This document shows, one piece after another, positions 1 to 64,000 of a stretch of 64,000 bases of DNA; the stretch's first letter is position 1; each line of letters opens with the position of its first letter. The position numbers and the translations under genes are program-made. The stretch spans positions 4,064,001 to 4,128,000 of the forward strand of contig OZ220732.1 in NCBI GenBank assembly GCA_965116905.1. Direction: 5' to 3'. The notes beneath the pieces are model-generated. The model searched no databases, was not told the DNA's origin, and was given only the letters and a program-made list of their open reading frames with translations. The DNA is from Longimicrobiales bacterium. Lineage in GTDB: Bacteria > Gemmatimonadota > Gemmatimonadetes > Longimicrobiales > Gaopeijiaceae.

Positions 1-1075
1 AGATCCGGTTGAACTCCATGATGTTCTTTTCCCTGCCCCCGTGGTGCGAGGCAGGATGGAAGGCCCGGTCCGAGCCGCTCTCGGGAAAGACGCGATTGGA
101 CGCGTCACGCCCGGTCTTGAAGGCCACGACGCGCGTCGTGTCGGTCTGGAACGCGAGCACCTGGAGATCGAACATGAGCCGCATGTGCTCGCGGAAGGAA
201 TCCGGCACCCCCGGAGGCGCGCCGGGCAGTTCCCGGGGCTCACCGCTGGTATTGCGCGCCTCAACCTGCTGGATTCGCCGTTCGATCTCGCGCACGCTCT
301 CCAGGTAGCGGTCGACGCGGCGGCGGTCGACGGCGCCGAGTTCGCGCCTGATGTCGGCCACTTCGCCCACCACCCAGTCCAGAATGCTCCGGTGCGTGTG
401 TCGCCGCCGCGCGCGCTCCTCGGCGGTGCCCCCCGCCCCGAAGAGCATGTCGAAAGCGGTCCGGGGACTGCGGATCATCGGGAGCGGCGTGGAAGGCGTC
501 GCCCAGCTGATCGAATCCGTGTACGAGCAGGAGTAGTTGTAGTCGCAGCCGCCCCCCTTGTCCGTCCGCTCGATACAGAGCTGAAGCGAGGGAAGCGCGG
601 TCTCCTGGCCGAACCGCTGGGCGTGCAGCTGGTCCAGTGACGTGCCGCAGTAGATGTCCGAGCCCTGGGTCTGCCTGGGATGTGCCTGCGTGAGGAAGAC
701 CGCGCTGGACCGGAAGTGGTCGCCGCCCACCTCCTGCGCCTCGAAGGCCTCCGCCATGCGCACGTCGGTGTTGCTCACGATGGTCAGGTAGTCCCGCCAC
801 GGCTCGAGCGCCTTCAGCACGTTGGCGTCGACCAGCTCGAAGTCGCGCCCCACCGTGGCGGGAGCGAAGAGATTCTGCTCGGCGCCCCACTCGTTGCAGC
901 CGGGCACGCCGTGGACCTCCTCGATGCACACCAGCCGCGTGGGCCGATCGGCCAGAGGCGCGGCGCGCAACCGTCCCGCGGGGAACATCGCGTCCAGCAG
1001 GGGAAGGGCGACCGTCGCGCCGGCGCCCCGGAGGAAGGTGCGGCGCGGCATCGACCTGGAGGTGATGAAATGCAT
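1..1075 (-). CDS. DUF1552 domain protein (partial, runs off window start)
   Basis: Manual translation from ATG 1075: MHFITSRSMPRRTFLRGAGATVALPLLDAM, the typical twin-arginine N-terminus of this family; lies downstream of a DUF1592 gene. Confidence 0.85.
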   Translation of the reverse strand, partial: MHFITSRSMPRRTFLRGAGATVALPLLDAMFPAGRLRAAPLADRPTRLVCIEEVHGVPGCNEWGAEQNLFAPATVGRDFELVDANVLKALEPWRDYLTIVSNTDVRMAEAFEAQEVGGDHFRSSAVFLTQAHPRQTQGSDIYCGTSLDQLHAQRFGQETALPSLQLCIERTDKGGGCDYNYSCSYTDSISWATPSTPLPMIRSPRTAFDMLFGAGGTAEERARRRHTHRSILDWVVGEVADIRRELGAVDRRRVDRYLESVREIERRIQQVEARNTSGEPRELPGAPPGVPDSFREHMRLMFDLQVLAFQTDTTRVVAFKTGRDASNRVFPESGSDRAFHPASHHGGREKNIMEFNRI

Positions 1076-1162
1076 GTCGGCTCCGTGTATCAGCTGCGCA
1101 CCCCGCTCAGGCGTCCACAGGGAATCTACGGCATGTCTGCGTCCGGGGCATGCGGCGCATCG

Positions 1163-3598
1163 TCACTCACGCGCCGATGCCCGTGCTTCCCTCATCCGGA
1201 AGGCGTCGCTGCCCACGACGCCCAGGATGAACGAAGACATCCGGTAGCCGTCTTCCGCCGCGGCGTTGGCGATAGCGCGCACGGCCGGCTGGTCCCGGTA
1301 GTCGATCGAGCGCCCGAGCGCGTATGCCATGAGGTTCTGGGTGAAGTTGCGCACCAGCGGAATCGGGCGCTTCAGCAGCACCTCCGACAGGTCGCGCGCG
1401 CTGGCGATGGATGTCCCGTCGTAGTACGTGCCGCGGGTGTCCAGCTCCGCTCCCTGCTCCCGAACGCGCCAGCGCCCGGTGACGTCGAAGTTGTCGAGCG
1501 CCAGCCCGATCGGGTCGATGAAGTTGTGGCACGACGAGCACGCCGGGTTGGCGCGATGCTCCTCGAGCCGTTCCCGCGTCGTGCGGATCCGGCCGTCCCG
1601 GGCGCTCTCCGTCTCCTCCAGCTCCGGGATGTCCGGGGGCGGGGGCGGTGGAGGGGCCCCCATCAGCACTTCCATGACCCACTTGCCGCGCAGCACCGGA
1701 GACGTGCGGTTCCCCAGCGATGTCTGCACCAGCATGCTCCCGTGCCCGAGAACGCCGCGCCGCCGGTCGTCGGGGTAGCGGACTCGCCGGAACGCTTCGC
1801 CGCGCACGCCATCGATACCGTAGTGCCGGGCGAGCCGCTCGTTCGCGAAGGTGTAGTCCGCGCCGTACAACTCGATGAGACTGCGGTCCTCGCGGACGAG
1901 GTCGAGGAAGAAGAGCTCGGTCTCCCGCCGCATGGCCTCGGCAAGCTGACGGCTGTAGTTGGGGAACCGGAAGGCGTCGGGCTCGACGTTTTCGACGTCC
2001 TGCAGGCGCAGCCACATCGCGGCAAACCGCGTCGCCAGCGCTTCGGCGCGCGGGTCCGCGAGCATGCGCCGTGCCTGCGCTTCGAGAACGGACGCGTCCT
2101 CGAGCGCGCCATCGCGTGCCGCCTCCGCAAGCTCCCGGTCCGGCGTGCTGCCCCACAGGAAGAAGGACAGGCGCGCCGCCAGGTCCTCGCCCGCGAGCGC
2201 ATACGACTCCCCCGGCTCGACACCGCCCGGCTCGCGCTCCATGCGGAACAGGAAGTGGGGACTCGAGAGAATCGCCTCCAGCGCGGTCCGGATCCCGGTT
2301 TCGAAGCCGCCATCCTCCGCGCCGAGCTCGTAGAAGTCGACGAGATCGCCGAGTTCGTCACGATCAAGGTCGCGGCCGTAGGCGCGGGCGGCCAGCCGCG
2401 ACAGGATCTGCTCGGCGCACGGCCGCTCTTCGGCGCGATCGGTGGGCCGGCAGGTGAAAACACGCCGCCGCGCCTCGAAGTCCGACACGCCCGTGGGGTT
2501 GTGCGGACCCTCCAGGGTCAGGCTCATGAGGTGGGGGACCGAGGTCGTGCCGTAGCTGGTCTCCGTTCCCGTGAGCGACCAGTCGTGGGGCCGGATCAGG
2601 TCTTCATACGGTCCGTCCATCTGGCGCACGAAGGCCGCCGTCACGCGATGCTCCCCGGCGCGCACCAGCACGGGGTCGGTGCGGAAGGGGAAGTCCTTGC
2701 GCCCCTGGAAGTCGATGTCCCCCCCGTAGCGGAGCAGCGCCACCCGCTCGCCGTCGATCGAGATGTCGATGTCGTGGAAGCGCTCGCCCCATCCGGACAT
2801 GAAGGACATCTCGAAGGTGTACTCGCCGTCCGCCGGGAAGGAGTGGAGGACGCTGATCCCGCCCCGGGTGCCGAACGGCGCCCCTTCCACGCGTTCCCAC
2901 TCGTGCTGGGAGACGGTCGGCGGGTTGGTGTACGTGACCGAGGACGCCGCCGCGTCGCGGTCGCCGACGGCGCGCCGCGCGATCTCGCTCGCCGCGTTCA
3001 GGTACGCGTCCATCAGGGTGGCCGACAGCGTCTGGGCATCGGCGTTGTTGTCGAAGCCCGCCGTGATCCGGTCCTGCGGCAGCCACTCCGCGGGGTCGAT
3101 GGTGAGCCCGAACAGGTCGTACACGACCCGCGCGTACTCGGCGCGATTCAGGCGCTGGAAGGGCCGGGTGCCGGGCCGGGGACTGTCGGCGGCCGCATCG
3201 TCGATCACCTCCTCCATGAGGCCCGCCAGCGCGGACAGCGTGTCGCCGGCCGGCCTGCGAACACCCGGTGGCGGCATCATGCCGGCGCGCAGCTTGCGGA
3301 TCATGCGCTCCGCGGTCTCGGCGTTCTCGTCCGCGCGGGTGACGTCGAAGCCCTCGAGCGTCAGGTTGCCCAGGAGCCGGCGTTCGTTGTGGCACCGAGT
3401 ACAGTAGCGTTCGACGACCTCGGCAAGCGCCGCGGGGTCGGAAGCGGAGAGCGGCCGCACGGGCGCGGCGGGTACTGGAGCGGGTCCCTCGAGCGTCTGC
3501 GGAGATCCGGCGAGCGAATGCACCGCAACGGGTGTCGCGTACGTCCCCGCTACCAGGGTGGCGCCGCCCAGAGCGGCGAGAAGGAAGGCCTTCTTCAT
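1163..3598 (-). CDS. DUF1592/DUF1588 family cytochrome-c-like protein
   Basis: CTRCH and CSSCH heme motifs, RLNRAEY, LSFFLW, TSPVLRGKWV; signal peptide from MKKAFLL (3598). Confidence 0.9.
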   Translation of the reverse strand: MKKAFLLAALGGATLVAGTYATPVAVHSLAGSPQTLEGPAPVPAAPVRPLSASDPAALAEVVERYCTRCHNERRLLGNLTLEGFDVTRADENAETAERMIRKLRAGMMPPPGVRRPAGDTLSALAGLMEEVIDDAAADSPRPGTRPFQRLNRAEYARVVYDLFGLTIDPAEWLPQDRITAGFDNNADAQTLSATLMDAYLNAASEIARRAVGDRDAAASSVTYTNPPTVSQHEWERVEGAPFGTRGGISVLHSFPADGEYTFEMSFMSGWGERFHDIDISIDGERVALLRYGGDIDFQGRKDFPFRTDPVLVRAGEHRVTAAFVRQMDGPYEDLIRPHDWSLTGTETSYGTTSVPHLMSLTLEGPHNPTGVSDFEARRRVFTCRPTDRAEERPCAEQILSRLAARAYGRDLDRDELGDLVDFYELGAEDGGFETGIRTALEAILSSPHFLFRMEREPGGVEPGESYALAGEDLAARLSFFLWGSTPDRELAEAARDGALEDASVLEAQARRMLADPRAEALATRFAAMWLRLQDVENVEPDAFRFPNYSRQLAEAMRRETELFFLDLVREDRSLIELYGADYTFANERLARHYGIDGVRGEAFRRVRYPDDRRRGVLGHGSMLVQTSLGNRTSPVLRGKWVMEVLMGAPPPPPPPDIPELEETESARDGRIRTTRERLEEHRANPACSSCHNFIDPIGLALDNFDVTGRWRVREQGAELDTRGTYYDGTSIASARDLSEVLLKRPIPLVRNFTQNLMAYALGRSIDYRDQPAVRAIANAAAEDGYRMSSFILGVVGSDAFRMREARASARE

Positions 3599-3944
3599 TC
3601 GCGTTCGTCCCAGCGGCGTGTTCGGGGGCCCTTGACCCTGCCAAGGTAGAAACCCCGACCTGACCTGTCCATTGTCGCCCTGACCGGCAGCCGAGCGCCC
3701 TGGGGGCGGTGATGAGGCGCATCCTGGGGCACCCCCGCGCGAACCAACAGAGACGGTGTCCTGACGCCGGACGAGGAAACAGCTCTGCACGACTTCTTCG
3801 AGGCCCTGCGCGGAATCGACCGAAGACTGGGACGAGGAGTGGCGGACGGGCTAAAGCTGTCCTGCGCGCGGCTGCTGGAGGCGCCCGACGGCGGGAGCGG
3901 CTGAGCGGCACCGAACCATCCGGACGGAGCCAGGCGTCAACGCG

Positions 3945-6900
3945 TCACCGCTCAAGGCGTGCCGCGGCCGTGCCGGCCAGTGCAAGCGCCCGCATCGCCA
4001 ACCGCCATTCCAGGACGGGAGGGGCGTCGGCACGTGGGCGAACCGCTTCCTGACGGTCGGACATGAATGCGGAAACTGCGTCGTCCAGCGCCACACCCGG
4101 ATTGCCGCCGACGATCTCGAGAGCGGCGATTGCGAGAAGATCGCCGATGGCCGCAGCGGTCTCCGACCCGTTGCCCATCGTTCCCGCAACGGCCTCGAAA
4201 GCCTGCAGCGCCGTGCGACGGTCGTCCGCCAGCGTGGCCACCACACCGAGCAGATACCTCACCAGGCGCTCGTCCGGCTCGAAGGGCCGTCCCTGCCCGA
4301 GCGACTCGGGCCACAGCAGCGCGGCCTCGAGGTGGCTGCGCGCCGCCGCGTGATTGCTCGCGTCGATCTCATCGAGCGCCGTGCCGACATGCGCGAGTTC
4401 GTACAGATGGTGGCTCTCGCGTGCGTTTTCGGAGGGAAGGACGTGCGTGCCGGCAAGGATGTCGATGGCCTCGCGGTAGCCGCCCAGATTGAGCAGCGCG
4501 CGGACCTGCAGGAGGGCCAGGTTGAAGTCGTCCGGGAAGATCTCGCGGGCCCGGGCCGACGACTCCAGCGCGGCCGCCCAGCGCCCTTCGCCCTGCAGGT
4601 AGCGAATCAACGCGACCCGCAGGATCCGATCTTCCGGGGCCAGCTCGACCGCGCGTGTGAAGTCGAGCCCAGGGTCGCGGTCGTCCACCTCGCGAAGCAG
4701 GTGGCCACGCGCGGCGTACGCCGGGCCATGCGTGGGTTCGGCCCCGAGCAGCTCGAGCGCCAGGGCCGCTTCCGACTTGCGGTCCAGGGCCCACAGGTTG
4801 AGGCCGAGCAGGTATCGCCAGCCCCAGTGGCTGTCGTGGCGCGCGGCCCAGCGCAAGACGGGAAGGGTCTCGACGCGGAAGGGAAAGGCGTACGCCAGGT
4901 CACCCGGTTCACCGAGCAATGCCGGGTCGTCCGCCAGAAACGCCCGCCAAGCGTGAATCAGCGGCATCGCGGCGCCCACCCGTAGCTCTTCGCCAGCCCC
5001 TGGACCCTCGCCTCCGCCGGCCAACTGCGGCCAGGACCGCCCCCACCTGGCATTCGCGGCCACATCCAGGACGGACATCGCATCCTCGTCGAGCCCCCAG
5101 CCGGCATAGCCCACCGCAAGCTCCAGGAGGGACTGGTCCGGGTATTCGCTCTGCATCGCGGCGGTCAGCGCGGCCGCGTTGTCGGCGGTCGCGTCCGCGA
5201 GGTAGCGCTCCGCCAGCACGAAGTGGTGCAGCGGATCGATCTCCAGCAGGGCATCATGCGCCTCCCTGGCCGCCGCCGGGTCGCCCGAGAGCCGGCCGAG
5301 CACCGCGAGCAGCTGCCAGGCAGGCACGCTGTTGCGGTCGAAGTCGAGCGCCATCCGTGCGTACCTCCCGGCCTCCCCCCACTCCCCCGCCCCGGTCATG
5401 ATCTCGGCCAGGCGCACGTTCGCCGCGGTCCGGAACGCCACCGCGCGGGCCGCCCACCCGAAGGCCTCACGGGCGTCCACGTCACGCCCCAGGGCCCGGT
5501 AGAGGTTCCCGGCCATGAAGTTCGCCGCCGCGTCGTACGTGTCGAGCTGCAGCGCACGGCGGGCGTGCTCCAGTCCCTCCTCGTAGCGCGCCGACCTCAG
5601 GTCCAGATCGGCCATTCCCAGCAGCGCACCCCGATTCCAAGGCTCCAGCGCGGCCGCCGCCTCGAACAGCCCGCGCGCCTGCCCATATCGCCGCCCCTTC
5701 GCCAGCTCCCGTCCCTGGAAGACGAGCCGGTCCGCTTCGGGCAAGCGCTCCCAGGCCTCGGAATCCATCTCGAAGGGACGATCCAGCGCCAGGACCGCAG
5801 GGTCCGACGAGTAGTCCAGGTCCAGCACGGGCAGCACCACCCGGTACGCGCGCCCGGCGTCGATCCCGAAGCTCGTCCGGAACGGCTCCAGCGCGGTCAG
5901 ATCGACGGGCTCGGCCGCGACCAGTTCGTCGCCCGACCATACCCGCACCGTGTCCGTCACGTCGCCGAACGCCTGCACCGTCACGGCAACGCTCGCCCCG
6001 CCATCCTCGAGCACCACGTGCATCGCCCCCTCGCGCGATGCGTCGGTGAGGCCGCCCGTCCCCTCCAGCGGGAACCAGGTTTCGGTCCACACGCTCGCCG
6101 AAATGGGATCGAAAGCGGCCTGGGTGACCGGGTTCACATGGTCGCCCGGCTGGTACTGGACCAGGAGTCGTCCCGCCTGGAACTCCACGTACTGGCCGTC
6201 GGTGTCGGTCAGGAGGTCTTCCCAGATCCCGCCGTCACGCGCCAGCGACCAGAGCCACATCTTCTGCCCCGGCATGTCCTCGTAGCGGGCCCAGTGCCCC
6301 CAGCCGTAGTCGTCGTCGTGGTAGTAGCCGCCGAAGAAGTCGTTCAGCTCGCCGACCACGTGATACGACTTGTTGCCGCCGAACGCGTTGTTCCGGTACA
6401 GCGGCAGGAAGCGGCCCGCCTCGTCGACGGGCCACGGACGCTCGCGCCCCGAATGCTCCAGGTAGGAGCCCCCGGGCACGAAGAGCTCGAGGTCGTCCTG
6501 CGCGAACGCCGCCGCGGTCATCCAGTTGTAGTACGGCTGCTCGAGGGGCGTCGGATTGTACCACAGCGCGTGGGTCTCGAAGTAGGCCTTGTCCGCGGGC
6601 AGCCGGATCTCGACCCGCCAGTGCGTCCGCGAGGGCAGGTCCATGGCACCCACGAAGGTGCTCACGCTCCCGTCCGCGTTTTCGCGCACCGTGTAGTCGA
6701 CCGGCGTGGCGGTAGCCGGGGTGTGGCCGATGACGCCGAAATTGAACTCGACGCCGCCCGAGGTCCACGGTCCGCGCAGCGCGATGTCGCGGAATTTCAT
6801 GACCTCGTTGCGGTAGATGAACTCGTGCCCCGTCTCCTTCACCACCGCGCCCCACACCTTCCCGCCCGCCTCGGGAAGGACGAACACCTCGATCAGGTCG

Positions 6901-7235
6901 TTCTCCATCCTCACGACCTTCCATTCCCGGGGCTCGGAGGTCGGCGAGTAGCCGCGGAAGGCGTGATAGGGATACAGCCGCGGATCGCCGGCCAGGATCG
7001 GGATGGGGTCGGGGTCGGAGAACGGATAGGTGTCGAGCACGCGGACTTCCTCCGAAATGCGTGCCTGGGCCGCAGCCTGCTGCACCCCGGTGGAGGCCTG
7101 GTGCACCCCGGCCGCCGCCTGCTGCACCCCGCCGGCCGCCGATGCCGAGCCCGCGAGCCCGGCCGCCGACAGAACCAGCCCGCACGCGCCGGCGCAACGC
7201 CCGCGGATCGCGGAAAACCGTCGGATCATACTCAT
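3945..7235 (-). CDS. DUF5107 domain + TPR repeat protein
   Basis: N-terminal ENDLIEVFVLPEAGGK and RGPWTSGGVEFNF; C-terminal helical TPR-like repeats; signal peptide. Confidence 0.8.
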   Translation of the reverse strand: MSMIRRFSAIRGRCAGACGLVLSAAGLAGSASAAGGVQQAAAGVHQASTGVQQAAAQARISEEVRVLDTYPFSDPDPIPILAGDPRLYPYHAFRGYSPTSEPREWKVVRMENDLIEVFVLPEAGGKVWGAVVKETGHEFIYRNEVMKFRDIALRGPWTSGGVEFNFGVIGHTPATATPVDYTVRENADGSVSTFVGAMDLPSRTHWRVEIRLPADKAYFETHALWYNPTPLEQPYYNWMTAAAFAQDDLELFVPGGSYLEHSGRERPWPVDEAGRFLPLYRNNAFGGNKSYHVVGELNDFFGGYYHDDDYGWGHWARYEDMPGQKMWLWSLARDGGIWEDLLTDTDGQYVEFQAGRLLVQYQPGDHVNPVTQAAFDPISASVWTETWFPLEGTGGLTDASREGAMHVVLEDGGASVAVTVQAFGDVTDTVRVWSGDELVAAEPVDLTALEPFRTSFGIDAGRAYRVVLPVLDLDYSSDPAVLALDRPFEMDSEAWERLPEADRLVFQGRELAKGRRYGQARGLFEAAAALEPWNRGALLGMADLDLRSARYEEGLEHARRALQLDTYDAAANFMAGNLYRALGRDVDAREAFGWAARAVAFRTAANVRLAEIMTGAGEWGEAGRYARMALDFDRNSVPAWQLLAVLGRLSGDPAAAREAHDALLEIDPLHHFVLAERYLADATADNAAALTAAMQSEYPDQSLLELAVGYAGWGLDEDAMSVLDVAANARWGRSWPQLAGGGEGPGAGEELRVGAAMPLIHAWRAFLADDPALLGEPGDLAYAFPFRVETLPVLRWAARHDSHWGWRYLLGLNLWALDRKSEAALALELLGAEPTHGPAYAARGHLLREVDDRDPGLDFTRAVELAPEDRILRVALIRYLQGEGRWAAALESSARAREIFPDDFNLALLQVRALLNLGGYREAIDILAGTHVLPSENARESHHLYELAHVGTALDEIDASNHAAARSHLEAALLWPESLGQGRPFEPDERLVRYLLGVVATLADDRRTALQAFEAVAGTMGNGSETAAAIGDLLAIAALEIVGGNPGVALDDAVSAFMSDRQEAVRPRADAPPVLEWRLAMRALALAGTAAARLER

Positions 7236-7273
7236 ATCGTACTCATCTGATACTCATCTCAGCCCTCCAGCCC

Positions 7274-9682
7274 TCAGCCCGGTGGCGGCTGAATCTGGTA
7301 GTCCGGCGGCGGATCCATCCCCATGAGGTGTTCCACGAAGTAGTCCCAGCGGCGCCGGATCACGTAGGGCTCCGAGAGGCCGTGCGCCCGGTCCGGCAGG
7401 ATCAGGAAGTCGAAGGTCTTGTTGGCCGCGATCAGCGCGTTGGCGACCTGCAGCGTCATCGCGGGATGCACGTTGTCGTCCATGTCCCCCGTCATGAGGA
7501 AGAGCTTGCCCTTGAGGTTGCCCGCCAGCGACGCGTTCACCTGGTTCGCGTAGTTGTCGGTCCCCTTGATCGTGTCGCGTACCAGCAGGCCCTGGTACTT
7601 CTCGGCGTACGCGGCGTGGTAGCTGCGGTTGTCGTGATTGCCGGCGGTGGACACGGCGACCTTGTAGAAGTCCGGGTAGCGGAGGATCGCGTCGGTCGAG
7701 GCGAACCCGCCGCCGGAATGCCCGTAGATGCCCACCCGCTCCAGGTCGATCCAGGGGTGGCGGGCGCCCAGCTGCTTGACGCCCGCGATGTGATCGGGGA
7801 TCCCGTTGTCGCCCATGTTGCCCCAGTAGTTGTCCTGGATGGCCTTCGAGCGGTAGGGGGTCCCCAGGTGGTCCATCTGCACCACGATGAACCCGAGTTC
7901 GGCCAGCGCGTCCTGGTCGCCGCGCAGCGCGGAGCCCAGCAGCCCTCCGGTGAAATTCCACCGTCCCACGCTACCGATGAACGGACCCGGGTAGATGTAT
8001 TCCACGACCGGATAGACCTTCTCGGGGTCGAAGTCGGAGGGCTTGTAGATCAGCCCGTACATGCTCGTCACGCCGTCGCGGGCCTTGTATTCGAAGACTT
8101 CGGGCGCTGACCACCCCACCTCCTCGAGGCGTGAGACGTCCGCGGTCTCCAGTTCGAGGACCACGCGGCCGTTGCGGTCCCGCACCACGCTGACCGGCGG
8201 GAGGTCGGGCCGCGACCAGGAGTCGACGAAGTAGCGGCCGTCGGGGCTGGCGCTCACCGTGTGGTCCGCGTCCTCGCCGCCGAGATGGGTCAGTCCCGAG
8301 CCGTCCAGGTTGACCGTGTACAGGTCGGCCATGGTGGGGATGCGTCCCGGTTCTCTGCCCCGCGCCGTGAAGACGATGCGCCCGGTGGCTTCGTCGATGT
8401 CGAGTATGTCGCCGAAGGTCCATGCGCCTTCCGTGATGCGGTTCCGCAGTTCGCCGTTGCCGTCGAACCGGTACAGGTGCCCCCAGCCGTCCCGCTCCGA
8501 GAACCAGATCACGTCGTCGCCGCCGTTGATGACGTCCCAGTTGGGGTAGCCGCCGATCAGGTCGAGGTTGAGTTCGACGTGCGTGGCGCGGGTCTCCTCG
8601 ATGATCGTGCGAGCCGCGCCCGTCTCCAGGTCGGCCTCGTACAGCGTGACGCTCTTGCCGCCCCGGGATCCCCGCACGTAGTACAGGCGCTCTCCGCCCT
8701 CCTTCCACTTCACCGTCACCCAGGTGGAATCCCGCATGCCCGTGGCGGTGAAGGTCATGTACGGTTGCGGATCGGTCTGTAGCTTGAGGTTGCCGCCATC
8801 TTCCACGTCGATCACGTGGATGTCGAAGGTCCCGATGATCGAGTCCCCCGGGAGCCCGTACGGGTAGGTGTAGAGCTTGGGCCGCTGGGGGGTGGAGGAG
8901 ATGATCGGCATCCGCTCCACGTTGCGCTCGTCCATGCGCTGGACCGCGATCCGCCGGGAGTCGGGGGACCACTGGAGGACCGGCCGTGCCGGAATCGACG
9001 CGATGATCTGCGAGGGGCGCGGAGCCGTGGTGCCGTAGGACCAGAACTCTTCCCCGTCGGTGGTCAGCTGCGTCGAGTCGCCGCCTTCGACGGAACGGAT
9101 CCACAGATTGTGCTCGTGCACGAAGGCCTCGGTGCGGCCATCCGGGGAGCGCACGAACGGAACGCGGCTGACCAGGGTGTCGCCGACCACGCAGTCGTAG
9201 GCGCGGATGTCGCAGGTGAACCCGCGCTCGTTGGCGTTGAAGCGGATGGTGCCCTCGTCGGCCGCCGCCCCGTTGGCCGCTCCCCCGTCGGCCGCTCCCC
9301 CGTCGGCCTCGCCGAACTCGAAGGTGCGAAACGGCAGCTTGCTCCCGTCGAAGGCGGTGTCCGCGGCGAGCGACATGGCAGCCGCCAGCCGGTTGTGGTC
9401 GAAGAGCAGCGTCCGTGAGCGCTGTTCCGGATCGGCCACGACGAATTCCGCCCCGGATGCCGTCTGGTTGCGGTACCAGAAGCGGCTTCCGCCCGCCATC
9501 CATGTCGGCGACACCGGGCCCCCGCTGATGAGCGGATCGACGTTCCAGGCCAGCAGGCGCTCTGCTCGGTGGTAGCGGGTGACATCCATCTGCTGGGCGG
9601 ACGCCAGGCTCGCCGTCGAACCCGGGCCTAAGGCGGCCATGAGGACGAGCGGAAGGCGGAAAGACCGGACTCTGGGCCGCAT
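7274..9682 (-). CDS. S9B dipeptidyl-peptidase IV family protein
   Basis: GHSGG nucleophile, DDNVH, C-terminal His; DPP IV N-terminal propeller; start codon uncertain. Confidence 0.9.
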   Translation of the reverse strand: MRPRVRSFRLPLVLMAALGPGSTASLASAQQMDVTRYHRAERLLAWNVDPLISGGPVSPTWMAGGSRFWYRNQTASGAEFVVADPEQRSRTLLFDHNRLAAAMSLAADTAFDGSKLPFRTFEFGEADGGAADGGAANGAAADEGTIRFNANERGFTCDIRAYDCVVGDTLVSRVPFVRSPDGRTEAFVHEHNLWIRSVEGGDSTQLTTDGEEFWSYGTTAPRPSQIIASIPARPVLQWSPDSRRIAVQRMDERNVERMPIISSTPQRPKLYTYPYGLPGDSIIGTFDIHVIDVEDGGNLKLQTDPQPYMTFTATGMRDSTWVTVKWKEGGERLYYVRGSRGGKSVTLYEADLETGAARTIIEETRATHVELNLDLIGGYPNWDVINGGDDVIWFSERDGWGHLYRFDGNGELRNRITEGAWTFGDILDIDEATGRIVFTARGREPGRIPTMADLYTVNLDGSGLTHLGGEDADHTVSASPDGRYFVDSWSRPDLPPVSVVRDRNGRVVLELETADVSRLEEVGWSAPEVFEYKARDGVTSMYGLIYKPSDFDPEKVYPVVEYIYPGPFIGSVGRWNFTGGLLGSALRGDQDALAELGFIVVQMDHLGTPYRSKAIQDNYWGNMGDNGIPDHIAGVKQLGARHPWIDLERVGIYGHSGGGFASTDAILRYPDFYKVAVSTAGNHDNRSYHAAYAEKYQGLLVRDTIKGTDNYANQVNASLAGNLKGKLFLMTGDMDDNVHPAMTLQVANALIAANKTFDFLILPDRAHGLSEPYVIRRRWDYFVEHLMGMDPPPDYQIQPPPG

Positions 9683-9871
9683 TTCGGTGCTCCTGTGGAC
9701 TCGATGGGGCTTTGGACGGAACCGACAGGCCCTCGATGGACATTTCGGTGTCTCCATGCATGTATTCTCCTGTTGAAGGCGGATCGTCAAGCGGGAAGGG
9801 CGATTCGCGGGGCACCGCAGACGGACGGTCCGGCGTCGCGGGCAGCGTCACCGGGAAAGGGGGACAGGCGA

Positions 9872-10513
9872 ATGAGCAAGCACCTGTGGGGAGGATGGAC
9901 CTTCCTGGCCACCGTCGCCCTTGCGGTCTGCGGTCCCCCGGCCCACGCCCAGAACCTCGGCCGGCTCACCGGCGGCTTCGCGGGCCGGACGCAATCGGAA
10001 ATGCTCTGGAGCCCGCCGGTGGAGACTTCACTGCGCTCCGGCTTCCTGGCGGGCGCGTTCGCCGATGTCCCCACCCCTGTCTCCTGGTTGCGGATGAGGG
10101 CGGACGGCGGACTGGCCCAGCGCGGAGGCTTCGTGTCGACCGACACCCGCGGCAACCCGGTCGACGGGGAGGTGCGAGGCGACTACCTGAGCGTCCACAT
10201 CGAGGCCAAGGCGGGTGTGTCGCTCGGGCCCGCGCATGTGTTCGCGGCGGCGGGACCCGTCATCGACTACCTGTTGCGCAACCGGGAGGATCCCGTGCTG
10301 GCGCAGGTGTTCACGGAGGAGCGCGGAACGGTTCTGGGCGTCGCGGCGGGAGCCGGCCTCGGCGTGCGCGTGATGCGCGCCTGGGTGATCGAGGCGGAAG
10401 CGCGCTGGGTGAGAGGGCTGAGCGAGGCATACTCGGGCTCGGGCCTGCAGGTGCGGAACCGGTCGCGGGAGTGGGTCGTGCGCCTCTCGCGCGTGGCCGG
10501 GGACTCCGGGTGA
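9872..10513 (+). CDS. Outer-membrane beta-barrel (porin-like) protein
   Basis: Signal peptide ending AHA-Q, alternating beta-strand pattern. Confidence 0.6.
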   Translation: MSKHLWGGWTFLATVALAVCGPPAHAQNLGRLTGGFAGRTQSEMLWSPPVETSLRSGFLAGAFADVPTPVSWLRMRADGGLAQRGGFVSTDTRGNPVDGEVRGDYLSVHIEAKAGVSLGPAHVFAAAGPVIDYLLRNREDPVLAQVFTEERGTVLGVAAGAGLGVRVMRAWVIEAEARWVRGLSEAYSGSGLQVRNRSREWVVRLSRVAGDSG

Positions 10514-10574
10514 CTGCCATTGACATGCAACCGTTTAGTTGCTGCGATTCCACCTGCACGGAGAGGACTGACAG

Positions 10575-10988
10575 ATGAGCGAGCGCATGGTCGAGAAAGT
10601 GCTGGAACTCGACGTTCCGGTGGAGCGCGTGTGGCGTGCGATCACGGATCCAGGCGAGTTGGCGCGCTGGTTCGGGGACGAAGCCGAGGTCGACCTGCGG
10701 CCAGGGGGCGACGCGGCCATGATCTGGGAAAACCACGGCCGCTATGCGATGCGCATCGAAACGGTCGATCCGCCGCGACGGCTGGTCTGGAGCTGGCTAC
10801 ACGAGCCGGGTGCGGCCTTCGAGGAGGCCTCCGCGACCCGGGTCCAGTGGACGCTGACGCCGCGCGACGACGGCGGCACCACGCTGCACCTGCTCGAAAC
10901 CGGCTTCAGGACCGATCTGCACCGCGGACAGAACGACGAGGGATGGGACGCGGAGCTGGGCGAGCTGGCTCAGCTGCTGCGAGGTTAG
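10575..10988 (+). CDS. SRPBCC/AHSA1 domain protein
   Basis: PVERVWRAITDP..LARWF, DLRPGG, EGW. Confidence 0.9.
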   Translation: MSERMVEKVLELDVPVERVWRAITDPGELARWFGDEAEVDLRPGGDAAMIWENHGRYAMRIETVDPPRRLVWSWLHEPGAAFEEASATRVQWTLTPRDDGGTTLHLLETGFRTDLHRGQNDEGWDAELGELAQLLRG

Positions 10989-11178
10989 CCGCGGGCAGAC
11001 CGGCCTTGTGGGTGGGGATGCGCGGACGCGAAGAGAGTTTCAGCTGAAACGCTTCCGCCCACTTCGGTCCGCTGGGATCGGATCATGCGGGCGCACGTGC
11101 TAGGGCACCGGGGTTTTCCTCCACCGGTTGCCAGCCTTACCTTCCGCAACGCTCGGTCACCCCTTATGAAGAGGCAGC

Positions 11179-12372
11179 ATGAAGATGGTACGCACCGGTT
11201 CCATACTCGTCGTTTCGGCCGCACTGCTCGCGGCCTCCGCCCCCGCCTGCGCCCAGTCCGACATCCAGCAATCGGACATCCGGCAGTCGGACATCCACCG
11301 GACGGCGCTCCACGATTACCGCGTGGTCACCGTCGCCGACGGCTTCGTGGTGCCCTGGTCGATGGCGTTCCTGCCCAACGGCGACATGCTGGTCACCGAG
11401 CGGGGAGGCACACTGCGCATCGTCCGCGACGGCATGCTTCTGCCCGACCCGGTCGAGGGCATCCCCGAGGTGGTCGCACGCGGACAGGGCGGCCTCCTGG
11501 AGGTGCTCCCGCACCCGGACTTCGCGACCAACCGCCTGATTTACATCAGCTATTCCAAGGCCACCGGCAACTCGCCCGGCGGCACGACGTCGGTGATCCG
11601 CGGCACCTTCGAGAACGACCGCTTCACGATGACCGACCAGATCTTCGAGGCCGTTTCCGAGGGCAACGGGCACTACGGGTGCAAGCTCGCCTTCGACGAC
11701 GACGGCTACCTGTTCCTCACGGTCGGCGACCGTCAGGCTCGCCCGGCAGGCGACCTCGCCGCCCACCCGGCCCAGGACATCCGCAACCACCACGGCGTCA
11801 TCGTGCGGCTGCACGACGACGGCAGCATTCCCGACGACAACCCGTTCGTGGGCCAGGTGGACGCGCGGCCCGAGATCTGGAGCTACGGCCACCGCAACCC
11901 GCAGGGGCTCGCGATCCAGCCCGGCACCGGCGCCGTCTGGTCCACCGAGCACGGCCCCCAGGGCGGCGACGAGGTGAACGTCTCGACCCCCGGCGCAAAC
12001 TACGGCTGGCCGGTGATCGGCTACGGCGTGAACTACCGCTCCGGCAGCGCCATCCATGAAGCGACGCACATGGAGGGGATGGAGCAGCCGATGCACATCT
12101 GGGTGCCCTCGATCGGCGCGTCCGGGCTGGCCTTCTACACGGGCGACAAGTTCCCGGAGTGGCAGGGCAACCTGTTCGCCGGCGGCCTCGCGGGTCAGCG
12201 CATCGACCGGCTCACCATCGAGGACGGGCGGGTCGTCGCGAGCGAGACGATTCTCCAGGGGATGGGCCGCGTGCGCGACGTGCGCCAGGGCCCGGACGGG
12301 TTCATCTACGTCGCCCTCGAGGCGCGTGGCGACGGCGAGACCCCGATCGTGAGGCTGGAGCCGGTCGGCTAG
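11179..12372 (+). CDS. PQQ-dependent sugar (glucose/sorbosone) dehydrogenase
   Basis: GQGGLL, SYGHRNPQG, EHGPQGGDE, NYGWP, RVRDV. Confidence 0.92.
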   Translation: MKMVRTGSILVVSAALLAASAPACAQSDIQQSDIRQSDIHRTALHDYRVVTVADGFVVPWSMAFLPNGDMLVTERGGTLRIVRDGMLLPDPVEGIPEVVARGQGGLLEVLPHPDFATNRLIYISYSKATGNSPGGTTSVIRGTFENDRFTMTDQIFEAVSEGNGHYGCKLAFDDDGYLFLTVGDRQARPAGDLAAHPAQDIRNHHGVIVRLHDDGSIPDDNPFVGQVDARPEIWSYGHRNPQGLAIQPGTGAVWSTEHGPQGGDEVNVSTPGANYGWPVIGYGVNYRSGSAIHEATHMEGMEQPMHIWVPSIGASGLAFYTGDKFPEWQGNLFAGGLAGQRIDRLTIEDGRVVASETILQGMGRVRDVRQGPDGFIYVALEARGDGETPIVRLEPVG

Positions 12373-12421
12373 GAGCCATCACGCCGGTTTCGGGACGAGA
12401 TCCGGAGAGAGCACGTTGCCC

Positions 12422-14449
12422 TCACATCTTCCCGAAACGCACCCCCTTCGTCCGGCCGTTCGACACGGTAAACCCGGTCACCGCGCCGCCGCCGGAGCGC
12501 TCGAACGCGATGGTGTTCAGGAAGATGAGTTCCGTCGAGAACTCGTCGCCGTCCGTGTGCTGCATCGCCAGCGGCTCAGCCATCTCGATATGGCTCAGGA
12601 CCAGGCCGCCGTCCTCGACCGCGACTTCGTAGAAGGTCTCCAGCTCCTCCGAGTAGTAGCGGCCGACGTACGCGGCGAGGTCCTCTTCGGCGAGTCCGGT
12701 CCGATCCACGCGCCGCATGGATATCTCGAGTCCGGACTGGACCAGCGTGCCCGTGCTCGTTGTGCCGTCGGCGTCGAAATCGAAGGTGAACTCGGCGCTG
12801 ACCGATGCGATCTCGAGGGTCGAGTCCGATGTCGGCCGCGCCGCGGTCCGGCCCTGCCCCTGCACGTCGACGAAGACGTCACCGTCCTCCACGGCAACCG
12901 TCATGGCCAGGGTGATGCCCTGCGTCTCGAGCACCCAGTCCCCCCTGATTGCCAGCTTGCGCGCGTCCGACATGCCCTCGTCCCCGGCCGACTCGTCCGC
13001 CGCGTCGTCGGCGTCGGCCTCGGCGGCGTCCTCCGCTTCGTCGTCGCCTTCGGCTTCGTCGAAATGCTCCGCGAAGAACATCTCGCCGATCTCGCCGCCG
13101 ACCGACAGGTCGAAGGCCGCGTTGTTGCTCATGAGGATCACGCCGCTCTCAAGCTCGGGGTAATAGCTCAGATAGGCGCGGTGCGAGACATCGCCGCCCG
13201 TGTGCGTGTACAGGGTGCGGCCGCCCTGTTCGCCCAGGCCGAGCCCCAGCCCGTAGCCGGTTGAGTCGCCCGACTCGAGGACCGCCGTGGTGGCGATGGC
13301 CTCGATGGCCTCCGGCCCGCCCACCGTCGCGTCGCGGTAGTTGAGCATCCAGCGGGTCAGGTCGTCCACCGTGGTGTAGACGCCCCCGGCGCCCGCCGAC
13401 GATGCGAGATCCCGCGTCGTCCGGTACCCGCCGCCTGCCTCCGGGCTGTAACCCTGGGCGCTGCCGGGAATGAGTTCGCCCTGCACCATCTTGACGCGGG
13501 TGTCCACCATGCCCAGCGGCTGGAAGACGTTGTCGCGCATGTAGTCCGCGAACGACTGCCCGCTCGCCCGCTCGATCGCCAGGGAGACGAGGATGTAGCC
13601 GGTGTTGTTGTAGTTCCACTCGGTGTTCGGGAGCGCCTGCAGTTCCGGCTGGCGCTGCACGATGGCGATCGCGCGCTCGCGGGAGAACGCGTCCTCGCCC
13701 TGGTGGCCGCCGATCGGCAGCAGGTTGTAGATCTCCCGGTAGCCGCCGGTGTGGTTGAGCAGGTTGCGGATCGTGACCGGGGTTCCGAAGTCGCGAAGCT
13801 CGGGGATGTGCGTCCGGATGTCGTCGTCGAGCGACATCTTGCCCTGCGCCTGGAGCGTCAGCACGCCCATCGCGGTGAACTGCTTGGTGACCGACCCGAT
13901 GTTGGAGATGGTCCCGCGCTGCCAGGGGATCCCGTGCGACAGGTTGGCCATCCCCACGGTGTGCACGTGCGCCAACTCGCCGTTGTCGACCACCGCGGCG
14001 ACCGCGCCGGGCCGGCCGTCGCCGTCGTAGACCGCCATCATCTGGTCGAGCCGCGCCGACGGATCGGTGGCAATGGGCTCGGACCGCAGCACGCTGAATC
14101 TGAACTCGCCGGCCTCATCGGTCGTGTCGTTGGCGGTAATCGCGACTTCGTAGGCGCCCGCCGCTTCGGTCTCGAACCGGATGGTCTCGACTCCGCGCGT
14201 GCGGCCGTCCACCTCGCTCACCGTTTCGCCGTCGGGGCCCGTGACGGTGACCGTGAAGTCGTTGGAGACCTGGTCCACCTCGGCCAGAAAGAACGTCTCC
14301 GCGTCCAGGTCGAAGGTGTGGACCTGACCGTCCGACTGCATCGGGGGCATGTCCGGGGCAGCGCAGGCCGCGGCGAGCGCGCCAAGCGCGGTGAGCGCGG
14401 TGAGCAGGATCAGGGTCGCAGGGGTGGCAGTGCTTCGCATCTTCATCAT
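12422..14449 (-). CDS. Serine hydrolase (beta-lactamase family), probable lipoprotein
   Basis: SVTK (SxxK), YNN (YxN), HTG motifs; lipobox-like AAAC. Confidence 0.88.
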   Translation of the reverse strand: MMKMRSTATPATLILLTALTALGALAAACAAPDMPPMQSDGQVHTFDLDAETFFLAEVDQVSNDFTVTVTGPDGETVSEVDGRTRGVETIRFETEAAGAYEVAITANDTTDEAGEFRFSVLRSEPIATDPSARLDQMMAVYDGDGRPGAVAAVVDNGELAHVHTVGMANLSHGIPWQRGTISNIGSVTKQFTAMGVLTLQAQGKMSLDDDIRTHIPELRDFGTPVTIRNLLNHTGGYREIYNLLPIGGHQGEDAFSRERAIAIVQRQPELQALPNTEWNYNNTGYILVSLAIERASGQSFADYMRDNVFQPLGMVDTRVKMVQGELIPGSAQGYSPEAGGGYRTTRDLASSAGAGGVYTTVDDLTRWMLNYRDATVGGPEAIEAIATTAVLESGDSTGYGLGLGLGEQGGRTLYTHTGGDVSHRAYLSYYPELESGVILMSNNAAFDLSVGGEIGEMFFAEHFDEAEGDDEAEDAAEADADDAADESAGDEGMSDARKLAIRGDWVLETQGITLAMTVAVEDGDVFVDVQGQGRTAARPTSDSTLEIASVSAEFTFDFDADGTTSTGTLVQSGLEISMRRVDRTGLAEEDLAAYVGRYYSEELETFYEVAVEDGGLVLSHIEMAEPLAMQHTDGDEFSTELIFLNTIAFERSGGGAVTGFTVSNGRTKGVRFGKM

Positions 14450-14509
14450 TCCTTCCCGACTGTTGTGAATGGGCCGGCCGGCCGTCGCGGCGAACGCGAC
14501 AGCGCGGAG

Positions 14510-15169
14510 TCAGCCGCTCTCTCTCCAACGAACCACCTCGATCGCATCCGCCCCTCCGCACTGGCTCGCCAGGGTGATTGCGCCCTCGACCACCACCTCG
14601 TCGCCGGGACTCAGTCCCTCCAGGTCGCCGCTCAGCGCGTACATGTACTGGTCGTTGTCGCGCAGCGTGACGCACCCCAGCCCCTCGTCCGTGATCCGGC
14701 CCGTCCGCTGCACCATCCCGTTCTCGTCGGTCACGTGGAACGGGTCCGAAATGCCGATGGGACTGAAGACGCCGTTGAAGACGATGAAGACCAGCGGACG
14801 CTCCCAGTTGGCGTAGCCGGGCACCCTGACCGTCGCCGACACTTCGCCCCAGATGTCCTGCGTGCCTTCGGCGAGCGCCTCGAAGCCCGCGCGCATCGCG
14901 CCGACCCCGACGTGGATCCTGGCCTGGGGCGGCAGGTTTTCGGTGTAGATCTCGACAACCGTGCCTGAAGGGCCGATCCTGGGCTCGACCGACTGGATGT
15001 GCCGGAGCGAGTCGATGGTCGCGTAGACGCGCTCGCGCTGGGCGGCGGCATCGGGGGCCGTGACGGCGGCGAGGAGCGGCAGCGTGGCCAGGGCGAGCAG
15101 GCCGCGGCGGGTCGCGGGTCGGATGCGGCGGGCGGGGCTTGGAATCGGGCGGGACTGGCGGGCGATCAT
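14510..15169 (-). CDS. Hypothetical exported protein
   Basis: Signal-like TRRGLLALA..AAAQ followed by a globular sequence. Confidence 0.6.
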   Translation of the reverse strand: MIARQSRPIPSPARRIRPATRRGLLALATLPLLAAVTAPDAAAQRERVYATIDSLRHIQSVEPRIGPSGTVVEIYTENLPPQARIHVGVGAMRAGFEALAEGTQDIWGEVSATVRVPGYANWERPLVFIVFNGVFSPIGISDPFHVTDENGMVQRTGRITDEGLGCVTLRDNDQYMYALSGDLEGLSPGDEVVVEGAITLASQCGGADAIEVVRWRESG

Positions 15170-15293
15170 CGGGGCACCTCCAACTGCGCAGGGCTTGGGC
15201 CGTGGCGCGACAGCGCACCGTGTCAACTTGTGGCGGCGGGGCGCGGGAAGCTAGTGTGCGCGCCGAGGCACGTGTCGGCCGAACAATGGAGAG

Positions 15294-16523
15294 GTGTTTG
15301 TGAACAAGAGAGCGGCGTTAGTCAACCGGAGAGAGGCCCTGGCGCTGATGGCGGCGGGTGTGGGCACGGCCGCCTGCGCGCCCGAGGGCGCGACAGACGG
15401 CGGTTCGGGGCCTGGCGAGGGCTCGAGCGTGGCACCCGGAGCGGGCGCTGGAAGCGGGGGTGACGGCGCGGCCGGGATCTGGGTGAAGGATCCCTCCCGG
15501 TTCGTCCAACACGGCACCAACCTCGAGACCCGCCTGGAGGACCTCGAAGGCTTCCTCACCCCGAACGACCTCTTCTTCGTGCGCAACCACGCGCCGACCC
15601 CGGTGATTGATCCGGCTTCGTATGTGCTGAGCGTGGGCGGGCCGGGGGCGGCGTCCGAGGTCCAGCTGACTCTGGACGATCTGCGCGCGCTGCCCAGCCA
15701 GACCCTGATCGCGTACATCGAGTGCGCGGGGAACTGGCGCGGCTTCTTCCAGTCGGTTACGGGGCGCACGGCGGCGGGCAGCCAGTGGGGCACGGGGGCG
15801 ATCGGGTGTGCCGAGTGGACCGGTCCCAGCCTCGCCGACGTGCTGGCGGTCGCGGGTGTGCGCGACGATGCGCTCGAGGTGAACGTGATCGGGCTCGACG
15901 ACGGCGCGTGGGAGCGCCCGATGCCGCTCGAGAAGGCACTCGACCCGGCCACGATTCTGGCCCTCACCATGAATGGCGAACCTCTGCCGCCCGATCACGG
16001 CTTTCCCGTGCGCGCGGTGGTCCCCGGCTGGGTGGGGTCGTCCAGCGTGAAATGGGTGGGGCGCGTCGAGGTGGCCACCGAGAAGGTGTGGGTGCGGGCG
16101 AACACGTCGTCGTATGTGCTGGTGGGCGAGGAGTGGCCCGCGGACCGGTACGCGCCCGCCGACGGCGCACCGATCACGACGGGCAGCGTGAAGAGCGCGT
16201 TGGCGTTGCCGCGGCCGGCTCGGCTGGCCCCCGGGACGCACAGGCTGAGGGGGTTCGCCTACTCGCCGCGAGGACCGGTGGCGAGCGTGGAGTGGAGCGC
16301 GGACGACGGACCGTGGGCGCCGGCGCGTCTGATCGGGGCGTCGGCCGATCATCCCTACGCCTGGAGCCGCTTCGAGTTCGAGTGGGAGGCGGGGGCGGGC
16401 GCACACGTCTTGCGCACTCGGGCCACCGACGCGTCGGGAGACACCCAGCCGCTGGAAGGCGTCTACAACGAGAAGGGCTACCTGCTGAACGTGGCGCTGC
16501 CACACCCGGTGGAAGTGGGGTGA
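15294..16523 (+). CDS. Sulfite oxidase family molybdoenzyme (SorA/SoxC-like), Tat-exported
   Basis: NRREAL Tat motif, FFVRNH, IECAGN Moco-ligating Cys, HGFPVR, SVKW. Confidence 0.9.
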   Translation: MFVNKRAALVNRREALALMAAGVGTAACAPEGATDGGSGPGEGSSVAPGAGAGSGGDGAAGIWVKDPSRFVQHGTNLETRLEDLEGFLTPNDLFFVRNHAPTPVIDPASYVLSVGGPGAASEVQLTLDDLRALPSQTLIAYIECAGNWRGFFQSVTGRTAAGSQWGTGAIGCAEWTGPSLADVLAVAGVRDDALEVNVIGLDDGAWERPMPLEKALDPATILALTMNGEPLPPDHGFPVRAVVPGWVGSSSVKWVGRVEVATEKVWVRANTSSYVLVGEEWPADRYAPADGAPITTGSVKSALALPRPARLAPGTHRLRGFAYSPRGPVASVEWSADDGPWAPARLIGASADHPYAWSRFEFEWEAGAGAHVLRTRATDASGDTQPLEGVYNEKGYLLNVALPHPVEVG

Positions 16524-16915
16524 ATGCCGCCAGGGGCCTCCGGCGTGCGCTGCCGATCGCCTCGACCTGCTGGCTCGTTGGCTGCTCTCCCGACGCCGAA
16601 GCGCCCGAGACCCCCGCGGTCGACGGCGAATGGGCCTACACGGTGCGCTGCAGCTACTGCCACGAGGTGCCGAACGGCATCGGGGCCGCCGTCACGCCCG
16701 GCGTGCTGGCGGCGTATTCCACGGTGGGGCAGCTCGACCGCTATCTCAGGGTGGCCATGCCGCACGAGGCGCCCGGCAGCCTGCCGGACGCCGAGTACGA
16801 CGCGATCCTCCGGTACCTGATCGAGAGCCGCGAGATGGTGCCCGGAGCGGCTGGCGACTGGCCGCTGCCGGATTCGACGCGGCTGCGGTCGTTGACCGGA
16901 CCGGGCGATGGATAG
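16520..16915 (+). CDS. Monoheme cytochrome c lipoprotein, likely partner of the molybdoenzyme
   Basis: GTG start overlaps upstream TGA; LVGC lipobox, CSYCH, distal MP..APGSL. Confidence 0.8.
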   Translation: MNAARGLRRALPIASTCWLVGCSPDAEAPETPAVDGEWAYTVRCSYCHEVPNGIGAAVTPGVLAAYSTVGQLDRYLRVAMPHEAPGSLPDAEYDAILRYLIESREMVPGAAGDWPLPDSTRLRSLTGPGDG

Positions 16916-16935
16916 AGGTCGCGATAGTCCAGTTT

Positions 16936-18153
16936 CTACTCAGGCAGGCTGGTCAGACGCCTGACCTCGGCGCGGGGAACATCGAAGACGTTCACGCGGC
17001 GCAGCAGAAGCAGGTCTCCAGTCGCGTCGAGCAACCTGTCCTCTCCTTCCATCCTGACCGTGAAGAGGAGTTGTGCCCGATCAATGTCCCACACCCGCCA
17101 GGTTACACTATCCTGATCCGGGAGGCGGTAGTCCCTCACCCAGAGTCTCGCGTCAAAGTCCGTCAGGAGCGTGTCGATCGGGGGCGCGACGTCGTTGATC
17201 GGCCAATCCGAATACTTTTCCGCTATTTCGGCGTCGTCCACACCTCCGGCGCCTTCGGGCAGCTGACCTCTTTCGGCGGCTCTTCTGAAGAACGCCATGA
17301 ACTCCTGCTCCTGCGTAACACGCAACTCCCGCCCAGCCTGCACCTGTGCCGCGGACAATCTCACGCCGGCCGGCATGGGAACCTCCGCAACCTCATTGCC
17401 GCTCCAATCCAGCACCGCGATGGCTCCGCGCTCGGTGTCGGCGATGATGAGACGGTCTTCCGTCGCGGCCTCGAAGGTCCGGTGCCCCATTGTCACGGCG
17501 TCGCTTCGATGATCTCCGTAGTACATCTCCTTGCCCTTCGCCTCTGCGATTCGATGGAGTTCGCCGTTGTCCAGGACCGCGACATACCAGGCCGGGTCCG
17601 AGAGGCGACCCATGCCAAACTCCATGAATCTGCCGGGCCCGTCACGAAAGACGATGTGGCCGTCAGTGCCAACGCCCACAGGACGGGAAGAGAAGACATC
17701 CTGAAACGGCACCTGCCTGTAGCTCCGCGAACTCAGAAACTCGCCGTCGTAGGCAATGAGCACCACGCGACGGCGAGGGAAGTCCCAGACCAGGATGCCC
17801 TGCGGCGCGTGGTTTGCGCGCGAGACGTGGCCGAACTCCTCTGGACCCTCCCCCCTCCGTCCGACCACACGAGTTTCACCGGACATGAGGTCGACCATGT
17901 GGATCTCGCCTCGCTCCACCAGCGCGAGGCCGCTGTCCGGCAGAAAGAGGCCGCCCACGATACCAGGTAGTTCGGAAAGGTCCGGATGCTCCGAGGAATC
18001 GAAGATGGACTCGCCCACCGTGCGGGTGGGAACGCCGTTTTCGGCAACGGCATCAGACCCGTCGTGAGTGACCGGGCCATTGGGTCGCAGGAGCACAATC
18101 GCGAGCACCCCCAGAACTGCGATCCCGACGATCCACTTCCTTCGGTCAGCCAT
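16936..18153 (-). CDS. 6-bladed beta-propeller hypothetical protein
   Basis: GRRGEGPEEF motif, N-terminal TM anchor, C-terminal DVPR. Confidence 0.75.
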   Translation of the reverse strand: MADRRKWIVGIAVLGVLAIVLLRPNGPVTHDGSDAVAENGVPTRTVGESIFDSSEHPDLSELPGIVGGLFLPDSGLALVERGEIHMVDLMSGETRVVGRRGEGPEEFGHVSRANHAPQGILVWDFPRRRVVLIAYDGEFLSSRSYRQVPFQDVFSSRPVGVGTDGHIVFRDGPGRFMEFGMGRLSDPAWYVAVLDNGELHRIAEAKGKEMYYGDHRSDAVTMGHRTFEAATEDRLIIADTERGAIAVLDWSGNEVAEVPMPAGVRLSAAQVQAGRELRVTQEQEFMAFFRRAAERGQLPEGAGGVDDAEIAEKYSDWPINDVAPPIDTLLTDFDARLWVRDYRLPDQDSVTWRVWDIDRAQLLFTVRMEGEDRLLDATGDLLLLRRVNVFDVPRAEVRRLTSLPE

Positions 18154-18245
18154 GATCCAGCTTGCCAATCGTGCATATTTGCAAATCAAATGCAAAAATG
18201 CGAGATTCAGAAGCACCAGTCGGCGTTCTTCCACGTGACACGGTC

Positions 18246-19466
18246 ATGACGAAATATATCCGCCGATCCCTCGAGCCGGTCCTCCAAAGAGCCGCCACGG
18301 AGTTCCCGGCCGTTGTGCTAACCGGCCCCAGACAATCCGGAAAGACCACGCTGCTCAAGCACCTGTTCGCCGGCAGCCACGGTTACGTGTCCCTCGAGCT
18401 TCCCGACATTCGGGCGTCCGCCGAGGGAGACCCGCGGTCCTTTCTCGCCCGCTTTCCCCCGCCGGTCATCTACGACGAGGTCCAGTTCGTACCCGGCTTG
18501 CTCCCCTACATCAAGGAACTCATCGACGAAGACCGCAGCCGGGCCGGACAGTTCCTGCTGTCCGGATCCCAGAACCTGCTTCTCAACGAGAGGATTACGG
18601 AGTCGCTACCTGGGCGTGCTGCGATCCTCCACCTGCTGCCGATGTCCGGACGTGAGGCCGTGGGCAAGGTCGACGCGCCCCTGGTATGGGAGGCGGATAG
18701 CGGGACCGGATCCAGACAGTCGCTGTCGCCCCGGGATCTCTGGCAACGATTCCTTCGAGGCAGCTACCCCGAGCTTGTGGCGAATCCCGAACGCGACCTT
18801 CATCTCTGGCACTCCAGCTACATCCAGACCTATCTCGAGCGGGATGTGCGCACCCTGCGCCAGGTCGGCGACCTCACCCGGTTCCAGAGCTTTCTGAGGG
18901 CGATCGCAGCGCGGACCGGGCAACTCCTCAACCTGAGCGACGTCGCCCGGGATCTGGGCGTCGCCGTGAACACTGCGAAGGCCTGGCTCTCCGTCCTGGA
19001 AGCGACGTATCAGGTGTTCATCGTGAGGCCCTATTTCGCCAACATCGGCAAGCGGCTGGTGAAGTCCCCGAAGGTCTACTTCGCCGATCTCGGCACGCTC
19101 TGCCACCTCACGGGCCTGAGGGACCCTGACCATGCCGCCTTCGGTCCCCTGGCCGGACCGCTAATGGAGGCTGCGGTGCTTGGTGAGATTGTGAAGACCC
19201 TGACGCACCGCGGCGAACGCCCGCACGTGTACTTCTGGCGAACCTCGGCCGGGGCGGAAGTCGACTTCATCGTCGATGCCGGTCGCGAGCTCATTCCCAT
19301 CGAAGTGAAGACGACGGCTACGCCACGCCCGGCGATGACCCGGGGAATCCGGGGCTTCCGCAACGACCTCGGCGAACGGTGCGGTCCGGGCTTCCTCATT
19401 CACGCCGGGCAGGGCCGGTTGCCAATGGCATCGGGCGTCACCGCCGCCGGATTCGCCGACCTCTAG
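18246..19466 (+). CDS. AAA_14 ATPase + DUF4143 protein
   Basis: GPRQSGKTT, DEVQ, KRLVKSPKVY, EVDF..IEVK. Confidence 0.92.
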   Translation: MTKYIRRSLEPVLQRAATEFPAVVLTGPRQSGKTTLLKHLFAGSHGYVSLELPDIRASAEGDPRSFLARFPPPVIYDEVQFVPGLLPYIKELIDEDRSRAGQFLLSGSQNLLLNERITESLPGRAAILHLLPMSGREAVGKVDAPLVWEADSGTGSRQSLSPRDLWQRFLRGSYPELVANPERDLHLWHSSYIQTYLERDVRTLRQVGDLTRFQSFLRAIAARTGQLLNLSDVARDLGVAVNTAKAWLSVLEATYQVFIVRPYFANIGKRLVKSPKVYFADLGTLCHLTGLRDPDHAAFGPLAGPLMEAAVLGEIVKTLTHRGERPHVYFWRTSAGAEVDFIVDAGRELIPIEVKTTATPRPAMTRGIRGFRNDLGERCGPGFLIHAGQGRLPMASGVTAAGFADL

Positions 19467-19636
19467 CTCCGCCACTCGTGTCAGCATTAGTACAGTTTAG
19501 CGCGTAAACTAAACTATGAGCCACACGGCACAGGAGCACACCTCTAGCAGGCACCCCGGGTGAGGTCCCGGCCGCAGCGGGCAAGCCGACCCAGCCGTGC
19601 CCCACCCCTCCGCCCTCCTACCCAAAAGCCCCCTCC

Positions 19637-21490
19637 CTAGCGCCCCTCCATCCACGCGGTCGACACCCCCTCGGGCGCGTTGTCCGCCACGTGCGCCGCC
19701 ATCTGGCGGACGAGATCGGCGTTGGTGAAGGGCGACCAGCCGTGGCCCTTCATGGGGGCGCCGTGGATGAACTCGCCGGCGTAGTAGGGATCGGTCGTGC
19801 TCTCCAGGAACTCCTCCATCAGGTAGACCGCGTACGGCAGGTAGAAGTGGTCCATCTCGGGGTTGTAGATCTTGATCTTGCCGACCAGATCCGGGCCGAT
19901 CCGCGACCAGTTCTCCTCGGCGTAGTGGCGCAGGTCGTAGCCGTTGTCGCGCATGTAGTACGCCACCTCGCGATCGATGATGCCGGTGTCCAGGTCCCAC
20001 AGCCGCTTCGGATAGCCGTCGTCATCGGTGGGTCCGTAGGCCGCATGCCAGGCGTCGAGCTGCCCGGCGCCGCGCCCCCGCGAGCCCTGCGCCACCTCCA
20101 GCTGGCTGATCTGGCGGTTGCTGCCCACCGGCTGTCCCTCGACCGTCCGCTGAAACATGCGCTCGGGAGCGCCAGGCACCGAACCCGGCACGATGAACGC
20201 GCTCTCGTCCTCGTAGATGTTCACCAGCTGGTAGCGCCGGAAGTCGATCGGATCGGGGTAGTAGGTCCACGTGCCGCCGTAGTACGTGGGGTAGTGGAGC
20301 ATCTTGGCGAGCGAGATCCAGCCGCCGGTCGAACCGCCGGTCATCACGCGCGCATACGGTTCGCCGATCAGCCGGAAGTTCTCCTCGATGTACGGGATCA
20401 GCTCTTCGTGGATGGCGTCGCCGTAGGGTCCGTTGTTGGCCGAGTTGAGGCCGTAGGAGTCGTCGAAGTAGGGCGTCGGATGCTGCAAGATGACCGCGAC
20501 CACGCGTGGGAAGTCCTCACCCATCCATGCCTGCGCGAATTCGTACCCCGACTCGCGCATTCCTCCCGCCTCGCGCCGCATCTGCGAGAAGAGCGCTTCG
20601 CCGGACGGCGGCTCGGTCGTGAACCCGAAGACGGGGTCCAGCTGGAAATGCCCCTCTTCGATCACGAGCGGGTAGCGCATGTCAGGGTTCTCGTCGAAGC
20701 CCCGTGGCAGCAGCACGACCGCGCCCAGGTACATGGGGTGGCCCCACCATTCGGACAGGATGTCGCTCTGGATCCTGACGCGCTTCACCCATTCCGTGTC
20801 GGGCGGCACCTCGATCGGCGGGAGCTCGCCGGTGAGTTCGAAGGTGATCACCTCGTCGCTGGCCGGATCGATCCGGACCCGGCGAGGCTCGCTGAAGTAG
20901 TTGCCCGGCGAGAAGGCCCAGCGCTGGCCCTCCCACTGGTCCTGCGGCGCCCAGATCGTGTGCCCGTCGGCACGGTTGTACTCGGTGTACACGTGAAGGA
21001 TCGCCTGCACCCAGTAGTCGCCGGCGGGGAGGCCGCCCAGTCGGCGGTACGGGTAGCCGTCGGCGCCCGCGTCGATGACCATGGCGTCGCCCGGGGCGGC
21101 CTGCTCGACATCGGCGGAGAAGAAGGGGACCTCGCCGTTGCGCTGGCGGGCCGAATTGTATCCGGCGATGCGCGGCTCGGGGTCGTTGGACGGCGCGAAG
21201 ACCGTGAACAGCCGGCCTGTCAGCGGGCCGTCGTGGAGCGCGGCGTCGTGCGTGACCTCGATACGGAGCTGGGCGGGCGCTGCGTCTCCCGAAGCCGGGT
21301 CGCCGGATGCGCCCCCGCCAGCCTGGGGCGCGGGCTGGCAGGCCGCGGCGGCCAAGGCGATGGCGGCCACGGCGGCGATGCGGGCGATGGGCCGGGCCGG
21401 GCGATCGGCGGGCGAGCGGGCGGGCATGTGGGCGGGCGTGCGAACGGGCGAGTGGGCGGGCGAGCGGGCGGGCAAGGACAGGGCGCGCAT
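19637..21490 (-). CDS. Putative esterase (alpha/beta hydrolase), lipoprotein
   Basis: GGSTGGW nucleophile elbow, NSANNGPYGD, AAAC lipobox. Confidence 0.75.
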   Translation of the reverse strand: MRALSLPARSPAHSPVRTPAHMPARSPADRPARPIARIAAVAAIALAAAACQPAPQAGGGASGDPASGDAAPAQLRIEVTHDAALHDGPLTGRLFTVFAPSNDPEPRIAGYNSARQRNGEVPFFSADVEQAAPGDAMVIDAGADGYPYRRLGGLPAGDYWVQAILHVYTEYNRADGHTIWAPQDQWEGQRWAFSPGNYFSEPRRVRIDPASDEVITFELTGELPPIEVPPDTEWVKRVRIQSDILSEWWGHPMYLGAVVLLPRGFDENPDMRYPLVIEEGHFQLDPVFGFTTEPPSGEALFSQMRREAGGMRESGYEFAQAWMGEDFPRVVAVILQHPTPYFDDSYGLNSANNGPYGDAIHEELIPYIEENFRLIGEPYARVMTGGSTGGWISLAKMLHYPTYYGGTWTYYPDPIDFRRYQLVNIYEDESAFIVPGSVPGAPERMFQRTVEGQPVGSNRQISQLEVAQGSRGRGAGQLDAWHAAYGPTDDDGYPKRLWDLDTGIIDREVAYYMRDNGYDLRHYAEENWSRIGPDLVGKIKIYNPEMDHFYLPYAVYLMEEFLESTTDPYYAGEFIHGAPMKGHGWSPFTNADLVRQMAAHVADNAPEGVSTAWMEGR

Positions 21491-21589
21491 GGGTCCTCCG
21501 GGGCTGCGGTGAACCGTCAAGGTGCGGGGGTGGCGAACGCGGCGGCAAGGGCGAGCCGGCCCTCCAGCGGCGCGCGGCCTGCGCCCCGC

Positions 21590-23095
21590 CTACTTCGGCC
21601 GCGGTGTCATCTCCGGCATCCGGTCGAACCAGGGACGCGCGCGCTCGAGCTGTCCGGCAAGCCGCAGAAGCGTTGCCTCGTCGCCGGCGCGGGCCACGAA
21701 ATGCACGCCCACCGGCAGCCCCGTCCCGGTCCAGTGCAGGGGCACCGACATGGCCGGCTGGCCGCTGATGTTGAAGACGGGGGTCCAGGGCGTGTACTCG
21801 AACGCGCTGTCGGCGATGCGGTCCAGCAGCCGGCCCGCCTTGACCAGGTGCCCCGATCCGATTGCGCCCACCAGCCGCAGCTGGAGGTGCTCGAACCGAC
21901 TCGGCGGCAGGGCCCCGATCTTCGGCGGCGGCGTCGCGACGGTGGGCGTCAGCAGCACGTCGTAGTCGGTGAAGAACTGCGCGACGGCCTTGCCGCAGCG
22001 CTCGAGCGTGCGCAGCGAGACGGCCAGTTCCCTGCCCGAGACCGCCCCGGACACCAGGCCGAGCGCCCAGGTCAGCGGCTCGAGTTCCGTCCGGCGGGGC
22101 CGCCTGCCGAGGATCCGCGCGAGGTCCTCGAACTCGGCGCCGACCTCGCCCGCGACCATGACCATGAAGGCACGGGCGAAGGCCTTGCCATCGATGCGGG
22201 GCGTGGCTTCGGTGACGCGGTGGCCGAGTCCTTCCAGCAGCTCCGCCGCCTCGGCCACGGCCCGGGCGCAATCCGGATCGGGCAGGGTCGATCCCACGAG
22301 CGGCCCGGTCGTCCACGCGACCCGCAGGCGCCCGGGCTCGGCGTCCACCTCGTGCGCGTATGGTGCCGCCGGCGGCGCGATCCTGTACGGGGCGCCCGGT
22401 TCCGGGCCGTGGGTGGCGTCGAGCATCGCCGCGCTGTCGCGCACCGAGCGCGTGAGCACGTGCTCGGCCACCGATCCCCGCCACGACTCCGCGTCGCTCG
22501 GCCCCGGCGGGATTCGTCCCCTCGTCGGCTTCAGTCCGAAGAGGCCGCAGCACGATGCCGGCATGCGGATCGAGCCCGCACCGTCGCCGCCACCCGCCAT
22601 CGGCACGATCCCCGCAGCGACCGCCGCCGCCGAACCCCCGCTCGACCCGCCGGGCGTGCGATCCAGCGCCCAGGGGTTCCGGCAGGGCCCCCACAGCTCC
22701 GGCTCCGTGTACGGCAGGAGGCCGAATTCGGGCACGTTGGTCTTGCCCAGGATCGAGACCCCGGTCGCGCGCACGCGCCGCACCAGCTCCGTGTCTTCCT
22801 CGACGACGACATGCCTGGCCACCCGGCTCCCCCCGGACGTGGGGTGTCCGGCATAGCCGCTGAGCAGGTCTTTGGCAAAAAATGGCACGCCTGCGAATAC
22901 GGCGTTGCGGTCGATCCCGGCGGCGCGCTGGCGAGCCTCCGCGTCCATCCGGTACACGACTGCGTTGATCGCCGGATTGACCTCTTCGAGCCGCCGCATC
23001 GCGACCTCGATCAATTCCAGCGTCGTGACCTCGCCGGTGCGCACGAGCCTGGCCAGCGCCGTGGCATCGCAGCGCACGTATTCGTCGTGGGTCAT
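21590..23095 (-). CDS. Amidase (amidase signature family)
   Basis: KDL, GKTNVPE, GGSSGGS, GAGSIRMPA. Confidence 0.93.
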   Translation of the reverse strand: MTHDEYVRCDATALARLVRTGEVTTLELIEVAMRRLEEVNPAINAVVYRMDAEARQRAAGIDRNAVFAGVPFFAKDLLSGYAGHPTSGGSRVARHVVVEEDTELVRRVRATGVSILGKTNVPEFGLLPYTEPELWGPCRNPWALDRTPGGSSGGSAAAVAAGIVPMAGGGDGAGSIRMPASCCGLFGLKPTRGRIPPGPSDAESWRGSVAEHVLTRSVRDSAAMLDATHGPEPGAPYRIAPPAAPYAHEVDAEPGRLRVAWTTGPLVGSTLPDPDCARAVAEAAELLEGLGHRVTEATPRIDGKAFARAFMVMVAGEVGAEFEDLARILGRRPRRTELEPLTWALGLVSGAVSGRELAVSLRTLERCGKAVAQFFTDYDVLLTPTVATPPPKIGALPPSRFEHLQLRLVGAIGSGHLVKAGRLLDRIADSAFEYTPWTPVFNISGQPAMSVPLHWTGTGLPVGVHFVARAGDEATLLRLAGQLERARPWFDRMPEMTPRPK

Positions 23096-23136
23096 GCCCT
23101 GGCAGCTCCGCGTTGCTCTGGTACGACTCCCGCCTA

Positions 23137-23170
23137 CTACATTGGTGACACGTCTACATTGGTGACACGT
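23137..23170. repeat. Perfect 17-bp tandem repeat CTACATTGGTGACACGT x2
   Basis: Read directly, in the divergent intergenic region. Confidence 0.9.
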
Positions 23171-23213
23171 CGCCGAAGTTCGGAAGATGCTGACGGAATC
23201 ACCCGGAGTGCGC

Positions 23214-23780
23214 ATGTTCGCCAACGTTCAGGTGCCAACCGATGCCCTGCCCCACGCGGAGCAGGTCGACTGGCAGCCGCTGCATGCCCGGTTCGCGCGG
23301 CGCCTGCAAGCCGGCGTGCTCCTCCGCATCCTCGTGTTTGCGGGAGTAGGGGCGGGCCTGCACTACGGCGTCGCGACCGGGGGCCTGTCGGCGGTGATCA
23401 GGGCCGCCCCCTCGCTGCCGACGACCGCGTGGACGGTGTTCGGGGTGCTTTCTCTCTGGGCGCTGGCATGGCCCGCGATCGCGGTGCGCTACCGCGGCTA
23501 CGCCGTTCGCGACCGGGACTTGCTGTACAGGTCGGGCGTGCTTTGGCGTTCCGTGCGGGCCGTCCCCTTCAATCGCGTCCAGCACACCAGGACCGACAGC
23601 ACGCCCCTGGACAGGAGATTCGGCCTGGCGAACCTGTCCGTCTTCCCCGCCGGCGGCGGCGCTCACAAGATCCGCGGGCTCGGCGGAGAGACGGCGGAAC
23701 GGCTGCGCGCCTTCGTTTCGGCACGCATCGAGGCCGAGACCGCCAAGGCCACGGACTCCGGCGTTGGCGACCCGGCCTGA
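23214..23780 (+). CDS. bPH_2 domain membrane protein (YdbS-like)
   Basis: Two TM segments, VPFNRVQH, PLDRRFGLA. Confidence 0.85.
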   Translation: MFANVQVPTDALPHAEQVDWQPLHARFARRLQAGVLLRILVFAGVGAGLHYGVATGGLSAVIRAAPSLPTTAWTVFGVLSLWALAWPAIAVRYRGYAVRDRDLLYRSGVLWRSVRAVPFNRVQHTRTDSTPLDRRFGLANLSVFPAGGGAHKIRGLGGETAERLRAFVSARIEAETAKATDSGVGDPA

Positions 23781-25395
23781 CTTCGGCGTCTGGCGGCGGA
23801 CCTCGCCGTTCGCGATCGCGTTCTTTCTCGGCGCCACGATCAAGACGATCGCCGGGAGCTACATCCAGCTCGTCGCCTCCTTCGGCGCCATCGCGTACTT
23901 CACGCGCTTCGATTTCCTGCCCAGTGGCTCCTTGCCGTGGGCGATCCTGCTGGCCGTCCTGGCCATAGGCGCCGCGGCGCTGCTCCGGTACTGGTTCTTC
24001 CGGTTCAGGCTCGAGGAAGACCGCATCCTCATCCGTCAGGGGTTCGTGAAGCGGACAGCGCTCGACCTGCCCTTCGACCGCGTACAGGGGATCAATGTCG
24101 AGCGTTCGCTGGTCGACCGAATCCTGGGCCTCGTCACCGTTCGCCTTGACACGGCGGGCACAGCCACCGCCGAGGGACGGCTTCCCGCCGTCAGCACCGG
24201 GCTGGCCGACTGGCTGCGGACCCGGGTGGACCGTGGGGAGCCCGGGGAGCGGGTCGGCGACGGCGAGGACGGCCGCGGGCGCGCGGAGGGCGAGCGGGAC
24301 GCCGGCGCCGAGAGCCCGTACGGAGCGCCAGAGAGCGCGCTGACTCCCGCCAGCGGCGAGATCCTCGTCGCACTCACCATCAGAGACATGCTTCGGATTG
24401 GCCTCGCCGACCGGAAGGCGCTGGTGCTGGCCGGTGCGCTCGCGGCGCTGGCACAGGCGGCCGAGCCCTTTGAGGATGCCGTCCTCGCCGTACTGGACGG
24501 GCTGCAGACCGCGGTCGCCGACCTCGGCACCTTCAGTCAGGCGACGGCTGTCATCCTCGTGGTGCTCGCCATCCTGCTGGCGCTGTTTCTCGCGGTCGTC
24601 ATCGGCGCGTTCCTTCGTCATCACGACTTCACGCTGTGGCGGCAGGGGACCGCGTTCCGCTCGCGCGGCGGTCTCCTCACCCAGAAGGAAGTCGTCGTCG
24701 AGGCGGCCAAGATCCAGCAGCTCAGGCTGTCCCGGAACCTGGTCCTGCGCTGGCTGGGCCGGTATCGGTTCGAAGCGCTCCCCGCCGGCGCGATACCGGT
24801 GCCCGGAAACGAGGGCCCCGGGAATCTCGAGATCGCGGAAAACCTGACCGTACCGCTGCTCGATGGTTCGGCCGCCGAGACGATGCGGCGTCAGGTGTTC
24901 GCGGCGGAGGCGACGGGACTCACGCTCCTCCCGGCCAGCCCGGGCTTCCGGCGCGTATCACCGTACTACATCCGGGCGCTCGTGCTTCGGTCCGTTGCCG
25001 TCCCGGTCCTGGGCGGCGCGGTGTTCGCCCTTGCGCAGTGGGGTCCGGCGGCGATCGCGAGCGCGCCCTTTGCCGCCTGGTGCCTCCTGTGGCTGGTGTT
25101 GTCGGGACTGATCGGGCTGCAGAGCTGGCGTCGACGCGGCTATCTCCACGACGACGAGGGAATGGCGAGCCGCAGAGGGCTGCTCGGCAGCAGCGTCGAT
25201 GCGTTCCTCTTCCGCAAGGTGCAGGGCGTGACGGTGAAGCGGTCTCCGCTGCAGCGCCGCAGGGGACTGGCGACGCTGGAAGTGCATCTGTCGTCGGGCG
25301 TCGTCACGGTTCCATATATCGCGCGGGACACCGCCACGGGGTTGCGGGACTACATCCTCTACAAGGTGGAGTCGACCCGCTTGCCCTGGCACTGA
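23764..25395 (+). CDS. bPH_2 domain membrane protein (YdbT-like)
   Basis: RVQGINV..LDTAG, KIQ, KVQ..SPLQRRRGLA repeats. Confidence 0.85.
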   Translation: MATRPDFGVWRRTSPFAIAFFLGATIKTIAGSYIQLVASFGAIAYFTRFDFLPSGSLPWAILLAVLAIGAAALLRYWFFRFRLEEDRILIRQGFVKRTALDLPFDRVQGINVERSLVDRILGLVTVRLDTAGTATAEGRLPAVSTGLADWLRTRVDRGEPGERVGDGEDGRGRAEGERDAGAESPYGAPESALTPASGEILVALTIRDMLRIGLADRKALVLAGALAALAQAAEPFEDAVLAVLDGLQTAVADLGTFSQATAVILVVLAILLALFLAVVIGAFLRHHDFTLWRQGTAFRSRGGLLTQKEVVVEAAKIQQLRLSRNLVLRWLGRYRFEALPAGAIPVPGNEGPGNLEIAENLTVPLLDGSAAETMRRQVFAAEATGLTLLPASPGFRRVSPYYIRALVLRSVAVPVLGGAVFALAQWGPAAIASAPFAAWCLLWLVLSGLIGLQSWRRRGYLHDDEGMASRRGLLGSSVDAFLFRKVQGVTVKRSPLQRRRGLATLEVHLSSGVVTVPYIARDTATGLRDYILYKVESTRLPWH

Positions 25396-25406
25396 AGGAG
25401 GAGCGG

Positions 25407-26342
25407 ATGAAGCCGCGGCGCACCGGACGCCTGCGACCGAGGGGCTACGACATCACCGTCGACCTCGGGCTCTTCGCGACCGCCCTGATATGGGGACTCA
25501 ACTTCCCCGTCGTGAAGGCGGCGCTGCGCGAAATTGGCCCGCTCGCCTTCAACGCGCTGCGATTCCCGTGTGCCGCACTGGCCGTCTGGGTTCTGCTGCG
25601 CGTACAGGGCCGCCGGCTCATGCCGGCCCGAAAGGACTGGCTGCCGGTCCTCGGGCTGGCGGTCTTCGGCCACGTCACCTTCCAGATCGGCTTCATCTAC
25701 GGACTGGCCTGGACACTGACCGGCAACGCGGCCCTGCTCCTCTCCACGAGTCCGGTGTGGGTCCTGCTCCTGGGCCTGGCGGTGGGAAGGGAACGGTTTA
25801 ACCCGCGCATCCTCGCCGGCGTCGTCGCCACATTGGCCGGCACGGTCGTCCTGATCACCGGAGGCGGCGGCGAGGTCGGTGGAGCGCGGTGGGGCGACCT
25901 GATGGTGCTTGGGGCCGCAGTTTCCTGGTCGGTCTACACCGTCTACGGCCGCCGGATGACCAAGCGGCGCGGCGTCCTCGAGATGACCGCGTGGACGCTG
26001 TGGGCCGCGATGCCCATCCTGGTGCTCATGGGCGTCCCCGAGCTGGTGCGCATGGATTGGGCGGCGGTCTCACTGGAAGCCTGGCTGGGGGTCGTGTACG
26101 CGGGAATCTTCGCGATCGCGGTCGGATACCTGCTCTGGTATCGGGGTGTGCGCGTGATTGGCCAGAGCCGCACCTCGGTGTACCAGAATCTGGTTCCCGT
26201 GATCGCCCTTGGGGCCGCCTGGTTGTGGCTGGGCGAGACACCGAACCCGCAGCAACTGATCGGCGCGGCCGTGATCCTGTCGGGGGTCGTGGTCGCCCGG
26301 AGGTCGGGGTCGGTCACCGCGTCCCGGTCGCGCCGGCGTTGA
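25407..26342 (+). CDS. DMT/EamA family transporter
   Basis: IWGLNFPVVK, about 10 TM segments, duplicated EamA architecture. Confidence 0.9.
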   Translation: MKPRRTGRLRPRGYDITVDLGLFATALIWGLNFPVVKAALREIGPLAFNALRFPCAALAVWVLLRVQGRRLMPARKDWLPVLGLAVFGHVTFQIGFIYGLAWTLTGNAALLLSTSPVWVLLLGLAVGRERFNPRILAGVVATLAGTVVLITGGGGEVGGARWGDLMVLGAAVSWSVYTVYGRRMTKRRGVLEMTAWTLWAAMPILVLMGVPELVRMDWAAVSLEAWLGVVYAGIFAIAVGYLLWYRGVRVIGQSRTSVYQNLVPVIALGAAWLWLGETPNPQQLIGAAVILSGVVVARRSGSVTASRSRRR

Positions 26343-26432
26343 CGGAGTATGCGCGAGAACCCGAGTTTTGTCCGATATTGTCGTATCTTGCGACAAAAAC
26401 GGCGATCCGTCTCCCCAAACCCTCCACGAGTC

Positions 26433-27272
26433 ATGATCGATATCAACGAAATCGGCGCGACCGCCTTCGTCATCGCGTCCATCCGGGCCCTCGAGCCCGA
26501 AAAGCCGCATCCCCTCTTCAACGATCCCTACGCCCAGTGGTTCTCGAACGACCGCGCCCGCGCGGCGGCGGAGCAACTGGACGCGGTCTTTCCGCCTTCC
26601 ACCAGCATGGTCCGGTTCCGCACGCGCTACTTCAACCGTTTCGTCGAGCAGGAGATCGCGGCGGGAGCCCGGCAGGTGGTCCTGCTCGGGGGCGGCTTCG
26701 ACATGCGCGCGCACATCTATGCCGACGCGGACGCCGACTTCTTCGAGGTCGATCAGAAGGCGGTCGTCGAATTCAAGCGCGTGATCCTGGGGCGCAACGG
26801 GATCGCGCAGCCGCCGTCGCTCCCGGCCAACTACCTGGAGGCCGATGTGTCGGGCGGCCTGGCCGACCTCGGCTTCGATCCCAACGCCTCCACGCTGATG
26901 GTCTGGGAGGGCAACACCATGTACCTGCCCCCCGAGAGCATCATGCCTTTCCTCAACCGACTCGCCGACACGATGACCTCGTTTCGCATCGCTTTCGACT
27001 ACTTCGCCGTCGACCTGCAGAGCCGCGACTTCGAAACCGACGAGGACAGAAAGCGGCTCGAGGGCGTCGAGAAGGCGATGGGCGCCTCGTTCCCCACCGG
27101 ATTCGCCGACCTGGCCGTCTTCGAGGAGCAGGCGCCGTTCAGGGTGGTCGACGACGGCTCCTTCGCCAGCCTGGCCAAGGAGTTCGGGCTGGGCGAGATG
27201 GTGGCCAACTACCCCGAGGACTGGCGGGAGACACTCAAGCTGTACCGGTACTGTGTCCTGGAACGGCGCTAA
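26433..27272 (+). CDS. SAM-dependent methyltransferase (LCM family)
   Basis: DPYA, RTRYF, QVVLLGGGFDMR, FEVD, WEG. Confidence 0.88.
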   Translation: MIDINEIGATAFVIASIRALEPEKPHPLFNDPYAQWFSNDRARAAAEQLDAVFPPSTSMVRFRTRYFNRFVEQEIAAGARQVVLLGGGFDMRAHIYADADADFFEVDQKAVVEFKRVILGRNGIAQPPSLPANYLEADVSGGLADLGFDPNASTLMVWEGNTMYLPPESIMPFLNRLADTMTSFRIAFDYFAVDLQSRDFETDEDRKRLEGVEKAMGASFPTGFADLAVFEEQAPFRVVDDGSFASLAKEFGLGEMVANYPEDWRETLKLYRYCVLERR

Positions 27273-27304
27273 TGTGCGTCACCAATGCGCGGCGCTAATG
27301 CGCG

Positions 27305-30300
27305 TCACCCTCCGTCCGCGATGATCACCATGCCGCGCGCCCTGAGCATTTCGTTCAGCGCGGCCACCTCGTCCGCGACCAGCGCGTCCAGCGCCTCCAG
27401 GTGCTCCCGCAGCTGCTCGTGCAGCAGCACCTTCACCTCCAGTTCCTGGTCGGTGGGCGGAAAGTCGGCCACCGAGATCGCGCCCGTCAGGTAGCCGAGC
27501 TTCTGCAGCAGCTTCGCCTCGAAGCGCACGCCGTCCTGGCCCTGACCCGTGAGACGCAGGTCGACCATGTTGCTCTGCAGGTCGACGAGCTGGTCGCGCA
27601 GCGTGGCCATCGCCTCGGTGAGCGCGTCGTCGTCGGCGAAGCGTGACATGGTCGCGAGCTGCACCCGGATCGCCTCGACCCGGTGGACCGCCTCGCCCGC
27701 CGCGACCACGTCGTCGCGGACCTCGCGGATGAAGGCGACCTGGGCCGCGATGTCGGCTTCGGTGCCTGCCGAGTGGGGGTCCTTGATGACCGTGAGGGGC
27801 TGCTCCTGGCTCTCGCCGGCCGCGTTGAGCCTCACCGTGTAGCGCCCGGGCGGGAGCAGAATCGAGATCTGCCGCGCCCCCGGTGCTCCCCGGCCCTCCT
27901 CGCCGACGGCGATGTGTTCCGCGTACATCGGGCTGGTCAATAGCCGGATGGGCCCGTTGGGCTCGTCCCGCAGGTCCCAGTGGATGCGGTTGACGCCGGC
28001 GTTGCTGGTGCCGGCCAGCGTTCGCACGACCTCGCCGGCCGCGTCGAGGATCTCGACCGTGGGTGCTTCGGCCGCGCCGCTAGCCGCCGCTTCGGCCGCA
28101 GTCTCCCCCAGCCAGTAGTTGATCGACGCGCCGTACTCGGGGTCCCTCCCCTCGGTGGGGTCGCTGTAGGGGACCGACGGCGGCGTGATGGCGCGGAAGC
28201 GGTAGGCGTCACGGGGCACGAAGAGGTGTGAGGACGAGGCCATCACCTCGGGCGTGAGCTGCTGGAGCGGCGTGAGGTCGTCCAGGATCCAGAAGCCCCG
28301 GCCGTATGTGCCCACGACCAGGTCGCCGAAGTGCTCCTGCACGACCAGTCCCGACACCGGCGCCGCGGGCAGGTTGTTCTGCAGCGGCTGCCAGTTGTCG
28401 CCGTCGTCGAACGACACGTAGAGCGCGTTTTCGGTTCCCACGTACAGCAGCCCCTGCCGCTTCGTGTCTTCGGCGATCACCTTCGTGTAGCTGAGCATGC
28501 TGGGCGGAATCCCGTTCGTGATCTTCTCGAACGAGGCGCCGTAGTCCCGGGTCCTGTAGACATAGGGATCGCGCACATTCACCTGGTGGCCGTCAATGGC
28601 CACGTAGGCCGTCCCGGCGTCGTAACGGGACACCGCGATCGACCGGACCGCCATCCACTCCGGCAAACCCGGCATGTTGCCCGTGACGTTCGTCCACGTG
28701 GCGCCGCCGTCCCGGGTGACCTGGAGCAGCCCGTCGTTGGTGCCCGCCCAGATCAGCCCCTCCTCGACCGGCGACTCGGCGATGCCGAAGACCGTGCCCG
28801 CGTACTCCACCCCGATGTTGTCACCCGTCAGGCCGCCCGAGAGCCCCATGCGGCTGCGGTCGTTCAGCGTCAGGTCCGGGCTGATCACCTCCCAGCTCTG
28901 CCCGCCGTTGCGGGTCCGGTGCACGTGCTGGCTCCCCACGTACACGGTGTTGTTGTCGTGCGGCGAGATGTGGATCGGCGCGTCCCAGATGAAGCGGTAG
29001 CGCACGCCCGACGCCGCGCCCCGGCTCTGCTCCGGCCACACCTCGACGGCGCGGTACTGGCGCCGGTCCTCCTCGTAGCGCACCACGATGCCCCCCACCA
29101 TCCCCGATCCCGAAGCCGAGGACCAGACAATGTTCGGATCGGTCGGATCCGGCGTGGCCCACCCGCTCTCGCCGCCGCCCACATGGTGCCACATGCCGCG
29201 CGGAATCCCCGTGATCCGGCGCTGGCCCTGGATGCGGCTGTTGCTGGGCCCCCGGTAGGTCGGCTCGTCCTGTTTGTTGCCGAGCACGTTGTACGGGATC
29301 GCGTTGTCCACCGTCACGTGGTACATCTGCGCATTGGTGAGCCGCTGGCGGAACCACGTCTTCCCCCGGTTGATCGAGATCGACAGCCCCTGGTCGTGCG
29401 CGACGATCATGCGGTTCGGGTTGGTGGGGTCGATCCACATGTCGTGGTGGTCCCCGCCGGGCGCCTGGGGCCGCGGCGTCACGTCCAGCGTCCGCCCGCC
29501 GTCGGTCGAGGTCGTGAACGAGGCGGTGAGGAAGTACGCCTCGTCCTCGTCGTTGGGCGAGATGACCACGCGCGAGTAGTAGTGCGGCCGGCCCATGGCG
29601 TTGCGGTTGCGGGTGATCAGCGCCCACGTGCGCCCTCCGTCCTCCGAGCGCCAGAGCTGACCGTCCTCGGTCTCGCGTCCCTCCCACGGAATCCCGTCGC
29701 CCGTTTCCAGCATGGCGTAGACCCTGTCCGGATTCGACGGCGCGACCGCCACCGCCACCTTCCCGACCGGCTTCTCGGGCAGCCCGATCCCGTTGTCCGG
29801 CCCGTTCAGCTTCGTCCAGGTGTCCCCGCCGTCCCGCGAGACGTGCAGGCCGCCGCCGGGCCCGCCGGAGGTCCGCCCCCACGTGTGAATCTCCAGCTGC
29901 CAGGTGCCCGCAAACAGCACACGCGGGTTGGACGGGTCCATGGCGATATCGGAACATCCGGTGTCCTCGTCGACGAACAGCACCCGCTCCCACGTCGCGC
30001 CGCCGTCGGTGGTGCGGAACACGCCGCGCTCCGGCTGAGGGCCATACGCATGCCCCAGCGCGCACATGAACACGATGTCGGGGTTGGTGGGATGAATCGC
30101 CATCCGCGGAATCCGCCCGGTCTGCTCCAGTCCCATCAGCCCCCAGGTGGCCCCGGCATCGGTCGACTTGTAGACGCCCTGCCCAAGCGACACATGGCTG
30201 CGAATCTTCCCCTCGCCGGTCCCGGCCCAGACAATGTTCGGATCGGCCTGCGCCACACCCAGCGACCCGATCGACTGCACCGGCTGGTCGTCGAAGATGG

Positions 30301-30559
30301 CGTCCCAGTGCACGCCTCCGTCCGTCGTCTTGTAGATCCCGCCCGACGCGGCGCCGACGTAGTACGTGTGCGGATCGCCGATGATCCCGGCCGCCGCCGA
30401 AAAGCGGTTGCCCTCGGGGCCGATGTGCCGCCACTCGAGCGCGGTGTAGGCGGCGGGGTCGGGGGCCTGCTGGGCCGTGGCGGTATGCCGATCGACCGCC
30501 GCGAAGAGCAGGACTGCGGGGGCGACGAGGAGCCAGAGTCGGGAGCGATGGGTGTGCAT
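27305..30559 (-). CDS. VPS10/BNR-repeat glycosyl hydrolase-like protein
   Basis: Many (S/T)xDGGxTW Asp-boxes, WRHIGP, DHH, GGGESG, GTYGRGFWILDD. Confidence 0.88.
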   Translation of the reverse strand: MHTHRSRLWLLVAPAVLLFAAVDRHTATAQQAPDPAAYTALEWRHIGPEGNRFSAAAGIIGDPHTYYVGAASGGIYKTTDGGVHWDAIFDDQPVQSIGSLGVAQADPNIVWAGTGEGKIRSHVSLGQGVYKSTDAGATWGLMGLEQTGRIPRMAIHPTNPDIVFMCALGHAYGPQPERGVFRTTDGGATWERVLFVDEDTGCSDIAMDPSNPRVLFAGTWQLEIHTWGRTSGGPGGGLHVSRDGGDTWTKLNGPDNGIGLPEKPVGKVAVAVAPSNPDRVYAMLETGDGIPWEGRETEDGQLWRSEDGGRTWALITRNRNAMGRPHYYSRVVISPNDEDEAYFLTASFTTSTDGGRTLDVTPRPQAPGGDHHDMWIDPTNPNRMIVAHDQGLSISINRGKTWFRQRLTNAQMYHVTVDNAIPYNVLGNKQDEPTYRGPSNSRIQGQRRITGIPRGMWHHVGGGESGWATPDPTDPNIVWSSASGSGMVGGIVVRYEEDRRQYRAVEVWPEQSRGAASGVRYRFIWDAPIHISPHDNNTVYVGSQHVHRTRNGGQSWEVISPDLTLNDRSRMGLSGGLTGDNIGVEYAGTVFGIAESPVEEGLIWAGTNDGLLQVTRDGGATWTNVTGNMPGLPEWMAVRSIAVSRYDAGTAYVAIDGHQVNVRDPYVYRTRDYGASFEKITNGIPPSMLSYTKVIAEDTKRQGLLYVGTENALYVSFDDGDNWQPLQNNLPAAPVSGLVVQEHFGDLVVGTYGRGFWILDDLTPLQQLTPEVMASSSHLFVPRDAYRFRAITPPSVPYSDPTEGRDPEYGASINYWLGETAAEAAASGAAEAPTVEILDAAGEVVRTLAGTSNAGVNRIHWDLRDEPNGPIRLLTSPMYAEHIAVGEEGRGAPGARQISILLPPGRYTVRLNAAGESQEQPLTVIKDPHSAGTEADIAAQVAFIREVRDDVVAAGEAVHRVEAIRVQLATMSRFADDDALTEAMATLRDQLVDLQSNMVDLRLTGQGQDGVRFEAKLLQKLGYLTGAISVADFPPTDQELEVKVLLHEQLREHLEALDALVADEVAALNEMLRARGMVIIADGG

Positions 30560-30799
30560 GACGGACCTTGGGTGGGGGAATGAGAGCGAACGCGTCCTTG
30601 CGGTGAGTCGAACCGCGCCACGCGGCAAGATGCTGCGGCGCGGCACGAAGGAGAGCGTACACTCCGTTTCGGGAGGGTGTGGCGCAAGTGGCTTCCGGGT
30701 CGGATGCGGCCGGAGTCCCCCATTTGGTCTTTGCCATATTGTCGACTATATTCATGCCGACATCCATGATAATTATATGCTAAACTATCAGATAATATC

Positions 30800-32074
30800 A
30801 TGTCATATTCTCAGATCAATGGCACGGGCTATCGGCCGAGGATCGTTGACGACGAGCTTGTTGAGAGACTCGCGGCAATCGGTGCTGTTGTCCTGGAAGG
30901 TCCCAAGAGCTGTGGCAAGACGGCCACCGGCCGGCACCACGCCGCCAGCGAAGTACTCCTCGACGTGGACCGAAACGCTCGGCACATGGTCGGCATCGAT
31001 CCCGGTGCCGTGCTGCGTGGGGAGACTCCGCGGCTGATCGACGAATGGCAGACCGAACCGGACATCTGGAATCATGTTCGGCGTGCCGTGGACGACCGAC
31101 GCGCACCCGGACAGTTCATCCTGACCGGCTCCGCCGTCCCCGCCGACGACGTGACCCGCCACACGGGCGCGGGCCGGCTCACCCGACTGCGGATGCGTCC
31201 GTTCTCGCTCTTCGAGGCCGACCAATCAACAGGCGAAATCTCGTTGCGGCACCTGCTCGAGGGGGCTCGACAGCGCGCTGAACGATCTGATCTGCCGGTC
31301 GCGAACCTGGCGGAGTTGGTCTGCAGGGGTGGATGGCCGGGCCACTTCCAGTATCCCCTGGCCCGTGCCCTGCGCCTGAATCGGGACTATCTCAACGAGA
31401 TTCGCCGCGTCGACATCTCGAGAGTCAGCAGCCGAAGGAGGAATCCCGTAAAGGTGGGACGTCTGCTCCGATCCCTTGCCCGCAACACGGCGACCCCAGC
31501 CTCGATCCGGACGCTTGTCGCCGATGTGCGGGGACGGGGCACGACCCTGGCATGGGAAACGGCCTCGGAATACCTCGAAGCCCTCGAACGACTCATGGTC
31601 GTGGAGGACCTGCCGGCCTGGTCCCCGCACTTGCGCTCGCGGACCACGCTGAGGACGACCCCTGTCCGTCACTTTGTCGATCCATCTCTTGCGGCTGCGG
31701 CGCTGCACGCATCCCCGCAGCGATTGATGGACGACCTTGAGTACTTCGGCTTTCTCTTCGAATCGATGGTCATCCGCGACCTCCGCGTCTACGCCCAGCC
31801 CATCGAGGCCGAAGTGTTCCATTACCGCGAGAAAGGGGGCCTGGAGGTGGACGCGGTCGTGGAAGCCTACGATGGTCGCTGGGCTGCTTTTGAAGTGAAG
31901 CTCGGAGGCCGCTGGGTCGACAAGGGCATGGCCAACCTGCGGAAACTCGCTCGTCGCATGCAGAAAGGCGGCCGCGGCGAGCCCTCCGCTCTGGCGGTGA
32001 TCGTGGCCAACGGATACGGTCATGTGCGATGCGGTGAGGTGGGCGTGATTCCGATTGGAGCGCTGGGGCCCTAG
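30800..32074 (+). CDS. AAA ATPase + DUF4143 protein
   Basis: GPKSCGKT, IDEWQ, ILTGS, EVDAVV..FEVK. Confidence 0.9.
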   Translation: MSYSQINGTGYRPRIVDDELVERLAAIGAVVLEGPKSCGKTATGRHHAASEVLLDVDRNARHMVGIDPGAVLRGETPRLIDEWQTEPDIWNHVRRAVDDRRAPGQFILTGSAVPADDVTRHTGAGRLTRLRMRPFSLFEADQSTGEISLRHLLEGARQRAERSDLPVANLAELVCRGGWPGHFQYPLARALRLNRDYLNEIRRVDISRVSSRRRNPVKVGRLLRSLARNTATPASIRTLVADVRGRGTTLAWETASEYLEALERLMVVEDLPAWSPHLRSRTTLRTTPVRHFVDPSLAAAALHASPQRLMDDLEYFGFLFESMVIRDLRVYAQPIEAEVFHYREKGGLEVDAVVEAYDGRWAAFEVKLGGRWVDKGMANLRKLARRMQKGGRGEPSALAVIVANGYGHVRCGEVGVIPIGALGP

Positions 32075-32129
32075 CCACAGGCGGCGGGTTGCGGCGAGGC
32101 TTTCCGAAGCAGACAGGAGCGAAGCCCCG

Positions 32130-33419
32130 ATGATGAGCCACTTCCGGCTGGAAGAACGAAACACCAGCGTGCGGACCGAGGTGCTGGCCGGATGCACCAC
32201 GTTCCTCACCCTGTCCTACATCATCTTCATCAACCCGCTGGTCCTGGCGGACACGGGGATGGATGCCGGGGCCGTGCTGGTCGCCACCTGCATCGCCGCA
32301 GCCTTCGGGTCGGCGGTGATGGGGTTGTACGCCAACTATCCCATCGCCCTGGCCCCGGGCATGGGGCTGAACGCCTACTTCGCGGCGGTCGCTGTGGGCA
32401 CCCTGGGTCTGTCCTGGCAGACCGCGCTCGGGGCGGTGTTCTGCTCCGGGATCCTGATGCTGATTCTTTCCGTGCTGCCCGTGCGCGAGTGGGTGGTCAA
32501 CGCCATTCCCCGCTCGCAGAAGCTGGCCATCGCCGCCGGGATCGGCTTCTTCCTGGTGATCATCGGGCTCCGCAACGCAGGAGTCGTGGTCGCCAGCGAA
32601 GCGACCCTCGTCACGCTGGGCAACCTGATACAGTGGCCCGTGGTGCTGGCCGCCCTGGGATTCGTGGGGATCGTCGCGCTGGAGCAGCGCAAGCTGCCCG
32701 GTGCAGTGATCATCAGCATCCTGGCCGTGTCGCTCATCGGGTGGATCGCGGGACAGTCCCCCCCACCGGAGTCGGTGTTGGCGGCCCCGCCCTCGCTGGC
32801 TCCGACATTCCTCCAGCTGGATATCGCCGCCGCGGTCGAGGTGGGTTTGGTCGCGATCGTTTTTGCCTTCCTGATGGTGGACCTCTTCGACACCAGCGGC
32901 ACACTGGTCGCCGTACTCAACGAAGCGGGGCTGACCGACGGCACCGGTCGCATTCCCCATTTGCGCCGCGCCCTGGTGGCGGACAGCTCGGCCACGATCG
33001 TGGGTTCGCTGCTCGGCACCTCGACGACGACCTCCTACATAGAGAGCGCGGCCGGCGTGCGCGCAGGGGGACGCACCGGCCTGACCGCGCTGGTGGTCGC
33101 AGGCCTGTTCCTGGTCGCGCTCGTGTTCGCTCCGGTTGCCACCTCCATTCCCGAATACGCCACCGCTCCGGCCATCATCTTCGTCGGGTGCGTGATGGCG
33201 AGGGCGCTTCGGGGCGTGGAGTGGGACGACCTGACGGAGAGCGTCCCGGCGATCGTCACCGCGATCGCGATGCCCTTCACCTATTCGATCGCCACGGGGA
33301 TCGGGCTCGGCTTCATCGCCTACGCCCTGATCAAGGTGCTGGCCGGCCGCAGCCACGAACTCAACGCCGCGGTGGCGACCGTGGCGGTGCTGTTCGCGAT
33401 CCGGTTCGTGGTCAGTTGA
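32130..33419 (+). CDS. NCS2 family (AzgA-like) nucleobase permease
   Basis: APGMGLNAYF, FDTSGTL, YIESAAG, GGRTG, MPFTYSIA. Confidence 0.93.
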   Translation: MMSHFRLEERNTSVRTEVLAGCTTFLTLSYIIFINPLVLADTGMDAGAVLVATCIAAAFGSAVMGLYANYPIALAPGMGLNAYFAAVAVGTLGLSWQTALGAVFCSGILMLILSVLPVREWVVNAIPRSQKLAIAAGIGFFLVIIGLRNAGVVVASEATLVTLGNLIQWPVVLAALGFVGIVALEQRKLPGAVIISILAVSLIGWIAGQSPPPESVLAAPPSLAPTFLQLDIAAAVEVGLVAIVFAFLMVDLFDTSGTLVAVLNEAGLTDGTGRIPHLRRALVADSSATIVGSLLGTSTTTSYIESAAGVRAGGRTGLTALVVAGLFLVALVFAPVATSIPEYATAPAIIFVGCVMARALRGVEWDDLTESVPAIVTAIAMPFTYSIATGIGLGFIAYALIKVLAGRSHELNAAVATVAVLFAIRFVVS

Positions 33420-33436
33420 CAGCCCCGGGCACCCGG

Positions 33437-34720
33437 ATGTCGACCCCGGACCGCCGCCGGTTTCTTCGGCAATCCGCCCTGTGGGCCGCCGCGGCGCCGC
33501 TCGTGCCGGTCGAGCGGCTCGCAGCCTTGCACTCGGGCGCGTCCGCCCGCCCACAGGACGCCTGGGTTGCCCGTGCCCGCGCCGAGATCCCGGCCGCGAC
33601 CGGAAGCGTGTACTTCCAGACCGGGGGCATCGGTCCTTCTCCGACGGCGGTTATCGCCACGGTCAGCGAGCGCCTGGACTTCCAGAACCGGGGTCCCGCC
33701 GATCCCCGCTATGCGACCGACATGGCCCGGATCGAGCCCGATCTGCGCGCTCAGCTCGGGCGCGTCTTCGGTGCCGGAGGCGATGAGGTCGCGCTCACCC
33801 ACAGCACCTCCGAAGGCATATCCATCGTGGCCTGGAGCCTGAACTGGCAGCCGGGCGACGAAGTGATCATCTCCAACATCGAGCACCCGGCCAACGTCAT
33901 TCCCTGGTACGTGCTGCGCGACCGGTTCGGGATCGCCATCCGGGAGATCGATCTCGCCGCCGGGACCTCGCTCATGGACGAGATCCGGGCACAGCTGTCC
34001 CCCCGCACGCGGATGGTCAGCATCAGCCACGTGTCGCGCAACAACGGGCGCACGATCCGCACCGACGAATCCGCCGAACTCGGCAACCTGCTCCGCGGGC
34101 GCGGCGTCCGCTACCACCTCGACGGCGCTCAGGGCCCGGGCTGCGTCCCCACCGACTTCCGCGCGCTCGGCTGCGACTGCTACTCGACGTGCGGGCACAA
34201 GTGGCTGCTCGGTCCCAAGGGCACGGGCGCGCTCTTCGTCCGGCGTGAGATCCTCGACGACGTGCAACTCAGCTGGGCGGGCTCCCACAGCCACGCGACC
34301 ATGGACTACCAGGGAGGCTACACGCTGCTTCCAGGCGCGGCGCGCTACGAGTTCGGCACGCGCGCCCTGGCCGATTTCGCCGGCTTCGCCAGCGCCGTCG
34401 AGTGGATGGAGGGCATCGGCCTGACAAGGATCGGCGACCGCATCCAGTCGCTCGTGGACCACGCGATCGAGGCCGTGGACGCGACCGCCAGCCTCTCCGT
34501 GTCGTCGCCCCGCACCCGACCCGACCGCTCCGGCGTCTTCGTACTCCGGCTCCCCGCCGACTGCGACGCCACCAACCTCTACAACGACCTCCGCGAAAAC
34601 GCGGGCATTCTGGCCTCGCCGGTCAAACAGCCCCGCGACTTCCGCCTCTCCATACACTTCTTCAATACCCGGGATGAGATCGACGCCGCGATCGAGGCGA
34701 TCAGCGAGCGGTGTTCGTGA
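33437..34720 (+). CDS. Class V PLP-dependent enzyme with Tat signal
   Basis: RRRFL signal, STSEG, EHPAN, DGAQ, GHKWLLGP. Confidence 0.88.
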   Translation: MSTPDRRRFLRQSALWAAAAPLVPVERLAALHSGASARPQDAWVARARAEIPAATGSVYFQTGGIGPSPTAVIATVSERLDFQNRGPADPRYATDMARIEPDLRAQLGRVFGAGGDEVALTHSTSEGISIVAWSLNWQPGDEVIISNIEHPANVIPWYVLRDRFGIAIREIDLAAGTSLMDEIRAQLSPRTRMVSISHVSRNNGRTIRTDESAELGNLLRGRGVRYHLDGAQGPGCVPTDFRALGCDCYSTCGHKWLLGPKGTGALFVRREILDDVQLSWAGSHSHATMDYQGGYTLLPGAARYEFGTRALADFAGFASAVEWMEGIGLTRIGDRIQSLVDHAIEAVDATASLSVSSPRTRPDRSGVFVLRLPADCDATNLYNDLRENAGILASPVKQPRDFRLSIHFFNTRDEIDAAIEAISERCS

Positions 34721-34757
34721 CGTCCCGATGTCGCCAACCAACCTTCGGACTCGACTC

Positions 34758-36668
34758 ATGAAATACTCCCGCCCCGTGGCCACGGCCCTGGCCGCGCCCG
34801 CCACCACCGCCGCCCTCCCCCTCGTTACGCTGTCTGCGCTCTCCGCCCTCGCACTCGCGCTCCTCGCGCTCCCCACCCCCGCCACCGCCCAGACCGGCCC
34901 CGTCATCGAGAATGGCCAGGCCCAGGTCGTCCCCGCCTTCGCTGATTCGGCCACGTGGATCCGCCACGACCTCTGGGTCGAGACCGAGTTCGACACCGAC
35001 GGCGACGGCCGGCCCGACCGCGTGCACGTCGCAGTCACCCGCCCCGGCCAGACGGACACCGAGGGGCTCACCGTCTCCGTCATCTACGAGACCAGCCCCT
35101 ACTACTCCGGCGTCGCCGGCATCGACTTCGACCACTTCTGGAACCTGCGACAGGAGGTGGGCAGCGATCCCCCGGCACGCGACCCCTTCCCCGCCACCAT
35201 CCGGCACATCGAGCGCCAGCCGGTCATCTCCAACTCGCACATCCGCACGTGGGTGCCCCGCGGCTTCGCGGTCATCCACTCGCAGTCCCCCGGCACCGGC
35301 CAGTCGCAGGGCTGCCCTACCGTCGGCGGCGAGAACGAATCGCTCGCGCCCAAGGCCGTCATCGACTGGCTGAACGGGCGTGCACGCGGGTTCACCACCG
35401 TCGACGGCAGCGAACAGGTCGAGGCCTACTGGAGCACCGGCAAGGTCGGCATGACCGGCACCTCCTACAACGGCACCCTGCCCCTGGCCGCCGCGACCAC
35501 CGGCGTCGACGGCCTCGAAGCGATCATCCCCGTCGCGCCCAACACGTCCTACTACCACTACTACCGCTCGAACGGCCTCGTCCGCTCGCCCGGCGGCTAC
35601 CCCGGCGAGGACATCGACGTCCTCTTCGACTTCATCTTCAGCGGCTACCCTGACGTGCGCGACTATTGCATCGCCCACGTGCGCGACGAGATGTACGCCG
35701 AACTCGACCGCACCACCGGCGACTACAACGATTTCTGGGCGGGCCGCGACTACCTGAACCACATCGACGGCGTCCGCGCCGCCACCCTCATGGCCCACGC
35801 CTTCAACGACTGGAACGTGATGCCCGAGCACAGCTACCGCATCACCGAGGCGCTGAAAAGCCGCGGCGTCCCCGTCCAGATCTACTACCATCAGGGCGGC
35901 CACGGCGGTCCCCCGCCCCTCGAGCTCATGAACCGCTGGTTCACCCGCTACGTCCTGGGCGTCGAGAACGGCGTCGAGAACGACCCGCGCGCATGGATCG
36001 TCCGCGAGGCCGACGACCGCCAGCAGCCCACCGCCTACCCCGACTATCCGCACCCCGAGTCCGACGGCGTCCGCCTGCATCCCGCGGGCGACGGCAACTG
36101 GACCGGAACCCTCTCGCTCAACGCCGGCGACGCGGACGGTACCGGCGGCATTGTGGACAATTTTGCTTTTGAGGGCGGCCAACTCGCCGCGGCGGAATGG
36201 TCGAACCACCGGCTTCTATATGCGACACCGTTGCTCCAGCAGGATGTTCACCTTTCGGGCGTGGCCACGGTCCGCGTGCGCGTGGCCTCCGATGCAGCCG
36301 CGGCGAATCTGACCGTCTGGCTCGTCTCGCTCCCCTGGACCGACGGCGGCGACATCAACGACAACGTCATCACCAAGGGCTGGGCGGATCCGGCCAACGC
36401 GGGCGCGGACAACATCGCGAGCCCGCGGTCCGGCACCGACCTCACGCCCGGCGAGTTCGTCGAACTCGAATTCCCGCTGCAGCCGGACGATCAGGTGATC
36501 CCGGCAGGGGCGCGGATCGGGCTGATGGTGTTCTCGAGCGACAAGTACTTCACGTTGCACCCGGAGCCGGGGACGGAGCTGACCGTGGATCTGCGCGGGA
36601 CGAGTGTGGAGTTGCCGGTGGTGGGGGGTGTGGAGGCGTTGAGGAGGGCGCTCAGGCCGGTGAGTTGA
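34758..36668 (+). CDS. pepX: Xaa-Pro dipeptidyl-peptidase (S15)
   Basis: GTSYNG nucleophile, DWNV, HQGGH, PepX C-terminal domain. Confidence 0.88.
   Translation: MKYSRPVATALAAPATTAALPLVTLSALSALALALLALPTPATAQTGPVIENGQAQVVPAFADSATWIRHDLWVETEFDTDGDGRPDRVHVAVTRPGQTDTEGLTVSVIYETSPYYSGVAGIDFDHFWNLRQEVGSDPPARDPFPATIRHIERQPVISNSHIRTWVPRGFAVIHSQSPGTGQSQGCPTVGGENESLAPKAVIDWLNGRARGFTTVDGSEQVEAYWSTGKVGMTGTSYNGTLPLAAATTGVDGLEAIIPVAPNTSYYHYYRSNGLVRSPGGYPGEDIDVLFDFIFSGYPDVRDYCIAHVRDEMYAELDRTTGDYNDFWAGRDYLNHIDGVRAATLMAHAFNDWNVMPEHSYRITEALKSRGVPVQIYYHQGGHGGPPPLELMNRWFTRYVLGVENGVENDPRAWIVREADDRQQPTAYPDYPHPESDGVRLHPAGDGNWTGTLSLNAGDADGTGGIVDNFAFEGGQLAAAEWSNHRLLYATPLLQQDVHLSGVATVRVRVASDAAAANLTVWLVSLPWTDGGDINDNVITKGWADPANAGADNIASPRSGTDLTPGEFVELEFPLQPDDQVIPAGARIGLMVFSSDKYFTLHPEPGTELTVDLRGTSVELPVVGGVEALRRALRPVS
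35995..36668 (+). repeat. Copy 1 of a 674-bp direct repeat (pepX 3' end)
   Basis: Colinear with 47629-48302, offset 11634. Confidence 0.95.
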
Positions 36669-36694
36669 AGGGGGGGAGGGGGCATCATCGTCCA

Positions 36695-36730
36695 GACGTC
36701 CCCCGTGAGGTCGCGTGGCAGCTTCCTCAT
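36695..36730 (-). pseudogene. hicA: Truncated HicA-like toxin N-terminus
   Basis: ATG overlaps the hicB-like stop (ATGA); MRKLPRDLTGD then reads into antisense pepX. Confidence 0.6.
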
Positions 36731-36939
36731 ACGGCGATTGCTTCGTCCCTTACCAGATGGAGCCGAATCACCCTCGGGGCGTCCTGAGGGTCGAAATGGC
36801 AGATTACGGCATCTCTGACCATCGCCTTCAGATCCGTCCAGTCGTCGCCCTGAGTAAAGATGCTGTGCCCGAGTGCTCTGGCGTCGTAGCCTCCCTCAGC
36901 GGCTTCGGTAACTTCAAAGATGATCTCACTGGGCTTCAT
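36727..36939 (-). CDS. hicB: HicB-like antitoxin
   Basis: EIIFEV.EAAEGGYDARALGHSIFTQGD..DLKAMVRDAV. Confidence 0.75.
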   Translation of the reverse strand: MKPSEIIFEVTEAAEGGYDARALGHSIFTQGDDWTDLKAMVRDAVICHFDPQDAPRVIRLHLVRDEAIAV

Positions 36940-37065
36940 CTGTGCCTCTTTTTCGGCTATCGGAAGGGTTCCGGCTACGCGAGGTCAACGTGGCGCTCCA
37001 ATAAACGTAACGATCGCATCCCGACGGAAATCAATAGGCTCGGGTCGCAGAAAGAGCGAACGATC

Positions 37066-38355
37066 ATGACCAGGATCGACGGCGTATCTGTTCCGGCTAC
37101 CCTGTTCCAGGTTGCGCTGACTCTCGTCTTGACCGCCTGTACCGATGGCTCCCATCAGGCACCACGGCCCGGTGCACCGACGGTCCGAGACAGCGCCGGC
37201 GTGCGTATCGTGACCAGTGCCGCGCCGCTGTGGGGCACGGAAGCCGGGTGGACGGTGGACCCTGACCCATCCGTGACGATCGGCACCGAGGAGCCGATGG
37301 GCGACGGGACGGACATTCTCTTCGGGTCGATTCGATCCATGGTGGTGCTGCCGAGCGGGCGCTTCGCAGTAGCAGACGAGCACTCCGCCGTCGTGTCGGT
37401 TTTCGATCCCGATGGGCAGTTCGTCCACCGCTTCGGCGGCCGTGGAGAGGGTCCCGGCGAGGTTGGCGGCATCTGGGATTTGTACGGCTGCGCCGGGGAC
37501 ACCGTCGTCGTGCGCTTTCGAACCCAACTCAGCTTCTTCGACGGCGACGGCGAGTTCATCCGCCGGATCAACAGTACGGGTGCGGGCACGACCTGGTCAC
37601 TCGAGACGATCGCGCCCGACTGCCGCAACTTTATCGCCTCGCGATCCGCCTCTGGAACTGCGCCGCCAGCAGGTCAGGAGAGGCTGTTGCACATGGTGCT
37701 GGTTCAGACTGACGATGCGTTCGAGGTCACCGACACCCTCGCCCGGGAGGTGGCAGCCGCGGGCTTCACAGCTTCCCGGCGAGGAGAGGACGTATTCGTG
37801 GCACTGCCCTGGACACCGTTCGATGCCACTGTGGAACTCCGGCGCGATCACGTGATTGCGGGATTCGGGCGGTGGGCCGAGTTCCGGATTCATTCCCTTG
37901 CCGGAGGCCTGGACCAGCTGATCCGGTGGCAGCCTGTTTCCGACGAGGTCACGGACGCCGACCGCGACCGATACATGGCCAAGCGCGACGAGTTCCTCGC
38001 CAGATATGAAGGCAGTCCGGACGCACTCTTTTCGTTCCCCTCGCTGCGGGAATTCCCGCGGGTCCCGACCCACAAGCCGTTCTTCGACCGATTCCTGATC
38101 GACGACGCGGGCAACATCTGGGCTCGCCACTTTCCATCGACCGGACTCGGCATCCAGGACCTGCGGCCGCCTCGCGACCCGGCCCCGCCCGAGATCTGGA
38201 CCGTGCTCGATTCAGCGGGCGTCTGGCTGGGACCCGTGCGCCTGCCCGACGGGTTTGCCGCCCACGAGGTGGCGAATGACCGCGTGTACGGGGTTCACAC
38301 GGCGCCGCTCGGGGCTCAGATGGTCCGGGTTTATCGGCTTGTTCGGGAGGATTGA
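37066..38355 (+). CDS. 6-bladed beta-propeller lipoprotein
   Basis: LTAC lipobox, VRDSAGVRIV, GGRGEGPGE, DDAGNIW. Confidence 0.85.
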   Translation: MTRIDGVSVPATLFQVALTLVLTACTDGSHQAPRPGAPTVRDSAGVRIVTSAAPLWGTEAGWTVDPDPSVTIGTEEPMGDGTDILFGSIRSMVVLPSGRFAVADEHSAVVSVFDPDGQFVHRFGGRGEGPGEVGGIWDLYGCAGDTVVVRFRTQLSFFDGDGEFIRRINSTGAGTTWSLETIAPDCRNFIASRSASGTAPPAGQERLLHMVLVQTDDAFEVTDTLAREVAAAGFTASRRGEDVFVALPWTPFDATVELRRDHVIAGFGRWAEFRIHSLAGGLDQLIRWQPVSDEVTDADRDRYMAKRDEFLARYEGSPDALFSFPSLREFPRVPTHKPFFDRFLIDDAGNIWARHFPSTGLGIQDLRPPRDPAPPEIWTVLDSAGVWLGPVRLPDGFAAHEVANDRVYGVHTAPLGAQMVRVYRLVRED

Positions 38356-38449
38356 CGACCACCATCAGACCCCTGCCCCGGCCATATGGCCAGACGCGCT
38401 GCCGACACTGCTATCTTCCATCTGGAGGGAGATTGACGGGAGGGGAAGG

Positions 38450-38848
38450 ATGTTTGATCCATGTGTCGGGCGTCGGTCGCTTTTTGCCGACGCATGGTTG
38501 GAGGGATACGAGGGCGGCCTCCGGTCTATGGGTGTGCCCCGCGAAGAAAGGATGCGGTTGGTCGCCAGTAGCGTCGGCAGGCTCACCACCGAAGGCTACT
38601 ACGTGGGCTACGCGTTGGGAGCCGAGAGCGGGTACAAGGCCGGCATGGTGGAGGGGCAGTGTGAGGTCATCCGCTCGGCGGCCTGGATCAAGTTCGGGCC
38701 GACAGCAGCGTTCCACGTCTCGGAGCTGGTTGAGTACACTTGCGACCCCGAGCGGACCGCTCACCTCGCAGCTTGCGTTGTGACCTGCGGCACTGCGGCG
38801 GAGTTCCTGGCCCAGGTGGAGGAAATGACGGAGGGAGAGCGGCCGTGA
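38450..38848 (+). CDS. Stand-alone Rpn C-terminal-like small protein
   Basis: Glycines every 4 residues (G.EG type), then KFGPTAA..DPER..CGTAAEFLAQV. Confidence 0.55.
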   Translation: MFDPCVGRRSLFADAWLEGYEGGLRSMGVPREERMRLVASSVGRLTTEGYYVGYALGAESGYKAGMVEGQCEVIRSAAWIKFGPTAAFHVSELVEYTCDPERTAHLAACVVTCGTAAEFLAQVEEMTEGERP

Positions 38849-39309
38849 GCTCGAAGGATGTGGTGACGATCAAGGGATTCGCCAAGGAGGTTGGCCGAGA
38901 CATCTTCAGCCGTTACAGGGAAGGGTTTGACGAGGGCCGCGAGAGCGCCCATGCGGTCGGCCTCGTGACAGGCCGCGAGAGCATCGTCCACGCGCTGACT
39001 GCCACTCGGTTCGGCCCTGAAACGGCGGACCGCGTCGCCGAATTGACCAGGAGCCTTTGCGAGTGTGAGGACGGTTTCGGCATCAGCAGCGCAGATCGGA
39101 TCGGAATCTGCGTCCTGACCTGCGCCACCGCTGATGATCTCCTGGCGAGGGTACGGGAAGTCGAGGAGGAAGAGTCGAACCGGGCCCGTTGGTTCGAGGA
39201 CGATCCCAGGGCCGGATGGGCCGACGCGGCCCGCGACCTCGCGGCTCGACGCGATGACGGCCCTGAGGACGACCCGACTCCCACCGTCCTTGACGAGTCG
39301 GAAGGGTAA
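38845..39309 (+). CDS. Rpn C-terminal-like protein fused to a MazE-like tail
   Basis: EGFDEGRE..RFGPETA..CATADDLLARV, then PRAGWADAARDLAARRDD..PTVLDE. Confidence 0.55.
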   Translation: MSSKDVVTIKGFAKEVGRDIFSRYREGFDEGRESAHAVGLVTGRESIVHALTATRFGPETADRVAELTRSLCECEDGFGISSADRIGICVLTCATADDLLARVREVEEEESNRARWFEDDPRAGWADAARDLAARRDDGPEDDPTPTVLDESEG

Positions 39310-39372
39310 TGGTAGTAGGCACCAGCCGCGAAGAGACCCTGAGGCCCCAAGCGGCCGCCGTTCCGTGGTTGA

Positions 39373-39540
39373 GGGCATCGGAGCGCAGCTTTCTCGGGTA
39401 GCGACTTTGCGGCAGGAGGGCTCCCCAAGCCATCGATGGTGAAGCCGACCAAGCTGTTCACGATGCATTCCTCGCTCATCGCCAAGCGGATCGGTGCCCT
39501 CAGGACCGAAATGACGATGGAAGTCCTACGTTCACATCCA
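39373..39540 (+). pseudogene. mazF: MazF/PemK toxin C-terminal remnant
   Basis: SDFAAGGLPKPSMVKPTKLFTMHSSLIAKRIGAL after an in-frame stop at 39370, no N-terminus. Confidence 0.65.
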
Positions 39541-39581
39541 CGACGACGACCGCAACGTGGCGTTCGATGCACTGGGCTTCA

Positions 39582-41503
39582 TCAACGACCTCCGGCCAGA
39601 CGCCCATAGGCGTCCCTCACCACTGCCTCCGCCAGCTTCCCGCGTATGGCGAAACTCCGTCTGTCCAGCCAGAACTCGGCCCACGTTGCGTCTGTCGCGA
39701 TCCAGTTGTCCCAGAAGAAGGCGCCATTGACGAGGTTCGGATAGCTTGCGCTCGCGTTGAAAAACGCCTGGAAGATGTTGGCCTGGGTTTCCTCGCCGTC
39801 ATCCATTCCGTTTCGGTTGGCGTCCACGAGAACCCGCTCTTCCGAGTGGCGCGCACCTAGAGAGGATCGGCCGGCGCTTCCACGACATCCATCGAGCCGT
39901 ACTCGGTGAATACTATCGCCCGCCCTGGATTCCGGCTGGCAAGCGGAACCAGGTAGTCCTGGAAGATGGCCTCGTAGCTCGCCTGCAGTTCCGGCACACC
40001 GAGTACCGTTGTCGGAGCTCTGGCCGTGAGCGGGAACCACCCGCTGACTCCCACAATGTCAAGGTCAAGGTCTTCCCAGAGGTGACCCGCGCCCGATCCG
40101 CTTCCGTGGTAATCGGCATATATCAGTGCGTTGGCATGCATGTCGTAGGTCAGCCGACCGGAATACACCGCACGCACGCGGCTCACCAGGTCCCGCAGTT
40201 CATCGCCGAAGTCGTTGTACATGTAGCCGGACTCGGGCCGGGCTTCGTCGTCCGGATCGGGGCGCGATCGGAACAGGCGGTCCGTCTCGGTCCCGAGCGA
40301 ATACAGGGCCACTCCCTCCTGCTCGGCGATTCGGGCAAAGTGCACAGCGTTATCCGCGTACGTTTGCCAGAACTCGCCCACAAAGCGGTCGTGGTCCGGG
40401 TGGTCGGGACGCCACGGCCAGTTGGCGGGCACAATCCGATTTCGCCAGTCCTCATCGGGAGGAGCGCCGCCGGTATGTGGCGGGGCTGGATCTCCCAGCA
40501 GATGTCGGCTGAGCGGGCGAGAGGAAGCCTCGGCCTCGTGGGCTTCGAACGCCAGAGTCATGTACACCTCGAATCCATGGCTCCGGAACTCGCGGATCAT
40601 TTGCCGCAGCGAACCATCGCGCCACGTCGGAACGTTCCGGTTCCGACCCGTCTCGCGCGCGACGGAGCTGTCCATGCTGTCCTCGTAGTGGAGGGCCACC
40701 GAAATCAGGATCCAGTTCACATGCAGACCGCGAAGCCAAGCAACGTATTCCAGCGGAATGAGCGAGCCTGTGCTCCCTTGGTCCTCCCAAACCTGCACAA
40801 CGTCTCGATTGGTGCCCCAGTTGCCCGAGATCGCAACGGCGCGCATCGGGAAATCGAAGATGTCCAGCCCCGGACCCAGTTTGGGGGGGCGTCTCGTCAC
40901 CGTGACCCTTGCGGTTCCCTGTGCGCTCGCCGAGGTGGCGGTGACCGACGCCACGCCCTCGGTCACGCCCCGCACCAGTCCCAATCCGTCCACCGTGGCG
41001 ACCGACGAATCGCTCGACGACCATGTGAACTCCGCGCCTTCGACGCGGTGCTCGTTCTCGTCGAAGGCCTCCGCAACCAGCCGAATCGTGTCGCCCACAA
41101 CAACCGTGTCTGCAGTCGGCGTGACCGCGATCCCGACCGCTGCCTGGGCGACCGCAACGGTTGCGGTACCCGCAGCCCCGCCCGCGGTCGCAGTGATCGT
41201 AGCGGTGCCGTTGGCCACCGCCGTCACCAGCCCGTTGGAGTCGACGGTCGCCACGTCGGCGTCGTTGCTCGCCCAGGACACATTGGCACCCGCCATTGCC
41301 TGACCGTGCTGATCGAGCACCTGCGCCGACAGTTGCACGGTTGCGCCCAACGCATTCAGCCGTGCCGTTGCCGGGCTGACCGTTACCGTAGTTGCACGGG
41401 CGGGCTCCGGCGCAGCAGGCTCTTCCGCGTCCCCGCACCCGTTTGCTAGGGGTGCGCCCATCAGAAGCGCGGACACCCGGAGGATGGTGCGGCAACGGCT
41501 CAT
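39582..41503 (-). pseudogene. Ig-like (Big_2 x2) + GH113-like TIM-barrel lipoprotein, frameshifted near 39860
   Basis: ORF 39857-41503 stops after FTEYG..ADPL; the C-terminus (EETQANIFQAFF..GAFFWDNW..IRGKLAE) continues in another frame to 39582. Confidence 0.75.
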
Positions 41504-41793
41504 GGATTCGAAGAGGACGACAAAGCTGCGTGTTCAGTGACCGTCGCAAGGTGGCTAAGCGATGACCCTAACCGCCGCCAGCCTGGTCGGCAACGGACAT
41601 GCCTACGTTGGCCACTCTTCGAAGGTCGTCGGAGTCAATGGAGCAAGTGGCGGCGGCTCTGGCGTCTTATGCCGCCAAGAGAACCGGTCCGATCTGGCCA
41701 ACGCAGGTACGGACCACGGCCGTCAGAAGCGGTTTTCCGTTCCGGGACCCCCTCACGTCTGACGACCCTTAGTGCGCCGCCCAGGAGTAACCC

Positions 41794-42678
41794 TCAGTTG
41801 ACGGTCCGGGCGACGCGGAACCCCAACGCGAAGTTTCGGAAGTCTGCCGCCGATCCACGACGGTAGGCCGAACGCAGTTCGGTCGGATCGTGTAGCCATG
41901 AACCGCCACGCGTGATACGACGAGTACAATCTCCTCTGTACCACGAACTGCCGTCTGTCGGAGCACCCTCATAACTCCCGTTGGCGCAGTCATCGACCCA
42001 CTCCCGCACGTTGCCCAGGATATCGAAAACTCCAAACCCGTTAGGCCGGTAAGAACCTACAGGTGCGGAGTTTGGCTGCCGGTCACGACAACCAACCATG
42101 TCCCTGCCGAAACCGTGCTCGGCGTGTCCATTGGCATCGTATCCGTTGGCAAATTGACACTGCTCCCGATCCGTTTCTCCCCAGTATCGTGCCGTGCGAG
42201 TCCCCGCCCGCGCCACGTATTCCCACTCCGCCTCGCTTAGTAGCCGGTACTCCTCTCCCGTTTGTTCCGACAACCAGTCGGCATACAGCCACGCATCCTC
42301 CCAATTCACCCACACCACGGGCCGTCTACCTCTGCCCCAGCCCTGGTCATGCGGTTCGCGTCCGCCGCAGCCACCCCCTCGAACACACGCATCCCATTCG
42401 TCAAATGTGACTTCGTAGACTCCCACGGCGAACGCATAGTCGATAGTGACTTCGTGTTGCGGCCCTTCGTCGAAGTCGCGTCCTTCCTCCGTTTCCGGCG
42501 AGCCCATTGTGAAGGTGCCCGCCGGCACCACAATCATTCCCGGGCACACGTCGCAGTCGCGGAAGACCTCACCGACTTCCTGCGCCCCGGCAGGGGCGGC
42601 GAAGAGTACCAATGCGGCCAGTGCCACGACGCGGGTATTTACCGCAGGCTCCTGGCAACGCCTGAAGTCGGCGATCAT
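41794..42678 (-). CDS. Secreted FGE-sulfatase (SUMF1/CLec-fold) domain protein 1
   Basis: FRDCDVCP, GVYEVT, RLLSEAEWEYVARAG, GNVREW, RGGSW, GFRVARTVN. Confidence 0.92.
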   Translation of the reverse strand: MIADFRRCQEPAVNTRVVALAALVLFAAPAGAQEVGEVFRDCDVCPGMIVVPAGTFTMGSPETEEGRDFDEGPQHEVTIDYAFAVGVYEVTFDEWDACVRGGGCGGREPHDQGWGRGRRPVVWVNWEDAWLYADWLSEQTGEEYRLLSEAEWEYVARAGTRTARYWGETDREQCQFANGYDANGHAEHGFGRDMVGCRDRQPNSAPVGSYRPNGFGVFDILGNVREWVDDCANGSYEGAPTDGSSWYRGDCTRRITRGGSWLHDPTELRSAYRRGSAADFRNFALGFRVARTVN

Positions 42679-43490
42679 CGGACGCTCCGTGCAACACGGA
42701 AGCCGTAGTACTGGTGCCCTATAGTCGGATACCAGTTGCCACGGTGAGCCGAACGGAGTTTCGCCGGATCGTTGGCCGCGGATCCGCCCCGCAACACTCG
42801 ATAGGAGCAGTCGGATTCGGGTGGCGCAGCACTCCCGTCGTTCGGGGCATTCGAATAGCTGTCGTGCCAGCAGTCCTCAACCCACTCCCACACGTTGCCG
42901 AGCATGTCGTACAACCCAAAGGCGTTCGGGCGGAGTGACCCTACCGGCGCGGTATTCGCGTAGCCACCCGAACACGAAACGTCATCGTCATTCCCGTTCG
43001 CATGCGTGCACTGCTCCGCTTCACTGTCCCCCCAGTAGCGAGCGGTCTGCGTCCCCGCACGCGCCACATACTCCCACTCCGCCTCGGTCAACAGCCGATA
43101 CTCCTGGCGAGTCGCTCCAGAGAGCCAAGTCACGTATGCCTGAGCATCGTCCCAGCTCACATTGACGACCGGACGGTTCGCACGGCCCCACCCTTCATCC
43201 TCGGGAATCGCACCACCACAGCCCCCGTCCCACGCGCATGCATCCCACTCCTCGAACGTTATCTCGTAGACTCCCACCGCGAACGACTCGATCGACACGA
43301 CCCGGCGAGGACCCTCGTCGTCGCCCCTATCTTCCTCCATCTCCGGCGAGCCCATGATGAATCGGCCCGCGGGCACCACGACCATTCGCGGGCACACTTC
43401 GCAGTCCTGAAAAACCTCGTTGACTTCCTGCGCTTCCGCAGGGACAACCAGGAGTGCCAAAGAGGCTTGGGCCAAAATGCGAGCGATCAT
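42675..43490 (-). CDS. Secreted FGE-sulfatase domain protein 2
   Basis: Same motifs; ends GFRVARSVR. Confidence 0.92.
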   Translation of the reverse strand: MIARILAQASLALLVVPAEAQEVNEVFQDCEVCPRMVVVPAGRFIMGSPEMEEDRGDDEGPRRVVSIESFAVGVYEITFEEWDACAWDGGCGGAIPEDEGWGRANRPVVNVSWDDAQAYVTWLSGATRQEYRLLTEAEWEYVARAGTQTARYWGDSEAEQCTHANGNDDDVSCSGGYANTAPVGSLRPNAFGLYDMLGNVWEWVEDCWHDSYSNAPNDGSAAPPESDCSYRVLRGGSAANDPAKLRSAHRGNWYPTIGHQYYGFRVARSVR

Positions 43491-43642
43491 CGGGAGTTCT
43501 TGGCAACGCGAAAACCCTGATCGCCGTTTTGGAAATCGCCTGGGTAGTCATAGCGTTCCGCTGAGCGGACTTCATTCGGAGCGTGGCGCCACTTGCTGCC
43601 ACGCCTAACGCGACGTGCGCAGTCTCCCATGTAGCGGCCCAT
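43487..43642 (-). pseudogene. Orphan FGE-domain C-terminal tail
   Basis: GDCARRVRRGSKWRHAPNEVRSAER..GFRVAKNSR*; stop overlaps the ATG of the next gene. Confidence 0.85.
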
Positions 43643-43659
43643 GCTGGTGTGGTGAGAGG

Positions 43660-45939
43660 CTATGTTGCCCTCCGGCGGTTCACGAGATGCGACACCACTC
43701 CGACCATAGCCGCTATCAACAAGGCCGCAAAGAGATGGTCAACAAACCATTTCCAGAACCGCGCCCACCAACTCATCATGTCTGAGCAGAGATTGCGCCG
43801 GATCTCTTTCCGAACCTTCGTTTCATCTGTCGCGCCCTGGCCGTGAATCACTAGTGCCGAGATCACAGTTTCTTCACGCTCCGGCCGCACATGATACGGC
43901 CGACAACCATTGTTGTCTTCTGCCTTCGACGCGCCCCCATCCAGACGCAAGAGCGTCAGGATCACGTCTTCGTCGCTCACCTTCATCGCGTGATGCAAGG
44001 GGATCCTTCCGGACAAATCTTCTTCCCTACTATCGAACCCTAGCTCGGTGCAAATCTTCACGGAAGTGGATGTAGCCTGCTTGAAGAATGCTTCGCTCGT
44101 CCACATTGGCACTGTCGTGCAGCGAAACCTAGCGCGCAGGGAAGCGCTCAGACTATCGTTGCCAGTCAAAGGTCCTTCACCATTTCCATTCTCAAATCTC
44201 AGCGAAGCGCCGGCTTCGACCAGAGCTTGAACCATATTCAAATGGCCGGCACGGAATGCAATGTGCAGAGGCGTGTCACCATCGGCATTGGTGGCATCGA
44301 CTGATACGTCGGTCTTCAGAAGGGAGCGGAGAGAGGCAAGGTTCCCTTCTTGAGCTGCTTCATGCAACGGATGCCGGGAAGATGCCCGACGAACTATGAT
44401 TCGGTAAGACCCGATGGCCTCTGTTGATGCCGAGTTGGCTAAGACAGTGTAGGACCCCGCTTCGGGCGCCCTGAAGGCAACCCTTGCATCCAGTCCACCC
44501 CCTCCGTCATCGTCGGACGCGATGGGTGTCCCGTTTCTCAGAACTACGAGGAAGGGATCGAAGTCAGACGATGTCATCTCTACTACTATGCTGTCGCCTT
44601 CCAAAGCGTTGTAGATCCAAGTGTCATATGGGGTTCCGTCAAGAGAGAGTTGCGCGTCACTTGGCGTCAGTTCACCCACTCCTGCACCGTCTGCTCGGAG
44701 CTCCGTCGGGAACCTGAGAGAAAGCACATAGTCACCTGTTTCCTCAGGATCTGCACTCGTCGCAGTGACCGTATAGCTGCCTGGTAACAGCGCGACTTGT
44801 AGCCAAGAATTCAAGGTCAGGCCTGGCCCCCCATCGTCGTCACTTGCGATTTCCACCGTGCTTCCCCGCAGACCCCGGGACAGTACCAGGTACGAGTCGA
44901 TCTCCTCGGAAGTCATCTCGATGATTACCATTCCGGAGTCGGCAATCTCGAACACCCATTCATCGAAATAGGAGCCGCGTGGCATGCGCGGGTCGTCAGC
45001 ACTCAAAGATCCACTATTGGGTTCGACGGGGCGAAGAGTGGACGGCGTTGATGACTCTACCGACCCGTCGCCATGTTGAACCGTCACTGTGATTCCATAA
45101 GACCCAGCGGCTTCTGTTGATACCGCGTTGGCCAAGATAGTGTAGGATCCCACTACAGGCGCCCTGAAGGCAACCCTTGCATCCAGTCCACCCCCTCCGT
45201 CATCGTCGGACGCGATGGGTGTCCCGTTTCTCAGAACTACGAGGAAGGGATCGAAGTCAGACGATGTCATCTCTACTACCATGCTGTCGCCTTCCAAAGC
45301 GTTGTAGATCCAAGTGTCATATGGGGTTCCGTCAAGAGAGAGTTGCGCGTCACTTGGCGTCAGTTCACCCACTCCTGCACCGTCTGCTCGGAGCTCCGTC
45401 GGGAACCTGAGAGAAAGCACATAGTCACCTGTTTCCTCAGGATCTGCACTCGTCGCAGTGACCGTATAGCTGCCTGGTAACAGCGCGACTTGTAGCCAAG
45501 AATTCAAGGTCAGGCCTGGCCCCCCATCGTCGTCACTTGCGATTTCCACCGTGCTTCCCCGCAGACCCCGGGACAGTACCAGGTACGAGTCGATCTCCTC
45601 GGAAGTCATCTCGATGATTACCATTCCGGAGTCGGCAATCTCGAACACCCATTCATCGAAATAGGAGCCGCGTGGCATGCGCGGGTCGTCAGCACTCAAA
45701 GATCCACTATTGGGTTCGACGGGGCGAATCTCGGACTGCGCAGCAACAGACGGTGAGCCGAGGGAGCTTGCCGAGGTCAGGACGATTGCCCACAGGAACT
45801 GCCACTGAAGTGAGCAACAGCTCAGGTGTGGTGGCAGGATGAGGCTCTTGTAACACGATCCAAATCGCTGTTCGCGGATTTTCTTCACCAACCGATCCCT
45901 TCGGCCCAACAAGGAGGATTCCCTGTCCCTTCCATCCAT
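43660..45939 (-). CDS. Membrane-anchored protein with 4 PPC-like domains and ankyrin repeats (start uncertain)
   Basis: Repeated D.YL/DPFL..ASDDDGG..G.Y.V modules, GDTPLHIA ankyrin, C-terminal TM + RRR; visibly lower GC. Confidence 0.8.
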   Translation of the reverse strand: MDGRDRESSLLGRRDRLVKKIREQRFGSCYKSLILPPHLSCCSLQWQFLWAIVLTSASSLGSPSVAAQSEIRPVEPNSGSLSADDPRMPRGSYFDEWVFEIADSGMVIIEMTSEEIDSYLVLSRGLRGSTVEIASDDDGGPGLTLNSWLQVALLPGSYTVTATSADPEETGDYVLSLRFPTELRADGAGVGELTPSDAQLSLDGTPYDTWIYNALEGDSMVVEMTSSDFDPFLVVLRNGTPIASDDDGGGGLDARVAFRAPVVGSYTILANAVSTEAAGSYGITVTVQHGDGSVESSTPSTLRPVEPNSGSLSADDPRMPRGSYFDEWVFEIADSGMVIIEMTSEEIDSYLVLSRGLRGSTVEIASDDDGGPGLTLNSWLQVALLPGSYTVTATSADPEETGDYVLSLRFPTELRADGAGVGELTPSDAQLSLDGTPYDTWIYNALEGDSIVVEMTSSDFDPFLVVLRNGTPIASDDDGGGGLDARVAFRAPEAGSYTVLANSASTEAIGSYRIIVRRASSRHPLHEAAQEGNLASLRSLLKTDVSVDATNADGDTPLHIAFRAGHLNMVQALVEAGASLRFENGNGEGPLTGNDSLSASLRARFRCTTVPMWTSEAFFKQATSTSVKICTELGFDSREEDLSGRIPLHHAMKVSDEDVILTLLRLDGGASKAEDNNGCRPYHVRPEREETVISALVIHGQGATDETKVRKEIRRNLCSDMMSWWARFWKWFVDHLFAALLIAAMVGVVSHLVNRRRAT
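44465..45728. repeat. Intragenic direct repeat of 571 bp (44465-45035 vs 45158-45728), period 693
   Basis: Only one difference seen (GDSM vs GDSI). Confidence 0.92.
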
Positions 45940-46148
45940 AGTATGGCTCACTCGGTTGCGCACAGTATCGCTCGCTCGGTCGAGCATCAGTTTCACGAAA
46001 GGCTTCGAATTGCGAGCCTGTGGTCGCCGTCGTTCTAAGTTCCATGGCATACGCCGGTCAAGTTGGGGGGCTCTACCCGAGCGCACAACCGTGTCGTTGC
46101 GGCCGTCTTCGTGCAAGTCTTTCCCGATGGTGTTTCGCTGGCCGTTGT

Positions 46149-46394
46149 TCATAGTACCCTCTTCACCGTAGTGGAACGTTGACAAAAGATGGTTGGGCTG
46201 GTCTTCTGACTCACGACACTGTGGAGTACCCAGGGGCTCCACGCCTCCAGCCGACGCTCTTCGATGCATCGCCGAAACCGCAGAATGTCGCCCCAGCCGT
46301 CACGGCCGATCAAGCGATCTTGGGCAGCTACCGAACGCGCGACGGCCAAGGCCGTCCCCGCCAAGGCAGCCAGCACTTCGGCGCGCGCAGTCAT
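46149..46394 (-). pseudogene. Truncated N-terminus of a secreted, probably ankyrin-type gene
   Basis: MTARAEVLAALAGTALAVARSVAAQ signal peptide; WVLHSVVSQKTSPTI resembles PLHHAAENTTNPLV in the 50943 ankyrin protein. Confidence 0.6.
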
Positions 46395-47251
46395 CGTACG
46401 CCCCGGGCAACACGAAACCCGATCCGAGGATGCTTCTCGCGCAATGGCCAAGTGCGAACAGCCGAGCGGAGTCTCCCCGGCGCATTGCCCCAGGAGCCGC
46501 CGCGAATCACACGACTAGAGCACTCGCCGGACTCGGATTCCCTGACGCTCCCGTCGTTCGGGGCGGCCGCATAGTCCTCTATCCAACAGTCCGCCGTCCA
46601 TTCCCAGACGTTGCCCAGGACGTCATGCAGCCCGAACCCGTTCGGTTGAAACGATCCCACCGGCGCCGCGTTCTCGTAGCCATCCGAGCACGAGAGGTCC
46701 TCGTCGTTCCCGTTGGCATATCGGCACTGATCCGCTTCACTGTCTCCCCAGTACCGGGCGGACTCGGTTCCCGCACGCGCCACGTACTCCCACTCCGCTT
46801 CCGACAAGAGGCGGTACTCGCGTCCGGTCGCTGCGGAGAGCCATGCGACGTACGCCATGGCGTCTTCCCAGTCCACGTTGATCACCGGACGGTTGGCCCG
46901 CCCCCACCCTTCGTCCTCGGGAATCGCGCCGCCACACCCCCCGGCCCACGCGCAGGCGTCCCATTCCTCGAAGGTCACCTCGTACACTCCGACCGCAAAC
47001 GACTCGATCGACACGACCCGACGAGGTCCTTCCATGTCATACAACCGGCCCTCCTCCGTCTCCGGCGAGCCCATGATGAAGCGGCCCGTCGGCACCACAA
47101 TCATCTCGGGGCAGTCGTCGCAGTCCCCGAACACCTCGCCGACCTGCTGGGCCACGGCCGATACGCCAGGAACCACCGCGCCGATCACCCACGGAAGGAA
47201 CCCGGCCGCTACCCCACACCCGAATCCGCAGAATCGCCAAGCCACCTTCAT
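46391..47251 (-). CDS. Secreted FGE-sulfatase domain protein 3
   Basis: Same motifs; ends GFRVARGVR. Confidence 0.92.
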   Translation of the reverse strand: MKVAWRFCGFGCGVAAGFLPWVIGAVVPGVSAVAQQVGEVFGDCDDCPEMIVVPTGRFIMGSPETEEGRLYDMEGPRRVVSIESFAVGVYEVTFEEWDACAWAGGCGGAIPEDEGWGRANRPVINVDWEDAMAYVAWLSAATGREYRLLSEAEWEYVARAGTESARYWGDSEADQCRYANGNDEDLSCSDGYENAAPVGSFQPNGFGLHDVLGNVWEWTADCWIEDYAAAPNDGSVRESESGECSSRVIRGGSWGNAPGRLRSAVRTWPLREKHPRIGFRVARGVR

Positions 47252-47371
47252 GTACATCTCCATCTCGTCGGTATTGTATAGTCCTGACCACTCCGCGCCG
47301 CCACACCGACAAGGGCCGCTATCGCCGCACGGGTTGGTGACTCTGCCCCGGCGTTCAAGACCATAGGCGGC

Positions 47372-47623
47372 AATCATGGGAACCCAATTCGATGCCGCGC
47401 AAGCGCTTTCCTACACCGTCAACCGGCGCCGGATTGCTGACGTGTGATCGCCCGGCGGCCTGGATGACTGGAATATTGGTCGCATAAGTCACTTGTGCAT
47501 ATTATTGTCAGCATTGGGGGCCCGAACTTGGGTCACGAGCGCCCAGATCGCGGATATCTCCACCCGTTGAGCGCAAAACCCACAAGTCCCCCCCGATACA
47601 ACGAAGCGCCTCCAATTGAGCGA
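47372..47623 (-). promoter_or_regulatory. Conserved leader, copy 1, upstream of the FGE array
   Basis: Colinear with 51841-52093; core ACTTGTGCATATTAT(T/C)GTCA. Confidence 0.7.
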
Positions 47624-47628
47624 GGCCC

Positions 47629-48302
47629 GGATCGTCCGCGAGGCCGACGACCGCCAGCAGCCCACCGCCTACCCGGACTATCCGCACCCCGAGGCCGAGG
47701 GCGTCCCCCTGCATCCCACGGGCGACGGCAACTGGACCGGCACCCTCTCGCTCAACGCCGGCGACGCGGACGGTACCGGCGGCATTATGGACAATTTTGC
47801 TTTTGAGGGCGGCCAACTCGCCGCGGCGGAATGGTCGAACCACCGGCTTCTATATGCGACACCGTCGCTCCAGCAGGATGTTCACCTCTCGGGCGTGGCC
47901 ACGGTGCGCGTGCGCGTGGCCTCCGATGCAGCCGCGGCGAATCTGACCGTCTGGCTCGTCTCGCTCCCCTGGACCGACGGCGACGACATCAACGACAACG
48001 TCATCACCAAGGGCTGGGCGGATCCGGCCAACGCGGGTGCAGCGGACATCGCGGCTCCGCGGTCGGGCACCGACCTCACGCCCGGCGAGTTCGTCGAACT
48101 GGAGTTCCCGCTGCAACCGGACGACCAGGTGATCCCGGCGGGGGCGCGGATCGGGCTGATGGTGTTCTCGAGCGACAAGTACTTCACGGTGCACCCGGAG
48201 CCGGGGACGGAGCTGACGGTCGATTTGCGGGGGACGAGCGTGGAGTTGCCGGTGGTGGGGGGCGTGGAGGTGTTGAGGAGGGCGTTTAGGCCAGTGAGTT
48301 GA
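47629..48302 (+). pseudogene. pepX: Duplicated pepX 3' fragment (repeat copy 2)
   Basis: Near-identical to 35995-36668; lacks the catalytic domain. Confidence 0.92.
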
Positions 48303-48315
48303 GGGGGGAGGCAGA

Positions 48316-49447
48316 ATGACCACGTTGATCCGGCGGGCGGGCTTCCTCGGCACACGGTTTCGCCTGTCCCTGCTCGTCGTGACAGCGGCGTGCACCGATG
48401 GCCCGGATCAGGCATCCGGTCCGGGCGCCACAACGGTCCGAGACAGCGCGGGGATCCGGATCGTGACCAGTGAGGGGCCACGATGGGGCGCCGGTGAAGG
48501 GTGGACGGTCATCCCCGAGCCGGATCTGGTCATCGGTGACGAAGACCCGATGGGCGGCGGAACGGACACCCTCTTCGGATCGATTCGGGCCATGGTGGTG
48601 CTGCCGAGCGGACGCTTTGCGGTAGCGGACGAACACTCGGCTGTCATATCCGTGTTCGACCCCCATGGGCAGCTCGTCCACCGCTTTGGGGGCCATGGAG
48701 AAGGGCCCGGAGAAGTTGGCGGCGTCTGGGATCTGTACGGCTGCGCCGGGGACACGGTCATCGTGCGCTTTCGCACCGAGCTGAGCTTCTTCGACGGCGA
48801 CGGCCAGTTCATCCGCCGCATCAACTGCGCGGGTGCGGGCACGACCTGGGCGCTCGCGGCGATAGCGCCCGACTGCAGGCGCTTCGTGGCTTCGCACAGT
48901 ACCGGCGGATCGGCCCCGCCGGCAGGTCAGGAGTGGTTGCTGCCCAGCGTGCTCGTGTACACTGACGATGACTTCGTGGCCACCGACACCATCGCCCGGG
49001 AGGTGACAGGCGAGGGGTTCACGGGTTCACTGCGAGGAGAGGATGTCTTTGTGGCGCTACCCTAGACTCCGGTCGACGCCAACGTGGAACTCAGGGGCGA
49101 CCAGCTGGTTGCGGGATTCGGGCGGTGGGCGGAGTTCCGGATCCGTTCCCTTGGCGGGCACCTCGTGCAGCTGATCCGCTGGCACGCCACTCCCGAAGAG
49201 GTCACGGACGCCGACCGCGACCGCTACATGGACAAGCGCGACGAGTCCGCCTCGCGACCCTGCCCCGCCCGAGACCTGGACGGTCCTCGATTCAGCGGGT
49301 GTCTGGCTGGGGCCCGTGCACCTGCCCGACGGATTCGCCGTCCACGAGGTGGCGAACGGGCGGGTGTACGGCGTTCACACCGCGCCGCTCGGAGCCCAGA
49401 CCGTCAGGGTTCATCGGCTTGTGGACCCCCATTCGGCCAGCGGCTGA
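48316..49447 (+). pseudogene. Beta-propeller paralog of 37066-38355, inactivated
   Basis: TGG>TAG at 49063-49065 and a 173-bp deletion (equivalent to 37994-38166) near 49246. Confidence 0.88.
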
Positions 49448-49461
49448 GTTTCTTGCCAGGC

Positions 49462-50034
49462 TCAGGATGCCGGGGGTAGCTGGCCCGCCGCGCGCGGTTC
49501 GTTGAGCCTTTGTTCAAAATCCGCTATGCGTCGGTAGTTGGGGCGTGTCTGATCCTGTATCAGGCCCTTGAGGTACTCATCTTCGAACGGAAGCATGGTA
49601 GCAAGGTGACCGGCGACCATATTATTGGTAGCGGGTGGAAGCAGGTCACGGAAGTACAGGTCGCAGGCCGCTGCCGTGACGTCCGACAGCCTCTTCGCAC
49701 TGGTATGGAATTTGAATTTCCTACCCATGTCAGCCTTTTGCTCTTTTTGCTCTTGCAAGTAGCCGCGGTGCGCTTGGTCAAGCCTGTCAGCCAGCCGAAG
49801 GTATGTGTCTACATCCGTTGAACTGGTGTGTTGCTCCAGGGCTGCGAAACTGACCATCACCGCGAGCAACACAGCTATGTGCGCCAACGCCTGGAGGAGA
49901 TCCAGCATGTCGGGGCGCGCCACGCGCACTCCAAGGAGCGGTAACTGCGGCCAGATAGCCGCCACCAATCCCAACACCGCAACAACCAGTGCCACCAAGA
50001 GTATTACGGCAGCCGTCTTTGCAAATCGGGTCAT
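49462..50034 (-). CDS. Hypothetical membrane protein (2 TM + helical domain)
   Basis: AGGAGG ribosome-binding site, 190-aa ORF, lower GC. Confidence 0.7.
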   Translation of the reverse strand: MTRFAKTAAVILLVALVVAVLGLVAAIWPQLPLLGVRVARPDMLDLLQALAHIAVLLAVMVSFAALEQHTSSTDVDTYLRLADRLDQAHRGYLQEQKEQKADMGRKFKFHTSAKRLSDVTAAACDLYFRDLLPPATNNMVAGHLATMLPFEDEYLKGLIQDQTRPNYRRIADFEQRLNEPRAAGQLPPAS

Positions 50035-50103
50035 GTTGGATACCCTCCTACGTTACCAGGTGTAACCGTGAGCGGCGTGTCGCCGTCTTGATCTCGCGGG
50101 CAG

Positions 50104-50946
50104 TCATCGGACGCTCCGGGCGACCCGGAATCCGAAGTGGGGACTCCGGTTACTGGCGTCGCCCCTGAGCCGGCGGGCCGAACGGAGGTCGTTCGGACCG
50201 TCGTAGAACCCACCACCCCGCACCACACGGTAGTCACAATCGCCGGCGTACGATGAAAGTCCATTGGTGGGAGCATCGTCGTAGCTGCCATAGCAGTCAT
50301 CCACCCATTCCCACACGTTCCCCAGGGCATCGTAGAGCCCGAACCCATTCGGTCGGTAAGTGCCTACTGGTGCCGGACCCTCCTGCCTGTCCCGGCAGCC
50401 GACGCTGCTGTCGCCGTTGGCATACTCGCACTGCTCGCGCGTCCCATCCCCCCAGTACCGCGCCGTCTGAGTCCCGGCCCGCGCCACGTACTCCCACTCC
50501 GCCTCGCTCAGCAGCCGGTACTCCTCCCCGGTTCGTTGGGTGAGCCAATCCGCGTACTGCCACGCATCCTCCCAATGCACTTCGGACACAGGACGCCTGC
50601 CGCGGTCGGTCAAAACAATCGGCTCGTAACCACCGCATCCGCCCCCCTGCACACATGCGTCCCACTCATCGAACGTGACTTCATACACGCCCACGGCGAA
50701 CGAATAGCCAATGGTGACTCGCCGCTGAGGCCCTTCGCGATCCCGCCGCCCTTCCTCCGTCTCCGGCGAACCCATGATGAAGCTCCCCGCTGGTACCACG
50801 ACCACCTCAGGGCACATGTCGCAGTCCCGGAATACCTCGCCCACTTCCTGGCCCGCAGCTGACCGTGTCGGCATCAAGCACCCAATCACCGTCAGCGCGA
50901 ACAATCCTGCCAGTCCTCCCCACCGGGGCGTTCGCAATCGGCTCAT
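50104..50946 (-). CDS. Secreted FGE-sulfatase domain protein 4
   Basis: Same motifs; ends GFRVARSVR; ATG overlaps the ankyrin gene stop. Confidence 0.92.
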   Translation of the reverse strand: MSRLRTPRWGGLAGLFALTVIGCLMPTRSAAGQEVGEVFRDCDMCPEVVVVPAGSFIMGSPETEEGRRDREGPQRRVTIGYSFAVGVYEVTFDEWDACVQGGGCGGYEPIVLTDRGRRPVSEVHWEDAWQYADWLTQRTGEEYRLLSEAEWEYVARAGTQTARYWGDGTREQCEYANGDSSVGCRDRQEGPAPVGTYRPNGFGLYDALGNVWEWVDDCYGSYDDAPTNGLSSYAGDCDYRVVRGGGFYDGPNDLRSARRLRGDASNRSPHFGFRVARSVR

Positions 50947-51755
50947 GGCTCCCTGGCCCCCGCTTCCCGAAGCATGCGCACGATGGTGTCTCGCTCGGAT
51001 CCGTAGCACGACTCGGCGACCTCGAGCGGCGTCTGATCGAGACCCCTCGTCGCGTTCGGGTCCGCTCCATACTCCAGCAGCACGCGCACGAGAGGCTGTC
51101 TGCACCTGTCGATGGCGACGTGTAGCGGCGTCCCAAGAGTGGTCTTCGCGTTCGGATCGGCGCCGACTGCGAGCAGAGCTTCCAGCACCAGCGGATTCGT
51201 TGTGTTCTCAGCTGCATGGTGCAACGGAGTCACCAGTCCCCAGGATCCACTGGGATCGGCACCCGCGTCGAGGAGCAGTTCGACCAGTGCGATGCTGTTG
51301 GGCTGATTGCCCAGGACGTGGTAGAGCGGCGTGTAGCCGAAGCGATCCGGGCCCAGGTCCGCGTTTGCGTAGAGCAGTGCAGCCACCACACCGTGAACGA
51401 CTGTCGCGTTGTCCGTGCGCTGAACCGCCCAGAATAGCGGGCTCTCCACCCCCCCGATGGGGTTCGGGTTCGCCCCGGCCCTCAGCAGCATCTGAACCAC
51501 GGCGGGGGAGCGCGTCCACTCGGCCGCATGTCTCAGGATTCCCTGTGCATTCGGATCGGCGCCGGCTTCAAGACACTCGGCGATGTGGACGGGTCTCGCC
51601 TCGTTCCACCAGGTCTCCAGGAACCGCGTGTCCCGCCTCCACGGATTGGACCCATTGGGGTCGCACACGGGATTGTCCGGGCTCTGCGCGGCGGCGGGTG
51701 CAGCGGTCAGGGCCGCAAGTGCCAGGGTGGCTAGAGCTGCGGCGCGGACGATCAC
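50943..51755 (-). CDS. Secreted ankyrin repeat protein
   Basis: Signal peptide ending AAA-Q, repeated TPLH..LL.AGADPN; GTG start at 51755. Confidence 0.9.
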   Translation of the reverse strand: MIVRAAALATLALAALTAAPAAAQSPDNPVCDPNGSNPWRRDTRFLETWWNEARPVHIAECLEAGADPNAQGILRHAAEWTRSPAVVQMLLRAGANPNPIGGVESPLFWAVQRTDNATVVHGVVAALLYANADLGPDRFGYTPLYHVLGNQPNSIALVELLLDAGADPSGSWGLVTPLHHAAENTTNPLVLEALLAVGADPNAKTTLGTPLHVAIDRCRQPLVRVLLEYGADPNATRGLDQTPLEVAESCYGSERDTIVRMLREAGAREP

Positions 51756-51835
51756 GGGATGCTGCGGGCGACGCGGAAGTCGATTGAAGCCCATTGCTGT
51801 TCGGCCCTCCAGTCGCAATGGTAGCGGATGTGTTT
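51752..51835 (-). pseudogene. Orphan FGE-like tail
   Basis: IRYHCDWRAEQQWASIDFRVARSIP*; stop overlaps the ankyrin GTG. Confidence 0.65.
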
Positions 51836-51840
51836 CGAGC

Positions 51841-52093
51841 CATCATGGCAGTCAGAATCAATGCTGCGCAAACGTCTCCGGAGGCGCCCAACTGGCAACA
51901 CACTCCCCGACCTGGGATCGCCCAGCGATCCGTATGACTGAAATAATGTGCGCACGCTCTACTTGTGCATATTATCGTCAACATTATCATCCGAACCTGG
52001 ATCACCGGCTTGGCGACGACAGGCATCCTAAACCCCTTGGGCGCCAAGCTTTCCAGTCCTCCGCCGACCGACGGAGCACCCCCGTCTGAGCGA
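51841..52093 (-). promoter_or_regulatory. Conserved leader, copy 2
   Basis: Minus-strand TTGACG followed by the inverted repeat ATAATATGCACA-N9-TGCGCACATTAT. Confidence 0.7.
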
Positions 52094-52103
52094 AAAATGC
52101 GCG

Positions 52104-52220
52104 ATGACATCCGGAGAGACCGACGACCATAGGCAGCGTCACAATGGGGTGAGCGGTGGCGTACACTTGGCGCCCTGGTTCGGCTTCAGCGGATTCCGGG
52201 TCGCGCGCACTGTCAATTGA
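52104..52220 (+). pseudogene. Mini-ORF ending in an FGE tail, divergent from the leader
   Basis: MTSGETDDHRQRHNGVSGGVHLAPWFGFSGFRVARTVN*. Confidence 0.75.
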
Positions 52221-52255
52221 CTCGTGCGCCGACCGGCTGGCGGCCACCGCGCCCG

Positions 52256-53443
52256 CTACCTGCCAATCGACTGACCCACCAGATCGCAGTCCCTCACACT
52301 CACACCACTCTCGCGCATCACATCGTACCACGACGACTGTACGATCCCGGAGATCCTGTCGAAGATGGCTTCGGCCGCCACTCGGTCCAGCAGGAACCGC
52401 CCCGCTCCAGCGACGATATTCTCACGACTCGGAGCACGGCCGTCTGGACCGCAGATCATGGTGAAATCGCGACGCTTGTCACCCGCCAACGGTGTTGGTA
52501 CCGGGGCAGAGGCAGGCGCGAGACGCCAGCCAGTGCCCTTTGCGACCATCATGGGGTGGCGCGGATTGTCCGTGAGACACGAGATGGCGACGTTGAAGCA
52601 AATGCGCCCAAAGAGCTCGCGCAGGTCCTCCCTGGGGTGTGAACTCACCCTTCGAACCCGGTCGGCCAATGTCAGGTATGACCAGCCATGCTTCGTGGCC
52701 GGTGCAGAGTCCATGCCGAGCAGCGTAAAGCCGCTGATCAAACGGCTGCAGGCATAGCCAGCGCCCACCCAGCTTCGGTCGTAGCGTCGCACCATCAGGA
52801 CGTCTTCGCCGTGGGCGCTCTCGATTCGGCTGGGAACGGCATCAAGGCCGCAGTTCCGTGCAAGCTGCAGTGTCGCGTGGCGGACACGGTTCTGGTTCCA
52901 TATCATGCCGTCCCGCGGGAATTTCGCTATCCAGAGTGTGCGATCATCTTCAACCGTCACCTTGGGTGCGTTTGCCCCAGGGACCTCGTGACCTCCACGG
53001 AGAGCATCATCGAGAGGTGCGTCCTGCACAACGTGGCCCCGGTCGAAGGCCGCCTTGAGGCCGGTCAGGTCGTCAACGGTGGGGAAGTGCAGCCTTGGCA
53101 CGGGAGGGTCGAGTCCGAGAGCGAACGCGACCGCGCCACCGTAGTCGCTCGGACTCTTCACCACATCCGGAGTGCTTCCTCCTCCGATGAACCGGCCCCA
53201 TGAAGAGGGTATGGTGTCTCGCATCGCGCCGAAGACACCGCCGACGCTTCCCTTGCGAACGCGCCGGGTGAGTCGGAGGTGAACAGGGTCAAGTTCGACC
53301 GCGTCCGCGCGGCTGAGATAGCTGCGGCCGTAGATGAATTCTCCGAGTGGTGCGTCGCCGGACACGCGGAAACGCCCGGCCACCACATAGCGGCTCTGTC
53401 CGGGAAGAGCCACAAAAACAAACCGGTCGAAATCAGAAGTCAT
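52256..53443 (-). CDS. hipA: HipA-family protein with degenerate kinase motifs
   Basis: FIYGRSYL..LDP, GAVAF, WIAKFP, RRYDR, ELFGRICFN, WRLAP. Confidence 0.85.
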   Translation of the reverse strand: MTSDFDRFVFVALPGQSRYVVAGRFRVSGDAPLGEFIYGRSYLSRADAVELDPVHLRLTRRVRKGSVGGVFGAMRDTIPSSWGRFIGGGSTPDVVKSPSDYGGAVAFALGLDPPVPRLHFPTVDDLTGLKAAFDRGHVVQDAPLDDALRGGHEVPGANAPKVTVEDDRTLWIAKFPRDGMIWNQNRVRHATLQLARNCGLDAVPSRIESAHGEDVLMVRRYDRSWVGAGYACSRLISGFTLLGMDSAPATKHGWSYLTLADRVRRVSSHPREDLRELFGRICFNVAISCLTDNPRHPMMVAKGTGWRLAPASAPVPTPLAGDKRRDFTMICGPDGRAPSRENIVAGAGRFLLDRVAAEAIFDRISGIVQSSWYDVMRESGVSVRDCDLVGQSIGR

Positions 53444-53786
53444 CGCGGAGCGGTTGGAGGCGCGGGGCCTGACTCGGGAAGCGGGCGGACTCCAGAATCT
53501 TGCCCTCTTCGTCACGGTCCGGGTCGGCCAGGTGGTCCGCGTCGGCAAGCAGACCCAGTGCCCACAAGACCCCGAAGTAGGCCGCTGCCGACACGCCCGG
53601 CTTCCCGTTCTCCACATTGGCGACCGTGGAGCGGGAGGCGCCGATGCGGTCGGCGATGTCCTGGATCCGCAGCCGTCGCCGCAAGCGGGCGGTGCGGAGG
53701 TTGTCGCCAAAGCGCCGTAGGGTGTCCGAGACTTCGCCCGGCGGGCTGGTGCTGATCGTGGCGCGAGTTGGGCTCCCGTTGCTCAT
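53433..53786 (-). CDS. hipB: HipB-like XRE HTH antitoxin
   Basis: LRTARLRRRL..IADRIGASRSTVANVENGKPGVS..LWALGL. Confidence 0.85.
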   Translation of the reverse strand: MSNGSPTRATISTSPPGEVSDTLRRFGDNLRTARLRRRLRIQDIADRIGASRSTVANVENGKPGVSAAAYFGVLWALGLLADADHLADPDRDEEGKILESARFPSQAPRLQPLRDDF

Positions 53787-53976
53787 CCGTCCCACCACGT
53801 GATGAAGAGGGTATGATTGTCTGCACGACATTGACGCAACAATATCGCGATAGTTCCACGACAGCAATCCCGACGCGATGGCCGTCTGGCCGACCAATCC
53901 CCACCGTCCTGGACGAGTCGGAACAGGCTCGCGCTTAGACCTGCCGCGACAGCCGAACCGCCGCCGCGCCGCCCCT

Positions 53977-56175
53977 CTACCGCCGCCCCTCCGTCGCCAC
54001 CGCCCCGTCACCCCCCATGTAGCGGTCGAAGAAGTCGTCCGTTGCATCGAAGGTGATCAGCCAGCGCTCGTGCAGCAGGAAGTCGTGCACGTCGTCCGGG
54101 AACACGATCAGCTCGTGCGGCACGCCCTGCGCGCGGAGCAGCTGCACCAGCCCCACCGTCTGCGAAAACGCCACGTTGCGGTCGTCGTCGCCGTGGATCA
54201 GCAGCACCGGTGACGTCCAATTCTCGACCTCGGCCACCGACGACGACTGGTAGGACACCGTCTCCGGGTCGATCGAGTTCCCCCACAGGTGCACGCCGGC
54301 GATGTCGACGCCCGCCGCGAACAGGTCGGAGTCCCGCGCCAGGCCCTGCGCCGTGAGAATCCCCCCGTACGAGAGCCCCCAGAGTCCGATCCGGGCCGCA
54401 TCCACGTCGTCGCGGTCGCGCAGATACTCGCCGGCCGCCTTGATGTCGCGGTATTCGGTGTTGCCCAGGCGCCCGCGCCCCGGCGCGTTACGGAACTCGC
54501 GGCCGTACCCGATACCGCTCCGGTAATTCACCGACAGCACCACGTAGCCCTTGTTCGCGAAGTACTGATTCATCGCGTAGGCCATGTGGTAGAAGTGCAT
54601 GTAGTGGTAGCCGAGCAGCATCTGCCGCCGGGACCCGCCGTGGATGAAGATCATCGCGGGCCGCTTCTCGCCGGGCTGCAGGTCGGGGGGCAGGAAGAGC
54701 TGGTTGTAGAACTCGAAGCCGTCCTCGGCCTCGAGCGTGACCGCCTCGGGCATGACGTGCTCGTCGAAGGGGTAACGCGCCGGCAGATCCCGGATCGTCC
54801 GCGCCTCGCCGCCGTCCGCAGGGACCACCGCGACGGTCAGCGGCTGGCGGGCGTCCGCGTACAACACCGCCACGTCGCGTCCCGACGCCAGCGCGGCCGG
54901 GTAGGTCTCGATGCCGTCGCCGTGGGTGAGCTGCCGCGCGTCGCCGCCCGACGTGGGCACGCGCCACAGGTGGCGGCGGTCGATGTCGCCCGCGTTGGTC
55001 GCGTAGAAGAGGGTGCGTCCGTCCGGCGAAAGCGAGATGTATTCCGCGATGCCATCGCCCGGCGTGAGCTCCGCGGGGGTGGCGGGTGCGCCGGTGAGCC
55101 AGCCCGCGCCGTTGGCCGTGCCGCCCGAAGCCGCCACCGAGTAGTACCGCCGCCACCCGTCCGGCTCGGCCTGGAAGATGATGTGGTCGCCCGCCCAGAT
55201 CACCGAGCGCACTTCGCGGTGGATCTCGTCACCGGCCGCGTTGTGCCACACCTCGCGCGCCTCGCCGGTGCCCGCGTCGCCGACCCAGATCGAAAAGTCG
55301 TAGCCACCCGCGAACCGCGCCTCGGTCATGCCGTCGGGCAGGTCGTCCGGGCTCGCCTCGCCCAGGTCGGCCCGTGCCCCGAAGGGCAGCCCCGGCCTGC
55401 GGATGAAGGCGACCCGCGTGCCGTCGGGGGACCAAGTCGGGCTGGCGTCGCGGTCCACGGCCGGTCCCAGATAGGTGATGCCGGGGTTGTCGGTGTCGTA
55501 GACGCCGATGAAGCTGTGATCCTCGCGGTCGCTCACGAAGGCGATTCGGCGCGAGTCGGGAGACCACACCGGGCTGCCCTGACTGCCGAAGACGCTGAAG
55601 AGGGGCCTCTCGGGCTCGGTCGTCACCACGCCAGGGTTCACCGGCGCGCGGTAGATCGCCCCGTCCCTCGCGTACGCGACCCACTCACCGTCGGGCGACA
55701 GCGCCACGTTCCACGCCTCGACGACCCGCCAGGGCTCGCCGCCCGCCGTGCTCACCGCCCACACCGCGCGCTCGGCGCCGCGTGGGTCGCTGGCCGGGTT
55801 CGCGATCCATCCCTCGCGGTTCGGCGTGTGGCCCCGCAGGAAGACCAGTGTCGAGCCGTCGTCGGAGATGCGCAGGTTCGACAGATCGCGCCCGTCATCG
55901 TCCTCGTAGCGCGTGAGCCGCACGGGCTCGAAGCCGGGAGCCGTCGCCGTATAGACGTTGCGCCGCCCTTCCTCGTACTCGATCCACGCGATGCGGTCGG
56001 CCGCCTTCGCCGCGACCAGCTGGACCGGGTAGCCGGGACTGAGCACATCCTCGATCGAGAAGCGCTGGGCCTGCACGGGTGGGGCGGTGAGCGCGACGGA
56101 GAGCACGACGGCGAGCGCGGCCAGGGCGAGCACGGCGAGGGCGCGAACGGGGACGAAGACGGTGCGGCGCTTCAT
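53977..56175 (-). CDS. S9 prolyl oligopeptidase family protein
   Basis: PD40-type WSPD repeats, GLSYGG, HGDDDRNV, C-terminal His. Confidence 0.92.
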   Translation of the reverse strand: MKRRTVFVPVRALAVLALAALAVVLSVALTAPPVQAQRFSIEDVLSPGYPVQLVAAKAADRIAWIEYEEGRRNVYTATAPGFEPVRLTRYEDDDGRDLSNLRISDDGSTLVFLRGHTPNREGWIANPASDPRGAERAVWAVSTAGGEPWRVVEAWNVALSPDGEWVAYARDGAIYRAPVNPGVVTTEPERPLFSVFGSQGSPVWSPDSRRIAFVSDREDHSFIGVYDTDNPGITYLGPAVDRDASPTWSPDGTRVAFIRRPGLPFGARADLGEASPDDLPDGMTEARFAGGYDFSIWVGDAGTGEAREVWHNAAGDEIHREVRSVIWAGDHIIFQAEPDGWRRYYSVAASGGTANGAGWLTGAPATPAELTPGDGIAEYISLSPDGRTLFYATNAGDIDRRHLWRVPTSGGDARQLTHGDGIETYPAALASGRDVAVLYADARQPLTVAVVPADGGEARTIRDLPARYPFDEHVMPEAVTLEAEDGFEFYNQLFLPPDLQPGEKRPAMIFIHGGSRRQMLLGYHYMHFYHMAYAMNQYFANKGYVVLSVNYRSGIGYGREFRNAPGRGRLGNTEYRDIKAAGEYLRDRDDVDAARIGLWGLSYGGILTAQGLARDSDLFAAGVDIAGVHLWGNSIDPETVSYQSSSVAEVENWTSPVLLIHGDDDRNVAFSQTVGLVQLLRAQGVPHELIVFPDDVHDFLLHERWLITFDATDDFFDRYMGGDGAVATEGRR

Positions 56176-56305
56176 GGCAAGGATCTCCAGCGTTCCGGGC
56201 GTGGGGCGGCATTCGGCCGGCACGATGCGCCGGCTACGGACACGATGCCCGTCGCGACGTTCCCGGGCAAACGGCGGGGCGCTGCCGCAGGTACCGGCCA
56301 TGTCA

Positions 56306-56322
56306 TGAGTATGATATACTCA
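56306..56322. promoter_or_regulatory. Operator-like palindrome TGAGTAT-N3-ATACTCA
   Basis: Perfect inverted repeat 4 bp upstream of the antitoxin start. Confidence 0.7.
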
Positions 56323-56326
56323 AAAC

Positions 56327-56767
56327 ATGAGTAAGCGACTCCAGGTAGTGATGTCCGACGCCGACCTCGAGGAGGTCCGGGACGCGGCCAGGCGCAACAG
56401 CGTCACGGTGTCCGCGTGGGTGCGCCGCACGCTTCGGGGCGCGGCGGATCTTGACCGGCGCGGCGGAGCGGCCGCGGTGCGCGAAGCACGCCCGAACTAT
56501 TCCGTCATCAAGCCGGAGTTCCTCCGCTACGTCACGATCGAGGTCAGGCTGATGGAGGAGGAGGTGGAAGCCGTGCGGCGGCGGTACAACCTGCGCGACT
56601 GGTCGGCGGCAGTGAAGGAGGCAGTCTGTCGGCAGGCGTTGGCGCCGATGACCAAGGAGGAGGCGCTCGCAATGGAGGGTGTGGGATGGGACGGAGACCT
56701 GGACGAGATGCGCAACGAGCCCCCGATCGAGATGATCGACCCGGTCAGGGGATTTGACGAGGAGTGA
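56327..56767 (+). CDS. vapB: Antitoxin: RHH domain fused to a VapB-like domain
   Basis: MSKRLQV..TVSAWVR; C-terminal ALAMEGVGWDGDLDEMR. Confidence 0.75.
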   Translation: MSKRLQVVMSDADLEEVRDAARRNSVTVSAWVRRTLRGAADLDRRGGAAAVREARPNYSVIKPEFLRYVTIEVRLMEEEVEAVRRRYNLRDWSAAVKEAVCRQALAPMTKEEALAMEGVGWDGDLDEMRNEPPIEMIDPVRGFDEE

Positions 56768-57207
56768 TTGTCGACACTTCGGCGTGGGTCGAGTACCTGC
56801 GCAAGACGGGCAGCCCAACCAATCTCGCCTTGCGAGCCGGAACCGGGAGCGGGCAACCCATTGCGACGCCTGCGCCGGTCGTCACGGAGCTGCTCTCCGG
56901 CAGCACCAGCGAGGCGGAAGCCGCAGAACTCTTCCAGTTCCTGAGCCGCTTCGAGATCCTGGAGCCCGACTCGCTCGCCGTGTACCGCAGCGCCGCGCGG
57001 ATCTACCGCATCTGCCGCCGAGCCGGCTTCACCATCCGCTCGACCGTCGACTGCCTGGTCGCCGCGACCGCGCTGGACAAGGACCGCCCCCTCCTGGCCC
57101 GCAACCGCGATTTCGCGGTGATTGCCCGCTACACCGGGCTCGAACTCGTCATCCCGCCGGATGCCGACGCTCCGAAAAAGCCGCCGCGGGGGTGGTCCGG
57201 GGAGTAG
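56764..57207 (+). CDS. vapC: PIN-domain toxin
   Basis: IVDTSAW, TELLSG, TVDCLVA, NRDF. Confidence 0.9.
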   Translation: MIVDTSAWVEYLRKTGSPTNLALRAGTGSGQPIATPAPVVTELLSGSTSEAEAAELFQFLSRFEILEPDSLAVYRSAARIYRICRRAGFTIRSTVDCLVAATALDKDRPLLARNRDFAVIARYTGLELVIPPDADAPKKPPRGWSGE

Positions 57208-57268
57208 GCGTCCGGTCGCGGGAGCCGCGCGAGCGCACCGCGCCAACCCGGAACTTCGCGTCCCGCCC

Positions 57269-59107
57269 CTACCCGATCGGCGGGCGGTGGTGATACATCC
57301 CCAGCCGCTCCTCGAGCGCCCGGGCCAGCGCGAGGATCGTCCCCTCGCCGAAGAGGCCGCCATGAAAAGCCACATTACGCGTGATCGTGTGCGGCTCTCC
57401 CTGCGGATCGTCCGGAACCGGGCCCGCGCTTCGGGTCGGGCTCCGGTCGAGGCCGGCGCGCAGGCTGATCCCCGGGTGTCCGGTGTAGTTCATCGCCATC
57501 AGCAGCTCGAACGAGCCGTAGGTCGGGGCGAACAGCGCGTCCACGTCGCTGTAGATCCGGTGGAACTCGTGCATGAGGCCGCGGCGGAGGCGCTCGGCCT
57601 GCAGGTAGTCGACCGCGGACAGCAGGCGGGCCTGCCGCCAGGCGTTGGGCCAGCCCTCGGGAGGCAGCTGGTCGTCGCGGCCGTCGAGGGTGAGTTCCTC
57701 GTAGATGGCCGCGGCTTCCACGTACAGGTTGGAAATCAGCGCAGTGTACGGGAACGCAGGCAACTCCACCTCGACCATCTCGACACCCAGTTCGCGAAGC
57801 GCCTCCAGCGCCTCAAGGTGGGCATCGGCGACCGGGACGGAGGCGCCGGGCCCGAAGCCGACCTCGCGGAACCAGTCAGGCGAGTAGCCGACGCGCAGGG
57901 TCCTCGGGTCCAGCCCCGCATCGTAGTCGAACCCCATGTCGATCGAGGACGCCGATGTGGGATCTGGACCATTGATCGCGGCCATCACCGGCACCGCATC
58001 CTCGACGCGGCGGGTCAGCGGCCCGATCCGATCCAGGCTGGGGGTCAGCGGCATGGCGCCCGCGGTCGGCACCCGCCCGAAGGTCGCGCGCAGGCCGACG
58101 ACGCCGCACTGGTCGGCGGGGTTGAGGATCGAGCCCAGGCTGTCGGTCCCGATCGAGAACGAACACAGCGCGGCGGCGGTCGCCGATCCGGGTCCCGCGC
58201 TGGACCCGCCCGCGTGTTCCTCGGTGTTCCACGGGTTGCGGACCTTGCCGCCGTACCACCAGTAGCCGTTGGCGAGGCTGGCGGTGGCAAGCTTGCCGAG
58301 GAGCACCGCACCCGCGTCGCGCAGCATGGTGACGATGCGGGCGTCGCCGCCGGGAACGCGGTCCCGGTAGGGGGTCGCGCCCCAGGTCGTGGGGATCCCC
58401 GCCGTGTCGAAGCAGTCCTTGATCCCGTACGGGATGCCGTGGAGCTCGCCCCGGTATCGGCCGCTGGCCAGCTCGCGGTCGGACTCGGTCGCCTGCGCCA
58501 GCGCGTGGTCCGCGGTGACGGTGATGTAGCAGTAGAGGTCCGGCGCCAGCCGCTCGATCCGCGACAGGTAGATCTCGGTGAGTCGCCGGCTGGTGATCTG
58601 TCCGGTGCGGATCCAGTGGGCCTGTTCGCGGACCGAGGCGTACGCGATGTCGGCTTCGTTGGCCGGCAGGGCTCCGGGGTTTTCGGAGGAGAGGACGACC
58701 CGGTTCTCCTGTGGCGGGTAGGACACGCCCGGCAGCCGTGGATCGAAGGTGATCGCCGGCTGGAGCGCCAGATCGCGCGGGACGTCGCGGAGCTGGCGCA
58801 CCCCGGCGATCTGCCCGCCGATGGACTGGACCAGTTGTTCGCGCTCCTCGTCCGTGTAGGTGACGGTGTGGAGCTTTTCGGCCTCGGCGATGGTGGTGGC
58901 GGTGATGTCGGAAGACGGCTGGGCGGTGGCTTCGGCCGCGGACGCATTCGCACCGGCCGCCGCCGACTCCTCGCCGCCCGCCCCGGCCTCGTCCGGGCCG
59001 TTGCCCGCACCCGCGTCACATGCAGCGAGCCCGCCCGCCGCGAGCGCCGCCGAGCCGGCGAGAAAGTCCCTGCGGGTCGTGGTCGGGCGCTTGCGGGGGG
59101 ACCCCAT
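57269..59107 (-). CDS. Amidase, Tat-exported lipoprotein
   Basis: TRRDFL, LAAC, GIKD, GGSSAG, GSILNPA. Confidence 0.9.
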   Translation of the reverse strand: MGSPRKRPTTTRRDFLAGSAALAAGGLAACDAGAGNGPDEAGAGGEESAAAGANASAAEATAQPSSDITATTIAEAEKLHTVTYTDEEREQLVQSIGGQIAGVRQLRDVPRDLALQPAITFDPRLPGVSYPPQENRVVLSSENPGALPANEADIAYASVREQAHWIRTGQITSRRLTEIYLSRIERLAPDLYCYITVTADHALAQATESDRELASGRYRGELHGIPYGIKDCFDTAGIPTTWGATPYRDRVPGGDARIVTMLRDAGAVLLGKLATASLANGYWWYGGKVRNPWNTEEHAGGSSAGPGSATAAALCSFSIGTDSLGSILNPADQCGVVGLRATFGRVPTAGAMPLTPSLDRIGPLTRRVEDAVPVMAAINGPDPTSASSIDMGFDYDAGLDPRTLRVGYSPDWFREVGFGPGASVPVADAHLEALEALRELGVEMVEVELPAFPYTALISNLYVEAAAIYEELTLDGRDDQLPPEGWPNAWRQARLLSAVDYLQAERLRRGLMHEFHRIYSDVDALFAPTYGSFELLMAMNYTGHPGISLRAGLDRSPTRSAGPVPDDPQGEPHTITRNVAFHGGLFGEGTILALARALEERLGMYHHRPPIG

Positions 59108-59113
59108 GTCTCC

Positions 59114-60412
59114 CTACCGCCGCGCGTCGCGCCTCGTCAACGGACTCAGATAGTCGCGGCTGCCGAGGCCCAGCTTGCGCAGCGCGATGCCCGTCATGCA
59201 TTCGTCCACGACCTGCTTGGCATTGAGCGCCGTCGTGTAGCCCGGGTCGACCAGGGGGTTGAGCTCCACCAGGTCGAATCCGACGACGTTGTTCTCGGAG
59301 CAGAGCCCGCGAACGATGGGGAAGACCTCGCGGGGCGTGAGCCCTCCGGGCACGGGCGTGCCGGTGCCCGACGTGTAGGCCGGGTCCATCACGTCGATGT
59401 CGAACGAGATGTGGAGGTATTCGGGCCCGTCGTTGGCCTCGTCCAGAACGCGCTGCATGACCGTGGTCCAGCCGTCACGGTCGATCTCCGCCATGGTGTG
59501 GTAGCGGAACTCGTTTTCGCGCATCCATTCGAAGCCCTCGGGGCCGGGCCAGCTGCCGCGCAGCCCCACCTGGATGAAGTTCCTGCCGAGGATGTGGCCT
59601 TCGTCCACGAGACGGCGCACCGGCTGTGCGTGCGAGATGAGATGGCCGCTGCGGGTGCCCCCGGCGTCGTAGTGGGCGTCGAAGTGGATGACGCCGACGT
59701 TCTCATTGCCGTACACGTCGGCCAGGCCGGCCACGTTGGCGAACTCGATCGAGTGGTCGCCCCCGATGATCACCGGGATCGCGCCGGTCTCCGCGATCTC
59801 GCGGACCATGCGGCGGATCGGCGGCATGCTGCGCTCCGTGCTCAGATTGTCGATCGGAGCGTTGCCGTAGTCCACCGCCGTCAACTCGCTGCGCCAGCGC
59901 ACCATCGTTTCCATGCTGCCAACGCTGCGTCTCATGGCGCGGAACGCGGTCGGGCCCTCGCCGGCCCCGCGAAAGCCGACGCCCATGTCGACCGGGGCGC
60001 CCATGAACGCCACCTCGACTTCGCCCGCGACGAGGTCCTCGATGGTGCGCGCGACGGGCAGGCCGAAGAAGGTCAGGACGGATCCCACGCGGATCGGACC
60101 GGGTTCGCGGGGCGGATCGTTCGAGATGTCCCGGTCCCGCCAGACCTCCAGGTTCGGGTCGTTGGGGTCGAGGCGGATGATCGCGGCCTCGGGGTCGGGG
60201 GCGGCTTCCTGGGCGGTGTCCGGCTCCTCGGGCGCGGCCTCCTGGGCGGCCTGCTGGGCGGCGTCCGATGCCTCGGCCGCATCCGCGGGCTGGGCGCCGG
60301 TTGCCTCGGCGCCGGAATCGGCGGGCGGAGCCTCGCAGCCCCACGCAAGCACGCCGAACAGGAGGAGCAGCGCGGCTGGGCGAAGCGGTGACGGGGACGA
60401 AGGATCTCTCAT
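59114..60412 (-). CDS. Agmatinase/ureohydrolase family lipoprotein
   Basis: GGDHS, DAHYD, SFDIDVMDP, VELNP; AWGC lipobox. Confidence 0.9.
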   Translation of the reverse strand: MRDPSSPSPLRPAALLLLFGVLAWGCEAPPADSGAEATGAQPADAAEASDAAQQAAQEAAPEEPDTAQEAAPDPEAAIIRLDPNDPNLEVWRDRDISNDPPREPGPIRVGSVLTFFGLPVARTIEDLVAGEVEVAFMGAPVDMGVGFRGAGEGPTAFRAMRRSVGSMETMVRWRSELTAVDYGNAPIDNLSTERSMPPIRRMVREIAETGAIPVIIGGDHSIEFANVAGLADVYGNENVGVIHFDAHYDAGGTRSGHLISHAQPVRRLVDEGHILGRNFIQVGLRGSWPGPEGFEWMRENEFRYHTMAEIDRDGWTTVMQRVLDEANDGPEYLHISFDIDVMDPAYTSGTGTPVPGGLTPREVFPIVRGLCSENNVVGFDLVELNPLVDPGYTTALNAKQVVDECMTGIALRKLGLGSRDYLSPLTRRDARR

Positions 60413-60501
60413 GGAGCACAGTGTAGGCTTCGTGCCGTTTGCCCGCCAGCCTGGGAGACGGGCATGTTCCCCGCTCCGCTTCGCTCGACAGGAGACTCCC
60501 C

Positions 60502-61917
60502 ATGACCGTTCCCCGAGTGGTCGCCGTCGCATGGCCGATCATCGCTGTGGCGGTGTTGTCGGCTGCCGCGTGCGGGCCGGAGGGCGCGCGGACCAGCTCG
60601 TCGGCCGAGCAGGCCACCCTCGCGATCGAATCCGTCACGGTCATCCCGATGGACGGCGAGCAGGTGCTGCGCGACATGACCGTGCTCGTGGGCGACGGGC
60701 GCGTGCTCGCGGTTGCACCCGCCGACGACGCCGAGGCGGCCATCCCCGACGGAAACCTGCGCGTCGACGGCCGCGGCCGCTTCCTGATCCCCGGCCTCAA
60801 CGACATGCACGTCCACTTCCAGGACTCGTCGGCTCTCGGCCGCTTTATTGCCACTGGCGTCACGGGTGTGCGCGTGCTCTGGGGCGGGCCACCGACGCTC
60901 GACTTCCGCGACCGGATCGCCCGCGGCGAACTCGCCGGACCCGACATCTACACCGCCGGCACGATCATCGAGGGGCTGCCGCCGCCGGAACTGGCCGCCG
61001 TCATCGACACGGCCGGACGCGTGATCGTGCACGACAGCATCGACGGCGCCCGCGCGGTCCGGGAGCAGCACGCCGCCGGCTACGACTTCATCAAGGTCTA
61101 CAACAACGTGCCCGCGGCTGCGTATCGGGGGATCGTCGCCGAGGCCGCCGCGCTCGGCATCCCGGTGGCGGGCCACGTCCCCTTCGAGGTGGGGCTCGAC
61201 GGAGCGCTCGCGGCGGGCCAGGCCAGCATCGAGCACCTGCGGGGGTACATCTGGCACCTCGTGCCGGAAGACGCGCCCAACCAGCCCGGCGCCGACCTCC
61301 GCTCCCGCACGCTGGCGTGGGCGCACGGCGACCTCTCCCGTATCCAGGCGCTCGCCGAACGCACCCGCGACGCCGGCGTGTGGAGCGTCCCGACGCTCTC
61401 GGTCCGCATGATCATGAAGCCTGACCGCCTGGTCGAGGCCTACCTCGCCACGGAAGAAGCGTCCCACATGTCCGAGGGCATGCGCGCCTTCTACACCGAG
61501 CGCATGTCGATCCCGTGGATGAGCAACTTCACCGCGGACGACTTCGAAGCCGCGATGGACGGGTTCGCGGTGGCCGATTCCCTGATCCGCGCGCTGGTGG
61601 GCGTGGGCGCGCCGGTGATGGCCGGAACCGACACCCCGCCGCTCGGCTTCGCGCTTCACCGCGAGCTGGAGGAGCTGGTGGGCGCGGGGTTGTCCCCGTT
61701 TGAGGCGTTGCAGAGCGCCACGGTCCTCCCGGCGCGCTTCCTGGGTCGTGGCGGGGGATCGGGCATGGTGACGGAGGGGAGTCCCGCCGACCTGGTGCTG
61801 CTGGACGCCGATCCCCTGGCCGCCATCGGCAACACGCGACGAATCGCGGGGGTGGTGCGGCGCGGGGAGTGGCTCGACCGGGCCACATTGGACGCCATGC
61901 TGGCAGGCCGTGGATGA
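60502..61917 (+). CDS. Amidohydrolase family protein
   Basis: PGLNDMHVH, FIKVY, IEH, AGTD, ADLVLL. Confidence 0.9.
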   Translation: MTVPRVVAVAWPIIAVAVLSAAACGPEGARTSSSAEQATLAIESVTVIPMDGEQVLRDMTVLVGDGRVLAVAPADDAEAAIPDGNLRVDGRGRFLIPGLNDMHVHFQDSSALGRFIATGVTGVRVLWGGPPTLDFRDRIARGELAGPDIYTAGTIIEGLPPPELAAVIDTAGRVIVHDSIDGARAVREQHAAGYDFIKVYNNVPAAAYRGIVAEAAALGIPVAGHVPFEVGLDGALAAGQASIEHLRGYIWHLVPEDAPNQPGADLRSRTLAWAHGDLSRIQALAERTRDAGVWSVPTLSVRMIMKPDRLVEAYLATEEASHMSEGMRAFYTERMSIPWMSNFTADDFEAAMDGFAVADSLIRALVGVGAPVMAGTDTPPLGFALHRELEELVGAGLSPFEALQSATVLPARFLGRGGGSGMVTEGSPADLVLLDADPLAAIGNTRRIAGVVRRGEWLDRATLDAMLAGRG

Positions 61918-61939
61918 ACCCCAAGGAGGCCGCAGGACG

Positions 61940-63382
61940 ATGATCTGGCTGACATTGCTTTCCGACCGAGCCAATGCCCGCCCTCCCGTCCCGCGACGGG
62001 CCGCTCCCGCGCACGGGCTCACCGCCCTCTTCGGCACGGCCTTCCTCGTGTTCGTCGCCGCGGCCTGCGCGCCCGTGCCCGATGGCGACCAGGGTGCGCC
62101 CGGCGCGGTGGCCGTGACCAACGCGACCATCATCGACGGCATGGGCGGGGCGCCGATCCCGGGCGGCGTGGTCGTCGTCGAAGGCGACCGGATCGTCGCC
62201 GCGGGGTCCGCCGCCGAGGTTGCCATTCCGGACGGAGCCACCATCATCGACGCGGCAGGTGGCGCGGTCATGCCCGGGCTCGCCGACATGCACGTTCACA
62301 TGGTGGGTGGATGGGACGGCGTCAGCACCGAGATGCTGGGCTATCGCCGCTACCTGAACGCGCTGCTGCACGCGGGCGTCACCACGGTCTTCGACGCCGG
62401 GAACGTGCTGCCGTTCATCCAGCAGATCCAGGCCGAGATCGAGGCGGGGCGGCTTCCGGGCCCCCGGGTCTATATGGCGGGACCGCTCGTGGACGGCCCC
62501 GTGCCGATATGGCCGCCCATCACCTACTTCACCTTTGAGGCCTCTGCCATGTGGAGGCACGCGTCTCAGCTGGCCGCGGCCGGGGTGGACGCGCTCAAGG
62601 GATACGCCGGCCTCAACGCGGAGATGGTCGACTCGCTGGTGCAGGCGGGTGCCGAGTTCGGTCTGCCCGTGATCGTGGACCTGGGCTCGCGCGGCGACTA
62701 CGCGGCCGCGGTCGAGGCGGGCGTCCTGGCGCGTGCCCATGCCCCTTCCGGTCCGCTGAGCGACGATGAGATCGCGGCAATGGTGGAACACGGCACGGCT
62801 ACGATCACGACGCTGGCCGTGCTGGAATCCTTCGCGCGGCGGCGGCTGAACGACCTGGAGTTCCTCGACCACCCGCTGATCGCTGCCACCACTCCCCCAT
62901 GGTTCCTCGAAGCGCTGCGGGAACACGCCACGCGGACCCTGTCGGACGCGGAAGCCGGGTTTGTGGCCACGATCGAGGAGCGCCTCATGACCGCGATGAC
63001 CAACGTGAAACGGCTGAGCGACGCCGGCGTGCTGCTTGTCGCCGGCACGGACGCACCCTACCCCGGCGTCTTCCAGGGCGAAGGCATCCACCGCGAGCTG
63101 GAACTGCTCGTCGAGGCCGGCCTCACGCCGCTTCAGGCGATCACCGTCGCGACTCACAACGCGGCCCGGCTCATGGACGCGAGCGACGAGTGGGGCGTGA
63201 TCGCACCCGGGATGGTCGCGGACCTGCTGGTGGTGCGGAGCAACCCGGCCGAGAACATCGGAGCGACCCGCGACATCCTGGCCGTGATCCAGCGCGGCGT
63301 CGTCCTGGATCGCTCGCAGCTCGTGTTCAGCGCGCTCGACGACCCCGGGTTCAGGACGGTGGGCTCGGTGGCAGCCAACTGA
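61940..63382 (+). CDS. Amidohydrolase family protein
   Basis: PGLADMHVH, AGTDAP, ADLLVV; start uncertain. Confidence 0.9.
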   Translation: MIWLTLLSDRANARPPVPRRAAPAHGLTALFGTAFLVFVAAACAPVPDGDQGAPGAVAVTNATIIDGMGGAPIPGGVVVVEGDRIVAAGSAAEVAIPDGATIIDAAGGAVMPGLADMHVHMVGGWDGVSTEMLGYRRYLNALLHAGVTTVFDAGNVLPFIQQIQAEIEAGRLPGPRVYMAGPLVDGPVPIWPPITYFTFEASAMWRHASQLAAAGVDALKGYAGLNAEMVDSLVQAGAEFGLPVIVDLGSRGDYAAAVEAGVLARAHAPSGPLSDDEIAAMVEHGTATITTLAVLESFARRRLNDLEFLDHPLIAATTPPWFLEALREHATRTLSDAEAGFVATIEERLMTAMTNVKRLSDAGVLLVAGTDAPYPGVFQGEGIHRELELLVEAGLTPLQAITVATHNAARLMDASDEWGVIAPGMVADLLVVRSNPAENIGATRDILAVIQRGVVLDRSQLVFSALDDPGFRTVGSVAAN

Positions 63383-63392
63383 GGGGCAAGTG

Positions 63393-64000
63393 CTACGGCT
63401 TTCTCGCGACGAAGAACATCCTGCCCTCGTGCAACGAGCCCTCCAGGACGGCGTCGTTGCCACCGACAGACTGCAGCTGTTCGAATCCGGCCTTTCGCAG
63501 TCGTCCCCTGATTTCACTCTCGCCATACCAGCGTTGAGTCAAGGGGAAATCGGACCTTCGCCAGGCCGAACCCTTCAGCTCGAACAGGGTCACATCAAGC
63601 CTGCCGGTTTTTTCATCCGAATCATGTGAAGATCGAACCACGCAGACGTGGTCCTCCTCTACATATCCGAACGAGCCTCGCCATCTGGACCGGTAGCCTT
63701 CTTCCATGTTGAGGTCGAACGCGAAGTAGCCGCCGCCTTCCAGGACCGCGAATACGCTGTGAAACACCTGTTCCAGACCTTCCGGACTCATCACGTGATT
63801 CAGGCTGTCGAATGTCGAGAAAACCGCAGAAAACGTGTGGGGCAAAGCGATGTTCCGGGCGTCCTGGACGACGAATTCCACGTCGGGAGCGTTTTGCCTC
63901 GCGATCTCGATCATCTGCTCCGAGCCATCCAGGCCCGTCGTGCGGTATCCTTGCTGCGCAAGCTCGGCGGCAAGCTGTCCGGTGCCACAGCAGAGATCCA
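63393..64000 (-). CDS. Class I SAM-dependent methyltransferase (partial)
   Basis: DLCCGTG at the window edge, GLDGSEQM, FDSLNH. Confidence 0.88.
   Translation of the reverse strand, partial: DLCCGTGQLAAELAQQGYRTTGLDGSEQMIEIARQNAPDVEFVVQDARNIALPHTFSAVFSTFDSLNHVMSPEGLEQVFHSVFAVLEGGGYFAFDLNMEEGYRSRWRGSFGYVEEDHVCVVRSSHDSDEKTGRLDVTLFELKGSAWRRSDFPLTQRWYGESEIRGRLRKAGFEQLQSVGGNDAVLEGSLHEGRMFFVARKP

Follow-up and report, generated by a model that had tools for sequence, protein, structure and literature searches.

The window analysed here is a stretch of 64,000 nucleotides from genome G000 (C1:4064001-4128000), which is assembled as one contig of 4.2 Mb and is 97% complete. Between a pepX-type gene (34674-36671, plus strand) and an S9 peptidase gene (53977-56301, minus strand) lie two arrays of FGE/CLec-fold and ankyrin genes. 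Those members of the S9 peptidase's protein cluster that bear names belong to Gemmatimonadota, and the assignment to this phylum rests on them. Pfam bears out the initial annotation's count of four intact FGE genes and an ankyrin gene on the minus strand; the four full PF03781 genes have E-values of about 1e-50 to 1e-56, and their FGE domains are mutually 60-73% identical. The features of the interval are as follows.

41794..42678, minus: FGE/CLec-fold gene, type d (PF03781, E 5e-50), last of array A
42639..42678, minus: deletion scar, a 3-codon start fused to a gene tail (comparison with G057 and protein P0005)
42675..43490, minus: FGE/CLec-fold gene, type c (PF03781, Pfam)
43487..43633, minus: 3' end, ~47 codons, of an FGE gene otherwise lost (nhmmer, model positions 643-783 of 789, 39.6 bits)
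43660..46152, minus: PPC and ankyrin domain gene of low GC (56%) (Pfam, composition)
46149..46394, minus: truncated 5' end of ANK2 (77% to nucleotides 1-137 of the intact G057 ANK2)
46391..47263, minus: FGE/CLec-fold gene, type a (PF03781, E 1e-52), opening array A
47310..47625, minus: leader A, conserved non-coding sequence with an 8-bp inverted repeat (homology among genomes)
47629..48305, plus: duplicate of the pepX 3' third (94.5% identical to the resident gene)
48316..49479, plus: broken copy of a 6-bladed propeller gene (80-88% to the resident copy downstream of pepX)
49462..50034, minus: 190-aa gene at the end of array B
50031..50107, minus: scar of a deletion in ANK2, whose opening 16 nt run straight into internal nt 1052-1079 (comparison with G057 ANK2)
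50104..50946, minus: FGE/CLec-fold gene, type b (PF03781), with the clearest footprint of a diversity-generating retroelement (DGR) among the window genes
50943..51755, minus: ankyrin gene ANK1 (Pfam), coupled to gene b
51752..51781, minus: bare FGE tail, the first gene of array B being lost (score 22.3)
51815..52070, minus: leader B, a diverged copy (homology to leader A)
52100..52220, plus: inverted, degenerate FGE 3' end of the hairpin-type class (score 37.7; best alignment to G057 hairpin-class ends)
52256..53760, minus: hipA-like and HTH gene pair (HipA_C, HTH_31)

The PPC-ankyrin gene (43660-46152) and the pepX 3' duplicate with its propeller pseudogene, which lie between the arrays (47629-49479), had been missed in the initial annotation. 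The former is likely a foreign insertion, and it contains an internal 693-nt tandem duplication (97.5% identity, 44393-45728). The 190-aa gene matched no family in Pfam or NCBIfam. The hipA-like/HTH pair, copies of which occur in relatives in varying orientation, is a hotspot passenger. The N-terminus of the type d gene reads through the 36-nt relic of a deleted gene, and the FGE proteins of the window are read as secreted from their N-termini, with a hydrophobic stretch that ends in A-x-A-Q. G000 has another copy of ANK1, at 94% identity, outside this locus, and a second array at C1:3576903-3579423, FGEa-ANK1-FGEb-ANK2, shows the basic unit. That array adjoins a McrBC-like gene pair, so named from its motifs (L001:4935-7650), near a partial tRNA-like sequence. 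We also observed two short ORFs at 38255-39309, the first weakly matching (E 5e-4) the C-terminus of a YhgA/Rpn-like protein that adjoins S9 in relatives, and, at 39857-41503, a protein with two Ig-like (Big_2) domains and a GH113-like region, the 3' end of its gene seemingly truncated.

Stop and start codons overlap as ATGA or GTGA at eight of the nine junctions checked, as had been claimed for most of them; the ninth, at 42639, ends in GTAA, and the ankyrin-to-FGE junction at 50943 has the overlap but lacks the GFRVAR tail. The CGG-AGC codons of the tail put GGAG ~6 nt upstream of the next ATG, and the tail would appear to supply both the ribosome-binding site and the start of the following gene. 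We scored tails with a matrix built from 31 intact examples, against a null of 3 Mb of shuffled genome whose maximum was 11.8. Four extra tails had been described, and those at 52191, 51781 and 43516 stand above that maximum with scores of 37.7, 22.3 and 17.0; they are, however, not one kind of object but deletion scars of different lengths. What had been read at 43487 as a bare tail instead preserves ~47 codons from the 3' end of an FGE gene and overlaps gene c at its start. The tail at 42639 is present, but it carries a 1-nt insertion where G057 has an in-frame 12-codon mini-ORF, and this relic is inherited, being the same in G057 and in protein P0005. The bare tail at 51752..51781 lies after a shortened leader and overlaps the start of ANK1. 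The tail at 52191 is real but lies on the plus strand, inverted relative to the arrays; the end to which it belongs is clearly alignable over its last ~45 nt only, and our best model does not explain the inversion. The two MTAR starts described as truncated (46394, 50107) are so: both are truncated copies of ANK2, which is intact in a relative. All 10 high-scoring tail matches in the genome lie at FGE ends or inside the window, for which reason we rejected the tail as a genome-wide site, and no bare tail was found in 371 kb of other FGE loci.

Each array does follow a homologous leader, as proposed: the two are 75% identical over 77 nt, and the homology covers ~300 nt when relatives are aligned in. 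Eight copies occur in 4 of the 53 genus genomes, a distribution that led us to reject the leader as the end of a widespread element. Leader A is possibly a promoter plus operator; no sigma-70 consensus was found, and Rfam gave no credible match to a structured RNA. The leader has a sharp 5' edge, joined to five different upstream sequences within ~10 nt, a feature that our best model leaves unexplained. Separately, in the window and in relatives, 3' pieces of pepX that differ in length turn up repeatedly after the pepX gene, in two cases abutting this edge.

The FGE domain is present in 27 of 31 related genomes, with 0 to 25 matches per genome. For the pepX interval we went through 20 further genomes of the genus, chosen from the best matches rather than drawn at random: 5 hold intact FGE genes, 3 hold remnants and 12 hold none, 4 of these 12 not being read through to S9. 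G057 has seven FGE and two ankyrin genes in this interval; G047 has three leaders, and downstream of one of them an ankyrin tail, not an FGE tail, remains. The expectation that content and order vary among relatives was therefore correct, since the arrays are not identical across the genus genomes read, and our best reading of the pepX interval is a hotspot for amplified operons. Relatives' intervals also carry toxin-antitoxin pairs, YhgA/Rpn-like genes and IS elements as passengers. Because the recurrent pepX 3' fragments, of various lengths, are 83-95% identical to the resident gene, the sequences suggest that the interval has been taken up from relatives. Away from the pepX locus, G057 (C1:1826000-1847000) and G059 (C2:882000-901000), which are two species, share a near-identical FGE/ankyrin block with leader and pepX fragment, and this suggests a recent transfer. 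A 50-kb FGE/ankyrin island stands at both contig ends of C1 in G010, in two versions that are ~99% identical and have different gene content, likely two strains in one assembly; what separates the haplotypes is an integrase element and an IS-bounded block rather than any change at tails.

Across most junctions, contigs of two public sequencing runs, each from a different study, agree fully with the window; one of the runs is possibly the source sample. Among the differences listed, their a and d patches are identical to those of the window, contigs being prone to drop rare variants. Joints within these contigs are short-sided, and paralogs or related strains may be their source. One contig, from run X4, joins window position 39302 to 53970 and skips the whole array (its short side is 30 letters); it likely represents a related strain with an empty site. 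Two runs labelled sponge metagenome contain just 5-6% of the sequence words, and we make no habitat claim.

Where the arrays have changed, ANK1 follows four different FGE (VR) types as well as an orphan tail, ANK2 follows two types, and the f-type start follows both e and b genes. A count from the neighbour table places at least five exchanges of neighbours within the 30-nt tail, and to that extent the proposal of recombination at gene ends stands. Breakpoints are not confined to the tail, however, and many are scattered. The type c genes, whose variable patch is near-constant across a cluster of eight, have four different signal peptides among the seven members with an N-terminus; the 35 FGE genes compared include other leader swaps in the 5' block and one mid-gene chimera. 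In the separate N- and C-terminal trees that the initial annotation had called for, the 5' and 3' halves of these 35 genes mostly agree. Deletions in ANK1 rejoin at about 57>658, 95>688, 12>776 and leader>753, and those in ANK2 at 16>1052 and 166>591, so that their ends are scattered while the start and end of the gene stay in place. Random breakage had been named as a result that would count against a recombination system, and what we find is partly that: scattered ends beside tail swaps. No recombinase gene was found in the window locus or in the annotated loci of relatives, apart from a truncated integrase in the G059 interval, and no resolvase was found at the locus; the genome as a whole has 12 tyrosine recombinase matches, the nearest ~167 kb away.

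DGR targets have a CLec fold that presents a ligand-binding patch (PMC5758913), and the window genes carry a C-terminal CLec/FGE domain (PF03781, with sequence matches to PDB 5HHA and 2Y3C). In codon tables of 56 C-terminal patches, fixed codons alternate with NNC and NGG codons. We scored the 43 patches of equal codon number, 39 after removal of near-duplicates: 12 of the hairpin class, 16 from array genes and 11 in neither group. Window gene a, whose loop is one codon shorter, was left out of the window scoring and not scored in full. Against the template of an intact DGR in G109 (see below), the hairpin class mismatches at 203/324 A sites and 120/864 non-A sites (0.63 vs 0.14), the array genes at 277/432 and 337/1152 (0.64 vs 0.29) and the three window genes at 52/81 and 69/216 (0.64 vs 0.32). 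Third base C is kept at AAC codons in 124/132 cases in the hairpin class, 124/176 in the arrays and 22/33 in the window, compared with 0.26-0.33 in gene bodies. Both contrasts are similar with the L155 template. Adenine-templated 3' variation is thus strong in the hairpin class and eroded in the arrays. AGG-type codons are poorly retained (10/32), and the rare Arg codon CGT and the TCG of the template motif persist in array genes. The footprint is significant for window genes b and d but not for c alone (p 0.17), with p-values that treat related genes as independent.

An excess of change at A sites could by itself reflect variable residues, an account that does not fit the third-base contrast. 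That the array genes are simply paralogs multiplied under diversifying selection, without DGR ancestry, is the least probable of the explanations considered here: it would accommodate the non-A mismatch of ~0.3 in array genes, the poor AGG retention and the agreement of the half trees, but amino-acid constraint does not produce third base C at 40/61 four-fold codons at AAC positions in array genes (0.29 in bodies), nor does it account for the persistent CGT and TCG or for an avd relic in the same locus of G047. Patch pN/pS is 0.16-0.38 for types b, c and d, 0.65 for a and 1.22 for e (few genes), with bodies at about 0.2. The b, c and d patches are under purifying selection, while a and e still change fast, and the description of the patches as frozen holds best for the first three.

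A template pattern built from the patch codons matched nothing in the 53 genus genomes, and related patterns matched a viral contig, a MAG and six metagenome contigs, in every case at a DGR template adjoining an RT or target. The Avd protein of one of these DGRs was found in 4 of 301 genomes of the order: as part of an intact DGR in G109, as a pseudogene in the G047 pepX array and as two distant matches. G109, which belongs to the same family but another genus, carries the consecutive series target-hairpin-avd-RT-TR (C2:3093934-3096780) and a remote target at C2:424710; its Avd passes NF033474, and it is the only full match to an intact DGR among 301 family genomes. Its TR differs from the adjacent target at 14 A sites and 3 others, and from the remote target at 13 and 1. 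No mobility genes were seen beside this element. The G109 target and the G010 genes have an N-terminal domain in common. As side observations, the metagenome loci L176-L179 are DGRs in which two FGE targets each flank avd-RT with clean A-only variation, and in G088 (C1:1759319-1759552) a variable region is joined almost directly to a 91-nt piece of a DGR RT, which is another stage of DGR decay.

The genome of the window retains less. A hairpin-class FGE target at C1:1860018-1861544 is followed by a GC hairpin and an avd stub (1861544-1861803), of which 24-26 codons at C1:1861716-1861793 are homologous to the G109 avd; no intact avd was found in G000. This relic (C1:1860018-1861803) lies inside an integrase-bearing island. 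A GC-rich inverted repeat downstream of the IMH is common, though not universal, in DGRs (PMC5758913); the genome has one, at 1861577, and none lies downstream of the four window genes. In G047, C2:2999377-3000611 holds a type-b array gene with a hairpin-class variable end, a hairpin and an avd pseudogene, inside the pepX array. The initial annotation's RT-free reading was right as far as the enzyme goes, with no RVT_1 match in G000, where a DGR RT query gave only a VR look-alike and chance matches and blastn with the G109 TR gave VRs only. None of the 53 genus genomes has a DGR-type RT, and those RTs of the genus that were examined belong to group II or resemble retron RTs. We therefore rejected an active DGR in G000 or the genus, for want of RT, TR and whole avd; trans-acting DGR activity on the hairpin-class gene of G000 may still occur. 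A distant DGR template had been named as a result that would undermine the original proposal, and one was found, but in other genomes.

Since an eroded DGR footprint occurs in a genome without DGR enzyme or template, we consider it likely that the window FGE genes are former DGR targets, frozen, amplified with ankyrin genes into coupled operons and rearranged by homologous recombination and deletion. Given the adenine-templated signature and the DGR relics in the genome and its relative, the GFRVAR tail is the old 3' constant (IMH) end of the DGR, doubling as the next gene's start. We propose that a DGR of the G109 type, for which the family provides a matching intact element, diversified the ligand-binding patch of CLec-fold genes, leaving patches that vary at template adenines and keep the third base of AAC codons, and that the element then decayed in the genus. 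Some targets would have kept the hairpin, as have those followed by avd relics in G000 and G047; others would have separated from the DGR, shed the hairpin and been copied into operons alongside ankyrin genes. RT, TR and hairpin are absent at the window genes. The pepX-S9 arrays differ in number, order and signal peptides, and the reordering, presumably RecA-dependent, would proceed by crossovers where conservation is highest, chiefly in the tail together with the similar MTAR starts. Deletions that leave the tail would survive, the tail holding the next gene's ribosome-binding site and start, and would generate orphan tails. The proteins are candidate exported binders for host, phage or neighbour surfaces.

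Several observations sit awkwardly with this explanation: for RecA, 30 bases at 85% identity make a short substrate, a site-specific system would likewise be expected to give five or more swaps at a single spot, the cognate template of the genus was not found and that of G109 differs at several codons, and the signature is weak in the window itself. As a tentative extension, to which we give rather low credence, a rare family-level element may mint tips on hairpin-bearing targets and depart, with hosts banking the variants through the IMH-derived tail into large RT-less operons that encode secreted lectin-fold proteins and ankyrins, a heritable and horizontally traded library of binders.

We regard as unlikely the related scheme of a visiting DGR with harvest, in which a rare mobile DGR rewrites hairpin-bearing targets whose ends are recombined into RT-less operons as a living archive. 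It draws on hairpin-class patches that are nearly undrifted (124/132) and all different in a genus with no DGR-type RT in 53 genomes, on G010, with 25 FGE matches (some double-counted at duplicated contig ends) and only group II RTs, on the N-terminal domain common to the G109 target and the G010 genes, and on G047:2999580, where a type-b array body has a fresh hairpin-class end, hairpin and avd relic. That chimera is, however, the only clear case of harvest; there is no intact DGR in the genus sample, no mobility genes adjoin the G109 DGR, both G010 haplotypes carry the same patches, and recent plain loss fits the same data.

A dedicated site-specific shuffler that cuts at the GFRVAR tail, its recombinase encoded elsewhere, we hold to be very unlikely. 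The swaps at the tail, the presence within 10 kb of three or four surplus tails, of which one is inverted, and the tyrosine recombinase matches would fit it, but the locus itself has neither recombinase nor resolvase, scars vary in length with scattered deletion ends, an ankyrin tail is kept in the same way, bare tails are missing from the other FGE loci, and two runs show the window's arrangement. The tail is indeed the most conserved 30-nt block between subtypes (0.85, followed by the EAEWEY block at 0.84, with 0.63 overall), but this is accounted for by its protein motif, IMH ancestry and start site. The original claim of a DGR-independent system with the tail as dedicated site accordingly falls, since a template explains the patch, breakpoints are scattered and the locus has no recombinase.

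On the preferred reading, in which the window genes are former DGR targets, the locus bears on the fate of DGR products after loss of the enzyme, in that the genus keeps and multiplies the targets of an element that is all but missing from the family. Surveys based on RT miss such loci, and the DGR-made share of CLec families is likely undercounted; the third-base test can reveal RT-less targets, as it does here, where it predicted a template. The series from the intact DGR of G109 through undrifted hairpin-class targets to drifted operon copies outlines a path from hypermutation to a fixed repertoire.

By sequence, the closest solved relative of the window genes is PvdO (PDB 5HHA; NF051459), with E 5e-50 over the whole domain. 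We rejected membership of that family: the window genes score ~200-225 bits against an NF051459 cut-off of 500, and, unlike PvdO, they have no pyoverdine context and a variable C-terminal patch. A formylglycine-generating enzyme was rejected as well, the alignment to bacterial FGE stopping at GGS, before the catalytic segment.

Shufflons (Rci/sfx) and integrons (IntI/attC) combine variable gene order, a short repeat at gene ends and an upstream leader. The window arrays share the variable order, the repeated gene-end sequence and the leader, but they have no adjacent recombinase or attC-like hairpins, and their breakpoints extend beyond the repeat.

The nearest parallels are among DGR targets. 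In Treponema denticola (PMC4891356), FGE-type CLec targets persist in strains without RT and TR, the DGR being gained and lost among strains; the likeness extends to TvpA (PDB 2Y3C), which matches gene c with E 3e-14. Here, unlike the T. denticola case as described there, the DGR occurs in 1 of 301 family genomes, and the targets are amplified into coupled ankyrin operons that are still rearranged. Nostoc PCC 7120 all3226 exemplifies CLec paralogs that arose by duplication, retain traces of TR-VR homology and lack an RT close by, and the authors of that study suggest that the machinery was removed after a variant had been selected (PMC7517822). The cyanobacterial genomes still hold a DGR, and their targets are dispersed and mostly cytosolic kinase or protease fusions, whereas the window genes are tandem, single-domain and predicted to be secreted. 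For Thiohalocapsa PB-PSB1, a preprint (bioRxiv 10.1101/2023.09.22.558884) describes FGE/CLec targets expanded by duplication and recombination, with N-terminal swapping and partial locus decay; reads show the DGRs there to be active, and IS/MITE elements are linked to the decay, whereas here there is no RT and no activity was seen. Nothing on RT-less target operons spread across a genus was found for this group in the literature searched. RT-less DGR targets and duplicated target paralogs are thus already known, and what is new at this locus is their scale and operon form.
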